Shown one piece after another: positions 1 through 64,000 of a stretch of DNA of 64,000 bases. This DNA comes from Heptranchias perlo (taxonomy: Eukaryota): assembly GCF_035084215.1 (NCBI RefSeq), contig NC_090330.1, forward strand, positions 42,904,001 through 42,968,000. The letters run 5' to 3'. The position numbers and the translations under genes are program-made. Below the pieces are notes generated by a model. That model did no database searches, was not told the DNA's origin, and worked only from the letters and a program-made list of their open reading frames with translations. Positions within the stretch are counted from its first letter, which is position 1, and each line of letters starts with the position of its first letter.

Positions 1-469
1 GCAACAGCAGAATTTCACTGTCTGTTCTCACACAAATCGCCAGTAACTCACTAGGAAGTTTTAATGAATTAGCCCCAGATTTCAGAAACATGTGTCATTT
101 ATGGATCTTCCATATGGTGCTTCCTGCTGTCTCATGTTAACTTTCTCACATCTCCTACTTTAAAACTTAATATGATGATGGTGCTGCATGTTGATGCTCC
201 AATCATCCACTGCACAACAGAGTGGCAGAGCATGGGTTAGGTCCATGATCCCCAGCATGGTGAGTTCTAAATCACAGCTAGGTGCTGTGTGGACGGCAGT
301 TGATCCCTTATGAGGAAGAAAAAAGTCAGCGGGCCATTCTTGCTATTAGCAGCTAGTTACAGATTGATAATGGTAGAGGCCTGGTACAAGTTGCCCTGTC
401 CGTCTAGTTGATGGGGAAATGGTGCATAAATTAGAGAGAGACAAAAAAAATAAGATGAGACCAGCTTGT

Positions 470-975
470 CTGGTGGCTTATCTGGTTATGGTAGTGAACA
501 AATGAGACATGGACCAGGATGGTCCCAGGTTTTATACCCTGTGTGTGCTGAATTGGCTGATCTCAGCAGGGCAGCAGAAGGTGCGTTACAATTGGACTTA
601 GCATGCCTTGGGATGTTTTACTGTTAAAGGTGCTATATAAATGCTTGTTGTTGTGTTAAGGTTGACAAAAAATTACCCAGGTTCTTCCTCATGATCATTT
701 TCCATAGACCCATTTTTGAAAACTACTGCCTTAAAATACAGGGGAAGTAAGACATTACAGGTGCACTTAAGTGTGAGGAGGGGTACTAATTAACAATTGA
801 ATCCAATCTATTTGTGGACATCCGGAGTGAGGACAGAATCAGGCTCGGTTGTGATGCTTCATGTTGAATAGCCTGATGAAGATCCCTGCTTTGGCTCACA
901 CAAGAGTAGTAGCTACTTAGATGAGGTACCTGAGGGCACCTGGTATCTGGGTAACCATACCTCAGCCAAGGAGAT
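470..975 (+). mobile_element. Degraded tRNA-SINE-like repeat with a short L2-type tail inserted (~612-655)
   Basis: Eroded A-box-like GGTGGCTTATCTGG at ~471 followed by a SINE-like body. Embedded GGGATGTTTTACTGTTAAAGGTGCTATATAAATGC..TTGTTG resembles L2-group 3' tails. Recognised by resemblance only. Confidence 0.35.
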
Positions 976-1321
976 ATTTCCTTCAGGAAAAGAAGAGGAT
1001 GAGAGGGGAGAAAATGGTGAAAAAGGAGGAGAAAAGATATTTTTTAAAATTGGACTAAAAAATGGTCTTTTAAAAAAAGTAATGAAACCCTTGCTCAAGC
1101 ATTATCTCCTGGAAAATGTGCTAAAATCACAGCAAATTGGTTGCTGTCATGAAATGTTCAAATGAAAGTGTGGAGATATCACCCGTTATGTACTTAATGT
1201 GATAAGGAACAAAATGTGATGATTCCCTGGAACTGAAATAGCAAGTATAGTTTATGATGATAGAATCACAGTCAGCTAATTTCTCACAACAACTTTGTGT
1301 CCAAAAACCAAAGTTTTAAAA

Positions 1322-1660
1322 TATTTATATAATGTTCTTCATGTAAAAGTATGTCCCCTTTACCAAGGAGGGAGATGGATTCCAAGCAGGACGTAAAGTA
1401 ATTGGGGGAGGAGCAGGAACCAAAGGTTGATCAATAAGATAGGCTTTTAGTTTTTTGAAGGCAGAAAGAGAGGTGGTAAGGCAAAGTAGATTTGGAAGAT
1501 AGTTCCAGAAGGTTGGTGCATACTGGTTAAAATCTAATAGTGAAGCAGAGGGGTCAGGGGACAAGTATTAATCTGGGGTCAGAGGATGCTGGAAAAGATT
1601 TCCCAAATAGGATGGGCAAGGTCATGGAAAATGAGTGAGGATTTTGAAGTGAATTTGCTG
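1322..1660 (-). mobile_element. L2-clade LINE 3' fragment
   Basis: Minus ORF 1325-1564 contains FNQYAPTFWNYLPNL...SLSAFKKLKAYL, matching the L2 ORF2 C-terminal pattern (AP.LWN.LP...SL..FK..LK). Confidence 0.6.
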
Positions 1661-2114
1661 TTCCCAATGTTCAGCCAATTGGAATACCATTAATTGAAGT
1701 TTAACCTGGCCAAACTTTCAAAGTGTTTATTGGGCTAACACAGGAAGTGCAAAGTGTCTCAAGAGATAACCTAATGGCAGTTTAAACAAATAGATGTGAG
1801 GAAACAAGTTATCTCAACATTAGTGGCCTGAGGGATATACATTGGAGTTTGCAATGTGGTGAGGCCACTTAAAGAAATGGTTTTGTGCCAATAACTCTGC
1901 ACATTGACTGTTGAATTATTGAACATATGGGACTCTCATGCCCATAATTTGCAACTCCCCCAAACATGCTGAGACTTCCAGAGTTGATCTGAGGTCCACA
2001 ACTCTTACAATGTTAATGACATCCATGCAATGGCCAGATCAGCGGTGAAAATATATATTTTTTAATGGAACAATTCACAATGTTTGCTACTCCTTGAAGG
2101 TATGTAGTCATGAT

Positions 2115-2689
2115 GGGTCGGAAATTGCAGTTCATTCACAAACAGCGCAGACTAAAAACCCGGATGTACTCGATAAGATATTATAAAATGACAGAGAAAG
2201 TGAAATAAATAGAGGATAAGATTAAAAGACTCAGATAAAAGAGACAAGGAAAAAGTAAAAAAGAAATATTTTTAAATTTTATAATTAATTTTTAAAAAAA
2301 TGTCCAAAAGCGATTAAAATCAGGAGTAATGAGACTCCACATTTTTAAAAGTTAATTTTTAATGCCAGAGAGGTTGTTTGGCAGACATTAAGACTTACCA
2401 TGCTGTTAAAACTTAGTTTAGACTTAAAAAAACTGAGCATACCTGTTTTGTGGCGAGATTAGTTCGTTTCCACCTGGGCAGGAGAGCAAGTTGGCGCTGG
2501 TCCATTGATTCCATTGATTGCAGCCAGTGATATCCCTTTCAGGCGAAGCTGTCACATTGCCGACAAACAAGGTAGAGCAATTTCCAGATTTCCGTGTTTA
2601 ACTATGCATGTGCGGTTGCAGGAACTTGCTCCTCGATTTCGCCCGTAATAACAGTGAGTGCTGTTAGGCTATTAAGCAATTTCTGGGCC
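2115..2689. mobile_element. Non-autonomous DNA transposon (Harbinger-type MITE); same family as 63061-63720 in opposite orientation
   Basis: TIRs GGGTCGGAAATTGC / GCAATTTCTGGGCC. The reverse complement of 2580-2689 (GAAATCGAGGAGCAAGTTCC) matches 63061-63190. Confidence 0.65.
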
Positions 2690-3038
2690 AATTTTGAAGT
2701 AAATGAAATTCTGAAATTAAGTCTGCCAAACATTTCTTTCAATAAGCTTACTGAAATGTTTGGTGATCTGGCAGAAAAAAGGACTAGATTCTGAATTTTG
2801 CCCCAGGTCCACCATTGTACGTCCTTCCTGTCATACATAGTCTAGGACTTACAGAATAGCACTATTGTGTGGATTTACACTAAAAAGGCTGGACACCACT
2901 AAGGGGCAGCATTCACAGATAAATAAATCTTAGCATTAGGGTTTCATAAAAATATAACATTCAGATTTCAAGGGATCACTACATTCAAAACTGTTGCTGT
3001 ACTTCTCACTTGCAGATATTTGTCCTGGTGAATTCAAA

Positions 3039-4105
3039 GGCCCTGGAATTCTATGCCATTTTTGCCATATCTTCAGTGCAAAATTGGGGCAACTACTTTT
3101 TACGACTAGTAAAACGGGACTGGAAGCTGTCTCCGTCAGTTATTTTCCCCTCAAAATCAATCCCCCCGAATTTTTGCATGCATTTTGTGATCCCTGCAAT
3201 CTCTCGCTGAGTCTCCAGCCACCTAATTAACATATTATAATGAGGGTCAGTGGCTGCCGCCCTAAATTTTCTGTTTAACTATCGCAATGCATTAGAGGTA
3301 AGTTAGAATGAAAAATATAATGCACGGCTGATGCTGGGATCAGCTTAGACTGATGGAAGTAAGGAGTTTTTGAACCTGAACATTGCTGAAAGTTTAAGAT
3401 GCAATTACTGCAGCTGAGAACAACTTTTTTGATCCTTTTTTGTGCATTAAGTATAGATAGCATTGGACTTTGCTTCTGACTGTCCAAGGGAGTGTGTGGC
3501 CGCCAGGAGATTTTGCCCACCCCACACCCACAGAAAAGGCTTCCCAGGGCCAGATATGGCATTACTTTATGGACATACCTTTGTATGCCACTATCATGAG
3601 GGAGGAGCAGAAAAGGATGGAGGAAAGGAGTGAGGTAGCATTTAAGCAGGATGAACTCCACCATATATTACACCCTCCAAAGAATATACAAGCAACACAG
3701 GTCCTTTGAGAACCTTAGTGAGGAGATGTGTGTCGGAAGTGTGCTTCATCAAAGAGACAATAAGGGAGCTCTGGAACCTACTGCATGAGGGCTTACAGCC
3801 ACGGTCCTCTGCCTGCACTGTCCTGCCTATGGTTATGAAGGTGACAACCACACTCAACTTTTCAGGCATTGCGTCATTTCAGGCTACCACAGGGGATCTC
3901 TGTAATATCAGCCAGGATGTAATATGGGCATGTATTCTAAAGGTGACTGATAATCTCTTCAGGAGAGCTGGAGAATTCATCCAGTTTGGCATCATCAGAA
4001 ACAATGAGATAGGGCTATCAGATTTCCTGGGATTGTTGGCTTTCCCAAGGTCCGGGCCGCAGTAAACCCCCTCAAATTCTTCATCAGTAAGAGCTTCCAA
4101 TCCCT
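3039..4105 (+). mobile_element. Internally deleted PIF/Harbinger transposon with a Harbi1-like nuclease N-terminal remnant
   Basis: ORF 3706-4065 reads VLPMVMKVTTTLNFSGIASFQATTGDLCNISQDVIWACILKVTDNL, the Harbi1 HTH region. Weak TIRs GGCCCTGGAATTCT / AGAGCTTCCAATCCC. Confidence 0.7.
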
Positions 4106-4224
4106 GAATATACAAATTGTATGTAACATGTCAATGCAACGTCCAATGCTGGAAGTTGCCATGATGCATTCATCTTTCAGAATTTAACATTCTCTGAGCT
4201 CCACAAGAAAGAAAATCATGTCAA

Positions 4225-4712
4225 TGGATAGCATCCATGATCTTATTATGGACAATTACATTGACGTCATGGCTTTGACGTAAACTTGGCTCATGGGTGA
4301 TAACACCTTGCCCTTTACTGAAGTCCCCTTGCCTAGCCTTACTTTCTACATCTGCCCCACCACTCTGGTGGTGTGACATATTGGTATCTCCCCCTATTTC
4401 TCTAGAACTTTCTCCTCCTTCGAGCACCACACTTTGTTCCACGCCTCTCGCCTTTTCTTTAAAATCCTCATTCTCTATCTCCCCAAGCCCCACCCTGAGT
4501 TTCTCACTGAGATAACTTCCCTACTATCTTCCCTCAACCTTTGCACTGAGCGACTTCTCTTCTTCGATGATTTCAATCTTCACCTGAACTCACCTTGCCC
4601 TCTCTCCTCAGAATTCACTGCTTTCCTTTCCTCCTTTAACCTGTCCCTCCATATAAACGCTCCTACCCATATTCACAGCCACCCCCTTGCCATCTCGGGT
4701 GGACTGTCTACT
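4225..4712 (+). mobile_element. L2-group LINE endonuclease (APE) fragment
   Basis: IHDLIMDNYIDVMALT*TWL and EFLTEITSLLSSL...LLFFDDFNLHLN are decayed APE motifs (ETWL and GDFN). Confidence 0.65.
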
Positions 4713-4814
4713 CCCATGGGGGGGTGAAATTCAACTTTGGCAGGGCTGCAAGTTGGGTGGTAGTGGATCAGCTGCCCATTATATGCCCCACTCTATTTTT
4801 CTATCCACTGATTG

Positions 4815-5200
4815 CAAGTAAGCATCATGACCCTCAATACTCCTCACCCAAATCTCTTGGGAGAGGTAAACAACCAGGGGAAAAAAATCCTAGGCTAATT
4901 CAGGGAAAAAAGAATTCTGGGAAATTTTTCCTCAACTCCTGAATGTGATCAAAAACGAGCTCCAGGAGATAATAGTGGCCACAAAGTACATCACCCAACA
5001 TCCCACCTACTTTTTGTATAGAGCGATATCAACTTCCTCCAGATCCCTTTTGAACGTTTGCAGTGAACCTGCACTCACTGCACGAGCCGGCATCTTATTC
5101 CAAATGTCTATGACCCTCTGTGAAAAGAATAATCCCTGGACATCTAATCTAGTTCTATGCTTACATAACTCATATGCACGTCCCCTTGTTCTCCCTAACG
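4815..5200 (-). mobile_element. CR1 LINE 3' fragment
   Basis: ORF 5007-5249(-) contains RTRGRAYEL...FFSQRVIDIWNKMP..AVSAGSLQTFKRDL, the CR1 ORF2 C-terminus. Confidence 0.7.
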
Positions 5201-5291
5201 CCAGGACAGACCCACCTCTTTTTCGGTAGCTGACAAAAAAACTGCACAAATGAGCACTGTCATCAGGACGGTCTGCAAGAAATAGAGATAA

Positions 5292-5390
5292 TGGGGTAGA
5301 TTTTCAACTTGCCACCCAGGTGTAAAACTGGCATTGCAGATTGGTCGCCCGTTATAGAAACCGTCCGATTTTCATTTCCATTCATTTCTT
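5292..5390. mobile_element. Half of a short palindromic Harbinger-type MITE
   Basis: GGGGTAGATTTTCAACT...CCGATTTTCATTTCCATT resembles the left arm of the MITE at 19710. Related pieces lie at ~4722-4810 and ~13945-14052. Confidence 0.45.
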
Positions 5391-6091
5391 TGAGGGATGT
5401 TCCAAGGATGCGAGCAGAGAAATAAAAAAGGTATACCGATGATGTTATAAATTAAATTATCCACAATTCGGCTTCGAGAACTAAAACATCACTTTGTGTG
5501 GAATTTTCTATACATATTCCTACTAGTTGAAAATTGGCACTTATATCAATTGATTTCCATCTGTTGTTATTATTGAAATGAATGCAGTCCAAATACATTC
5601 TTAACATTTAGTTATGACTAATAACTTGGTTAAAGAGCTGCCAAAACATAAAAATAATACTGAATTACAGTATTAAACGAAAACCTCTTGGCAATGGGTA
5701 ACGTGAGTCCAAGGACCTTTGTTTTGCTAAAGTGATGTCTACCGTAGATGTTTCCCAAATTATGGGATCCAAATTCTTTTATCCTGGGGTAAATTATTTT
5801 GTTAACCTACTACCAAAGGTTTGGAGGGAGGGGCATAGATGAGTGTGGTCAGCACCTGTACACACTTCTTTGGGAAGAGTTTTACAGCCTTCTAACAATT
5901 TCAGGATTTTATTTTGCATTTTAACCTATTAAATAATTTTGAGATACATTTATGTAATTTTGTTAAAATATATGACAGTATTACAGTAAAAGCAGTACAT
6001 ACATTTGCTAGACAAATCCTGTAAGCTCTGTAACTACTTATGTCAAAATTTTGTTACTTTAGAACATCAGTTTCTGTGTTTCATCATAATT

Positions 6092-6160
6092 CAGGGGTGT
6101 CAAACGTATGGGTGGTGGGCTCGATCCAGCTTGAGGAACAGTTTCACCTGGCCTGCAGAG
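6092..6160 (+). mobile_element. Possible hAT (Charlie-like) left terminus
   Basis: CAGGGGTGTCAAAC terminal motif followed by a decayed GGGC..GATCC.GC subterminal motif. No matching right end found. Confidence 0.3.
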
Positions 6161-6247
6161 TTCCCATGAATCTTCATTTTTTTAATTAGCTTGTTGGGGT
6201 GGCACTCCTGGCTAAGTATGCTGGATGAGTTTTATAACCCGTTGAAA

Positions 6248-7400
6248 TCAAGGCAGCATTTGACCGACTATGGCACCAAAGAGCCCTAGTAAAATTGAAG
6301 TCAATGGGAATCGGGGGAAAACTCTCCAGTGGCTGAAGTCATATATAGCACAAAGGAAGATGGTAGTGGTTGTTGGAGGCCAATCATCTCAGCCATAGGA
6401 CATTGCTGCAGGAGTTCCTCAGGGCAGTGTCCTAGGCCCAACCATCTTCAGTTGCTTCATCAATGACCTTCCCTCCATCATAAGTTCAGAAATGGGGACG
6501 TTTGCTGATGATTGCACAGTGTTCAGTTTCATTCTCAATCCCTCAGATAATGAAGCAGTCCGTGCCCACATGCAGCAAGACCTGGACAACATCCAGGCGT
6601 GGGCTGAAAACTGGCAAGTAACATTCGCGCCAGACAAGTGCCAGGCAATGACCATCTCCAACAAGAGAGAGTCTAACCACCTCCCCTTGACATTCAACGA
6701 CATTGCCATCGCCGAATCCCCCACCATCAACATCCTGGGGGTCACCATTGACCAGAAACTTAACTGGACCAGCCATATAAATACTGTGGCTACGAGAGCA
6801 GGTCAGAGGCTGGGTATTCTGCGGCGAGTGACTCACCTCCTGACTCCCCAAAGCCTTTCCACCATCAATAAGGCACAAGTCAGGAGTGTGATGGAATACT
6901 CTCCACTTGCCTGGATGAGTGCAGCTCCAACAACACTCAAGAAGCTCGACACCATCCAAGACAAAGCAGCCTGCTTGATTGGCACCCCATCCACCACCCT
7001 AAACATTCACTCCCTTCACCACCGGCGCACTGTGGCTGCAGTGTGTACCATCTACAAGATGCACTGCAGCAACTCGCCAAGGCTTCTTCGACAGCACCTC
7101 CCAAACCCGCGACCTCTACCACCCAGAAGGACAAGGGCAGCAGGCACATGGGAACAACACCACCTGCACGTTCCCCTCCAAGTCACAAACCATCCCGACT
7201 TGGAAATATATCACCGTTCCCTCATCGTTGCTGGGTCGAAATCCTGGAACTCCCTATCTAACAGCACTGTGGGAGAACCTTCACCACACGGACTGCAGTG
7301 GGTCAAGAAGGCGGCTCACCACCACCTTCTCAAGGGCAATTAGGGATGGGCAATAAATGCTGGCCTTGCCAGTGACGTCCATGTCCCATGAACGAATTTT
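6248..7400 (+). mobile_element. 5'-truncated APE-RT LINE (CR1/L2 group), same family as the tRNA-headed element at 49112-52373
   Basis: RT motifs [20 protein letters not shown] and FADD; ORF 6492-7343 ends SWNSL...AAHHHLLKGN*. 3' tail AATAAATGCTGGCCTTGCCAG..CCCATGAACGAAT. Confidence 0.92.
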
Positions 7401-9144
7401 TTTTAAAATCACTTACGCTTCCCACCCCACCCACCACCCCCACCCCCCCCGCCTCCCCACCCCGGCCCCGCACATCTAATAGCATATTGCCAAGGGATGG
7501 CAATCATGTCTGTCACTGTTTGTTTGACCCAATTTTTCAACATCTCGTATCATTGATCACTTCTTGCAGCACGTTTCAACATTTTTCTTAATACGGATCC
7601 CTGATTTTCAAGTTCTACAGTGACAAGCAGCCTTTATATCTTTACCCGAGACGAGAAAGATAGATCAAGAGTGCCGTGCGTTTCAAGGGAAATGAAGAAT
7701 TTTATATTTCTTGGACGTGAATGGAAGTGTATAACATACATGTATCTCAATTTCTGTTTTGATCTGGCACATGCTTTTACCAGTGTGCTAAATTTTTATA
7801 TCTTACCTGTTTTAAATCGTAGGGTCAGATGTGGGTATTGTGATCAAGATAGTAAAGGTTGTCCAGGAGCTGTTCGAATACAGGTGGGTGAGACAGAAAA
7901 TGGCGGGAACTTGGTGCTGAGAAGGGAGGGGACAGTGGAACTCTGAGACCTGGAGTAAGTGGGGGTCGGGTCTGAGTCTAACACCTGGCCAGCAGCAGTT
8001 GGAAAGACGTGATACACAGCAAGCAGCCGATGGAAATACCAGGACCTTGGAGAGAGTTGGTTGAGGTTGTGGCATGGGAGTACTTGTTGGGTTTGGGGTT
8101 TGGGAGAGCTGGAGTCTGAGGTTTGGGAGCATGTGGAGGAGACCTTGGAGATCTCAGGAGGGGACTTGGGGCCTGGGAGTCCTTAGTAGAGTGTGGGCTC
8201 TGCACACACTTTGGGAGGGGGTTGGAGTTTTGCAGCACTCTGCACTGTTGCTTCACTATCTCGAACAGTCTACCTTGTTGGTACTGTCTTTAGTTTATAT
8301 ATTTTTGTTCATAAAATATCAAATATATGAAAACTTGTCTGAAAGGTGGACCCTCACAGAGCCCCAGGTTTGCAGTGCAGTATAATGGGAGTGGATTTTT
8401 AAAACAATTAAAACAAAAAATAAATCAATTAGCAATCAGTGTGATTACTGACGATGCCAAAACATCTCTTTTAAACAAAAGATGTTTTTTTAATGCAATC
8501 CTTTACAAAAATGTAAAGTGAAAAATATCTCGTTATCTTTAAAGCAGGTCAGAGCAAGATTGCAATCAGAAAGTGTGAGTGGCTGGGCACAGTGTGAAAT
8601 CACAGAGCTATAACTCACCATTGGAGGCCCTGCATATCACTGAGATCATGTTTGTGGAGAGGCCTGAAAGGTCACAAAAAATATTGGGGCGCAAAGCCCA
8701 GGTATTCAAGCTCCTCAAGCAAAGAAGAAGGCAAGTCTGAGGTCACTAAAAGATGGGCAGATATATTTGAGAAAATATTTTCGAGGCATTTCTGACATGA
8801 AATATCTGTTTAATGATTTTTCTTAAAATTGCTTCTTTTTATGTTATTATGTTGTTATTACATTTTTGGATCTTTTTAAAACTTCTTACTCTAGATTATT
8901 TCAACACTTGTATCTTGGATCTCATGGCTGAGTCCCAACTCCCTAAACCTTTGCAAGTCTTTGCCTTGAGAACTAGGTAAGCATTTAGTAATCTAGGTAA
9001 ATAGTGCAAGATGCCCAGTTAGAGCCAACCTTAACCAGGACACAGTGAAGGGTTAGTTGTATAAGTGTTGCTTTAAAAGGGTGAAGCGTGTGCTGGTGCC
9101 CAGGGTCGGCAAGGAAGAGAAGGAGAGGGTGCCCAATGTGTTAC

Positions 9145-9652
9145 CTTGCCAGCCCTGGTGGAGTTGTAGAACTTTTTGTGGCACTGTTCCGTGGTCCTGG
9201 GGGTGAGGGCATTGCCACTCAGTGCCAATGTTGCTTCCCTCTGGGCAGCATGATTTACATATCTGGGAGGCTTGTTGGCACCTACACCCAGGAGTCTGTG
9301 CCTTTGATTTCTTTGAGGAGGGCCTGGCGGTCTGAATCAGTGACATTCTGCATTCTTCTTCTCTGGCTTAATGTTGTGATGGTGTCTGCTTAGTCATAAT
9401 TCTGTATAATAAAAATGTTCCAAAGACACGGAATGAAGCTATTAGAGAATGAAATTAAAGAGCCAAGCACCATTCCTCTCTTTCCTGTTTGTACCCCAGT
9501 CTGCTGCTGAAGAGAGCAGGCCGAACTGTCTTTTTAAAGGCCGCACAGAGGTTACCAGTTGTTCAGCTGCTTACATCCAGGGCGGTGTGTATACCAGGCG
9601 GACAATCCGCTACCGCCCATTTTACATCCCCGCCGAAGTTGAATGCTTCCCC
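9145..9652 (-). mobile_element. Harbinger terminus with a decayed Myb/SANT-like gene (exon 1 at ~9145-9370)
   Basis: Minus strand, one frameshift: RRMQNVTDSDRQALLKEIK / ...PRTTEQCHKKFYNSTRAGK, then a GTAAC donor. Upstream TTTAAA box; MITE-like end GAAGTTGAATGCTTCCCC at ~9652. Confidence 0.6.
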
Positions 9653-9654
9653 CA

Positions 9655-9965
9655 TGGTGTCCGTGATGCTGTATACAGGTATGAACTGCAGACTGGCTTA
9701 TATGCCAGATGTCTCCTGCAGTGACCTGAAAAGATCCTCTTTGTATAGAGGCTTAATACTGTTGGGAAGCTATGGGAAGAGACATCCCAGTTATTGAAGT
9801 CGTTTATAAGTGAGCCTACAACGGTTAGCTTAACTTAGTCATTGCCTCTGCAAAGACAGGTCTCCTTTGACATACCCAGGTAGACATGGTCTGCAGTCTT
9901 CTGCTGTTGACTGCAGTGAATATTCCATCCGAGGTGTCTTTGGCTCTGAACATATTGTCCCCTCC
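9655..9965 (-). pseudogene. Decayed Harbi1-like Harbinger nuclease fragment
   Basis: Minus-strand translation gives YLGMSKETCL and GSFQVTAGDIWHISQSAVHTCIQ, the same motif as the other Harbi remnants here. Not in the ORF track. Confidence 0.65.
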
Positions 9966-11392
9966 TGAATTGGTCCTTATCCAATTCATAAATTACTGTT
10001 AGATACAATTTAAATTATAGCAGAAATTTCTAATAGTTCAGGAAAGTCTTGCTCAGCAAGATAAACCATTAGCAAGGGGGCCTAAATACAGATAGAAAAA
10101 TTACACTTCAAAACTAACGAAGCATTGGCGACCCTGCATTGGTAACCATTAAAGCAAAGTAGCCCAGACTCATTGAGCTGTCATGTGCCTAATTTGTATG
10201 GGAAAGGTGCATGTTGGGGGCAGAAGGTACAACATATACCTTGCCCATAGAAATTCAGTGTTGGACCTGATTTAAATAATTATTAAATAATTTAATTATG
10301 TAAATTTGGGTTTGTCTTGCCTGTAGTGCTCCCTCCTTTCTCCCCCAAAATTGCATCTCACAAAATTGGCTGCATCACAATCAGGCCCTTGAAGTTGGGG
10401 GCCCAATTTTCCAACTCAGCCTGCCAACAGTAAGGCTCCTGAGCTCCAATTGGGAAATACCTTAAGGTGATGCCACTTTGTAATCATTTCCCAGAAAGGT
10501 ACAAATAGAGGCAGACACAAGAGTAAAACTCATTGTATGCACTCCTGCCACATTTGACTGGGGTAGTTGATCTATTTTAGCATTGTTCTTAATGTGGAAC
10601 CAAGTTATCTGACTGGTAGTTCACTTCATTATGACATGTAATCAGAATTTAAGGGCACCTTGCAACCAGTTAGGTTTCAGTATTCAAAGGAGGTCATATT
10701 GCATTATTATTAATGCAGACCTGCAAGTCTGACACATTTCTACTAACTAATTGCATTTCATGTAAACGTCACTAGTAGAAGTCTATTTCCACAAAGTATG
10801 ATGAGATTATTAAGCAATGTCTTTTATAAACATCTGATTAGACTCCTGGCACAAATATAAGAAAGTCATAACAGAAATTAATTAGGCAGGTTGGTAACTT
10901 TGGCTTTTCAAGCACTATCATCCGATATTCAGAAAAAGCCTGGCAAAAAGTCCAAATAGACAGATTTCTGCATTTATACTAAGTATTTGTATATTTGTAT
11001 TTCTCTTTGTGTTGATGCAGGTTTAAATTACTGACATATGTCTCCTTGGTTTCAAATTGGCACTTTACTATATTGATTAATTCTGACCTTTCTGCAGTTT
11101 CTTATTTTTCTCATTAAATGTGGATTTAAACTAAATATTACTGATATGTAACGATAATTGGCTGCAGCAGAAATTGATTGATTGTTCAGGACTTACAAAT
11201 GTAGTTAAACATTCCTGACTATTTATAATATTTTCATGACTAAACAGTCATTTTTTTAACAAAGTCATATAGGTGAAAATTGTTGAGGTATAGTGTGTCA
11301 AACGTTGACTGTACTGAATTGGCTATAGACATATTCAGACTACTGCTCCTCACGTAGAGATTTACTGAGTTGTAAATCTTATTGAAAATCTT

Positions 11393-12037
11393 GGGACCTA
11401 AATTCTTTGGCTGGTCTGGTGGACTCCTGCTGTAACTTCGGCAGGAGTCTGCTGGAACGGCAACAAACACCAATGGAGCCTTGATATGCTTGGTTCCGGC
11501 TTAACTGGACAATTTCCCTGGGCCCTAGTAAGGGATGGAATCTCTGTTGCTCCTTGCAAGGGTACCCATGTCAGAGGGGGCAGGACTCTCTATTCTGGGA
11601 ATTCCTGCATTCTCAGTCTCACAGGATCCAGCATAAGGTTAGAGGCCTGTACACAAAGTGAGAAGAGGCATAATTGCCTTCTGAAGAGTGGAAGTGGACC
11701 TCATGGGAGAGGGGTTGTTCTGACTAGGATTGCGGCCTGAATCCCAACGATGGAAGGTGAATGTTTTTTAAAATTATGTTACTGCGGCCCCCTTGAGAGA
11801 TTTTCTGTGTTTTTAGTAGCCCCAACACTGCATGGACTGGGCAATCCCACCGGATTTCCCAGTAGCTTGGAGTGGGTGCCCGAGGTGCACCCACAGTGGT
11901 GCAGTGTCTGCCGACCCCATGCTAATTAGGTGCCTTCCCCTAACCCCACGTACTGAGGTGTGGTCATTGCTGGAGAGGACTGTGGACACAGTTCTGATGT
12001 AAGCAGATGAAACATGGCCCATAGGAATTTGGGACCC
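11393..12037. mobile_element. Harbinger-type MITE
   Basis: TIRs GGGACCTAAATTCTTTGG / CCATAGGAATTTGGGACCC. Confidence 0.55.
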
Positions 12038-12948
12038 TTATGTCTGCCCGCACTTCCTGTCTGCACAGCTTTCTTTTGTCACACGTTTTGAGTCACCTTT
12101 TTCTCATTAGAAATTCCTATGTCTACATTTACAATGCATTTTGCCTATGTAAACTTGTTATTCTGATTGTGTAATTTGGCCACTGGGTTGCTACAAATTG
12201 CTTCCTGAAATGTTGTTCTGCTGCCATTTTTTTCTCAGGAATTGAAATTTCTTACGTCCAAAATTAGGGCTTAAACAATATTTAAAAATACATATTTCAT
12301 AGTAATATCATTAAATTTATCAAATGAGTTGCCTTTTATATCTTTTAATTCCTTTGTTAACATCATTACTTATAGGCTTCAACTTCTCCCAAAAACCTGT
12401 GTTTGGACTTGATATTTTGCTTCGGGCTCAGACACTGTAGCTGAATTTGGTTTGTGCAATCTGAGCATGTGAAGTGCACCCAATTTCCTAGTATACAGCA
12501 GTATTGACCAGTCAGCTGTACTCATGGAATACATTTTCCTAGTTTCTAGCAGTTTCTGGTCAAATGTTTATCAAAATTATTTGAAGAAAAGCTACTGGAG
12601 AAATTTCAAAATCTTTATTCAGGTGAATATTATATTGAGTGTTTCTTTTTAAACAGAGAGGCTGTGTGTGTGTGTTTTTTAGTAGGGAACCTGTGTTTTA
12701 ATTTTTTTTAAATGGAGAACCTTTTTGTGAGTGTGAGTGAGGGGAAAAAAGAGACTAGGGATTACTGACTCAGTGTAGTTTTGCTTGCGTTGTATAAATT
12801 TCAGAAAGTGCATTATGTTCAGAAAGAATCATTTGTCTGAAATTCCTGTGTTTTTTTCGGGTAGGGCGTAAACCTTATCTTTAGCATCTTTTAATCTTTA
12901 GCAAAGAGCAGAACTCTTTCCAGACTGATAGCATTAATGCAATTATAA

Positions 12949-13100
12949 GGGCCAAGAAATTTCTCAGAGCTGCTTTTGCTCTGCCGGCATTATTTCGGCA
13001 GAAGTGCAGTCCTGTTTACGCATGTAAGCGGGGTTTCCGCCACTCTTCCAGTGAAGTAACGCCATCAAAGTAGGTGCAGCTCCGAGGAATTTCCTAGCCA
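12949..13100. mobile_element. Short palindromic MITE
   Basis: GGCCAAGAAATTTCTCAGAGCTGC pairs with GCAGCTCCGAGGAATTTCCTAGCC; preceded by TAA. Confidence 0.6.
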
Positions 13101-13144
13101 AGGTGTTTCTATACCTTTCTGCTCTGTTGTTGGAATGTATATAC

Positions 13145-13202
13145 GGTGCGGACACGATGGGCCGAAGGGCCTCTATCCGTGCTGTATAACTCTATGACTC
13201 TA
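13145..13202 (+). mobile_element. CR1-type 3' tail fragment
   Basis: GACACGATGGGCCGAAGGGCCT..GTGCTGTATAACTCTATGACTCTA: stem-loop plus short tandem tail, like the CR1 ends at ~22300 and ~45125. Confidence 0.65.
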
Positions 13203-14596
13203 AGATTGGACAGTAAATTGGTTGGGAGATTACAACCTCTAAGCCCAGCCATAGTTCTGTGGCAAATCCAATAGTAGCATCTAATGTTTTGTTTTTTCCC
13301 TGAGCTTGGGAAGTTCTAGGTGACTCAGTCATATTCATGACAGTTAAGTTTCTCTGGGCAGGCAAACAATGTGCATATTGAGATCAAGGAATTACTGGGG
13401 CAGGCTCCTGATGGGTAGCATTTGGAACAGTTAGAGGAATCAGGGCAACATATTCATTTTTATTGTACTTGTCTGCCCTACAACTGTTGTGGGCAGGCTG
13501 CCTCGCCTGTCTAGGTTGGTGTATCTGTTGCCATGGGCAAGGCAGAGATGGTAATTATTTGTCCTGAGCAGAAAGTATAGAGGTTTATGTTGCACCAAAG
13601 TGTGATGAATGCTGTAATCCCCACATGTTCTGAGCAGAAGCACTTTTATTCCCCTAAATTTGTTTTGAGCATTGATGTGGTGATTTTTTTTTGTAGAGGT
13701 GGAGAGGGCGGTTGCTTCTATATGGATGAAATGATACATAGATGAAACTGGCCATGCCAGCTATCCCTCTACACTTGAGGTGTAGCTACTTTTGTGGTGC
13801 TCCATTGATTCCTTGTTGAATTCCTTTCACTTTATTTTTGCCTGGCATTTCTTTCCGCTCTTCCCCATCAGCCATGGCAAAGGTTGTCCTATGTGGCTAC
13901 TTATCTCTAGGTGGCTGATTCCTTTTAAATTTCATTTAAAGCTCAATTTTCTGGTCCCGCCTTTAGGTTAGCTCCATTGAAACATAGGAAAAGAAAATTG
14001 GGCGGGGTGTAAAATGGGCGGCCGCCACCTGGCGAAGTTGAAAATTCCATCCAGAGAAGTTTGCAGCACAGAAGGATGCTATTTAACCCATAGTGTCCGT
14101 GCCCGCTCTTTTTAGAGTCTTTGCACCCACAGCTACCCAGGTAGCCGTTTGTTTAGACCACACCATATTTACTTGAGCATATATAAGGAGATGTCTCTTC
14201 ACCATTATGCTTCACCAAAGATGCAGAAAATTCCCATCTCCTGCAGGACTAGGATGTTTCCGACCATAGCAGACAATGTCAAGACTGCCTCGTGTTCTGT
14301 ACCACGGGCTCCTTACAGACTGCCTTTGGTGACATCAGTTAGATCAGCCAGTCTACAGTGCACCACTGCTTACATCAAATCAAGGATACATTGTTTTCCA
14401 GCATGGGAGATTTCGTCACTTTTCCTAATGATAATGAGCATTAACAAGAGAGAGCTCTTCACTTATTTTTAGTGTGGCTTCCCAGAATTGTACAGTATTA
14501 AAGCTGGAGCCCATGCAGCAATATGAGCTCTTTGCAGCTGTACAATTCCATTTACAAACAAAAAGGGATTCCATTACATCAATTTGTAGATTATTT

Positions 14597-14798
14597 GTGA
14601 CCAATTGGGTTTTTACAACAATCCGACCGACGGCTTCATGGTTAATTTTACTGATACCAACTTTTTATTTTCCTTTTTTTTAATTGAATTCAAATTCTCA
14701 AACTGCCATGGTGGGATTTGAACTCGCATTCTCTAGTATATTAGTACAAACCTCTGGATGACTAATTCAGTAACATAACCACGACCTCACTGTACATC
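14597..14798 (-). mobile_element. tRNA-derived head fragment homologous to the 5' end of the LINE at 52170-52373
   Basis: Aligns by eye to 52170-52370 (GGGTTTTTACAACAATCCG...GGATTTGAACTC...AGTAACATAACCAC). B box GTTCAAATCC at 14714-14723 (minus). Confidence 0.75.
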
Positions 14799-14939
14799 AG
14801 GTTAGCACATTAATCCACTGGACCATCGGATAAATGAAGGAGCACAATCATGCAATTTCGGGGCTTATGTGTTTTACCGAAGCCTAGGATTGTCATCAGA
14901 TTGTTTTTTCACTGGTCCTGCCAGGTTTTTTAAATTATT

Positions 14940-15545
14940 GGCCCCAATTTTAAATCTGGGAAGGTTTTGCATAGGTGAATGATGAGGGGAGTTGGAAATT
15001 CATCCGTTGCTCCAGAAATCAGACCTAGATTATTTTAACTCCCAGGCCTTACTTAAATCCCACTGACTGACTTCCTGCCTGGAATGAGCAGGAAGTTGGT
15101 GGGGAGTGACGGAAAATCGAGCAGTCCGGGGGCTGCCCACCAACACAAGGTAGATGGCGAGATCAGTTTCCAGGGGCATCTCGCAGAGCTTACGTGTTCA
15201 GGAAGTGGGGTCTCAGGGCAGGGGAGGCCTAAACTTTTCTTCCTCCTCCTGGCCCCACAAAGGAAAGTGTAAAACTTACCTTTTGTGGCCTCTTCCTCGG
15301 GGCAGGTCCGGATTGGTCTTCATTTGGAGGGAAAGCCGCGGTGCTTTCTCCACTCAGGCCGGAATTAAAATTGCAGTTGGGGCCCTGATCTATATATTTA
15401 AAGAAGGACCTCGCTGTCTGGGAACCTGAGTGAAAATTGTGGTTTGCGGGATCTAGGCAGATTTCCAGCAGGTAAGTAACCCTGGCGATTTTAATTTCCC
15501 ACCCTCTCTGTTTTAACCATGTGGGTAGGGTTAAAATCACCTCCA
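14940..15545. mobile_element. Harbinger-type MITE, possibly nested in a hAT MITE (14885-15691)
   Basis: Ends GGCCCCAATTTTAAATC / GGGTTAAAATCACC. Outer ends TAGGATTGTCA (14885) and TGGCAACCCTA (15681-15691). Confidence 0.5.
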
Positions 15546-17879
15546 CTGATTTAACCAGCAATACGGTGGCAGTTTATTTAATTTAGTGTGTTGAAAACTT
15601 TAATATTAATAAAAACTGGTTACAACTGTCATCCAGCAACCAATAGGAATTTCAAAAACCCAGATGAGTTGGTGAAGAACTGGCAACCCTAGTGAGAGCT
15701 GTAAGATCCAACTATTAGAATGTGTGAGCCCATCTATGTGTGTCTGTAACTAACTCTGATGGCAAGCTATTAACATCATGGGTGAAAATTGGTATTACTA
15801 CTGATATAAACATTAGTATTTCAGGGAAATTAAACTTCAATAGCAGTTACGATCATGCTTTAAGATAATTTTATAGTTAGTTATATCCTGATCATTATAA
15901 CATTCCAGATGTAATGGGGTAGTGAAGTCAAAGAAGGAGTTTTTTTGACAGATGCTTAGTAGAAAGGAGTGCTGAATAATGACACCTCCTTCTAAGCAGT
16001 CAACATGCATAATATGCAAAATTATAGCAACCACACTAGCTTCATGAATGGCTAGGCCAGCCTGTCGGTTTATAAGATGGTAAGTTCTTCATAATATAGA
16101 AAGCAAGTGTAAGTGAGCTCTCTTGGGTTGGAATTAGTTTATAATGCCAGCTGAACTTGTCCCTGAGCGACAGCTATGTGATACAGTTTGAAAATCATGA
16201 CCTATGGTATGTACAAATAACAACTGGCAATTCTCTTCGTATTACCTCTTGAGCTGCAAGTTGCTCTGTGTCCTTTTCAGGCTGTCTAATATAATTATTG
16301 TTGCTGAAATTACATGTAGTCCATGGAGGGGTTGTGAAATACTGATGGATTTGAACATTATGTTATCTGATATCAGACTGCTGAAACTATTTTGTCTTAT
16401 CAATTTTAAATACTCAAGTGCTTTTCCAACTATGCTGGTTTTTCAAAGCCTGTACTTAAAACATACTGGTCTGTGTTTTGTATATGAAAATTGGAAAAAA
16501 ATGTTATCATTAGAATACAACAATTAAAATGTATTTGGTCTGAATTACTGATTACATTGTTGTACTTAATACTTCCAAACAACTGGATTAGATTTTCAAA
16601 TAAGGAATAAAAATAATAAAACTGGCTATAAAATATTATAATCTAAAATAAGATTAAATGGTATGAGTTATTTTGGTTTTAGTGGCTTTGTAGGTAATTC
16701 ATTTTCACAGTTAAACTGACAATAGTGCTACCTTCCATCATACAGAGATACATGTTATGTAATTCTCTTCCTTTTAATTTAGTGAGGGATATTGAGTGTG
16801 GTGTGGGGGAAGGGGTTTGCACTGAATCTCATCATATGATCAGTTTGTCTTCTTACACTCGACTCCTTTTGCAGGTGCATAGCAGAAGCCTAAGGCCATA
16901 AATCTATCTGTGTTCTCCTGTTTTCCCTTAAACTGCCTGCGGAGGTTTTGTAGTCCAGATGGCTCTAATTTGAGGTCCACGTACAATGCATTTGGTGTAT
17001 TGAGTTTCTACCCTGAAACCAACAGCACTTGCTCTTGCATTTGCTTGGATTAAAAAGTTTCTCTCTGTTATAGGGCATAACAGGGAGTCCTGTAGCAACT
17101 GAAGGAAGGAAATCATTACAAAGTTACACAGAACAAGGCTATGTGCTACAGCTGCTCATCGTTTAAGAGGCAGAAACATGGGGCCTCAAACATGAAACAG
17201 GATTCTTTACAAATGCTTGAGAGCGATCCTAGAAAAAACATCCTTAGAGGCTCGTTTAATAAACATTATGTGTAATAGTCTCAATGTGTGCACATTTTTC
17301 CTGAGGAGTTTTCACTAACTTCCCTTAGCTAACAAGATCCCAATATAGAACACTAAATAATTTAATATAAAGTTTTAACAATTTGTGTTAAAACTAATAT
17401 GATCAATTAGTAGCTGTCATTTTTGTTAACAATGAAGATATATTGCTCTCACGTTTAGCATTAGATGATTACTTTCAACATTGTTAACGACTGGGCTTTG
17501 TCCTGTTTTCAAGTCCATGTACATATATAGACAGGAACTACTATTCAAACAATGATTTTTGTTATTAGTAAAAACGGACAAAACTTGCAGAATAAAGTAA
17601 ATACACTTTGCTTTTTCAAATAAAGATAGCATCTTATGCACCTTGAACAACATTTCTTCTTAAAGCAGCCCATATAATATGGGGGAAAAAACCATGCCAT
17701 GTAAGCTTTCAGTATGTTAAAGGAATGTATTTTTGATGATTTGCATTTAAAATTAGTTTAAAAAAAACTAACGTTCTTAACTTCTGTTTTTTTTTGAGTT
17801 TACTTAAAATTGTAAATTATGACATACTGTTATTTCTTTGTAATTAGTTATACATTATCACTTGATAAATTTGCAGTAA

Positions 17880-17968
17880 TTATGCCACAGCAGTTACTCC
17901 TTCGGTGATGACATCACCATTCATCAATCCCATGTCTTGGTTGTCGACATCCACTGCAACAACCAGTG
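17880..17968 (-). CDS. Candidate last coding exon of an unidentified host gene (xLVVAVDVDNQDMGLMNGDVITEGVTAVA*)
   Basis: Strong acceptor ttttctgttttcattctattattttgtcag, then a phase-1 open frame of 28 further codons to TAA. GC-richer than its flanks. Followed by TE-free AT-rich 3'UTR-like sequence with ATTAAA at ~17361-17366 (minus). Confidence 0.5.
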
Positions 17969-19709
17969 CTGACAAAATAATAGAATGAAAACAGAAAAAT
18001 AAGTTGAATTCCACAGTACGCAATGTAAAAATAATAGATGCATAGTGATATTTTCAAAACAGTAATCACATTTTAGTCCTCAAACGGTTGTTTGTTAACA
18101 ATTTTTATTTAAGATTTTCAAGGGAAAGACTGAATATAATAAGCAAGCAAAGTAAGTAAAGAGGATAACATACCCAACAATCCATCATAATTAGTAGTTG
18201 GCAGTGATCAAAAAAACAAGCATAAGTGTTAGGAACCAATGTCAAACATAATCCCTGGCTGTAGTCTGTCCTCTTCAGGGATTTAAGTATTCAGCACAAA
18301 CAATAAATACTGAACACCATATGACAGAGGTGGCATTATAATTGACTAATGCTAATTATGGCATTATGAAAGGAGTAATGGGGATTGGGTGGAGAAATAT
18401 TACTGTAAACATATACATTTCATGCTAGTAGAACTAGTCCAAATATGGCTGCAAGTATTACTGCCAAGGCCTACAGTTTAATGTATGGGAATAGACCATA
18501 GTTGAAATTATTGCACCAGTGGAAGGGACAGCATTAATAAAATTAACCCTGGTTGAATAGTTACAGCACTCAGGGTCACCATTGGAATGAGAAGATATAG
18601 ATACAGGTACTTTAAAGTTTAGCCTGATCCACTATGTCATAGCTGACATTTTTGAACTCCTGTTGTCTTGCTTTCCCAGCTCAACACATCTAAACAGTTC
18701 ATTTAAACTGAGATTATTTGTTTTGTAGTCCTTGCACAAATCTGTTCTACATTTATTGAAAGCTATTGAGCACATTTTGGGGAGGATTATATTTAAGAAC
18801 TATAAATGACTAATGAAGCTGCAAAAAACAGATACTGCAACTTTTAAGAAATCTACGTTTTACATTTAAAATAAAACACCTCTAAATCAGAAATTTAAAA
18901 AGTCTGTTGTTTTTGTTTCCTAGGTTGTGAATATGGTTTCAAATAAAAACCTTTTCATTTAGTCTTTTCCTAGAGTTCACATGACCTTAAAGTAGAATTT
19001 AGCTCAACTGGAAAGCCAATTAACAGATTTCATTGTTGATTTCTTGTTTACCAGGAGTTACCACCATTGAAAATAACTAACGAGGAGACCAGCTTTTATT
19101 TTCTGTTAAGAAAAATAAGGCTTTTTTGTTCATGTTTTTTCCAAGATACTCCGGTATATTTTCTTATTTGTTTGAAAAAGAGGGGTCTCTCTTTCCCCCC
19201 CCCCTCCCCACCCCCACACACACTCATAGTCTGCTTGCCATCACACAGGCAGGACAGGATAGATTACACTGTAAATTTCTCTTCTAGCGCTGTCAATACC
19301 ATCCTATACTTAGCTGGCAGAAGGTTCAATTCAAATAGGATGTGCTGCATTATGTCAACCTTTCCTCAGGAAAGGGGAACCTGGGGGAAATGCCTCATTT
19401 CTACACAGCACTTCATCTAACCACATGGCCAAGAACTGAGTGAACTCAGTGACTATGGCAGGAATAGTTGAGTAATAAATACCCAGAACTTGAATTTATT
19501 ATATTCTCATATACTGCACTTTATCGACTACTCAGCAGTGTAAAGACGCATTTTGAAATTAGGAACAGTTGTACAGAAAAAGACCAATGCAATTTTCTAC
19601 TTTAGCATCTGCAAAATCTTTTCTACAAATGTGAAAAATTTCCTATTGTGTCAGCACACCACACAAATCTTGTGGTAGGATTAGATGAGAGCAGGATCAC
19701 AGACATTAA

Positions 19710-19893
19710 GGGTAATTTTAACCTCACACACCAGGCGGGAAACTGATGAGATCGGGTCGACCGCTGATTTTACACCCCGCCCGATTTTACTCTCCATTGA
19801 AGTCAATGGAGTATAAAATTGGGCGGGATGTAAATCTGCCATTCGAACCATTTCTGTCAGTTTCCAGCCAGGTGTGTTAGTTTAAAATGACCC
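19710..19893. mobile_element. Palindromic Tourist/Harbinger-type MITE with TAA TSD
   Basis: TAA|GGGTAATTTTAA...TTAAAATGACCC|TAA. The whole element is an imperfect palindrome centred on ACTCCATTGAAGTCAATGGAGT. Confidence 0.85.
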
Positions 19894-20249
19894 TAATCCA
19901 TTTAAATCAGATGCACAGTCACTTCTCTTGTGAAGTTGTTAGGTAAGTTTTTAAACACTGCTTATCAATGTGTACAACGATATTGTTCAAGTCAAAAAAC
20001 ATCATCATGTTGCGATAATGTCATTACATTGGTTGTCCACGGTGTCGTTCTGACAAAAATGTATGGGTTATGGGTTTGTCTACAACATAGTAGTACAAAT
20101 AATTGGTTGAAGAAAAGGAAGTAATTGGTACTTATTAGGGAAGTTACATCATGATAGGGGAAGTACTTAGTGGAGTACCCGGAGATAAATGCTGAGGCTC
20201 CTACTGTTCCTAAAATACTTTAATCATTTAGATTCTGAAACCCAATGCA

Positions 20250-20520
20250 AATTGGTCAAAATTATGCTAAACTAGGGGGCAGCTGAGTGAGAAGAAGCAG
20301 CTAGGGACCTACAAAAGGAACTAGATAAAATCCATAAAAGGGCAGAACAGCAACAGATGAAAATACAGAAAAGTGCAAGGTTACACCAAGGAAAAATGGG
20401 TGTCGTACTTACACTATGGATGATGTAGAAATATCTAAAGATGAAGTTGAAAAGGAGCTGGGTCGATGGTAGTTTTGGCATTTAATATGTGAAACCACTG
20501 TGGAACAGCAATAAACAAAG
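20250..20520 (+). mobile_element. Highly decayed CR1 RT fragment
   Basis: AKLGG...LQKELDKIHKRAEQQQMK resembles the region after the FADD motif. Confidence 0.4.
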
Positions 20521-20668
20521 TGAGTAGAATAGTGAATTATATTGCTGTATTTGTGACAGTTGCATTTTGACTGCTGTGTTCGTTTTGATTAACAGAACTC
20601 TTGCATTAGAGCTAATGCGTTTTTTTCTGCTTGCTGTTAGTTTTCTACATTTTAGCGTTCCATTGTGC

Positions 20669-22363
20669 ATAATAAATACTTTGCGTCTGTCTTCACAAAA
20701 GAGAGGGACGATGCAGAGATTGTAGTTAAACTATGTTTATCCCATTTATTGGATGGGATAAACATAGTGAGAGAGGAAGTATTAAGGGGATCAGCATCTT
20801 TGAAAATAGATAAATCACCAGGGCCAGATGAAATGTATCCCAGGCTGTTAAAAAAAGCAAGGGAGGAAATAGCGGAGGCTCTGACCATTATTTTCCAATC
20901 CTCACTGGATACAGGTGTGCTACCAGAGGATTGGAGGACTGCTAATGTTGTACCGTTGTTTAAAAAGGGAGCGAGGGACAGACCAAGTAATTACAGGCCA
21001 ATCAGTCTAACCTCAGTGGAGGACAAATTATTGGAATTAATTCTAAGGGACAGGATAAACCGTCACTTAGAAAGGCACAGAGTAATCAAGGACAGTCAGC
21101 ATGGAGTTGTTAAGGGAAGGTAGTGTCTGACTAACTTGATTGCATTTTTTGAGGAGGTAACAAGGAGGGTAGATGAGGGTAGTGCATTTAATATAGTCTA
21201 TAAGGATTTTAGCAAGGCTTTTGACAAGGTCCCACATGGCAGACTGGTCAAAAAAGTACAAACCCATGGGATCCAAGAGCAAGTGGCAAGTTGGATTCAA
21301 AATTGGCTCAGTGGCAGGAAGCAAAGAGTAATGGCTGACGGGTGTTTTTACGACTGGAAGGCTGTTTCTGGTAGGGTTCCGCAGGGCTCAGTACTAGGTC
21401 CCATGCTTTTTGTTGTATATATTATTGATTTAGACTTAAATGATTAAGAAGTTTGCAGATGATACAAAAATTGGCTGTGTGATTGCTGCTGAGGAGGCAA
21501 GCTGTAGACTGCAGGAAGATATCAATGGACTGGTCAGGTAGGCAGAAAAGTGGCAAATCGAATTCAATCCAGAGAAATGTGAGGTAATGCACTTGGGGAA
21601 GGCAAACAAGGCAAGGGAATCCACAATAAATGGAAGGAAACTGAGAGGTATAGAGGAAGTGAGGGACCTTGGAGTGCACATCCACAGATCCCTGAAGGTA
21701 CCAGGACAGGTAGATAAGGTGGTTAAGAAGGCATATGGAATACTTTATTAGCCGAGGCATAGAATATAAAAGCAGGGAGGTTATGCAGGAACTGTATAAA
21801 ACACTAGTTAGGCCACAGCTTGAGGACCATGTACAGATCTGGTCACCACATTACAGGAAAGATGTGATTGCACTAGAGTGGGTGCAGAGGAGATTTACGA
21901 GGACTGGAGAATTTTAGCTATGAGGAAAGATTGGATAGGCTGGGGTTGTTTTCCTTGGTACAGAGGAGGCTGAGGGGTGATTTAATTGAGGTGTATAAAA
22001 TTATGAGGGGTCTAGATAGAGTGGATAGGAAGGACCTATTTCCCTTAGCAGAGAGGTCAATAACCAGGGGGCATAGATTTAAAGTGATTGGTAGAAGGAG
22101 TTGGGGGAGCTGAGGAAATTTTTTTTCACCCAGAGGGTGGTGGGGGTCTGGAACTCACTGCCTGAAAGGGTGGTAGAGGCAGAAACCCTCGACTCATTTA
22201 AAAAGTACCTGGATGTGCACCTGAAGTGCCATAACCTACATGGCTACGGACCAAGTGCTGCAAAGTGGGATTAGGCTGGGTGGCTCATTTTTGGCCGGCG
22301 TGGACAGGATGTGCTGAATGGACTCCTTCTGTGCCGTAAATTTTCTATGATTCTATTCTATGA
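20669..22363 (+). mobile_element. 5'-truncated CR1 LINE (RT to 3' tail)
   Basis: [61 protein letters not shown]; stops and frameshifts; tail TTCTATGATTCTATTCTATGA. Confidence 0.93.
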
Positions 22364-22364
22364 C

Positions 22365-25300
22365 CTCCAACAGCAGCATTCTTGCTGCCATCAGTTGCCA
22401 CCCTCAGCATTAGCATTCCACTGGGCCTGCCAATGGCTGTTCTGGATTTTGAGGATGAAGAAGAATTGCTGTGGAAGGAGGAAAGGCAGGTGTGCTTGCT
22501 TCTCACAGGTGGCTGAGGACTTATGTGATACAACGCAGGCACAACTACTTGGCCATGCCTTTGTCAAATACGATTCAGCAGGGAGGCAATCACCAAGTTG
22601 TGCCAACTTCATAGCATGACCTATAATCTACATGCAGGACTGGACAGTCCTTCCCACTTTGGTGAAAGTCACCACCATATTGAATCTTTATGCTACTGGC
22701 TCATTTTATGCCATCACTGGTGACATTTGCCAGATCATTCGTACATCACTGCATTGAATAGATCACTGAAGCTTTGTTTGCCAAAGGCAACATGTTTGTC
22801 ACTTTCCGTATGGAAAAGAGGGAACAAAGGAAGAGTCTCAGCACTTCTAGTAGGTGGCTACATTCCCAAAACTGCTAGCTGTCAGTGATGGCTCTTACGC
22901 AGCCATCAGGACACCAAACAACAATCCTATGGCACATATATAAATCGCTGGGGATTTCATTCAATAAGTGTACAGGTGGTCTGAGACCACCACAACAGAA
23001 CACTGCAGGATACCTGGCAGCAGTCACAATACTTTTATCCTGAGTCAGTTCATAGTGTCAAAACTATTTGAGGGAGCAGACAGAATGGATGGATAGTTGC
23101 TGGGGGTCCGTCTGTCCCGGGCACCTCTGGTTATCAACACCAGTCAGGAACCTCCACATTGAGGCAGAGCAAAAATACAATTCGAACACATGATCAGGAT
23201 CTCAAATCAGTACTTTTGTGACTGGACAGATCAGCTGGGGTCCTATGCTACGATCATTAAAAGTGTCAAAGATCATTTACATCTGCTGTGTGCTACACAA
23301 CATTGCCATTTGGAGAGAGGAAAGCATGCAGCCAGAATGGCTGGAAGGTGAGCCTGTATCCTTGCCTACAGAGGAGAAGGAAGAAGTGGAGGAGGAAGAA
23401 GAGGAAAAGGTTGAAGGATAACTGGATGAGACTGATGCATGGCTATCAAGCAGTCTAGTGCATCAAGGAATCATTGACAGGGCTTTCTCTTGAAAGTATC
23501 CCTTGAGCCCCTTCATGAAAGGTCCTATAGTCCTTTCTATAGTAGATTGACCCATAACAACATAATGGCCCAAATTCCCCCTGGCTTCATTACCTTCCCA
23601 ACACCAACATTATATATCCCTTCTGTGAAAAAATCATCTATAAATGTTCTAAAGAAGATGCAAGCAGTTTATATTCTACCCCATATGTCTGTCTCTGCAT
23701 CATTGTTTGCTTATTCATCAATGGGAACTTGCCATTAGCAAATGCCTTATTTCTGCTGGGTCATGAAGGGCCCTGCCAATACTGCCAGCATCTGAGCAGG
23801 TTGGCTGCTGCTATTCCCTACCTGCCTCTTCTGCAGTCCACTGAGAGAATGTGAAGCTTGCCATCAAAGTGATCTCAAGCTGATCCCCTAACCACTTTAG
23901 AAGTGAGAGTCTTGTTTAAATTAGAGCCCAAGTTCTCAATAATGGCAGGCACAGTGCTGGTGAGCAAAACTGCATCAGTTCTTGGGCCCTCTGTTCTCAG
24001 GGGTTCCACTGCAGGATGCTCTGAAGTTGCCTCTCACTCCATAGTGCTGTGCCAGTTTCCCAAACCCTCTTACATGCCTACAGAGAAGTAAGAGTAGCTC
24101 TACTGCATGTTCTGTACCATTCCATGCACAGAGCTGTGAAGTTTCTCAAAGGACTTTGTGAAGAGTCTCTGCTGATTAGCCAGTGAAGCTCAGTATGCAG
24201 CTCCTATAATCCATGGGTCTCGCAGCAGCTGCTCGTCTGACCCTAGCCCTTCTTCCTTTGTTTTCGCCTCATATGCTGGCATCTCCACTTGTACCTCCTT
24301 ATTGGTGCTTGATGCTAGTGCTCCCTCCTGATCTGATTCCCCCAAATGTTTCTGGGCTGGTGCTTGTGGGGCTGCAGTGCTTGATGAATGCTCATCTGAT
24401 GAGGCTGCTTCCTCCTCCTTCCTGGTGCCAGCATCCTCATCTTGGACCAGCCCTACACAAAGGAAAGGGAATGTGTGAGCATAGGTTATGCAGGCAATAG
24501 CTGGGACCACAACAGCAAGGCCTAAATGGTTCCTTGCAGCAGAGGAGCCAATGTGGCAGCTTCTTAGTCATTGAATCAGTGTAAAATGCTAGCAAGAAGA
24601 GGATGTTGCAGTGAGACTTTATCTTATTGGGTTGGCATCAAGCTCTGTCTTGCCCATTCACTCAATGGGCCTCCATGCCAACTTCTTGGATGGAATGTCT
24701 CTCAAGTCAGTTAAGATAGCATAGGTCAAGTGGTCCACCACCAGTGTATGTCCTCTTGCATAAGTTATGTGCCTCCTTCTCCTACCAAAACAAAGCAAAT
24801 AGGGAAATGTTATGATAGCAATGAAGCATAGGTGCAGCCCTGTTTCTACTTTCCACCTGGTGTGAAAGAAATACAGAACATGCATGTAGTTTGAGGAGCC
24901 ATAGTTGATTTCCTAAACTGCAGTCTTCACAAAAAGGGAGAACATTCAAAGCAAACTAGTGATAACAGTAGTGAAAAACACCCACAACTATTCTTCCACT
25001 GGCACATACCACTTAAACAAAACCACACAGATAAACCCTTTCAGTATTGAATGTCCTTTGGAACCTACTTGTTTGTTACCTGCCAAAAAAAAAAGATGAA
25101 CAAATATGCAACAGTTCTATGAGTGAAAGTCAAGCCTTAGCCTTTGTCTGCCACCAACTTGGAACAGCACATTCATTGAGATGCTAATGAAGTGGGTATT
25201 ATTTGTGGCCAGTGCTTTGCAGGAAGCAGTGGTGATCTGGCACCATGCTATGGTCTGTACTTGATGCAAGACTGCGATAAGATTACTTTCCTTTCAGTGA

Positions 25301-25809
25301 GTAGCATTTATTGAAGTTACCTTAGCATTCTTTCCCAGTTCTGAGTACTTATTGCACATTGGCTGTCATGACCTATGGATGAAGGAGAATACATTGACTC
25401 TATTTGCCATCTCCTACAAAGCCACTGCACAGTAGATCTATTAGGATGTTTCCCTTTGCCCAGAAATGGCCACTTTTTTCTGTACCACCTCTCCAGCAGG
25501 TCCACCATGCTCTCTTTGGTGCAGGGACTTCTCTGGGCTCCTCCAGCTATCTTCTTTACCCATCATGCAGCCTACACTCAAAACTGTGCAGCAGCCCTTT
25601 AAATGTAGCTGTCCTTTAAGGGTTGCTCTACTTTAGATTCCCTGCACCTCCCAAGTGACTCAGCATTCTCTTTGCATGTAAAAATTATGCAGAAAACTCA
25701 GACAAATTATTCCTATTAATTGACCCTGCAGAATCCAACAGGGTCAAACCAACATGTAAACGGTACAGGGGTGCCGCAAGTGCCAGAAGTGTAGGTCATC
25801 TTTTGGCCC
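22365..25809 (+). mobile_element. Decayed PIF/Harbinger transposon: Harbi1-like nuclease on + (~22400-23450), convergent Myb/SANT-type gene remnants on - (~23700-25520)
   Basis: LVKVTTILNLYATGSF..TGDIC, GFHSISVQVV, PGSSHNTFIL and KVSKIIYICCVLHNIA, then an acidic tail. Myb-like remnants on minus with donor-like sites at ~25318 and ~24780. Confidence 0.7.
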
Positions 25810-26394
25810 AATCATTGAATTGATTCTAGTGGGAATTCAGGTATGAGCCATAATAGATGAAAAGTCATAGACCCATGAATTGGACACGTGCTCAAATCCT
25901 TTCCAGAGCCAAAATGAAGAGGGAATATCATAGACAATAGCCAATGAGAAGGTACAAAGTATCTAGTAGCAGTGGAATAAATCTCAGTTCCTGCAAAATT
26001 TTTCCCTTTACGTAAGGGTGGCACAAAGGTATGGTACATTGTTGCTCGAACAGCTAATGCTAGGAAATGGTTTACACTTGTAGTTCCCACCACAGTGAGG
26101 TTCTGATCTCTGCTGCACTGTCAGAAAGAGGTAATGGACAGAGACCCATTGCTTCCACACATTGAAGGAGAGGAAGAAGAAAAAAATCAGAGAGCAAATC
26201 ATCCTAAGTTCATCTTGCACATTTCCTTATTCCCATACACTGGCAGAAGTCTGGGAATAGGTTGCTTACCGATCCTCTTGACTCAGAAATGGTCAAAAGC
26301 GTCATTGGAAAACTTCATGGAAAGGCAAGTTGTGAAAAGTCATTCTTTCACTCTGCATTTAAAAAGCAAAAAAGGTCCACCTAAAGGATTTTAT

Positions 26395-26627
26395 GGGGTA
26401 GATTTTTGTCTTTTTGGCATAGACGTTAAGCATCACCTGATGGAGCACAGAGAGGAAAATATAGTGGGGAAGATCACAAGCCCCTTATAGAACCTGCCAG
26501 ATTTTCCTTCCATTAATTTCAGTGGTAGGTTCTGTTATCGGCATATGAACCTCCCTGAAGATTTTTCTTTCTGCACTCCGTCCAGGTGATGCATGATGCC
26601 CAGGCAGTGGAAAGTGAAATCTATCCC
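26395..26627. mobile_element. Palindromic MITE, same family as 42539-42753
   Basis: Ends GGGGTAGATTT / AAATCTATCCC; internal arms GCATCACCTG.ATGGAG / CTCCGTCCAGGTGATGC; centre TTCCATTAATTTCAGTGG. Confidence 0.65.
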
Positions 26628-27249
26628 TGTGTGTTCTGGCAACCATTTCTTGTAATTGACACCAGCAAGCAATGGGATGTGGAGGCCTTATTGCCTGAGA
26701 CATGCCACGCAGTTTTCTTTTGCCAAAAACATGCAGGCCTGTAGCGGTATAGCCCTGTTCTGCTGGTAACGCAGCTGACTGCGTCTGAGCAGTGCAGAAG
26801 TGATCAAAAGCCTGATTATAGCTACTGTGATAAGGGAAAACCAGATGTTGGATTGACAATACAACTTGCTAGGCTTTTAAATAGGCTCACCTCTTCCTGA
26901 AGCTCCAGAGACATCGCCTTGCCATCATGACAGAGAAAGGAGGGAAAATCAGAAAGATAGAAGGATAACAGTGGCTAAATCAAGTTCATTTTATAATAAG
27001 CTAGTTGAATTCCCGTGGTATTGCATACATGGAGTCAAGAAAAATTGCAGTATTCAGGTCAAGCAGGGTTACAGGGTGGAGGGATACTTGGACCGAAGTG
27101 GGGGAAAGGGGGAGACGAAGAAGGCAGATGGAATGAGGAGGAAGGGAAGGGAAGGGAATGGGAGGGGGAGGAAGGGATGGGAAGGAGAGACGGGTGGAGT
27201 GGGAGAGATCAGGGAAAGGGGATAGATAGGAGAGTGAGGAAAAGAGACC

Positions 27250-27535
27250 GGGATATTTGGGAAAGCGTTACCAGTGGGTTCCCACAGGGGTCTGTTTTGG
27301 GACCTCCTTTGTTTAATATCATTATAAATGATCTGGAGCTAGGAGTCACAAGCACAATGGTTAAATCTGAAGATGATACAAAACTAATGAAGGAAGTAAA
27401 CTCCAAAGCTGAACAGGATCAGCCACATGAATATTTGAAAATACTTGGTAATTAGGCAGACAGGTGGCAGATGAAATTCAATGTAGAGGAAAGCAATGTT
27501 CTTCACATGTGGACAAAACATCTAGGAAGGAAGCA
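27250..27535 (+). mobile_element. Old CR1 RT fragment, left part; continues at 30477-31330
   Basis: [26 protein letters not shown]...KSEDDTKL. The colinear continuation resumes after the minus-strand CR1. Confidence 0.75.
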
Positions 27536-28079
27536 CTGTATTATTTAAATCCTGCCCGATCTCCGTATCCCTTGATTCCCTCAGAGCCCAAAAATCTATC
27601 GATCTCAGTCTTCAATATACTCAACGACTGAGCATCCACAGCCCTCTAGGGTAGAGAATTCCAAAGATTCACAACCCTCTAAGTGAATAAATTTCTCCTC
27701 ATCTCAGCCCTAAATGTCCAACCCCTTATCCTGACACTATGTCCCTTAGTTCCAGACTCTCCAACCAGGAGAAACATCCTCTCAGCATCTACCCTGTCAA
27801 GCCCTCTTAGAATCTTATATGTTTTAATGAGATCACCTCTCATTTTTCTAAATTCCAGAGAGTATGGGCCCATTCTATTCAACCTTTCCTCATAGGACAA
27901 CCCTCTCATCCCAGGAATCAATCTAGTGAACCTTCGTTCCACTGCCTCTAAGGTAAGTATATCCTTCCTTAGGTAAGAAGAACAAAACTGTACACAGTAC
28001 TCCAGATGTGGTCTCACCAAAGCCCTGTACAATTGCAGCAAGACTTCCTTATTCTTATACTCTAACCCCCTTGTAATAA

Positions 28080-28797
28080 TTGTAAACAATTTTACAACAC
28101 CAAGTTATAGTCCAACAATTTTATTTTTAATCCCACAAGCTTTCGGGGGCTTTCCCCTGCCTCAGGCGGTGTGGAAATGACATTTTCGAATCCTTCGCAT
28201 TTTAAGATCACATAACAATGCCTGGTGATTACTGCCCGTTGCCAAGGCAATCACAGTGAGCAGACAGAAAGGTGTCACCTAAAAAGGCCACCGAATATAC
28301 AAACCCCCCAAAAAAAGAGAGAGAGAGATAAGGAAGACAGTCATGACCCGTTATGTTAAAAACAGATAACATTTGTTCGCTGGTGGGGTTACGTGTAGTG
28401 TGACATGAACCCAAGATCCCGGTTCATGTCACACTACACGTAACCCCACCAGCGAACAAATGTTATCTGTTTTTAATATAACGGGTCATTGACTGTCTTC
28501 CTTATCTCTCTCTCTCTCTTTTTTTTGGGGGTTTGTATATTCGGTGGCCTTTTTAGGTGACACCTTTCTGTCTGCTCACTGTGATTGCCTTGGCAACGGG
28601 CAGTAATCACCAGGCATTGTTATGTGATCTTAAAATGCGAAGGATTCGAAAATGTCATTTCCACACCGCCTGAGGAAGGGGAAAGCCCCCGAAAGCTTGT
28701 GGGATTAAAAATAAAATTGTTGGACTATAACTTGGTGTTGTAAAATTGTTTACAATTGTCAACCCCAGTCCATCACCGGCATCTCCACATCATGGCT
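28080..28797. mobile_element. Penelope-like element remnant: two inverted pLTRs forming a ~335-bp-arm hairpin, 13-bp TSD
   Basis: Arms 28078-28411 and 28421-28757 are near-perfect reverse complements. TSD CCCCTTGTAATAA at 28067-28079 and 28798-28810. Homologous to the 3' end of the GIY-YIG element at 46961-48903. Confidence 0.9.
28666..28702 (+). ncRNA. Minimal type I hammerhead ribozyme in pLTR (inverted copy at 28133-28169 has a core mutation, CTGAGGC)
   Basis: CCGC-CTGAGGA-A-GGGG(aaagc)CCCC-GAAA-GC-TT-GTGG: CUGANGA and GAAA cores with stems I and II. Confidence 0.75.
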
Positions 28798-30476
28798 CCC
28801 CTTGTAATAAAGGCCAACATTCCATTTGCCTTCCTAAATGCTTGATGGACCTGCGTGTTAATTTTCTGTGTTTCATGTACAAGGACACCCAAATCCCTCT
28901 GAACACCAACATTTAATAGTTTCTCACCATTTAAAAAATATTCCGTTTTTCTATTTTTCTTACCAAAGTGAATAACCTCACATTTCCCCACATTATACTC
29001 CATCTGCCACCTTCTTGTCCACTCATTTAACCTATTGCTATCCCTTTGCAGACTCTTTGCATCCTCCTTGCAGCTTACTTTCCCACCTAGCTTTATATCG
29101 TCAGCAAACTTGTATGCATTACACTCGGTCCCTTCATCCAAGTCATTAATATAGATTGTAAATAGCCGAAGCCCAAGCACTGATCCCTGCGGCACCTCAC
29201 TGCCAACCCGAAAATAACCTGTTTATTTCTACTCTCTTTTCAGTCCGTTAACCAATTCTCAATCCATGCTAATATATTCCCCCAATCCCATGAGCCCTAA
29301 TCTAGTGTAACAACCTCTTATGTGGCACCTTATCGAATGCCTTTTGAAAATCCAAAATACTACATCCAGTGCTTCCCCCTTATCTATCCTGTTAGTTACA
29401 CCCTCAAAAAACTCCAATAGATTTATCAAACATGAATTCCCTTTCATAAAACCATGTTGACTGCCTAATCATATTATGATTTTCTAAGTGGCCTGTTACT
29501 ATGTCCTTAATAATATATTCTAGCATTTTCCCCTACTACTGATGTCAGACTAACTGTTTCGGACTTAACTACACCACTCTCAAACTCAATATGAAATTCT
29601 AACATGTTATGATCTCTCTTCCCCAAAGGATCCTTTATTATAAGATTACTAATTGATCCTGTCTCATTACACAGTACTAGATCTAAAATAGCCTTTTCCC
29701 TAGTTGGTTCCTCGACATATTGTTCTAGAAAACTGACTCAGATGCATTCCATGAACTCATCCTCCAAATGACTTTTGCCAATTTGGTTTGCCCAGTCTAT
29801 ATGAAGATTAAAGTCCCTTATGATTACCCTTGTTACATGCTCCTCTAATTTCCTGATTTATGTTCTGTCCAACACTATAACTACCATTAGGGGATCTGTA
29901 AACTACTCCCACCAGTGTTTTCTGCCCCATGTTATTTCTTAGCTCCATCGATACTGATTCTACTTCCTGATTATCTGAGCTAAGATCCTTTTTCACTACT
30001 GCCTTTATCTCATCCTTTATTATCAGGGTTACTCCACCCACCCACCACTCTCCTTTTCCATTTTGCCTATCTTTTCTAAAAGTCAAACACCCTGGAATGT
30101 TCTGTTCCCAACCTTGGTCACCCTGCAACCACGTCTCAGTAATGGTACTATATCATACCCATTTATCTCTATTTGTGCCATTAATTCATCTATCTTGCTA
30201 CGAATGCTTCATGCATTCAGATAAAGCGCCTTTAATTTTAACTTTTTACTATTTTTCCCTGATGTGACCTTAGTCACTAATGCCCTATTACCTTTGTTAA
30301 ACACTCTGTCCCTTCCTGACACGCTCTGCTTGTTTTTACCCAAATTGCTACTCTACTCTACAGCCTTGATTTTTCTTTTTAGACTGATAAAATTACCCTT
30401 ACCTGAACCCTCTCCCTCTCTTATTAGTTTAGTTTAAAGCCCTAACTACTGCCCTAGTTATTTGATTCACCAGGAA

Positions 30477-31330
30477 AGAAAATAATATGTATGGAAAATT
30501 AAAAGATCTGTGGGTCCTGATTGACAATAAATTGAAGTGATTGCAACAATGCTCAGTGGCAGTGAGTAAAGCAAATCAGATGTTGGAAAGTATTAAAAGG
30601 TCAATATTGAATCAAGGTAGTGAGGTATTCCTTCTACTTTGTAAATCATTGGTGCATTGGTGCGACCATGCTTAGAATACAGTGTACAGTTCTGGTTGCC
30701 GCAGAACAAATACAATATTATAGCTATTGAAAGGATACAGAAGAGAGCAACCAAAATGATTGAGGGGATGAGAGATTGGATTATGAGGTGGGATTATGTA
30801 AATTGGGCATGTTCTCATGTTGAAAGGTGATGTGATTGCTGTTTATAGGATTATAAAGGGTCTAGATAATGTAGGTCATGACAAGCTATTTCCTCTTAAC
30901 CAGAACAGTGGAATCAGAGGATATGGCCTGAGCTTGAAGGAGGGTTAATTCAAAACTAATCTGCGGAAACATAAGTGAGTAGTCAATTTAGGCCCCCTAG
31001 GAAGACGGTGGAAGCAGGTAGTATTGATTTATTGAAATACAAATTGGATAGATTTCTTTCAGAAAATAATATTTTGGGAAACAGTGTATGAGTAATTTGA
31101 GATATGATATGTGGTAAGTTTAGCATGCTTGGGTGGAACTGGTGACTTTGGACCTATGGTTCCCAAAGCTGTCTACCACTGGAGTTTTCCTCGCCTCACA
31201 CCTGGGTCTGTTGTGGACTAATTGATATAGATTGAGTGCTACGATTAGTCAACAACTCCATTATTGTTGTATAATGTGACTGCCAGGATGGTAGAAGGAG
31301 AACTAGATGGACCTTGGACTTTATTCATGA
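30477..31330 (+). mobile_element. Old CR1 3' part (continuation of 27250-27535)
   Basis: LVRPCLEYSVQFW and IERIQKRATKMIEGM; tail GAACTAGATGGACCTTGG. Confidence 0.7.
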
Positions 31331-32479
31331 TAGAAAGGAGGAAGAGGAAGAAAGAGGGGGATAAGGAGGGAGATGGGGTGAAAAGGGGAAATGAAAGAGA
31401 CTGGCAGGGGAATGGGGAAAGGATGGGAAAGGGGATGGGAAAGGGGGATGGAGGATTGGGGGAGGGATCTGTGCTGTTTCTCAGCAGAGGGAGGGGGATG
31501 TGAATGGGCAGGAAAGTCTGTCATTGAGGGGAGGGGTGTTGAGGTCTGCAACATTCCTCAGTGGGGGAGTTGACAAGGTCCTTCAGTGGGAGGAAGAAGT
31601 CTGAGGCCTGCCAAGTTGTTCAGTGGGAGTGGGGGAGGGGGTTGCAAAGCTAGCAAGTTTTCAAAGGGATGGGGGGGGGATGGTGGAAAGCCTTTGCAGC
31701 AGGGAGTGTCAATCCCTCGGTGGGGGGGGGGGAGGTTGCCAATACCAAGACGATCCATCATGGGGTGTGGGTCAGGGGGATTGAAACCTTTAATATTCCT
31801 CAGTGGGTATGAGGGCAAGGGTTTGCAGAGCTATTAAAAGTCCTTCAGTGCAGGGGAGGTGGGGTATGCAAAGTACCCGTTAGAGGGGTGGAGCGGCAGA
31901 AAGATCTGTCAGTGGGAGGGAGAAGGGAGTGCAAGGTTTGGAACACTGTTCTGCTGGGGAGTAGGTTCAAGGCCATTACAGTTCCCAAGCGGGTAGGCAG
32001 GTGGCTCAAATAATCATGGGCATGGTTCACATAACTAACATTTCAAACATTCGAGCCATGGGTCCAGGGAAGCGATGCTTCATTGTATGGGGGACAAAAA
32101 GTGTTGTTTCTGGTGGGGGAAGGCTTCATGGGAGGGTGAATTGTGAGATTCAGTGGGTATGTGAAAAAGTGGCAGACATGGTTTGTGGTGGAAAAGAGTC
32201 TGAGGAAGAAGGGCAGAAACTGGAGATGGAGGAGATTCCATAGGACAGAGGGCAGGAGTTGCCATCTTGGAGTGGGGTCAGAGGTCTAAGGTAGAAACTT
32301 AACCTGAGGAGCCATGGGGAGCTTGGATGGAAAATGCATCAAAAGGGAATCCACAGGTAAGCTATATACATTTAAAATGTTCTCCTTACCTCTATTACCT
32401 TTACTAAATTGCATGATACCACTGGAGTTTAACTCGGAGCAGGAATCGGACAGGTGGGGTGCATGGCAAAACCCCCTGA

Positions 32480-34386
32480 TGTCGCCAGCGTGAAGCATGG
32501 GCAATTTCTGCCAAGAAGTTTCAGTGCCATGACTGAAAGCACGGAGGAGTCTGTTTCTGACATATGTAGTGTCATCTTGCATGGCATCAGCACTCTGCAG
32601 TTTACCTTGGAGGGTGTGCTGAGCTCTAGGGTTTTTGCAGATTTGCCCTCATAAAAGAAGTCAATGTTACCAAGGTTTGCGGTTTGGATTGAAGCTCAAA
32701 CAGCTGCTATGCAGGCTGTGGGCTCCACCTTGGAGGAACAGGTGTCCACCTTGGATGGATTTGTGGACCGAATAGATAGGGGCTTTCAAGGAGTCACTCA
32801 TCTTCTGCTCACCCACAGATCAGTGGAAGTGATGAGCCCCAGCCCCATGGGAGTAACAGTGGCACAATGGGAGCAGTACGTGTTGCTCACTCTCAGGATG
32901 TCAGCATGTCCGATCCTTCGCCATCCTTCAACCATGTGCTGGGAAATCAGCTGGGCCAAACTGCCCTGGCAGCAGCCGAGGCCTTCGTAGGCTCGAGCAC
33001 TCAGAAGTCGTGGCCACGAGCATCTCAAGGGTCCCCACATGAGCAAGAGCAGCTTTACTGAGGCAACTGGAGGAGCACCTCATAGGAGTAGTAGAGTTAG
33101 TAAACCTGCTTTTAAGAAAGGCACTATGAGTTGATACTTGGGTGAGAAAGTAATTCAAGGCAAATATTGTGTTTCCTGTTAAATTCATCTACTTTATCAC
33201 ATTTGGCATATTGGTCTGCAATGTGGTTTCATAGCAGTTGCTGAGTCTGCAATTTCAATATGTCATTGATATAGAAGTTGGCTGAATGGTTTCAGTGTTC
33301 TTTAATGCAGGATAAAGAGAATGGTGAAGAACATAACACGGACTGTTATTGCAGAGGAACTTTGTGTAAGTTTTCAGAGCAGGGGAATGAGCAGTTTCAC
33401 CGTAATCATCACGCAATTAACTCATCTCATGCTGCAAGGCTATGAGGTGGCCCTTCTTCTTCTGCTGTTTCCTCAGCTTCACCCTGGTCTTCCTTGTCTG
33501 ATGAGGACTGATGCTGTTGCTCCGCCTCCTACAAAAGCCGGCCTCTCTATATGCCAAGCTTGTGCAGGATGCAGCACCCCATTATGATGCGTGAGACTCT
33601 TTGTGTGGCATATTTGTAGGGAGATCCAAGACTCCTCGATACATCTTTACCTTTCTTTGAGGAGCCCTATAGTGTGCTCAATTATGATCTTGGTGGTCTC
33701 ATGGCTTAGATTCTACCTGTGTTGTTCAGGTGTGGTGGGGCTGCAAAGGGGTGTCATAAGCCATGTACGTAGGGGGTATTTCTTTCCCCCAGCGGCCACC
33801 CTGTCACGTTCCTGGAAAGGTTGAATATTGAGAGGATAGTTAAGTGTCACAGGATAAAAGCGATGTGACAGCTGTTAGGAATCTTTCAAAAACTTGCAGT
33901 ATCCTGTTTCTGTGAGAGGAGACGAGCTGCACACGAATAGAGTGGTAGCCCTTCCCATTCATGAAGGCTGCTGGCTGGTGTTCTGGTGCCCTAATGGCAA
34001 CATGTGTGCAATTTGTGACACCTTGGACGCAAGTGAAGCCAGCCACTGCAGCAACTTCCTGAGCTTTCTCCTGTTGACTGTTGACGTCAATGGGGAAAAT
34101 AATGCACTGGCTAGCCCTAGCGAACAGGGCATTGATAACCTGCGTAATGCAGCTGTGCACTGCCGACTGGGATTTTTTTTTATTCGTTCATGGATGTGGG
34201 TGTCGCTGGCAAGGCCAGCCCATTGCCCATCCCTAATATGCAGCAGTTGTCCCCTGTATCAACCAATGGCAAAAAGCCACTGACAAAGCAATGCCTTCTG
34301 GTCCAGCAGGCAGCAGATCCTGTTGCAGGAGTGCAGAGGTCTGCAACAGCCTCTCTGGAGAAACACAGCCTCCTGATGCACAGAGC
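32480..34386 (-). mobile_element. Decayed Harbinger: Harbi1-like nuclease on - (~33400-34386), convergent second-gene last exon on + (~32480-33130)
   Basis: ORF 33840-34160(-): SQSAVHSCITQV..AGFTCVQGVTNCTHVAIRAP...NGKGYHSIRVQLV (decayed IDCTH and NRKG motifs). The + part resembles the Myb gene exon 3 at 57555-58400. Confidence 0.8.
34172..34236 (-). mobile_element. Very short 3'-tail insertion of the tRNA-headed LINE/SINE family into the Harbi gene
   Basis: T9-ATTCGTTCATGGATGTGGG..GGCAAGGCCAG..TTGCCCATCCCTAAT matches the tail at 49112-49180 and splits the CCI|SQSAV motif. Confidence 0.8.
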
Positions 34387-35372
34387 TGGCTAAAGTGAAC
34401 TGGGAAATTAGGTTAAGGGATATGTCAGTAGAGATGCAGTGACAGACATTTAATGAGATATTTCATAACACTCAGCAGATACATTCCAGTGAGAAAGAAA
34501 GACTCTAGGGGAAGGACGTACCATCCGTGGCTAGCTAAGGAAATTAAAGATAGTATCAAATTGAAAGAAAAAACATACAATTCCGCAAATATTAGTGGCA
34601 GGTCAGAAGATTGGACAAAATATAAAAAGCAGCAAAGAATGACTAAAAGAATAATAAGTAGGGAGAAATTAGAGTACGAGAGAAAGCTAGCTAGAAATAT
34701 AAAAACAGATAGTAAGAATTTCTACAGAAAAAGAGTAAGTAAAGTGAGTGTTGGTCCTCCAGAGAGTTAGTCGTGGGAATTAATAATGGAGAATAAGGAA
34801 ATGGCGGATGAATTGAACAGATATTTGGGGCTTCATTTTAGCACCCGCTATCGGGTGCGTTCCTGGCCGGCGGGGGGGCTCCGAAAATCGGGGAATCCCG
34901 GAGCGGGTCCGGAGCCCGGCTCCAACCCGCCCACTTCCAGGTTCCCCACAGATGCGCCGGCGTGCGCGCGCAGCCCCCGCAGGTGGGAATCCCGCAGGTA
35001 ATTAAAGCCAGCGGGATGCCACTTGACAATATTTATCTAGGTATTTCAGGTCATTAACAGACCTGATTAAGGGATTATGTGAGGAGGGGTGGGATTTTAC
35101 AAACAACTGGGACTGTTTCCCATACTGGGGGAAACACTCCCAGTTGAAATAGACGTGTTGCAGCTGTCAGCCTGTGGCAGCTGCAAAGGTCCATTTGACA
35201 GATGGGGGGGGGGAGACCCTCACTCATTGCAGGAGGCCACTCTGTCACTTGGGACAAAGTTTGGCCTCCACCACCCTCCTCCTGACAAGAAAATTCACCA
35301 ACTTGCACACTTACCCCGGGGTCCAGAGACATGTACCTACCTTGTGGACCCCCTCAGATGTACATCTTCCGG

Positions 35373-35805
35373 ATGGGGGCCGCCGTAGCTGCAGTCATGA
35401 CCTCCTCGGAGGGCGAACAGCATCACCAGCCTCACCAGCCTTGCCGGCCACGCCGTCCACCTCTAACACGTGGAGCTCCACGACAGAGTGCTGTGACACA
35501 TCCACCTGCACAGCAGGAGGGAGGGCAACCACGGAGAGAGATGCATCGCAGAAGGCACTACCCTCGCCACAGGGTCCACAGACCGAGGCTCAGCTTCCTG
35601 GACCTCTCTGAGCAGCAGTGCACACGGAGGCTCAGAGTCACTCGACATGTAGTCGTGGACATCTGCAGCCTCCTTCATGCCGAGCTGCTCCCGGTTGGCC
35701 CGAGCACCATCTTCTTACCTGTCGCTGTCAAAGTCACCACTGCCCTCAACAACTTCTCCCCCGCATCCTTCCAGGGTGCCACCGGGGACATCGCCGACGT
35801 CTCCA
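35373..35805 (+). pseudogene. Harbi1-like nuclease N-terminal half (catalytic DDE part deleted)
   Basis: RPRLSFLDLSEQQCTRRLRVTR..DICSLL..LPVAVKVTTALNNF..SFQGATGDIADVS. Confidence 0.8.
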
Positions 35806-36375
35806 CAAAAGAGCCCTGCAAATACACCTACACCACTCTGCAGTGACACAATGGGTGTCATCAGTTGTGGGTCTTCATTGTGATCCTCAGGAAAGGGCAT
35901 TATTGCACAAACCAGACAAGATTCGCAAAGACGTGACAGTAGTGGTGCCAATATAATATGTAATGTGAGTTGGTCAGAAATTCAATATAAGTAACAACCA
36001 TGACAAACCCTCAAACACCCTTGTGCATCCCCTTCATGCTCACGACACGTTTGCCTTACGCTGCCTACTGCACATATGTGATGCATGCCCTGTAGCTGCA
36101 GCACAGGTAGTGGCAGGTTGAGTGAGGCTGACCGTTAAAGAGATGCACGAGAGGGTGAGTATGAGATAGAGCCATGAGATTGTATGAGGATTGGGTTGAG
36201 TGGTAGTGACGGGATGAGTACTGGCGAGGTGAGTAAGTGCAGGTAAGATGAGGATGAGGTTTGAGTGGGTATGAGGGGTGATGTGACAGAGTAGTGTTGG
36301 CAGTGCAGAAGGTGATGTGAGGTGGGGGCGGTGATGTGGCAGATGGAGTGTAGGGGAATGAGTAAGTGTACTCAC

Positions 36376-36620
36376 TTTGGCTGACCTACTTAGGTCATTG
36401 GAGCGCCTCCTGCACTGTATGCAGGTGGACGATATGTTGGTGGTGCAGATGACCTCTTCTGCCACCTCGAGCCAGGCCTTCCTGGTGGCAGAGGCAGGCC
36501 GCTTCCTCCCGCCCATCGGGGGGAAGATCTCTGTCCTCCCCCTCCTCCTCACCCCATCTAATGATACCTGGAGTGAGGCATCATTAAACTGGGAGCAGCC
36601 TTCCCCCTGGGCTGCTCCAT
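36376..36620 (-). pseudogene. Myb/SANT-like (MSANTD-type) DNA-binding gene exon 1 of Harbinger, frameshifted
   Basis: MEQPRGKAAP/FNDASLQVSLDGV...KAWLEVAEEV...IQCRRRSNDLSRSAK, then a GTGAGT donor. TATTTAAA box at ~36671-36678 (minus). Confidence 0.8.
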
Positions 36621-37818
36621 GCTGTAATTTTTTGAATTTGTTGCAGCATCTGTCAGTGGAGGACTCCCCCTTTAAATAGAGCTCCTCCAGCTGACAGGCC
36701 TTACTGCGCATGCGCAGTCCGCCCGACGCACAGATCAGCAGTGGGGAACCCGGAAGACCAGGTAAGTGGATCCAATTAAGCTGCGAACGCACGGGGGGCA
36801 GACTAATTTCACTGGGCGCGTTACCCACGCGCCCAATAGCACCCCTGCCGCGAACCTGCAGCCCCGGTAACATCGGGCTCTTTGGGTCCGTCTTCACGGT
36901 AGAGGATACAAATAACATGCCAGAAATAATTGTGAATCAAGAGGTGAAAGGGAGGGAGGAACTTAAAACATTTACAAACACCAGGGAAAGGGTTCTGAAA
37001 AAAATATTAGAACTAAAAGCTGATAAGTCCCCAGGTCCTGACGGACTTCATCCTAGGGTCTTAAAAGAAGTGGCTGCAGAGATAGTAGATGCATTGGTAT
37101 TAATTTTCCAAGATTCCCTAGATTCTGGAAGGGTCCCACCAGATTGGAAAATAACAAATGTAACTCCTCTATTCAAGAAAGGAGTGAGACAGAAAGCAGG
37201 AAACTACAGGCCAGTTAGCTAAACATCTGTCATAGGGAAAATGCTACAATCTATTATTAAGGGGGTTATTGCAGGGCACTTAGAAAATCTCAATGCAATC
37301 AGGCAGAGTCAACACAGCTTTGTGAAAGGGAAATTATGTTTGACTAATTTATTAGAGTTCTTTGAGGAAGTAACAAGCAACGTGGATAAAGGGGATCCTG
37401 TGGATGTGGTATACTTGGATTTCCAGAAGGCTTTTGACAAGGTGCCACATCAAAGGCTACTACACAAAATAAAAGCTCATGGTGTAGGGGATAACATATT
37501 AGCATGGATAAAGGATTGGTTAGGTAACAGGAAACAGAGAGTAGGCATAAATGGGTCATTTTCAGGTTGGCAAGATGTAACGAGTGGAGTGCCACAGGGA
37601 ATGTGCTGGGGCCTCAACTATTTACAATCTATATCAATGACTTGGATGAAGGGACTGAATGTATGGTTGCTAATTTTGCTGATGACACAAAGGTAGGTAG
37701 GAAAGTAAGTTGTGAAGAGGACATAAGGAGTCTGCAAAGGGATATAGATAGGTTAAATGAGCGGATAAAAAATTGGCAGATGGAGTATAATGTGGGAAAA
37801 TGTGAACTTGTCCACTTT

Positions 37819-40192
37819 AGAAACATAGAAACATAAAAAATAGGAGCAGGAGTAGGCCATTCGGCCCTTCGAGCCTGCTCCGCCATTCAATATGATCATA
37901 GCTGATCCTCTATCTCAATACCATATTCCCGCTCTCTCCCCATACCCCTTCGAGCCTTCTGTGTCTCGAAATCTCTTTATTAAATATAATCAGTGACTTG
38001 GCCTCCACAGCCTTCTGTGGTAGAGAATTCAACAGATTCACCACCCTATGAGTGAAGAAATTTCTCCTCATCTCAGTCCTAAATGTCCTACCCCGTATCC
38101 TGAGACTGTGACCCCTCGTTCTGGACCCCCCAGCCAGGGGAAACATCCTCCCTGCATCCAGTCTGTCTCGCCCTGTCAGAATTGTATACGTTTCAATGAG
38201 GTCCCCTCTCATTCTTCTAAACTCTAGTGAATACAGGCCTAGTCGACCCAATCTCTCCTCATTCGACAGTCCTGCCATCCCAGGAATCAGTCTGGTGAAC
38301 CTTCGCTGCCCCCCCATCTATGAGAAATATATCCTTTCTTAGGTAAGGAGACCAAAACTGCACACAATACTCCAGGTATGGTCTCACCAAGGCCCTGTAT
38401 AACTTCAGTACGACATCCTTGCTCCTGTACTCAAATCCTCTTGCAATGAAGGCCAACATACTATTTGCCTTCCTAACTGCTTGCTGCACCTGCATGTTTG
38501 CTTTCAGTGACTGATGTACAAAGACACCCAGGTCCCTTTGTACATCAACATTCCCCAATCTATCACCATTTAAATAACACTCTGCCTTTCTGTTTTCCTT
38601 CCGAAGTGGATAACTTCACATTTATCCACATTATACTGCATCTGCCATGTATTTGCCCACTCACTCAACTTGTCTAAATCGCCTTGAAGCCTCTCTGCAT
38701 CCTCCTCACAACTCACAATCCCACCTAGTTTTGTGTCGTCAGCAAACTTGGAAATATTACATTTGCTTCCCTCATCCAAATCATTGATATATATTGTGAA
38801 TAACTGGGGCCCAAGCACTGATCCCTGCGGTACCCCACTAGTCACTGCCTGCCACCCCGAAAAAGACCCATTTATTCCTACTCTCTGTTTCCTGTCTATT
38901 CAATTCATGCCAGTATATTACCCCCAATCATTCCTTAAATGTTAACCATTGCCTATCCACTGCCATGCCTTTTAATGAAGCTCCCCAATCTATTATAGCC
39001 AACTCACTCCTCATACCTTCATAGTTTCCTTTGTTTAGATTTAGGACCCTAGTTTTGGGTTGGACTACTTCACTTTCCATCTTAATGAAGATTTCTATCA
39101 TGTTATGGTCACTCTTCCCTAAAGGACCCCGCACAACAAGATTATTAATTAACCCCTTCTCTTTGCACAGTACCAACCTAGGATAGCCTGTTCCCTGGCT
39201 GGCTCCTCAATGTACTGGTCTAAAAAACCATCTCATACACACTCCAGGAATTCATCCTCCACAGTATTATTGCTAATTTGGTTTGGCCAGTCTATATGTA
39301 GATCAAAGTTACCCATGATTACTGTATTACCCTTGTTACGTGCATCTCTAATTTCCTGTTTGATGCCACCCCCTACAATACCATTATTGTTTGGAGGCCT
39401 ATAGACAACTCCCACCAGTGTTTTCCGCCCCTTGGTGCTCCTTAACTCCATCCAGATTGATTCTACATCTTGATTTTCTGAACCAATATCCTTTCTCACT
39501 ATTGCTCTGATTTCATCCTTTACTAACAACACCACCCCACCTCCTTTTTATTTTTGCCTGTCCTTCCTAAATATTGCATACTCTTGGAAATTCAGCTCCC
39601 AGCCTTGGTTACCCTGCAGCCATATCTCTGTAATTGCAATTATATTGTATCCGTTTATATCTATTTGTGCTGTTAATTTGTCTACCTTATTACGAATGCT
39701 TCGTGCGTTCAGCTACAGTGCCTTTAGATTTGTCTTTTTAACATTTTTAGACATCTTAACTTTTTTTGTAATATGGACCTATTTGTCTTATTACCATTTT
39801 TTCTTACCCAGACCCTATTTGTTAGTGCAATCTTTTTTTTTGTACACTCTGTCCCTTCCTGACACAATCTGGTTATCTTTACTCCAATCACTTCCCTGCA
39901 CTGCTTCCTTGTCTTTTCACCTTGGTATTCTAGATTTCTTTCCACCGGAACCCTCCCCCCCCCCCCTTATTTAGTTTAAAGCCCTATCTACCTCCGTAGT
40001 TATTCGATTCGCTAGAACTCTGGTCCCAGCATGGTTCAGGTGTAGTCCGTCCCAACGGAACAGCTCTCTCTTTCCCCAGTACTGGTGCCAGTGCGCCACG
40101 AATCGAAACCCACTCCTCCCACACCAATTTTTGAGCCACACATTCATCTCCCTGATCCTATTGACCCCTATGCCAATTTGCTCGTGGCTCAC
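37819..40192 (-). mobile_element. CR1 LINE with ORF1 esterase end, APE, internal deletion, RT and 3' tail
   Basis: ORF1 SGNH-like WLKNWC..GFRF...DGLHLN.AG (39971-40190); APE GVVYRPPN and GNFDL; [12 protein letters not shown] and FADD; tail (AGAAACAT)2 at 37819. Confidence 0.93.
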
Positions 40193-40194
40193 CA

Positions 40195-40464
40195 ATCCCG
40201 CTAGGCTTTACTAGTGGCTTGGGTGCTAGGCGTGACTTCTGCGATTTTGTGTTAAAATTGTGTCAGTTTCCTAAAGACATTAAAGAACTGAAATTTGCAT
40301 GTATTCTTGAGGCCCCCATTTCCCTCTGTCAGGCGCCTAAGCCAACTAAAAAAACTGTACGGTTAAAATGGCGGTCGGTGGGAACAGAGCGGTAAGTACA
40401 CTGAAGTGATTTTAACCAGCTGTTTGCCTCATTCCCACCGGGTGAGGTGGGTTAAAATTGCCCC
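40195..40464. mobile_element. Harbinger/MITE right terminus
   Basis: Ends GGGTTAAAATTGCCCC, like the termini at ~15540, ~43455 and ~59340. Confidence 0.5.
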
Positions 40465-42538
40465 TATGCACTCTCAGTATAAGATACGAGATTTTGTGTT
40501 AGCAGTTAGTGTGTCACTAACGTTAGCTTACATTTATATCATTGAAAATTTCCTATCATCGTGCCAACTACAGGCATAACAAGTGGTGCAGGTAAATGTA
40601 ATTGAGAAATGTCATAAGTGTCAGTTGACATATGGGTGTTCAATGCATTTGAAATGGAATATTGTGACCCACCTATCATTCTTAATACATAATAGATGTA
40701 TTCTGTTTAAGATTTATGTCAAAGCATCGTAATATTGTCATTGCATTGTTGAAACTATCTATTTCATGTGTTTGATGCCAACATTGCTTATCCATACTTG
40801 GTGATGACCCTGAGATGGTGATCCAAACCACTGATTTAAAAATCATGTATTTTGTAAAGATTTCAGTCAAAGCTATTACTGTGTTCAAACCAAAATTGTG
40901 TAGTTTTATTTAAAACTTGCCTAAATGTTAAGCATGGTTGAACTAGCAATCGTGAACTGTTGCAAAATATCAGGTGGAAACTGAGATTTCACACATCTCT
41001 TTAAATCGCAATTTTATCTTGTTCCAGTGATATGTTTTCGTCACAGTTATGGTTAATCTTTGCTTGTGGCTTATGTAATGGTATAGAAACTGTACACACA
41101 GTTCCATGTTTCAAAGATTAGACATCCATATTTCTTCAGATCTTCAGTTATAATGTGACAATTTATGGCAGAAATTTCCTGTTCTTAATATTCATCCATC
41201 TAGATTCTGATAAATATAAATCATTTTACAAGAAATGTGGTGCTTGGGTGAGGAAGTCTATAAGCTACAGATAAAAATTTGCAAATCACACCCTGTTTAA
41301 TCTTTCATTCACCAACTCAAGCCAAAAATAATCAAAAGAAAACACTTAACAAAAACATATATTAATGAATGTAAAATTGTGGGAGTGTGCTGGTTATTTC
41401 ATGATATGTGCTGCCAGCGGGTGAGTCTTCCAGTCAGGAGTGCAAATTTAAAAATTGGGCCTATATTTTACACAAAAAGTCATTACACTTTAAAAACTTG
41501 CTGTGGCTTTACTTCAGTGAAATTTGACAGTGGTTGCCTATTCTTAGTGGGCTGAACTTATAATTTTGGTATAACTTGTGCTTGGAATAGGATTTTAAGT
41601 AGTATGCTTGGATAAGGAATTCTACGCGACAAGAGAGAATGGAAAGTGATGTGATACACTGTCATTTAGTATATGCATTAGGTATGAATTTATTTAGACT
41701 GAAATAAACTGAAGAGACATAGATGAAGAAACAAGCAGAGCGGAGAAAGAAAGAGAATACAACAGTAATGAAAGGGAAGTCTGGGCTCACTGCCATCTGC
41801 CATCATGGGCAGCTGATGACGGTGAAACATATTTCACTAAAACATCCTGGTTTTTCATTAAAATATGTATATTTATAAAGTCTCCCGAGGTGTTGCTCAC
41901 AGCGAGTTTCAGAATAGGGAATATTATAAAAATTAGAATTATACAACAAAGAAACAGGTCATTCAACCCATCAAGTATGTACTGTTACGTAGGTGTAAAT
42001 AGAGTTGGGTCAGAAATCAAGACATCAGCTAAAACTAGTTTGAAAAAATCTTTATAGAGTGATTTGACTGGCTTGCTGCTGTCTGCTGATTACTGATTGG
42101 TAGCTGTATTCTAGCCTTTTAGTGAATCAAAATGATTATTGGTTATTTTTGGAAGTGGCGATTGGTTTATTTTGCAATTGTTGGTGCTGCTACTTTGTTG
42201 CCTTTTCCTACCTGAAAGAAGGTCTCATCAATTAGCATTGTTCAGTTAACAGATTGTGGGTGGTAATTGCTTAATGTTTTATTAACACGTTTGATCGAAT
42301 AATGATCATATTTGCCTTTCGGATACTTTTGAAGTGTGATGCGTTAAGGTGTGATTACTTTTCAGGTGTGACACCCTGTAAATGCATGCTATTTGCAAGA
42401 CTTGAATGCACACAGACTAACACATAGGTAAATAGATAGATAAAATAATAGATCGATTTAAATGCATGATTGTCAGCTAATAGAAAACAAATTGCTATTT
42501 ACACATCAATGCACATTTATGTCAATTAAAAATACACC

Positions 42539-42753
42539 GGGATAGATTTTGGTCTTCACCACCTAGGCATTAAGCACCAATTGGGTGGAGCACGGAAAGG
42601 AAAATCTGGCAGGGAGGATCGCATGCCGGTAACAAAACCTGCTGGATTTCCTTCCATTGAAATTAAGGATCGTGCAATCTTCCGCACCAGATTTTCCATT
42701 CTGCGCTAGCCAGGAGATGCTTAACTCCCAAGTGGAAAGACCAAAATCTACCC
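42539..42753. mobile_element. Palindromic MITE
   Basis: GGATAGATTTTGGTCTT / AAGACCAAAATCTACCC; inner GGAAAATCTGG / CCAGATTTTCC. Confidence 0.7.
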
Positions 42754-42972
42754 TACCATCTTTTAAAATTTGTATCTGTCTAAATTTTCATATAATATAT
42801 GGTAATTGGTTGTCTACACAAACAGACTACTTCAATATGAAATATGTTGTTCCCAGCTACAGAGTCCAGTTGAGAGCTTATGGTCATTGATTGCTTCAAA
42901 TGGCTACTATACAAATTTTGGAGGGGCGGTTGGAATTTAATAAATATGGCGTATATTGTTGCCAGTCATATT

Positions 42973-43460
42973 AGAGTGGATTTTAACTCCCTGGCGGGAA
43001 GCTGGGGGGAGCTGATGGTCTTCACGTCCAGGAGTCTCTGGTCGATTATAATGGCTGTGCCTCATTTACATCCTGCCAGTCAGCTGCCATCCTGAAACGG
43101 GCAGAAAGAGATAGCTGGCCAGCATCGGGAAGCTCAGAATCTCAGGGCCCGGAAACCATCCGTCCATTCACCCACTGCCTGGGCCCATCAAGGAAGGTTT
43201 TTGACCTAACTTGGAGAGCCTCCTCTTCTTCCCGCTCATTTGGCCGTTTAGATGCCTGCAGACATCATAGGGCCCTGATTATAATATATTAATGAGGCTT
43301 CTGCCTGAGCCTGGCAGGTTCCTTGACCGCCTAAAAAAGGGACCAGTTAAGATGACAGCAAGTGGGAATTGAGCGGGAGCGGGGCAGTGAACCTTTGAAC
43401 AGCAATTCTAACTGGGCGCTTGCCCCGTTCCCGCCAGGTGGGGTCAGTTAAAATTCACCC
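42973..43460. mobile_element. Harbinger-type MITE
   Basis: GAGTGGATTTTAACT..CCTGGCGGGAA / TTCCCGCCAGG..AGTTAAAATTCACCC. Confidence 0.6.
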
Positions 43461-45120
43461 ATTTAGTCCGTTTGCAAAACAGAACTTTTGGAATTAATTA
43501 TTTGCATTAAGTATAGTAACTAAATTAAGAATGAATTCTGGAAAGAAGATAATTAAATCCTTTATATAATTCATTAACGATTATTGTGTGCAGTGGAGAC
43601 AGCTGTCAAATATTTGTCTCTCTATTTATGATTGGTTGCTACCATAATCCAAAATGTGTATTTACTGACAGACATCTGTGTTTTTTAAAATTTAAGTGAT
43701 ATAAAAAAAATTCTTGGTTGCAACAGAATTCGTAAAAATAGCCGGAACATAGTTGGTGACAATCTAACCCAATAACTCGCATAGTTTAGCACTTGACTCC
43801 TGACAAAAATGTCATGAGCTTGAGTTCCGCAGTCGCCAGTCAGTTGATGTCACTTGTCTCAGCTGAAAGGAAGTCCCAGAGACAACAGCTCAAAAAGCAT
43901 ATTCCTAAAATTTACCTACAATTCTTTCCTTTCCTGAGAGTTAAATAAAAGTTCATCAATGTTTTGAATACAGAATCAATCTTTTTCCTTCCCCACAAGT
44001 GGTTCCTATTATATTAGAAGTGCCCATTCTACATGTAATTGCCTATGTTTAGTTAGTGTTATCATCACTGGGTTAAGTCAGAGAAGAATAATGCTCTCTT
44101 TCTGTCAAACTTATAATACATTTAGTAAAGCCATTTTTTCATAAGAACATAAGAAATAGGGCAGGAGTAGGCCATATGGCCCCTCGAGCCTGCTCCGCCA
44201 TTCAAAAGGAACATGGCTGATCTTCAGCCTTAACTCCACTTTCCCGCCTGATCCCCATATCCCTTGATTCCCTTACAGTCCAAAAATCTATTGATCTCAG
44301 CCTTGAATATAATCAACGACTGAGCATTCACTGCCCTCTGGCTTAGAGAATTCCAAAAATTCACAACCCCCTGAGTGAAGAAATTTCTCCTCATCTCAGT
44401 TCTAAATGGCCGACCCCTTATCCTGAGACTATGCCCCCTAGTTCTAGACTCTCCAGCCAGGGGAAACATCCTCTCAGCATCTACCCTGTCAAGCCCTGTC
44501 AGAATCTCATATGTTTTAATGAGATCACCTCTCATTCTTCTAAACTCCAGACAGTATAGGCCCATTCTACTCAATCTCTCCTCATAGGACAACCCTCTCA
44601 TCCCAGGAATCAATCTAGCGAACCTTCGTTGCGCCGCCTCTAAGGCAAGTATATCCTTCCTTAGTTAAGGAGACTAAAACTGTACACAGTACTCCAGGTG
44701 TGGTCTCACCAAAGCCCTGTACAATTGCAACAAGACTTCCTTACTCTTGTATTCCAACTCCCTTGCAATAAAGGCCAACATACCATTTGCCTTCCTAATT
44801 GCTTGCTGTACCTGCATGTTAACTTTGTGTTTCATGTTCGCAGTCAACCAAATCCCTCTGAACAACAACATTTAATAGTTTCTCACCATTTAAAAAATAT
44901 TCTGTTTTTCTATTCTTCCTACCAAAGTGAATAATCTCACATTTCCGACATTATACTCCATCTGCCACCTTCTTGCCCACTCACTTAACCCATCGATTTC
45001 CCTTTGCAGACTCTTTGTGTCCTCCTCACAGCTTACTTTCCCACCTAGCTTTGTATCATCAGCAAACTTGGATACATTACACTCAGTCCCTTCGTCTAAG
45101 TCATTAATATAGATTGTAAA

Positions 45121-46633
45121 TCATAGAATCAAAGAAAGTTACATTGCAGAAGGAGGCCATTTGGCCTATCATGTCCGTGCCAGCTGAAAAAGAGCTATCC
45201 AGCTTAATCCCACTTTCCAGTACTTGGTCCATAGCCCTGTAGATTATGGCACTTCAAGTGCACATCCAAGTACTTTTTAAATAAGTTGAGGGTTTCTGCC
45301 TGTACTAACCTTTCAGGTAATGACCCCCTCTAATCCTTCTATCAATTACTTTAAATCTATGCCCCCTAGTCACTGACCCCTCTGCTAATGGAAATAGGCC
45401 CACCCTATCCACTCTATCTAATCCCGTCATAATTTTATACACCTCCATTATATCTCCCCTCAGCCTAGTTTGTTCCAAAGAAAACAACCCCAGCCCATCC
45501 AATCTTTTCTCATAGCTAAAATTCTCCAGCCCTGGTAACATACTCATAAATCTGCTCTGTATCCTTTCTGGTGCAATCACATCTTTCCTGTAATGTGGTG
45601 ACCAGAACTGTATGCAGTACTCATGTTGTGGCCTAACAAGTGTTTTATAAAGTTCTTGCATAACCTCCCTGCTCTTATATTCTATGACTCGGTAATAAAG
45701 GAAAGTATCCCATATGCGGTCTTAACCACCTTATCTACCTGTCCTGCTACCTTCACGGATCAGTGGAAATGCACTCCAATGTCCCTATGTTCCTCTACAC
45801 CTCTCAGTATCCTCCCATTTATTGGGTATTCCCTTGTTTGTGTATGCCCTTGTTTGCCCTCCCCAAATGCATTGCTTCACACTTCTCTGGATTGAATTCC
45901 ATTTGCCACTTTTCTGCCCACCTGACAAAGCTATTGCTATCTTCCTTCAGTCTACAGCTTTCCCCCTCACTATCAACCACACGTCCAATTTTTGTATCAT
46001 TTGCAAACTTCTTGATCATGCCCCCTACATTCAAGTCCAAATCATTAATATATATCACAAAGGTCAAGGGACCTAGTGCTGAGCCCTGCGGAACCCTACC
46101 AGAAACAATCTTCCAGTCACAAAAACACCTGTCGACCATTACCCTTTGCTTCCTGCCACTGAGCCAATTTTGGATCCAATTTGCCTCTTTCCCTTGGATC
46201 CCATGGGCTTTTACTTTTTTGACCAGTCTGCCATGTGGGACCTTGTCAAAAGCCTTGCTAAAATCCATGTAGACTACATCAAACATGTTATCCTCATCGA
46301 CCCCCCCTTGTTACCTCCTCAAAAAATTCAATCAAGTCAGTGAGACACAAGCTTCCCTTAACAAATCCATGCTGACTGTCCTTGATTAACCTGTGCCTTT
46401 GTAAATGATAGTTTATACAATCCCTCAGAATTGATTCCAATAATTTGCCCACCACCGAGGTTAGACTGACTGGAATATACTTACTCGGTCTATCCCTTTC
46501 TCCCTTTTTAAACAACGATACAATGTTAGCAGACCTCCAATCCTCCGGCACCATACCTATAGCCAGGGAGGATTGGAAAATGATGGTCAGAGCCTCTGCT
46601 TTTTCCTCCCTTGCTTCTCTTAACTGAGAACTA
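45121..46633 (-). mobile_element. CR1 LINE, second subfamily (like 20669-22363), nested in CR1
   Basis: ORFs 46294-46554, 45819-46286 (DFSKAFDKVPH, VPQGSALGP) and 45305-45661; tail CATAGAATC at 45122. Confidence 0.9.
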
Positions 46634-47677
46634 ATAGCTGAGGCCCAAGCACTTATTCTTGTGGCGCCCCACTAGTTACAGCCTGCCAACCTGAAAATGA
46701 CCCGTTTGTCCCTACTGTTCTCTGTCTGTTAACCAATCTTCAATCCATGCTAATATATTATCCCCAATCCCTTGAGTCCTTATCTTGTGTCACAACCTTT
46801 GTGAGTCACCTTATCGAATATCTTTTGAAAATCCAAACATATTACATTCACTGGTGCCCTTTTATCTACCCTGCTAGTTACATCTTCAAAAACTCGAATA
46901 GATTTGTCAAACACAATCTCCCTCTCATAAAACCATGTTGACTCTGCCAAGTCATATTATTGTAAACAATTTTACAACACCAAGTTATAGTCCAGCAATT
47001 TTATTTTAAATTCACAAGCTTTCGGAGGCTTCCTCCTTCGTCAGGTGAACGATGTGAAAATGAAATCCTCGAAATGAAATCGCATTTATAATTCACAGAA
47101 CAATGCTTGGTGAGTACAGACAGTTTTTTCAACTGCCCGTTGCCAAGGCAATCAGTGTGCAGACAGACAGGTGTTACCTGCCAGGTCTCACAGAATATAC
47201 AAATCACCAAAAAAAAAACAACAAACAAAAAAAAAACAGAGATAGAGAGGTAGAAACATAGAAAAGACAGCAACTGACCCGTTATATTAAAAACAGATAA
47301 CATTTGTTCGCTGGTGGGGTAACGTGTAGCGTGACATGAACCCAAGATCCCGGTTGAGGCCGTCCTCGTGGGTGCGGAACTTGGCTATCAATTTCTGCTC
47401 GACGATTTTGCGTTGTCGTGTGTCTCGAAGGCCGCCTTGGAGTACGCTTACCCGAAGGTCGGTGGATGAATGTCCATGACTGCTGAAGTGTTCCCCGACT
47501 GGGAGGGAACCCTCCTGTTTGGCGATTGTTGCGCGGTGTCCGTTCATCCGTTGTCGCAGCGTCTGCATGGTCTCGCCAATGTACCATGCTCTGGGGCATC
47601 CTTTCCTGCAACGTATGAGGTAGACAACGTTAGCCGAGTCACAGGAGTATGAACCATGCACCTGGTGGGTGGTGTCC

Positions 47678-48540
47678 CCTATGGGCAGGCCCTGCGAATA
47701 CACAGGGTCTGCTCAGACGAGGAGGAACGCGATGGACACCTACAGACGCTGAAAGACGCCCTAGTAAGAACGGGATATGACGCTCGACTCATCGATCGAC
47801 AGTTCCGACGGGCCACAGCAAAAAATCGCATAGACCTCCTCAGGAGACTAACACGGGACGCAACCAACAGAGTACCCTTTGTCGTCCAGTACTTCCCCGG
47901 AGCGGAGAAACTACGCCATGTTCTCCGCAGCCTTCAACATGTCATCAATGAGGACAAACACCTCGCTATGGCCATCCCCACACCTCCACTACTCGCCTTT
48001 AAACAGCCACCCAACCTCAAACAGACCATCGTTCGCAGCAAATTACCTAGCTTTCAAGAGAACAGCGTCCACGACACCACACAACCCTGCCACGGTAACC
48101 TCTGCAAGACATGCCAGATCATCGACACAGATACCACCATCACACGAGAGGACACCACCCACCAGGTACATGGTTCATACTCCTGTGACTCAGCTAACGT
48201 TGTCTACCTCATACGTTGCAGGAAAGGATGCCCCAGAGCATGGTACATTGGCGAGACCATGCAGACGCTGCGACAACGGATGAACGGACACCGCGCAACA
48301 ATCGCCAAACAGGAGGGTTCCCTCCCAGTCGGGGAACACTTCAGCAGTCATGGACATTCATCCACCGACCTTCGGGTAAGCGTACTCCAAGGCGGCCTTC
48401 GAGACACACGACAACGCAAAATCGTCGAGCAGAAATTGATAGCCAAGTTCCGCACCCACGAGGATGGCCTCAACCGGGATCTTGGGTTCATGTCACGCTA
48501 CACGTTACCCCACCAGCGAACAAATGTTATCTGTTTTTAA
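47678..48540 (+). CDS. Penelope polyprotein C-terminal fragment: RT C-terminal/linker region plus GIY-YIG endonuclease (5'-truncated, uninterrupted)
   Basis: PYGQALRIHRVCSD, then PCHGNLCKTC, NVVYLIRC...WYIGET..LRQRMNGHR, E..LI..F and GLN. The ATG at 47656 comes from the inverted arm. Confidence 0.88.
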
Positions 48541-48778
48541 TATAACGGGTCAGTTGCTGTCTTTTCTATGTTTCTACCTCTCTATCTCTGTTTTTTTTTT
48601 TGTTTGTTGTTTTTTTTTTGGTGATTTGTATATTCTGTGAGACCTGGCAGGTAACACCTGTCTGTCTGCACACTGATTGCCTTGGCAACGGGCAGTTGAA
48701 AAAACTGTCTGTACTCACCAAGCATTGTTCTGTGAATTATAAATGCGATTTCATTTCGAGGATTTCATTTTCGCATCG

Positions 48779-48817
48779 TTCACCTGACGAAGGAGGAAGC
48801 CTCCGAAAGCTTGTGAA
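48779..48817 (+). ncRNA. Minimal type I hammerhead ribozyme in pLTR (identical inverted copy at 47011-47049, minus)
   Basis: TTCAC-CTGACGA-A-GGAGG(aag)CCTCC-GAAA-GC-TT-GTGAA, with AATAAA just downstream. Confidence 0.85.
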
Positions 48818-49111
48818 TTTAAAATAAAATTGCTGGACTATAACTTGGTGTTGTAAAATTGTTTACAATTGTCAACCCCAGTCCATCACCGGCATCTCCA
48901 CATCAAGTCATATTATGATTTTCTAAGTGCCCATTACCATGTCCTCAATAATGGATTCCAGTATTTTCCTGAATGCTGATGTCAGGCTAACTGGCCTGTA
49001 ATTCCCTCTCCCTCCTTTCTTGAATGGAGGTATTACATTTGCTACCTTCCAATCTACAGAGACAGTTCTAAAATCTAGGGAATTTTGGAATCCACTATCT
49101 CTGCAGCCACC

Positions 49112-52100
49112 TTTTTTTTTATTCGTTCATGGGATGTGGGCGTCGCTGGCAAGGCCGGCATTTATTGCCCATCCCTAATTGCCCTTGAGAAGGTGGTGGT
49201 GAGCCGCCACCTTGAACCGCTGCAGTCCGTGTGGTGACGGTTCTCCCACAGTGCTGTTAGGAAGGGAGTTCCAGGATTTTGACCCAGCGACGATGAAGGA
49301 ACGGCGATAAATTTCCAAGTCGGGATGGTGTGTGGCTTGGAGGGGAACGTGCAGGTGGTGTTGTTCCCATGTGCCTGCTGCTCATGTCCTTCTAGGTGGT
49401 AGAGGTTGCGGGTTTGGGAGGTGCTGTCGAAGAAGCACCTCCCAAACTGCGAGTTGCTGCAGTGCATCCTGTGGATGGTACACACTGCAGCCACAGTGCG
49501 CCGGTTGTGAAGGGAATGAATGTTTAGGGTGGTGGATGGGGTGCCAATCAAGCGGGCTGCTTTATCTCGGATGGTGTCGAGCTTTTTGAGTGTTGTTGGA
49601 GCTGCACTCATCCAAGCAAGTGGAGTGTATTCCATTACACTCCTGACTTGTGCCTTGTAGATGGTGGAAAGGCTTTGGGGAGTCAGGAGGTGAGTCACTC
49701 GCTGCAGAATACCCAGCCTCTGACCTGCTCTCATAGCCACAGTATTTATATGGCTGCTCCAGTTAAGTTTCTGGTCAATGGTGACCCCCAGGATGTTGAT
49801 GGTGGGGGATTCGGCAATGGTAATGCTGTTGAATGTCAAGGGGAGGTGGTTAGACTCTCTCTTGTTGGAGATGGTCATTGCCTGGCAATTATCTGGCGCA
49901 AATGTTACTTGCCACTTACGAGCCCAAGCCTGGATGTTGTCCAGGTTTTGCTGCATGTGGGCTCGGACTGCTTCATTATCTGAGGGGTTGCGAATGGAAC
50001 TGAACACTGTGCAATCATCAGCGAACATCCCCATTTCTGACCTTATGATGGAGGGAAGGTCATTGATGAAGCAGCTGAAGATGGTTAGGCCTAGGATACT
50101 GCCTCGAGGAGCTTCTGCAGCAATGTCCTGGGGCTGAGATGATTGGCCTCCAACAACCACTACCATCTTCCTTTGTGCTAGGTATGACTCCAGCCACTGG
50201 AGAGTTTTCCCCCAATTCCCATTGACTTCAATTTTACTAGGGCTCCTTGGCGCCACATTCGGTCAAATGCTGCCTTGATGTCAAGGGCAGTCACTCTCGC
50301 CTCACCCTGGAATTCAGCTCTTTTGTCCATGTTTGGACCAAGGCTGTAATGAGGTCTGGAGCCGAGTGGTCCTGGCGGAACCCAAACTGAGCATCGGTGA
50401 GCAGGTTATTGGTGAGTAAGTGCCGCTTGATAGCACTGTCGACGACACCTTCCATCACTTTGATGATGATTGAGAGTAGTCTGATGGGGCGGTAATTGGC
50501 CGGATTGGATTTGTCCAGCTTTTTGTGGACAGGACATACCTGGGCAATTTTCCACATTGTCGGGTAGATGCCAGTGTTGTAGCTGTACTGGAACAGCTTG
50601 GCTAGAGGCGCAGCTAGTTCTGGAGCGCAAGTCTTCAGCACTACAGCTGGGATGTTGTCGGGGCCCATAGCCTTTGCTGTATCCAGTGCACTCAGCCGTT
50701 TCTTGATATCACGTGGAGTGAATCGAATTGGCTGAAGACTGGCTTCTGTGATGGTGGGGATATCGGGAGGAGGCCGAGATGGATCATCCACTCGGCACTT
50801 CTGGCTGAAGATGGTTGCAAACGCTTCAGCCTTGTCTTTTTCACTCACGTGCTGGACTCCACCATCATTGAGGATGGGGATGTTTGCAGAGCCTCCTCCT
50901 CCCATTAGTTGTTTAATTGTCCACCACCATTCACGACTGGACTGCAGAGCTTTGATCTGATCCGTTGGTTGTGGAATCGCTTAGCTCTGTCTATACCATG
51001 TTGCTTCCGTTGTTTAGCATGCATGTAGTCCTGAGTTGTAGCTTCACCAGGTTGGCACCTCATTTTTAGATACGCCTGGTGCTGCTCCTGGCATGCTCTT
51101 CTACACTCCTCATTGAACCAGGGTTGATCCCCTGGCTTATTGGTAATGGTAGAGTGAGGAATATGCCGGGCCATGAGGTTACAGATTGTGCTGGAATACA
51201 ATTCTGTTGCTGCTGATGGCCCACAATGTCTCTTGGATGTCCAGTTTTGAGCTGCTGGATCTGTTCTGATTCTCCCCCATTTAGCACGGTGGCTGTGCCA
51301 CACAACACATTGGATGGTGTCCTCAGTGCGAAGACGGGACTTCATCTCCACGAGGACTGTGCAGTGGTCACTCCTACCAATACTGTCATGGACAGATGCA
51401 TTTGCGACAGGTAGATTGGTGAGGACGAGGTCAAGTAAGTTTTTCCCTCGTGTTGGTTCGGCTCACCACCTGCCGCAGGCCCAGTCTCGTAGCTATGTCC
51501 TTTAGGACTCGGCCAGTTCGGTCAGTAGTGGTGCTACCGAGCCACTCTTGGTGATGGACATTGAAGTCCCCCACCCAGAATACGTTTTATGCCCTTGCTA
51601 CCCTCAGTGCTTCCTCCAAGTGGTGTTCAACATGGAGGACGACGGATTCATCAGCTGAGGGAGGACGGTAATCAGCAGGAGGTTTCCTTACCCATGTTTG
51701 ACCTGATGCCATGAGATTTCATGGGGTCCAGAATCAATGTTGAGGACTCCCAGGGCCACTCCCTCCTGACTGTATATCACTGTACCGCCACCTCTGGTGG
51801 GTCTGTCCTGCTGGTGGGACAGGACATACCCAGGGATGGTGATGGAAGAGTCTGGGACGTTGGCTATGTCAGGCTGTTGCTTGACTAGTCTGTGGGACAG
51901 CTCTCCCAATTTTTGCACAAGTCCCCAGATGTTAGTAAGGAGGACCTTGCAGGGTCGACTGGGCTTGGTTTGCCGTTGTCGTGTCCGGTGCCTAGTGGTC
52001 CGTCCGGTTTTATTCTTATTATGACTTTTCGTAGCGAGATTTTACAACTGAGTGGCTTGCTAGGCCATTTCAGAGGGCAATGAAGAATTAACCATATTGC

Positions 52101-52373
52101 TGTGGGTCTGGAGTCACATATAGGCCAGACCGGGTAAGGACAGCAGGTTTCCTTCCCTAAAGGGCATTAGTGAACCAGATGGGTTTTTACAACAATCCGG
52201 TAGTTTCATGGCCATCATTACTGATACTGGTATTTTAATTCCAGATTTTTATTTAATTAATGAATTTAAATTCACCAGCTGCCGTGGTAGGATTTGAACT
52301 CATGACTCTGGATTTTAGTCTGGGCCTCTAGGATTACTAGTTTAGTAACATAACCACTATGCTACCATACCCC
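49112..52373 (-). mobile_element. Near full-length single-ORF APE-RT LINE (CR1/L2 group) with a tRNA-derived 5' head and no ORF1
   Basis: Order on minus: tRNA-like head, ~250-nt leader, APE (LLTNIWGL, DRPTRGGG), RT (KAMGPDNIP, NYRPI, QFGFR, FADD), 3' tail and poly(A). A few frameshifts. Confidence 0.9.
52290..52364 (-). promoter_or_regulatory. Type 2 Pol III internal promoter (A box and B box) at the LINE 5' end
   Basis: A box TAGCATAGTGG (52354-52364) fits TRGCNNARYGG. B box GTTCAAATCC (52290-52299) fits GTTCRANNC. Confidence 0.75.
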
Positions 52374-54162
52374 ATAGGGTGTAGGTCATCAGGTCCAGGG
52401 GATTTGTCAGCTTTTAGTCCCATTAATTTCTCCAGTACTTTTTCTTTACTAAGATTAATTACTTTAAATTCCTCACTCTCATTAGACCCTTGGTTCCCCA
52501 CTATTTCTGGTATGTGTTATATGTCTTCTACTGTGAAGACAGATACAAAATATTTGTTTAACGCCTCTGGCATTTCCTTATTCCCCATTGTAATTTCTCC
52601 TGTCTCAGCCTCTAAGGGACCTATGTTTACTTTCGCTACTCCCTTCCTTTTTACATACTTGTAGAATCTCTTACAATCTGTTTTTATATTTCTTGCTAGT
52701 TTACTCTCATATTCAATTTTCTCCCTCTTTATCATTTTTTTGGTCATCCTTTGCAGGTTTTTAAAACTCTCCCAGTTCTCAGGCTTACTACTCTTCTTGG
52801 AAATATTCTAAGCCTCTTCTTTTAATCTAATACTATCCTTAACTTCTTTAATGAGCCACGGATGGATCACTTTTCCCATGGAGTTTTTATTCCTCAATGA
52901 AATGTATATTCATATGTTCGCCATTGCTTATCTACCATCATATCTTTTAATCTAATTTCTCAATCAACCTAACTAGTTAGCCATGGTTGGATCACTTTTC
53001 CTGTGGGGTTTTTCTTCCTCAATGGTATGTATATTCGTTGGAAATTATGAATAATTTCTTTAAATGTTCGCCATTACTTATCTAGCGTCATCTCTTTTAA
53101 TCTAATTTCCCAATCTACCTTAGCCAACTCACCTCTCGTACCTACATACTTGGCCTTGTTTAAATTTAAGACCCTAGTTTCAGACTTAACTACATCACTC
53201 TCAAACTCAATATGAAATTCTATCATATTAAGATCACTCTACCCCAGAGGATCCCTTACTATGAGATTACTAATTAACCCTGTCTCATTACACAAGACTA
53301 GATCTAAAATAGCTTGCTCCCTGGTTGGTTCCACGACATATTGTTCCAGGAAACTGTCTCGAATACATTCGTTCTCCAATTTACTTTTCCCAATTTGATT
53401 TGCCCAGTCTATATGAAGATTAAAGTCCCCCACGATTATTGCATTACCTTTTTTACAAGCATCTTTTATTTCTTGATTAATACTCTGTCCAACAACTGTT
53501 AGGAGGCCTATAAACAATCCCACAAGTGTTTTCTGTCCCTTATTATTTCTTATCTCCACCCATACTGATTCTACTTCCTGATCTTCCAAGCCAACATCCT
53601 TTCTCACTACTGTCTTTATGTCATCCTTTTTTATCAGGGCTACCACCACCCCCCGCCCCACCTTTTCCATTTTGTCCACGTCTCAGTAAAGGCTATTAGA
53701 TCAAACCCATTTATCTCTATTTGTGGCATTAATTCATCTATGCTTTGTGCATTCAGATAAAGTGCCTTTAATTTTTACTATATTTTCCTGATTCGACCCT
53801 ATTCACTGATGAACTATTACTGTTAAATTCTCTGTCCCTTCCTGACACATTCTGCTTATCTTTACCCTAATTGCTACACTGCTCTATGGCCTTGACTTTT
53901 CTCTTTAGATTTATAAATTTACCCTTAACTGAACCCTCCCTCCCTCATCTTTCCCTGACACACAATACATTTAGGGCAGCTCATTTATCTAATCGAGCAT
54001 ACTGGTACATTTTGCTAAGATGTCTGCTTCCACTGTTTTTTATATTTTTGAAACTGTTAAATTCAAGATTGCTGTAATATAAGTTTAGTGATTGACAATC
54101 AATTAGATTATTTTGATAAAAATCAATAAAGTACTCGTGAAGCACGTCAGTTGTCAGCTGGT

Positions 54163-54176
54163 CCACTAGATGGCAG
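54163..54176 (+). promoter_or_regulatory. Candidate CTCF binding site
   Basis: CCACTAGATGGCAG closely matches the CTCF core CCASYAGRKGGCRS, in apparently unique sequence. Confidence 0.5.
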
Positions 54177-54549
54177 GCCATGCAGAAAAGTGGGGGGGAA
54201 GGAAATGAGATGGTCTAGGGTATATCTGACTTAGCTAATTTTAGCAAAAAAGTAGACATAAGTAAAAAGTCGTAGAATAAAGTACAATGTGTGCTTCAAA
54301 CTGTCCTAAACATCCAAAATTGGTTAATGAACATTCGTGAAAAGTTAATTTTAAAAAAGGCATATTTTAAGGTCATTAATTAAGCTAATCAAAAAGACAA
54401 ATTTCACCCCCCAAGTTGTTAAATATATTAATGAGGAAATTGTTCACCGTTCCCCAGCTGCAAATTCAAATCAAAAGATGACTTTTAACTCCAGGTGAGA
54501 CCTGCTATTAGTCAGCTTAACAAATGGGAAAAATTCAAAGGCATAGAAA

Positions 54550-55210
54550 TTAGATATTAGAACTGGGCGCAGGAAACAATCCCTGGCCCTGTCTCACACG
54601 ACATTGGGCATCGGGCTTCATTTGCATGAGACCACCGAGCTGCAGACACCTGGTGGGTGCCCCCAGGCAGCTCGCGATGAAGAGGATTTCAATTTTTGGA
54701 TCGCTGTGCCACCAGCTGCATTCCTCAAGTAGGTCCTGGGAGAGGGGGGCAAGCAATTGGGAGGGAGGGGGTGATTGGGAAGGAGGGAGTTGATCAGGGG
54801 GGTGGGGGTGATCGGGAGGGGGCTGAGCAGGGGCTGGCAACAATGTTCGGCACTGCAGTGGAACCAGGAGGGAGACTCCTGCACCTCCCGGCTTAACATT
54901 CAGGTAAGTATTTTTTTTAACAAACTTACTTTGTTGGTGGCAGCCTCTAGTGGTCCCTTTAAGAACCATTGATTAGACCACATATAGACCATGTTTTCCT
55001 GAACGCAGCCAGCCTGGTTCCAGCTGTGTTCTGACAGCCTAATTTTGCAAAGGAGTGTCAAACGGCCGTTAGGCCGCTTATTTGCATACGTAAAGGGCTT
55101 AACGCCTGTTTACCAATATGGTGGTTGGTGCATTTCTATCACGTAATAAGAACACGTGTCCCGCCTGCCATATTGAATGGTAGGCACCTGTTTCACACCT
55201 GAAAAACGAG
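54550..55210. mobile_element. Probable Harbinger-type non-autonomous element
   Basis: GC-rich island with ATTTGCAT motifs near both ends, a G-rich interior and a CAGGTAAGT...ACTTAC module shared with other MITEs here. TIRs weak. Confidence 0.4.
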
Positions 55211-56438
55211 CACGGCACTGTCAAGTTTGTAGGCCAAAGTATCGCCATGGCAGCCAGGATTATACATTGTAAGTGTGTGGTGGGGTTCTGGCAATAAATG
55301 TATTATCATTAGGAATCTAAATTCATTTCCTAAGTGTCCCAGGAAATGTAAAGCCAGAAGTGACTGCCGTTTCATTGGTAGAGAAATTTATTTTTGAACA
55401 AGTTAAAGTTATTCAAAAAGGAAGGAAAGTCTAGAGGGGTTCCTTTTTGTCTAAAGCACTCCTCTATTTCATAGAAGATAAAGTGTCAAATTTCTTCTTG
55501 GTGTGGAGATCCTAGAATTGGGTTTCCCTCTCTGCTGGCTTGTTCAGGAGCCTTGGGACCCCAGAAATCACACAAGAACCTGGGAAATTGTCCTATAACA
55601 CAGTTTCTTGTTTGATGGATAACTGTGATACAGTTTCATCCAATAACTGAAATTACTGGAACACTCAGCATTACAATAAATGATTCCTGAGACAGCGGCC
55701 TTGTTAGTGGGTTGTTCTTTACGGCAAAAACCAGTGTATTATTTTTTTGTTAAAAGGAGAATTTGATCCCTCCTCCAAATTGTTAAATCTGTTAAAGGGG
55801 TGCCCAATTACCCCTTTAACCTTTTGAGTACTGAGTTTTCTTTATGGGGTTTAAAACGACAGTAGGCTGGTTATTCCTCTTGGTGGACAGTGCATCCACT
55901 TATTGCTCGGTACATTTTGCTACTGTTGTTGACAAATTTATTCAATGACTGCTTAGCACTGTTATTCCTGTGTTTAACCCAGAACCATTGTCAGTGCCAG
56001 TGCCAAACAGAGGGCAAAAAAATTGACTAAATAGGTAAATTAAGGCCTTCCCTCAAATGTCATTTGAACTCTAACTTTGAAATCTAACCCTACTGAGATA
56101 AGCATTTTTAGTGATTATTAGCCATTTAATGAACAGGCAATGTGGACAATGCGGACACTGGAAAAACTAGGTTTTTGGGATTTGGGTCAATCATCCACCC
56201 AATTCTGCCAATCACCAATAACCAATTAGCGCCAATGCTGGCTGTAAAATATTATTATATATAATTAGACAAGTATACATCCCCAAAACTTACTCATTTC
56301 ACATGTCATAGCTATTTATTTGCATTATTCTTTGAATAAACTTGTGATGTTCGAACTTCCTTGGCACAAAAATGCTGTGCTCTGGGACTTATGTCCATTA
56401 AAGAGTTACAGCTAAATAATGTTTAGATAGTGAGTGCT

Positions 56439-59345
56439 GGGCTATGATTTTAGCATGGCAATGGGATGTCAGCTGGTGGGTGGATTTGCGCATGGGGAAC
56501 CGGGAGGCAAAGTGAACATGTTTAAATCTGCAATCGTATCTCAATTGCAGTCTATTACCTTTGCTTCTGGGTTTCGCGTCTCCAAGCTGCGCAGCGGGCC
56601 TACTGCGAACCCGAATGATGCAATTTCAAGCCCACTGTTTAAAGGGCCAGTCCAAGAATGGATTTTGAAGGAGAAAGGAGAAATGGAGTTCAAGAAAGCA
56701 AAGACTGCCCCTAGATTGAATGATGCCTCCCTGGATGTACTGCTGGCTGCAGTGAGAGCCAGGAGGGAGGTAGTGTTTCCAATGGATGGTAGGACGAAAC
56801 TTGGCTCTCCAACCAAAGATACTTGGCTGGAGTTAGCAGAAGAGGTGAGCAGCAGGAGCACGGTGCCCAGGTCTTGGGTTCAGTACAGAAAGAGTTTTAA
56901 TGACGTAACCAGGTCAGGAAAGTGAGTACAGTTGTTGATTCATCCACACCCTGTGTAGTTCAACACCCCATCCCCCATCACTCTGTGTTGGCATGCCTAC
57001 CCCATCACATGACTCCTCACATCCACTTAAGGGTCGGCAGCAACAACCATCCTTCACTTTCTATGCACTTCCTCAACTGCCCATTTACTCATCCACCACT
57101 GCCACTTGCTCCAATCCTGATGCAATAAGATGTATCTGTCTTATAGTGACCCTCTGATACATCTCATTCATGGTCAGCTTCACTTAAAGCAATGCATTCA
57201 TAGGGTGAATACGTCATCTTCAGTCACTCACAAGTCTGTTCGTTCTTCCTTTGTAGGAGAAGAGAGTGCAAAACGCAAGCAAGAGGAGCAGAACTGGAGG
57301 TGGCCCACCACATAGTGGTAATGACAGATGTGAAAGAGGAGGCCATGGAAATAAGTCGGACCGTCGCATGTCTGTCCATCGGAGGCAGAAAGACAGGCAA
57401 CCCGCGGATGGCTGGTGACAGAACTTTAACATCTTTCATGCACATGATGAATTGATTTTATCAATGATGTAACTGTGCCAGACCTCAAAAAGGGCATTGG
57501 AAAGATTGTCACTTCTGCAATGAATCATTAATATTGCTTTCTTTTGTCTTCCAGGGCCTTCACGAGGAATCAGCAGACATGGAAGGAAGTAATTCCTCGG
57601 AGGAGCTCATTCCTTCTGAGGGTGCACCATCATGGGACATACAGCCATGCACCAGCGCTGATACTTGCACTTCGGTGGATCCTGTTAGCCAGATAATTCG
57701 GTTGTCACGTGGTGATTCTTCACTCAGAGGTGACGACGAGCATTCACTGGTGGCAGGGGCAGCTGTGGAGAATTGAGAAGAAGAATGATAGAGGTACAGC
57801 AGCAACTTTGCAAAGTAATGGAATAAGTGCCACGGACACTCTCCACAATAGCGGAGAGGATGGAGGAGTCCAACTCCATCGCTAATGGATTGGTGGCGAG
57901 AATTTCTGCAATGGAGAGAATGGTAGCCTCTATTGAGCTTCAAGCATGGCTCTCAAATGAGTCCATGCAGGCCATGACAACGGCCGTATGGACTTTGGAT
58001 GCCAACATGTCTGCCGCCTTAAACAAGCAGACGGATACTTTAGCCATGGCCAGCAGAGTGGTGGGAGTGATGTTGCGCTAGCCCCAGAGAGGGATGATGG
58101 CGAAAGTGTACATGGAAGTGGGGACTCCACTCAAAGTGCTCCCATGTTTCACCCGTTACCCCCTCCTCAACCAGTACCCGTAATGCTGCCTCCTCTCCCG
58201 ATGGATGAGTCTGCCCCTGCACAGATGCAGGTGGAGCAGTCTGTGGTGGGGCCTCACGGGCTCCAAAACCCAGAGGTCGTAGGCTGAGAACATCTCAGCA
58301 GCCACGGCAGGGATCTGAGCAACCTTCCACTACCTCTGCTGAAGCCACAGGGGATGCACCACATAGAAGCGGTAGAAAGAGAAAGGCTAAGCATTTGTAA
58401 TTCACCAACGGTATGCACAAAGGTGTTTGAAGAGCTGTCTTGTTAATTTATATATTTTTTTTGTTATGGTGCATTAAATTTAATCATTATCATCACCACT
58501 GCCATTATTGAGTCCCTTTTGTAAATTCACCCTTTCATATGCTTCATTATAAATGCCAAGACATGATGCCACCTATTGGGCGCGTGTGCAATGGGTGTAT
58601 GCGTGGTTAAAGGACTGTTTTGTGCAAAGTGGGGGGTGGTTTGGTGGTTGTTCCGGGCAGCCTGAATGTTTCAAAATCTTCAATTTGCACATCTCATTAT
58701 GAGAACCTGTTAGAGATGAGGGAATCCCTGACATCATGGGCTGCAATGTGTGCGTCTGCTCTGGCGATGGGTTTCCCATCTTTATTTTCCTCCTCCTCTG
58801 ATATACTGTGGAATAGATCCATTGCATCCCCCATCCTGATCTTGTCAGTTTGAGGGGCTCCAAAATGTAGATAAATTTGTCTGAACACAAGAATTCTCAG
58901 TCTCAACAAAGAAATCTCAGTCTAAACACAAAGAACTCCCAGACAAACGTTTGTTGGAGAGAATTGAGTGCCCAGTTGCAATACCTCACCTTTTATTGAG
59001 ATGGTTTAAAGGGCCAAATGAGCTTTGGCTACAACTCGTTCCATTTCAATGGCAAATTTCAGAAGCCATGGGAGACTCGTTCAGGAGTAGTTAAATCTGT
59101 TTCTGTTGCAGAATCCACAAAAAGTTAACTACCTAAAGTGTTTCAACTACCTGAATTGGCCGTTTAAATATCAGCTTGCTGGCTTTAAATGGGGACAGGA
59201 CTTCTGGGTTTCTGTTGCGCGCGCGCGCATCCTAATGTATCTGGGTTAAACCCGGAAGTGAGCTTGTTGGAGCCGGGATGTGGTCCCGCTCCAAAAAGCT
59301 GCTATTTTAACTTCCCACCCGCCCTTGGGGGTTAAAATTACCCCC
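56439..59345 (+). mobile_element. PIF/Harbinger element with a three-exon Myb/SANT gene (+) and a Harbi C-terminal remnant (-, ~58697-58850)
   Basis: Ends GGGCTATGATTTTAGC / GTTAAAATTACCCC. The minus strand ends AAHDVRDSLISNRFS*, typical of a Harbi C-terminus. Confidence 0.8.
56683..58400 (+). pseudogene. Harbinger Myb/SANT-like gene; exons ~56683-56921, 57257-57413 and 57555-58400
   Basis: MEFKKAKTAPRLNDASLDVLLAAV..WLELAEEV..RSWVQYRKSFND, then gtgagt; ttgtag then EKRVQNASKRSRTGGGPP; ccag then ...GRKRKAKHL*. Frameshifts and stops present. Confidence 0.75.
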
Positions 59346-60288
59346 TCATTCTCTGCAGTTTATAGAGGATCTCCCTATTCTCGCAACAACTCAGTGACTA
59401 TGGATGTCCCACAAAAATGCAATCCTAATATCCCATGAAAATTGAATTTCTAAACCCAGGAATGGGCCACAAACAAGGCAGTTTCGTACTTCAGACGCAC
59501 CTCTGTTTGAGAGTTGGAAAACAGCTACACAGAGAATTTTCAGCAAGGACCCAGAAAAAGGCAGCCATCAGAGAATGGACACTTGCCTCTCATCTCTCAG
59601 TACTCAATTTGAGTCCCAACTTAGACTAAGGATTCTAAAAGACGATCCATGGCTTTTAGTCAATATCTCTCACAAAGAAAATTTTAAATCCCATTCACAC
59701 CAGGCCAGATGAAAAGGCAGCATTAAACATAAGAATATTGTTAAGTATATGAAAATCATATTAGGCACTGTAGACTTCTGATTATCCCAACTACTCAAGA
59801 GACAGCAAATCAGTTCAAGCAATTGAGTTTGGCTAACTGGAAGTCAATAACTAAATACTGTAGTTAAATTATTTGGTTGACATAAAGGTGATTCACAAAA
59901 TGCCTCTCTTCAGATAATTGGAAACCTGATAATTGGAATTGTACTGTACTGGATATCTGTTACACCCTTGGGCTATGATTTCATTTGTGGTTGTCTTAAA
60001 TGTGGTTATGTGCGATTAAATCTAGAGTTTCAATTTTTCAGTGAAAAATGCTTGTCACACTGAAGTATATTTTATTTTGCAAAGTATAGTCATTTGGACA
60101 AAAAGTCCTGCAACACTGGGATATGAAAACATTCAGATTTCCCAAAATCCACTTCAAGTTGTGGTACTTTTGTTTTAAAAAGTTGCTTCTGTCGAGGGTG
60201 GTGGTGTGTGTCAGCTTCACCTCTGACTTCTGAGCAGTTCGAATCGCTCCCACTCCCTTGGTTCTAGACCTTGGACTTATTTGGGGGT

Positions 60289-62642
60289 TGTGACAAAAGT
60301 GCAGCAGATAACTGGTTTTGATGCAAGAAACTTTGATCTTTATTCAAGAGAGAAAATACAACACTACAATCTTAACACTCTAATAAAATGGGGAACACTT
60401 CGGTACACACGAGGGAAATTACAGTAGAAAGATACCTCACCCCTCCCAATCCCACTTTACTAGCTAAGTTGGGCTCTAAAGGACCAAAGATAATGCTCAC
60501 CAAACGAATCCTTGACAGTTGAGCTGGTTCGCGATTTTGGGGTTCGCAGTATGTGTTGGTTGGTGTCTGCCATACCTCAGACACGGTAGAGGACTTCAAC
60601 TGCGTAGCTGGTCAGTCTTCACGAGTCCGCTGATACGGTAGGGTGTGTCTTGGATCTATCGGGTGAGTACCCACTTTTCTTTGTAAAGTGATAGGATTTA
60701 GAGTCTTTTGAGTAGAAAACTCACCCAGGGGTAAGTCAGGAATAGATTGTAGAGTGGAAACTTTGCAGATCTTCGGTTTTCTCCCGAGTTGGTTTTCTTT
60801 GGTCGTGGTGGCTCAATATTACCTGGTTGGTTGGTGGTAATATTCGGTTGGTTGTTTCGTAAGGCCCTTGTTGCCGCGAGGTGTCTGATGGTCACTGGGG
60901 CTGTTGTTCTGGTTTCTTCTTGTGTGTCGGCCTGCTTCTAGAGCTGCTGACCTCTGTTGAACTTCTTTCTGTTGCCCCCTTGCCTTGTTGAACTGTTGTC
61001 TCCCAAGCTGTCGAACTCCTGGCTGAACTGAACTTCTTGAGAAAATGGGCCTTCAATTATATTAATTGAAGCCTCCTTATCTGCACGCCAAATCTGACCT
61101 GGTTTATTGTAAGATTTTGGCTGGCTCATTAAGAGTAACTTGTTTATGAAAATGTGTGAAGTGGTTTCGTGATGGTTTCATGAGTTGTTGAGCTCTTGCT
61201 TGATTGTAGTCATTGTGCTCAGGTTTCGAGTTTCCTGACTGGGCCTGAGATTTCTATGGAGTGGGCTGATTGGATTTGTTTTATGCGTGTTTTGGATGGG
61301 TCCTGTAATTTGGGTGGGGACTGCTCTTCCGTGCGTCTATTGTCTGAATGTAAATGTCTGGTCGGGGCTGAGTGAGGTCATACAGTTCCCCAGACAGTTT
61401 GATTAACTCCAACACTCAAACTGTCTATTACAGAGTTGATCCCAACTTCTGTTGCAGCCTTTGTTTTCCTTTACAAGCCGAAACATGCCTTTTTAAAATA
61501 CCAAATCTTGGTTTTTGACCTTGAATCACCCTCTGATAGGCCCAATATTTCATCACCCTGAAATTTTTTTTTTTATTATTCGTTCATGGGATGTGGGCGT
61601 CGCTGGCGAGGCCGGCATTTATTGCCCATCCCTAATTGCCCTTCAGAAGGTGCTGGTGAGCCGCCTTCTTGAACTGCTGCAGTCCGTGTGGTGACGGTTC
61701 TCCCACAGTGCTGTTAGGAAGGGAGTTCCAGGATTTTGACCCAGCGACGATGAAGGAACGGCGATATATTTCCAAGTCGGGATGGTGTGTGACTTGGAGG
61801 GGAACGTGCAGGTGGTGTTGTTCCCATGTGCTTGCTGCTCTTGTCCTTCTAGGTGGTAGAGGTCGCGGGTTTGGGAGGTGCTGTCGAAGAAGCACCTCCC
61901 AAACTGCGAGTTGCTGCAGTGCATCCTGTGGATGGTACACACTGCAGCCACAGTGCGCCGGTGGTGAAGGGAGTGAATGTTTAGGGTGCTGGATGGGGTG
62001 CCAATCAAGCGGGCTGCTTTATCTTGGATGGTGCCGAGCTTCTTGAGTGTTGTTGGAGCTGCACTCATCCAAGCAAGTGGAGAGTATTCCATCACATTCC
62101 TGACTTGTGCCTTGTAGATGGTGGAAAGGCTTTGGGGGGTCAGGAGGTGAGTCACTCGCCACAGAATTCCCAGCCTCTGACCTGCTCTTGTAGCCACAGT
62201 ATTTATATGGCTGGTCCAGTTAAGTTTCTGGTCAATGGTAACCCCCAGGATGTTGATGGTGGGGGATTCGGTGATGGTAATGCCGTTGAATGTCAAGGGG
62301 AGGTGGTTAGACTCTCTCTTGTTGGAGATGGTCATTGCCTGGCACTTATCTGGAGCGAATGTTACTTGCCACTTATGAGCCCAAGCCTGGATGTTGTCCA
62401 GGTCTTGCTGCATGCGGGCTCGGACTGCTTCATTATTTGAGGGGTTGTGAATGGAACTGAACACTGTGCAATCATCAGCGAACATCCCCATTTCTGACCT
62501 TATGATGGAGGGAAGGTCATTGATGAAGCAGCTGAAGATGGTTGGGCCTAGGACACTGCCTGGTTAGAAAAGAGTCCAAAGTCCTTTTCTTTAGGGTTTT
62601 TCTCCGAGTTTTGGGGGATCTGTGAATTTTGAGAATCTTACA
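60289..62642 (-). mobile_element. Possible solo LTR (TG...CA) interrupted by a LINE
   Basis: Begins TGTGAC and ends TTACA; AATAAA on minus ~50 nt from the 3' end; non-coding with a distinct GT-skewed composition. No TSD found. Confidence 0.4.
61564..62560 (-). mobile_element. 5'-truncated copy of the tRNA-headed LINE family
   Basis: ORF 61643-62491 (FADDCTVF) is nearly identical to 49162-50030; same tail and poly(A). Confidence 0.92.
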
Positions 62643-63060
62643 CTTCTTCTATTTGAAAAATAGTTTTGCTGAAGTTCTGAAATCCTTCAGTTTTACTATT
62701 GGCAAACTTACAGCTACCATAATCTGTGTTTGAAAGGAACTGCAAACATGTTGTGCTAGAACACCCCTTCAGCTCTCGAGTAGGGGCTCAAAGTGAGTAC
62801 AGAGCGATGAGAGGCAAGTGTCCTGTCCCTGGTGGCAGTCTTTTTCTGGGTCCTTGTTCAAAATTCTCTGTGTAGCCACTATCCAACTCTTAAACAGAAA
62901 TAAGTCTGCAGTACAAAACTGCCTTGTTTGTGGCCCATTTCTGGGTTTAGAAATTCAATTTTCTAGGGAAATTGGGATCGTATTTTTGTGGGACATCGAT
63001 TGTCATAGAGCTGTTTCTCTAGATCCTGTTGACCTTCCCTGTGGTTTGCTAAAACATAAT

Positions 63061-63720
63061 AGGCCGGAAATTGCTTTAAAAAGAATGGCCATCTCAACAG
63101 CGCTCACCGCTGTTGGTAGTGAAATCGAGGAGCAAGTTCCGGCGTTCGCGCATGTGCAATCAAATGTGGAAATCCGGAACCTGCTCCTCCTGGTGCGCCG
63201 GTGATATAATAGCCTCACATCAAAGGGATATCGCCGGCTGCAATCAACAGAATCAATGGACCTGCGTCAACTTGTTTTTCTGCCCAGCTGGAAAGTAATT
63301 AATATCGCCACAAAACAGGTACGCTTAAAAATATCAGGTCTGTACTAAGTTTTAACAGCACGGTAAGTCTTAATGACTGCCAAGCAACTAAAAATTAACT
63401 TTTAAAAATGTGGACTATTATTACTCCTTACTTATATCAATAGTTTTTGGTCATTACATTTTTTTTAAAATTAAAACATTTAAGAAAAAATTTCTTCTGT
63501 CTTTTTTCTTTAATTCAATTATTTCTTACACTTTTTTTGCTGTCTACAACTGTTTTTACAAATAATTTTAGTGTTGTATCTTTCACTTCCTGGATTTTAT
63601 GTTCCAGCTTGCAGTAACTGTTCGCAGCTTGTCAAAAATACTGCAGTCTGATTGGTTGAGGGGAGAGAGTGATCCTCTTGCTTCTCCCCTGAGTCCAAGC
63701 TTTGCTGGAGCTAACAATGG
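63061..63720. mobile_element. MITE of the 2115-2689 family
   Basis: Starts AGGCCGGAAATTGC; internal similarity to the reverse complement of 2340-2689. Right end not resolved. Confidence 0.6.
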
Positions 63721-63736
63721 GCTCTTCTCTGCGATA

Positions 63737-63814
63737 TTGATGGTGGGGGATTCGGCGATGGTAATGCCGTTGAATGTCAAGGGGAGGTGGTTAGACTCTC
63801 TCTTGTTGGAGATG
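63737..63814 (-). mobile_element. 78-bp internal RT fragment of the tRNA-headed LINE family
   Basis: Nearly identical to 62253-62330. Confidence 0.85.
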
Positions 63815-64000
63815 TAAGGAATCTACAACACCAGGTTATAGTCCAACAGTTTTATTTGAAAATCACAAGCTTTCGGAGATTATCTCCTTCATCAGGTGAG
63901 TGACTGAAAGTTTCTCAAATCGCATATCTTATATTAGGCTGGGACACGATCACACCAATCAAAGGTGTCGTTGGTGTTCAGACATGTTAGCCACGGAAAA
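63815..64000 (-). mobile_element. Third Penelope pLTR (different subfamily), running off the window
   Basis: TACAACACCAGGTTATAGTCCAACAGTTTTATT matches the pLTR ends at 28094 and 46973. Confidence 0.8.
63863..63899 (-). ncRNA. Minimal hammerhead ribozyme in pLTR
   Basis: Minus strand: TCAC-CTGATGA-A-GGAGA(taa)TCTCC-GAAA-GC-TT-GTGA. Confidence 0.8.

What the first reader, a model, noticed from the sequence alone, without database searches (positions are those of the whole stretch)
49112..52373. Candidate Pol III-driven protein-coding LINE: tRNA promoter fused to a single APE-RT ORF, no ORF1
Seen: on the minus strand the element starts GGGGTATGG-TAGCATAGTGG (A box)...GTTCAAATCC (B box). It runs through a ~250-nt leader directly into the APE domain (SRPCKVLLTNIWGL), with no poly(A), tail or TSD between head and ORF and no room for ORF1. 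Established: CR1/L2-group LINEs normally use a Pol II 5'UTR and often have an ORF1, whereas A/B-box heads define non-coding SINEs. Inference: this is an autonomous retrotransposon with a SINE-type promoter, and tRNA SINEs sharing this head and tail could be its internal-deletion derivatives.
Basis: partly seen in the sequence, partly recalled or inferred. Interest (0 to 1): 0.9.

Follow-up and report, generated by a model that had tools for sequence, protein, structure and literature searches.

The report
Shark LINE wearing a tRNA head
This is a broken copy of an abundant shark jumping-gene family whose members begin with a tRNA-type head and run straight into one protein-coding frame, so the family is likely transcribed by RNA polymerase III like a non-coding SINE while still making its own copying enzyme, which would break the usual LINE/SINE divide.

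Summary
In genome G000 (shark, inferred from relatives) the head 20-mer has 6,656 exact hits and the APE-start 19-mer 9,722. Of 30 head-anchored loci, 24 run into the APE and 4 are short head+leader+tail forms. Of 70 APE-anchored loci, 46 reach the head; the rest are 5'-truncated and share no other 5' sequence, so no ORF1 was seen. The head resembles tRNA-Thr(AGT), with A and B boxes at a sharp 5' end. A natural copy holds a 968-codon APE-RT frame, and shared variants are under purifying selection (dN/dS 0.13-0.19). The window copy is dead. Two additions: the family has no TTTT terminator over 3.3 kb (suggestive only, P about 0.06-0.12), and the youngest lineage has an in-frame stop after its only nearby in-frame AUG, so the APE cannot be made by ordinary AUG initiation. 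Two corrections: there are no TSDs, and a 34-residue basic extension precedes the APE. Pol III transcription is untested (about 0.55). A tRNA-like stretch is mentioned for one fly RTE; Repbase and Dfam could not be searched.

The parts
52279..52372 (-). tRNA-derived head (tRNA-Thr(AGT)-like, anticodon arm duplicated); 5' end of the element
   Evidence: ARAGORN -ps85 calls a tRNA in 19 of 23 heads, Thr(AGT) in 17; 0 of 230 shuffled heads and 1 of 47 body windows; sharp 5' boundary in 66 copies
52354..52364 (-). A box TAGCATAGTGG, starting 8 nt after the 5' end
   Evidence: sequence; head 20-mer covering it has 6,656 exact hits
52290..52300 (-). B box AGTTCAAATCC
   Evidence: sequence; alignment of 40 heads
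52042..52278 (-). Leader, kept in the short SINE forms; head plus leader hold 9 AUGs in copy L031; candidate internal translation-entry element (inferred)
   Evidence: folding z = -1.88, 7 of 200 shuffles as good
52042..52068 (-). In-frame AUG (52068-52066) closed by TAG (52062-52060) and TAA (52044-52042)
   Evidence: AUG in 64 of 65 copies, TAA at codon 9 in most; TAA form 5,240 and TAC form 1,035 exact hits
49175..52041 (-). Single APE-RT reading frame, here broken by stops, frameshifts and deletions; about 34 basic residues, then APE (about 51940-51340) and RT (about 50510-49760)
   Evidence: intact 968-codon natural copy in L031 = P0001; Pfam PF03372, PF14529, PF00078 above cut-off; window pieces
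49112..49174 (-). 3' tail with two AATAAA and a short A-tail, shared with the short forms
   Evidence: tail 20-mer 44,516 exact hits
52374..54600 (-). Left part of the unrelated CR1-type host LINE that the element interrupts (far end approximate)
   Evidence: collinear with an uninterrupted paralog at window 36881-37289
48880..49111 (-). Right part of the same host LINE, resuming without duplication

Best explanation
The element is a decayed copy of a high-copy, single-frame APE-RT LINE family whose 5' end is a tRNA-derived head, and its source elements are likely transcribed from that head by RNA polymerase III and likely translated by an AUG-independent internal start. Shown: head, leader, ORF and tail move as one unit; the ORF was under purifying selection in the source elements; there is no ORF1 and no TTTT run. 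Inferred: TFIIIC binds the A/B boxes and Pol III starts at the first G and reads 3.3 kb because no T4 terminator lies in the way; ribosomes enter the uncapped RNA at the leader and start between the TAA and the APE; the protein nicks target DNA and reverse-transcribes from the tail, leaving no TSD. Internal deletions repeatedly give SINEs with the same head, leader and tail (inferred direction).
For: Unit mobility: 24 of 30 head-anchored loci enter the APE; 46 of 70 APE-anchored loci reach the head, 45 without the ambiguous L263; the host LINE resumes on both sides here and L062 is a whole unit inserted bluntly into another copy. Coding: shared variants dN/dS 0.17 against 0.95 for private ones, Fisher P 1e-8, 80 copies; the three shared indels downstream of position 380 are multiples of three. 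Pol III signs: fixed 5' end 8 nt before the A box; TTTT is the only one of 256 tetramers absent from L031, and is absent from 17 of 23 full copies, private in the other 6. Non-AUG start: the youngest 33 copies all carry the TAA, their shared ORF variants still have dN/dS 0.13-0.19, the first Met after the stop is at about residue 245, behind the APE, and non-CpG shared variants at 352-439 are mostly silent in the ORF frame but not in the overlapping frame. Uncapped, IRES-like translation is proposed for R2 and L1Tc (PMC6765202 passages).
Against: No transcript, cap or polymerase data. Lack of TTTT is weak: P(0) 0.06-0.12 under first-order Markov and codon-shuffle nulls, about 0.5-0.7 under a second-order null, and the element is T-poor (20%). 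Known Pol III retroelements are 100-1,263 nt and Pol III processivity is thought to limit them (PMC10886601 passages). The tail has AATAAA motifs that fit Pol II processing. The leader fold is only modest and Rfam finds no IRES or ribozyme. The head scores below Rfam's tRNA cut-off (21.6 against 29 bits in 1 of 7 loci). In organisms C and E the head bin has about 2-3% of the ORF's depth, so the head-ORF link is not shown outside G000.
Confidence: 0.55

Rival explanations
1. The family is an autonomous LINE that captured a SINE as its 5' UTR but is transcribed by RNA polymerase II from an internal promoter in the head or leader; the A/B boxes are passengers or only enhance.
For: Autonomous non-LTR elements are generally described as Pol II transcribed (PMC10886601; PMC5786205 part 4). 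AATAAA motifs precede the A-tail. An older SINE family with the same head, leader and tail exists and could be the donor: none of 30 old-head loci enters this APE. The TTTT deficit is not significant alone. One extra G precedes the tRNA +1 and could be a copied cap (inference).
Against: Nine upstream AUGs and no usable in-frame AUG make cap scanning a poor fit. The 5' end sits at tRNA-promoter geometry and is shared with the short forms. No shared variant among 80 copies creates TTTT in more than 3 copies at any of 41 one-step sites.
Confidence: 0.3
2. The abundant stop-bearing subfamilies are non-autonomous long SINEs moved in trans by a rarer AUG-open relative; the Pol III RNA is template only, not message.
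For: Most copies have a stop between AUG and ORF; an open AUG-to-APE frame occurs in 3 of 65 copies and the TAC form has 1,035 exact hits.
Against: The youngest clade is all TAA (33 of 33), yet its shared ORF changes are mostly silent (20 silent, 8 replacing, P 8e-6) and none of them is a stop; TAC copies sit on longer, older branches.
Confidence: 0.08
3. Source elements have no working promoter; they are co-transcribed with host genes and the tRNA-like head is a processing signal (RNase P-type cut) that sets the 5' end.
For: The 5' end is sharp and within one base of a tRNA +1; R2 uses host co-transcription plus 5' cleavage.
Against: The acceptor stem pairs poorly and the anticodon arm is duplicated, so default tRNA finders miss it; the boxes are intact; one extra G precedes the tRNA +1.
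Confidence: 0.07

Closest known systems
CR1-group single-ORF APE-RT LINEs (possibly CR1-Zenon; that label is recalled, not tested)
   Same: APE plus RT in one frame, 5' truncation with far more tails than heads, no TSD; groups with unnamed 33-40% identical proteins. CR1-Zenon-like LINEs are reported in whale shark (bioRxiv 443036 passage).
   Different: tRNA-derived head at the 5' end, no AUG start in the youngest lineage, no TTTT. The closest metagenome relative L145 (37%) has about 1 kb of T4-rich 5' sequence, an AUG, and no A/B-box match.
SINE2 (tRNA-head SINEs), including the shark families SacSINE1 and HE1
   Same: tRNA head with A/B boxes, body, LINE-type tail; the 420-450 nt short forms are ordinary SINE2s.
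   Different: The long form is 3.3 kb and encodes its own selected APE-RT; Kojima 2018 states that SINEs cannot encode a protein.
RTE-1_DAn and relatives
   Same: An autonomous LINE with a tRNA-like sequence (one sentence in PMC5786205).
   Different: RTE clade; position, boxes and function of the tRNA-like stretch are not given in the text read.
Bipartite LINE-derived SINEs (Bov-tA, AfroSINE, CoeSINE4; RIME, NARTc)
   Same: Short elements made of the 5' and 3' parts of a LINE.
   Different: There the head is added after internal deletion and only RTE, Ingi, Vingi and R2 are listed as sources; here the full LINE already has the head, so one deletion yields a SINE.
R2 and L1Tc
   Same: Single ORF, uncapped RNA and IRES-like start proposed (PMC6765202).
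   Different: Their 5' end is made by an HDV-like ribozyme; none was found here by Rfam.
TRIMp3 (Cassandra, Helenus, Ajax)
   Same: Retroelements other than SINEs with Pol III-type promoters.
   Different: Short, non-coding LTR elements.

Membership tests
APE-type non-LTR retrotransposon (LINE) | APE endonuclease and RT domains with catalytic motifs in a long frame | tested here: met
   P0001: PF03372 38-238, PF14529 132-241, PF00078 523-771; TES, GDFN, SDH, FADD motifs present
APE-type non-LTR retrotransposon (LINE) | Dispersed copies, 5'-truncated, common 3' end, no LTRs | tested here: met
   tail 44,516, APE 9,722, head 6,656 exact hits
APE-type non-LTR retrotransposon (LINE) | Autonomy: ORF selected in source elements | tested here: met
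   dN/dS of shared variants 0.13-0.19 against 0.79-0.95 private; activity itself not assayed
APE-type non-LTR retrotransposon (LINE) | Transcription by RNA polymerase II from a 5' UTR | not testable with these tools
   no stranded raw RNA run was offered
CR1 clade proper (two ORFs) | ORF1 ahead of ORF2 | tested here: not met
   only 331 nt lie ahead of the frame; flanks are random beyond the head; 24 truncated copies share no alternative 5' sequence at the junction
CR1-Zenon or another named CR1-group clade | RT groups with named reference members | tested here: inconclusive
   quick tree of 71 rows, all relatives unnamed; host CR1-type RT pieces in the window are only 28-38% identical
SINE2 | tRNA-derived head with A and B boxes at the 5' end | tested here: met
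   below the Rfam cut-off
SINE2 | Short and non-coding | tested here: not met
   3.3 kb with a 968-codon frame; met only by the short forms
SINE2 | No internal Pol III terminator | tested here: met
   no shared TTTT in 23 full copies, last 12 nt excluded; chance probability 0.06-0.12 or higher
SINE2 | Transcription by RNA polymerase III | not testable with these tools
   needs ChIP, inhibitor or 5'-end chemistry
Deu-SINE (SacSINE1) or V-SINE (HE1) | Body matches the Deu or V domain | tested here: inconclusive
   no consensus readable; leader motifs not found in the supplements searched, one file not searched; others unavailable
Ribozyme-headed LINEs (R2, RTE, L1Tc) | HDV-like ribozyme at the 5' end | tested here: not met
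   no ribozyme family at E<=10 in 51800-52600; diverged ribozymes could be missed

The most novel reading that the evidence does not exclude
A self-mobilising retrotransposon transcribed by RNA polymerase III: a 3.3-kb uncapped tRNA-promoter transcript that is both message and template, starts translation without AUG through its SINE-body leader, and spawns tRNA SINEs by single deletions, so that a SINE body is here an IRES-like LINE leader.
Probability: 0.45. Interest if true: 0.92.

Novelty: new variant of a known kind. Interest (0 to 1): 0.78.

Why it matters
The field separates coding, Pol II LINEs from non-coding, Pol III SINEs. A head-bearing coding family with thousands of 5'-complete copies and young intact members makes three questions testable: whether Pol III can make a natural multi-kilobase mRNA in a vertebrate, how such an RNA is translated without cap or AUG, and whether SINE bodies can be former LINE leaders. 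Even if Pol II is the enzyme, whole-SINE capture as a LINE 5' UTR, one-step SINE birth in a CR1-group element and an AUG-less APE-RT were not found in the papers searched.

Tried and rejected
Chance SINE beside a truncated LINE: rejected. TSDs: mean shared word 3.1 nt in 30 copies against 2.6 in 870 swapped controls, so none. Minus-one frameshift from the overlapping 70-codon frame that starts at the AUG at position 276: disfavoured, since non-CpG shared variants at 352-439 are mostly silent in the ORF frame and replacing in the other, and no canonical slippery site was seen by eye in the young clade. Editing of the stops: no TGG at either codon in 65 copies. tRNA head as a clade-wide trait: no A/B-box match ahead of the best hit in any of 80 metagenome loci, most of them distant or lacking a 5' end; ARAGORN at -ps80 there gave only noise. 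Viral contigs: no relative. An older head-bearing LINE subfamily: 0 of 30 old-head loci enter the APE, one (L308) runs a little into the N-terminal extension; a guessed motif found nothing. Run X24 laid no reads; X23 laid 165 mostly partial reads, none on the APE. The protein atlas only confirmed RT plus endonuclease. No earlier finding matched. The CTAG hotspot could not be tested in other repeat families, too few copies. The careful RT tree did not finish; only the quick tree is used.

Full report
What is in the window. On the minus strand 52372-49112 reads: a tRNA-like head with A box (52364-52354) and B box (52300-52290), a leader, a reading frame opening at 52041 that leads through about 34 basic residues into an APE domain and then an RT, a short 3' tail and an A-tail. 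The window copy is broken into four frames and lacks part of the APE, so it is dead. It interrupts an unrelated CR1-type LINE whose two halves line up with an uninterrupted paralog at 36881-37289 with no duplication, so head and ORF arrived together. Three 5'-truncated copies and one head fragment lie elsewhere in the window.

It is a family. G000 has 3.25 Gb; I infer a shark because protein fragments 65-90% identical carry the labels Heptranchias, Heterodontus, Cetorhinus and Pristiophorus. Searching with head plus junction gave 40 scored matches, 36 starting within 8 nt of the head; 22 of 39 fetched loci are uninterrupted 3.2-3.3 kb copies. Exact counts are 6,656 for a head 20-mer, 9,722 for an APE-start 19-mer and 44,516 for a tail 20-mer. 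Those matches were chosen by likeness, so I also took loci in genome order, all from the start of contig C1. Of the first 30 head hits, 24 run into the APE, 4 join the leader to the tail and 2 end early. Of the first 70 APE hits, 21 of 30 and 25 of 40 reach the head (one, L263, is ambiguous); the other 24 are truncated and their flanks share no common sequence at the junction. Among 66 head-complete copies the letter before GGGTAC is random. No ORF1 and no longer 5' UTR were seen. There are no TSDs, which is usual for CR1-group elements (own knowledge).

The head. Default ARAGORN and Rfam miss it in the window; Rfam gives 21.6 bits against a cut-off of 29 in one of seven loci. At a relaxed threshold ARAGORN of 23 heads, 17 as Thr(AGT), against 0 of 230 shuffled heads and 1 of 47 body windows. 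The anticodon arm is duplicated in most copies and single in 3 of 40. It is a tRNA-derived, non-functional head with intact boxes.

The ORF is real. Locus L031 holds a natural 968-codon stop-free frame, P0001, with APE and RT above Pfam cut-offs; L062 and L044 hold 967 and 940 codons. Across 80 copies, with CpG sites left out, variants private to one copy have dN/dS 0.95 and variants shared by five or more 0.17 (P 1e-8); the shared indels downstream of position 380 are 15, 3 and 9 nt, while 81 of 348 private indels keep the frame; one 1-nt insertion in an A-run at position 340 recurs in 6 copies. Source elements therefore depended on their own protein (inference from selection).

Translation start. 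An AUG in frame with the ORF is present in 64 of 65 copies, but most have TAA eight codons later and many also TAG at codon 3; 3 of 65 are open from AUG to APE. Genome-wide the TAA form has 5,240 hits and the TAC form 1,035. On a tree of 70 copies the youngest 33, the window copy included, all carry TAA (many inner branches are weakly supported), and their shared ORF variants are 20 silent to 8 replacing after also removing CTA/TAG hotspot sites (dN/dS 0.13, P 8e-6). The first Met after the stop lies behind the APE, and head plus leader of L031 hold nine AUGs (read). Non-CpG shared variants at 352-439 are mostly silent in the ORF frame and replacing in the overlapping frame, so the basic extension is read in the ORF frame. 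The APE must be made by a non-AUG start, reinitiation or readthrough; which one is not shown. The leader folds only modestly (z -1.88).

Which polymerase. For Pol III: boxes at a fixed 5' end shared with short SINE forms; TTTT is the only tetramer missing from L031 and is absent from 17 of 23 full copies, the other six having one private run each, last 12 nt excluded; a leader unfit for cap scanning. Against: the TTTT deficit has P 0.06 (codon shuffle), 0.10 (third-position resampling), 0.07-0.13 (first-order Markov) and 0.5-0.7 (second-order); host CR1-type stretches have 2-10 runs in 1.4-1.6 kb but are richer in T and decayed; AATAAA motifs precede the tail; known Pol III retroelements are at most about 1.3 kb. 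No stranded raw RNA run was offered. I put Pol III at 0.55, Pol II with a captured head at 0.30, trans-mobilised at 0.08 and host co-transcription at 0.07.

Short forms. An exact leader-to-tail pattern gives 28 hits with many different junctions. An older head variant has 999 hits; none of 30 such loci enters the APE and most join leader to tail. Their 5' part runs some 10-25 nt into what is the ORF start of the long form before joining the ORF's last codons (by eye), which fits internal deletion of a head-bearing LINE; capture of an older SINE by a LINE is not excluded.

Range. Runs of five organisms hold 42-80% of the junction's words. In organisms C and E contigs cover the leader, junction and whole ORF and show the leader-to-tail joint, but the head bin has only 2-3% of the depth at 80% likeness, so head linkage there is open. 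Full-length relatives at 33-40% identity are unnamed; in a quick tree of 71 RT rows P0001 falls among them (the first 70 qualifying relatives were used). The closest metagenome locus, L145, has an AUG, T-runs and no box match, which suggests that the head is a later gain.

What is in print. Nine paper searches showed no description of a Pol III-type coding LINE in listings or in the papers opened. [quoted passage not shown] Repbase, Dfam, subscription papers and the unseen supplements may hold this family or its SINE. The CR1-Zenon label is recalled, not tested.

Verdict. The architecture is established as a large, young, selected family in this genome; the AUG-less start in the youngest lineage is a further oddity with good indirect support; Pol III transcription is the best reading but unproven. 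New variant of a known kind, categorically new if Pol III is confirmed.

Noticed in passing
family-wide, 80 copies: T in C-T-A differs from the column majority at 10% (CTAG 19%), mostly to G or C, as high as CpG decay; the mirror site on the other strand is at 5% (8% in CTAG). Cause unknown: a DNA mutational signature or misreading of a modified U.
   Followed up: partly
L087, L256, L263, L289, L255, L074, L082 (element positions 197-208): Seven independent 5' truncations cluster just ahead of a short hairpin in the leader; possibly an RT stall or an RNA cut.
   Followed up: partly
3' tails, 61 copies: A/T tails are short (median 11 nt) and 8 have a T4 or longer run at the start of the tail, which could be a terminator relic or slippage.
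   Followed up: partly
window 46959-48869: Penelope-like piece with a weak GIY-YIG hit (47653-48540) inside near-perfect inverted repeats; a similar inverted arrangement lies at 28078-28757.
   Followed up: no
window 6239-7397, 61569-62561, 63733-63814, 34173-34237, 14593-14782: Truncated copies and fragments of the same family, the last with the older head variant.
   Followed up: partly
G000 contig C23, 1.8-30 Mb: Large tandem arrays of near-identical tRNA-Cys(GCA) genes spaced about 2.35 kb apart, with tRNA-Thr(TGT) genes among them.
   Followed up: no
proteins P0002, P0017, P0035, P0036: Public shark gene models for AKR1B1-like, MDFIC, CWC25 and GPR139 include pieces of this LINE's ORF; probably annotation artefacts, exonisation not tested.
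   Followed up: no
L145:1-1050: The closest metagenome relative has a 1-kb 5' region with an internal direct repeat; a ribozyme was not looked for.
   Followed up: no

What the first reader, a model, noticed from the sequence alone, without database searches (positions are those of the whole stretch)
49125..52373. No TTTT (Pol III terminator) on the ~3.2-kb sense strand of the tRNA-headed LINE
Seen: reading by eye I find no AAAA on the + strand from ~49125 to 52373, so no sense-strand T run longer than 3. The same holds for the copies at 6248-7395 and ~61580-62560. Neighbouring CR1 coding regions (e.g. 20669-22363) contain many sense-strand T4-T8 runs. Established: vertebrate Pol III terminates at T4 or longer. 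Inference: the coding sequence is under selection to remain readable by Pol III, which supports the promoter finding independently.
Basis: partly seen in the sequence, partly recalled or inferred. Interest (0 to 1): 0.85.

Follow-up and report, generated by a model that had tools for sequence, protein, structure and literature searches.

The report
Pol III-type LINE without start codon
This is a worn copy of an abundant 3.3-kb protein-coding jumping gene that starts with a tRNA-type promoter, lacks the T-runs that stop RNA polymerase III and has no AUG start codon, so it is likely made by the polymerase of small non-coding RNAs and likely translated from a folded RNA leader.

Summary
Confirmed: the sense strand of the element at 49112-52372 (-) has no TTTT; it is the longest such gap in the window. 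The family (about 5.5% of 864 kb sampled) has 24 T4 runs in 435 kb of copies, against 4.0-4.6 per kb in CR1. On its own the zero is only marginal (2.0-2.5 expected from dinucleotide or codon shuffles, P 0.04-0.11), and the copies are one lineage. Further tests support selection: T3 runs and non-canonical Pol III terminators are depleted, recurrent C>T changes avoid making T-runs (1 of 97 sites against 15 of 124 on the mirror strand), and none of 103 related ORFs is T4-free. Full-length copies begin at +1 of a tRNA-derived head with A and B boxes. New here: the intact 973-codon EN-RT frame has no AUG before the endonuclease, is coded from directly behind a structured leader (one compensatory pair), and follows an anticodon-like hairpin, resembling a dicistrovirus type 6 IRES; the pseudoknot is untested by covariation. 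SINE-like internal deletions share head, leader and tail. Best reading: an autonomous LINE transcribed by Pol III and translated without cap or AUG. No expression data.

The parts
49112..52372 (-). full-length, decayed copy of the tRNA-headed single-ORF LINE (93% to an intact copy), inserted into a CR1 fragment; no T4 on the sense strand
52278..52372 (-). tRNA-derived head; D arm and anticodon arm (AGT, Thr-like) can be drawn in better-kept copies; full-length copies all start here
   Evidence: not called by ARAGORN or Rfam
52354..52364 (-). Pol III box A match at +8 of the element
   Evidence: consensus from general knowledge
52290..52299 (-). Pol III box B match; core has no variant at 6% or more among the copies and is the same in the old SINEs
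52045..52225 (-). conserved structured leader shared with the genome's SINEs (Deu-like by recall only); candidate internal ribosome entry element; holds upstream ATGs that are closed or out of frame
52107..52179 (-). long leader helix (arms 52179-52170 and 52117-52107); its outer pair is U-A in the LINE and A-U in the old SINEs
52048..52073 (-). 3' hairpin of the leader with a 7-nt anticodon-like loop (AGC), pairing probability about 0.9
52033..52035 (-). in-frame GCT complementary to the loop; predicted codon mimic, first decoded codon would follow it
   Evidence: no compensatory change found
49175..52041 (-). single EN-RT open frame (973 codons in intact copies, no AUG before the endonuclease); broken by several indels in this copy
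49112..49174 (-). short 3' UTR shared with the SINEs, and A9 tail
6239..7397 (+). 5'-truncated copy, 0 sense T4
61569..62560 (-). 5'-truncated copy, 0 sense T4
14593..14800 (-). old, partial copy of the head (73%), member of the related SINE family

Best explanation
An abundant single-ORF LINE carries a tRNA-derived head with A and B boxes, has almost no sense-strand T-runs and no AUG start, and is likely transcribed end to end by RNA polymerase III and likely translated from its folded leader without cap or AUG. Shown: the head is a fixed part of the coding element; the frame is under purifying selection; T-runs are avoided in recurrent variants; coding starts right behind the leader; SINE-like internal deletions exist. 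Inferred: TFIIIC/TFIIIB load Pol III on the head; the transcript runs 3.3 kb because any source copy that gains a T-run is cut short and leaves no offspring; it ends at the first T-run in the flank (14-634 nt past the tail in 19 of 20 copies, at the tail in one); the uncapped RNA recruits ribosomes through the leader, most likely by a type-6-IRES-like codon-anticodon mimic (loop AGC with the in-frame GCT; about 0.4 for this exact mode); ORF2p then binds the 3' UTR and inserts by target-primed reverse transcription.
For: Head: of 30 copies picked by protein only, 15 reach position 1-10 of the head, 15 are cut short, none shows another shared 5' end; upstream flanks are unrelated. T-runs: 24 T4 in 435,453 bp of 220 non-redundant copies; in 864 kb chosen blind 3 in 47.5 kb against CR1 521 in 124 kb (545 expected), other LINEs 116 in 28 kb (106), Penelope 9 in 6.3 kb (8.8) despite lower T. 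Recurrent C>T changes making T>=3: 1 of 97 sites against 56 of 759 (P 0.007) and against 15 of 124 mirror G>A sites (P 0.0009). Terminator-like motifs as defined in PMC3141230: 2 against 5.9-6.6 (P 0.01-0.03), antisense not depleted; lowest density and lowest observed/expected (0.31; next 0.75) among 104 ORFs, the only one without T4. Autonomy: recurrent variants N/S 0.22, many 973-codon frames. No AUG: first Met about 200-300 codons in, behind endonuclease motifs; nine upstream ATGs closed or out of frame; N-terminal extension is coding in the ORF frame: 56 of 74 length changes are multiples of 3, 5 of 8 recurrent changes silent against 1 and 0 in the other frames. Relatives checked start with AUG and show no A/B box pair (L156, L436, L437). 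Leader: one compensatory pair between LINE and old SINE, 89.7% of cells paired.
Against: T4=0 alone is marginal (P 0.04-0.11). L437, with an AUG, has T 0.20 and 1 T4 against 3.9 expected; by z-score 2 (T3) and 4 (terminators) of 103 controls are as low as this family; 1 of 17 control ORFs was also depleted under the codon shuffle. Rare T4-creating changes are only mildly short (11 against 16.7, P 0.10, or 20.4, P 0.017) and the recurrent-variant test loses significance at the 5% threshold (P 0.13). All copies are one lineage; no second, independent head-bearing family could be tested. None of 30 copies with an altered loop showed a clean compensating codon; RNAalifold did not predict the 3' hairpin; the leader as a single sequence folds no better than shuffles (z -0.88); Rfam finds no IRES or tRNA. 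The compensatory pair is one evolutionary event.
Confidence: 0.65

Rival explanations
1. The head and leader were captured from a SINE by template switching and are passengers; the element is made by Pol II (internal or host read-through promoter), and the missing TTTT is low T content plus a founder accident.
For: Composition-matched shuffles lack T4 in 4-11% of cases; L437 and L174 show that T-poor LINEs can be nearly T4-free; template switching between SINE and LINE RNAs is the accepted source of such chimeras (PMC4824008, PMC5499810, passages).
Against: Does not explain the strand-specific avoidance among recurrent variants, the terminator depletion, the exact start at tRNA +1, the kept boxes or the loss of the AUG, which a capped RNA with nine upstream ATGs could hardly afford.
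Confidence: 0.17
2. U-runs are selected against for another reason (nucleases that cut at UU/UA, U-rich immune sensing, premature polyadenylation or splicing signals, RT slippage), whichever polymerase makes the RNA.
For: TT (0.78) and TA (0.64) are both under-represented; T3 runs, which alone hardly stop Pol III (PMC3141230), are depleted too.
Against: CR1 of the same genome has TT at 1.2 and T4 at expectation; T3 next to another T is a Pol III terminator in PMC3141230, and nearly all remaining T3 are isolated; 159 of 160 other LINE loci keep T4.
Confidence: 0.1
3. Pol III makes the RNA, but translation starts by another route: a near-cognate codon, stop read-through from the in-frame ATG in the 3' hairpin, or frameshifting from the overlapping 76-codon upstream frame, not a codon-anticodon mimic.
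For: An in-frame ATG in good context lies nine codons before the frame; an older subfamily has a sense codon in place of the second stop; ACG follows the GCT; no compensation in the predicted pseudoknot.
Against: The ATG is closed by TAG at codon 3 and by TAA in nearly all young copies; ACG is replaced by ACA or AAA in whole subfamilies; the overlapping frame is not conserved (1 of 8 changes silent); hairpin-to-GCT spacing is kept in 128 of 133 copies.
Confidence: 0.3

Closest known systems
CR1-Zenon-like single-ORF LINEs (lepidopteran Zenon, bivalve CR1-Zenon; amphioxus relative P0022)
   Same: About 3.3 kb, one APE-RT frame, A tail, internal-deletion derivatives (PMC6740152, passages); groups with an amphioxus and a moth protein, apart from the genome's CR1 (quick tree; names).
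   Different: Zenon derivatives lack a Pol III promoter (PMC6740152); relatives with DNA in hand start with AUG, have no A/B box pair and carry T4. The label Zenon is by resemblance; no reference Zenon sequence was in the tree.
SacSINE1 / LmeSINE1 DeuSINEs and their partner (L2-2_CM or CR1-4_DR-like)
   Same: tRNA head, central domain and LINE-type tail, about 450 bp (PMC5499810, PMC3747384); this genome's old SINEs share head, leader and tail with the LINE at 72-83%.
   Different: Described as non-coding, with homology to the LINE only at the tail; here head and central domain sit on the coding LINE itself. Identity with SacSINE1/Deu is recalled, not tested.
Type 6 (dicistrovirus intergenic) IRESs
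   Same: Non-AUG start directly behind a 3' anticodon-like hairpin with a complementary triplet, a longer helical domain upstream, about 150 nt (features from PMC10516663, PMC13273307, passages).
   Different: No Rfam match, L1.1 motifs not identified, no covariation in the pseudoknot; known only from RNA viruses (no mention of retrotransposons or SINEs in PMC13273307).
R2 retrotransposons (recalled)
   Same: LINE not made by Pol II, uncapped RNA, non-AUG initiation from a structured 5' region.
   Different: R2 is co-transcribed by Pol I in rDNA, is freed by a ribozyme and has a restriction-like endonuclease; this element has its own promoter and an APE domain.

Membership tests
Autonomous LINE (APE-RT non-LTR retrotransposon) | Intact APE endonuclease and RT in one frame | tested here: met
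   PF14529, PF03372, PF00078 above cut-off in a 973-codon frame; many intact copies
Autonomous LINE (APE-RT non-LTR retrotransposon) | Fixed 3' end with tail, frequent 5' truncation, purifying selection on the frame | tested here: met
   recurrent N/S 0.22
Autonomous LINE (APE-RT non-LTR retrotransposon) | Target-site duplications | tested here: not met
   20 of 23 full-length copies show none of 5 bp or more; not required in the CR1/L2 group (general knowledge)
CR1-Zenon clade | RT phylogeny with reference Zenon elements | tested here: inconclusive
   Quick tree places it with a Branchiostoma and a Loxostege protein, away from the genome's CR1; no named Zenon in the set, support 81-90
CR1-Zenon clade | Single ORF, about 3.3 kb | tested here: met
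   sizes in PMC6740152 table 1
Pol III type 2 (tRNA-type) transcription unit | Boxes A and B at tRNA positions, start at +1 | tested here: met
Pol III type 2 (tRNA-type) transcription unit | No internal T>=4 and few non-canonical terminators | tested here: met
   (modest significance for one lineage)
Pol III type 2 (tRNA-type) transcription unit | Transcription by Pol III, uncapped 5' end, U-run 3' end | not testable with these tools
   No run on record as RNA, contigs only
SINE (SINE2 / DeuSINE) | Short and non-coding | tested here: not met
   Full element is 3.3 kb and coding; only its derivatives are short
SINE (SINE2 / DeuSINE) | Central domain homologous to the published Deu domain | not testable with these tools
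   No readable reference sequence; the label is recalled
Type 6 IRES | Non-AUG frame starting right behind a 3' hairpin | tested here: met
Type 6 IRES | PKI codon-anticodon pseudoknot supported by covariation | tested here: inconclusive
   AGC and GCT kept across young LINE and old SINE while the linker changes, but no compensation (7 of 32 rows there were picked for a changed loop)
Type 6 IRES | PKII with L1.1 motifs; match to the family model | tested here: not met
   No Rfam IRES hit up to E 10; helix with internal loops supported by one compensatory pair, motifs not identified
Type 6 IRES | Factor-independent ribosome binding | not testable with these tools
   needs toeprinting

The most novel reading that the evidence does not exclude
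A self-sufficient, Pol III-transcribed, protein-coding retrotransposon (an autonomous SINE) whose leader is a cellular type-6-like IRES, and whose internal deletions give rise to the shark DeuSINEs, so that the long-unexplained Deu domain is a ribosome-binding element inherited from such LINEs.
Probability: 0.3. Interest if true: 0.95.

Novelty: new variant of a known kind. Interest (0 to 1): 0.82.

Why it matters
LINEs are held to be Pol II units and Pol III products to be short and non-coding. A 3.3-kb coding element that fills about 5% of a vertebrate genome through Pol III and AUG-free translation would break both rules and give a natural cap-independent cassette. It also makes an old question testable: the function and origin of the conserved SINE central domains are stated as unknown (PMC4824008, PMC5786205); here such a domain sits exactly where a ribosome entry site must be.

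Tried and rejected
ARAGORN and Rfam did not call the head or an IRES. Expression: no RNA holder listed, only contigs; they cover all 30 bins in four runs of four coded organisms but say nothing on start, end or strand. Compensation in the predicted pseudoknot: a variant linker seen in run contigs was not in G000; 30 loop-variant copies were private changes. T-run plus A-run tails (15 of 97 copies against 0 of 97 control windows) looked like terminator plus added poly(A), but T4A4 is enriched genome-wide (216 against 41): rejected as evidence. The 'syn3' null also depleted the antisense control, so it was set aside. The variable loop base is explained by general CTA hypermutability, not by structure. 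A second, independent head-bearing family was sought: one search hit an unrelated insertion, one gave no loci. Viral contigs: nothing. Mutation bias does not explain the lack of T-runs: T before T mutates least and X>T rates match their mirrors. Literature: ten searches found no description of a tRNA-headed coding LINE or of an IRES in a SINE domain; Repbase, Dfam, Nishihara 2006 and the supplement of PMC5499810 could not be seen and may hold the family. PMC3141258 was a wrong id.

Full report
Observation. The + strand has no AAAA from 49074 to 52546, the longest such gap in the window (3,473 nt; next 1,238). It coincides with a minus-strand element at 49112-52372 that is inserted into a CR1 fragment.

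The family. The genome (3.25 Gb) gives 27,922 first-look candidates; fragments of the protein occur in shark gene models. In eight 100-kb blocks chosen blind plus the window, copies of 88% identity or more fill 47.5 of 864 kb. Intact copies hold one 973-codon frame with APE endonuclease and RT. Recurrent variants have N/S 0.22, rare ones 0.80, so source copies are selected for their own protein. A quick RT tree (the careful search did not finish) sets it apart from the genome's CR1, among single-ORF elements that include an amphioxus and a moth protein; this resembles CR1-Zenon (PMC6740152, PMC11481361, passages read), a label by resemblance. No target-site duplication in 20 of 23 full-length copies; tails are mostly A8-11.

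The head belongs to the coding element. Of 30 copies picked by protein similarity alone, 15 reach position 1-10 of the head, 15 are truncated inside it or further in, and none shows another shared 5' end; flanks are unrelated. Box A lies at +8 and box B at about +72; the B core has no variant at 6% or more and is unchanged in the older SINEs. ARAGORN and Rfam do not call it. Of 30 loci picked by the head, 5 are internal deletions that join head and leader to the tail; of 30 loci picked by an old head, 20 are head-leader-tail SINEs, two more are split by an insertion, and one runs on into the ORF. In run contigs many such joints share one breakpoint just behind the leader. These SINEs fit the description of SacSINE1 (PMC5499810, part 2 of 6 and passages; PMC3747384, passages); that the leader is the Deu domain is my recall, since no reference sequence could be read.

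How strong is the missing TTTT? For one lineage, modest: 0 against 4.2-4.5 (base shuffle, P about 0.01), 2.0-2.4 (dinucleotide, P 0.08-0.11), 2.2-2.5 (codon, P 0.04-0.07). Copy totals (24 in 435 kb) are not independent. Supporting tests: (a) T3 runs 6-8 against 13-15 (P 0.001-0.011), A4 not depleted. (b) The weaker terminators described in PMC3141230 (passages: T3VT, TVT3, T2VT2; isolated T3 and T2GT2 nearly inactive) number 2 in the ORF against 5.9-6.6 (P 0.01-0.03), the antisense strand is not depleted, and 1 of 17 control ORFs showed a similar P. (c) Same-genome controls sit at expectation: CR1 521 against 545, other LINEs 116 against 106, Penelope 9 against 8.8 at T 0.17; no control segment of 1 kb or more was T4-free. 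(d) Related LINE loci from other organisms: 79 of 80 and 80 of 80 carry T4 (962 against 941 expected in the second set), and no A/B box pair was found upstream. Among 104 ORFs of 600 codons or more this one alone has no T4 and has the lowest terminator O/E (0.31, next 0.75), though 2-4 of 103 controls match its z-scores, and L437 (AUG start, T 0.20) has only 1 T4. (e) Among 220 non-redundant copies, C>T changes carried by 3% or more fall on 1 of 97 sites where they would make T>=3, against 56 of 759 other sites (P 0.007) and 15 of 124 mirror G>A sites (P 0.0009); at 5% the first contrast is not significant (P 0.13). Rare T4-creating changes: 11 against 16.7 or 20.4 (P 0.10, 0.017). Mutation bias does not account for it. 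Together: sense-strand T-runs are selected against in source copies; Pol III termination is the simplest cause given the head.

The frame has no AUG. It opens behind a TAA at the end of the leader; the first Met lies about 200-300 codons in, past endonuclease motifs (one copy has a private ATG at codon 4). Nine upstream ATGs are closed by stops or out of frame. The basic N-terminal extension is coding in the ORF frame: 56 of 74 length changes are multiples of three (a 15-nt repeat may help), and 5 of 8 recurrent changes are silent in that frame against 1 and 0 in the others. Relatives with DNA in hand begin with Met. An uncapped Pol III RNA needs exactly such a cap- and AUG-independent start (general knowledge).

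The leader. It folds into a long helix with internal loops and a 3' hairpin with a 7-nt loop carrying AGC; 12 nt further on an in-frame GCT can pair with it. AGC and GCT are kept in young LINEs and old SINEs while the linker changes, and the spacing is kept in 128 of 133 copies. The outer pair of the long helix is U-A in the LINE and A-U in the old SINEs (one event). This is the layout of type 6 IRESs: a codon-anticodon mimic right before a non-AUG first codon, 120-260 nt long (PMC10516663, PMC13273307, passages). Against: no Rfam match, z -0.88 for the single sequence, RNAalifold omits the 3' hairpin, no compensation in 30 loop variants. It may work like such an IRES; it is not shown to be one.

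Mechanism (inferred steps marked in Best explanation): Pol III starts at +1, reads 3.3 kb, stops at the first flank T-run; ribosomes enter at the leader; the protein copies its own RNA; source copies that gain a T-run die out; internal deletions keep promoter, leader and tail and spread as SINEs. Whether the LINE captured the SINE front or the SINE came from the LINE is open; PMC5786205 (part 1 of 5) found only RTE and Vingi 5' parts in SINE bodies and calls the origin of the conserved bodies unknown.

Novelty. Ten paper searches found no tRNA-headed coding LINE; Repbase and Dfam were not available and may list the family. Two earlier AI notes describe like elements in other genomes; they agree but are no evidence. 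PMC10572872 and PMC7245038 (passages, supplements of the latter) added nothing decisive. Verdict: real, family-wide, probably selected; a new variant of LINE with a likely new mode of expression; no direct transcription or translation data.

Noticed in passing
family copies, e.g. element position 329 = window 52062; 57 young copies: Sense-strand T in C-T-A changes to G, C or A in 3.69 independent steps per site, against 0.28 for other T and 1.83 for CpG; the excess does not grow with copy age and the mirror strand is less affected, suggesting a one-off error at insertion (RT or repair).
   Followed up: partly
element 303-318 with 3260-3275 (window about 52088-52073 with 49186-49171, minus): A 16-bp helix can form between the leader and the stretch over the stop codon; 1 of 200 shuffles reaches that length; three old-SINE differences each break a pair. 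Possible 5'-3' closure of the RNA.
   Followed up: partly
element positions 243 and 251: A/T and G/C occur together in 82 and 38 of 129 copies, a subfamily-level double change in the leader's apical loop.
   Followed up: partly
L100, L105, L107, L110, L124; L237-L265: SINE-like derivatives with several different junctions, all just behind the leader.
   Followed up: partly
window 46959-48869: Penelope-like GIY-YIG frame at 47653-48540 (+) inside a 723-bp inverted repeat at 99%; young and common in the blind blocks.
   Followed up: no
window 28078-28757: A 680-bp near-perfect palindrome (97% to its own reverse complement) inside CR1-related sequence.
   Followed up: no
window 35153-36936 and 56434-56925: GC-rich frames that look like Harbinger transposase and Myb/SANT partner fragments (names recalled).
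   Followed up: no
L402:1740-2405 (G000 C15): An unrelated 670-bp repeat, 75-81% alike in at least 40 places, inserted into an old copy of the family.
   Followed up: no
L436-L515: Eukaryotic LINEs sit in many prokaryote genome bins of the genome-contig collection, i.e. host contamination.
   Followed up: no
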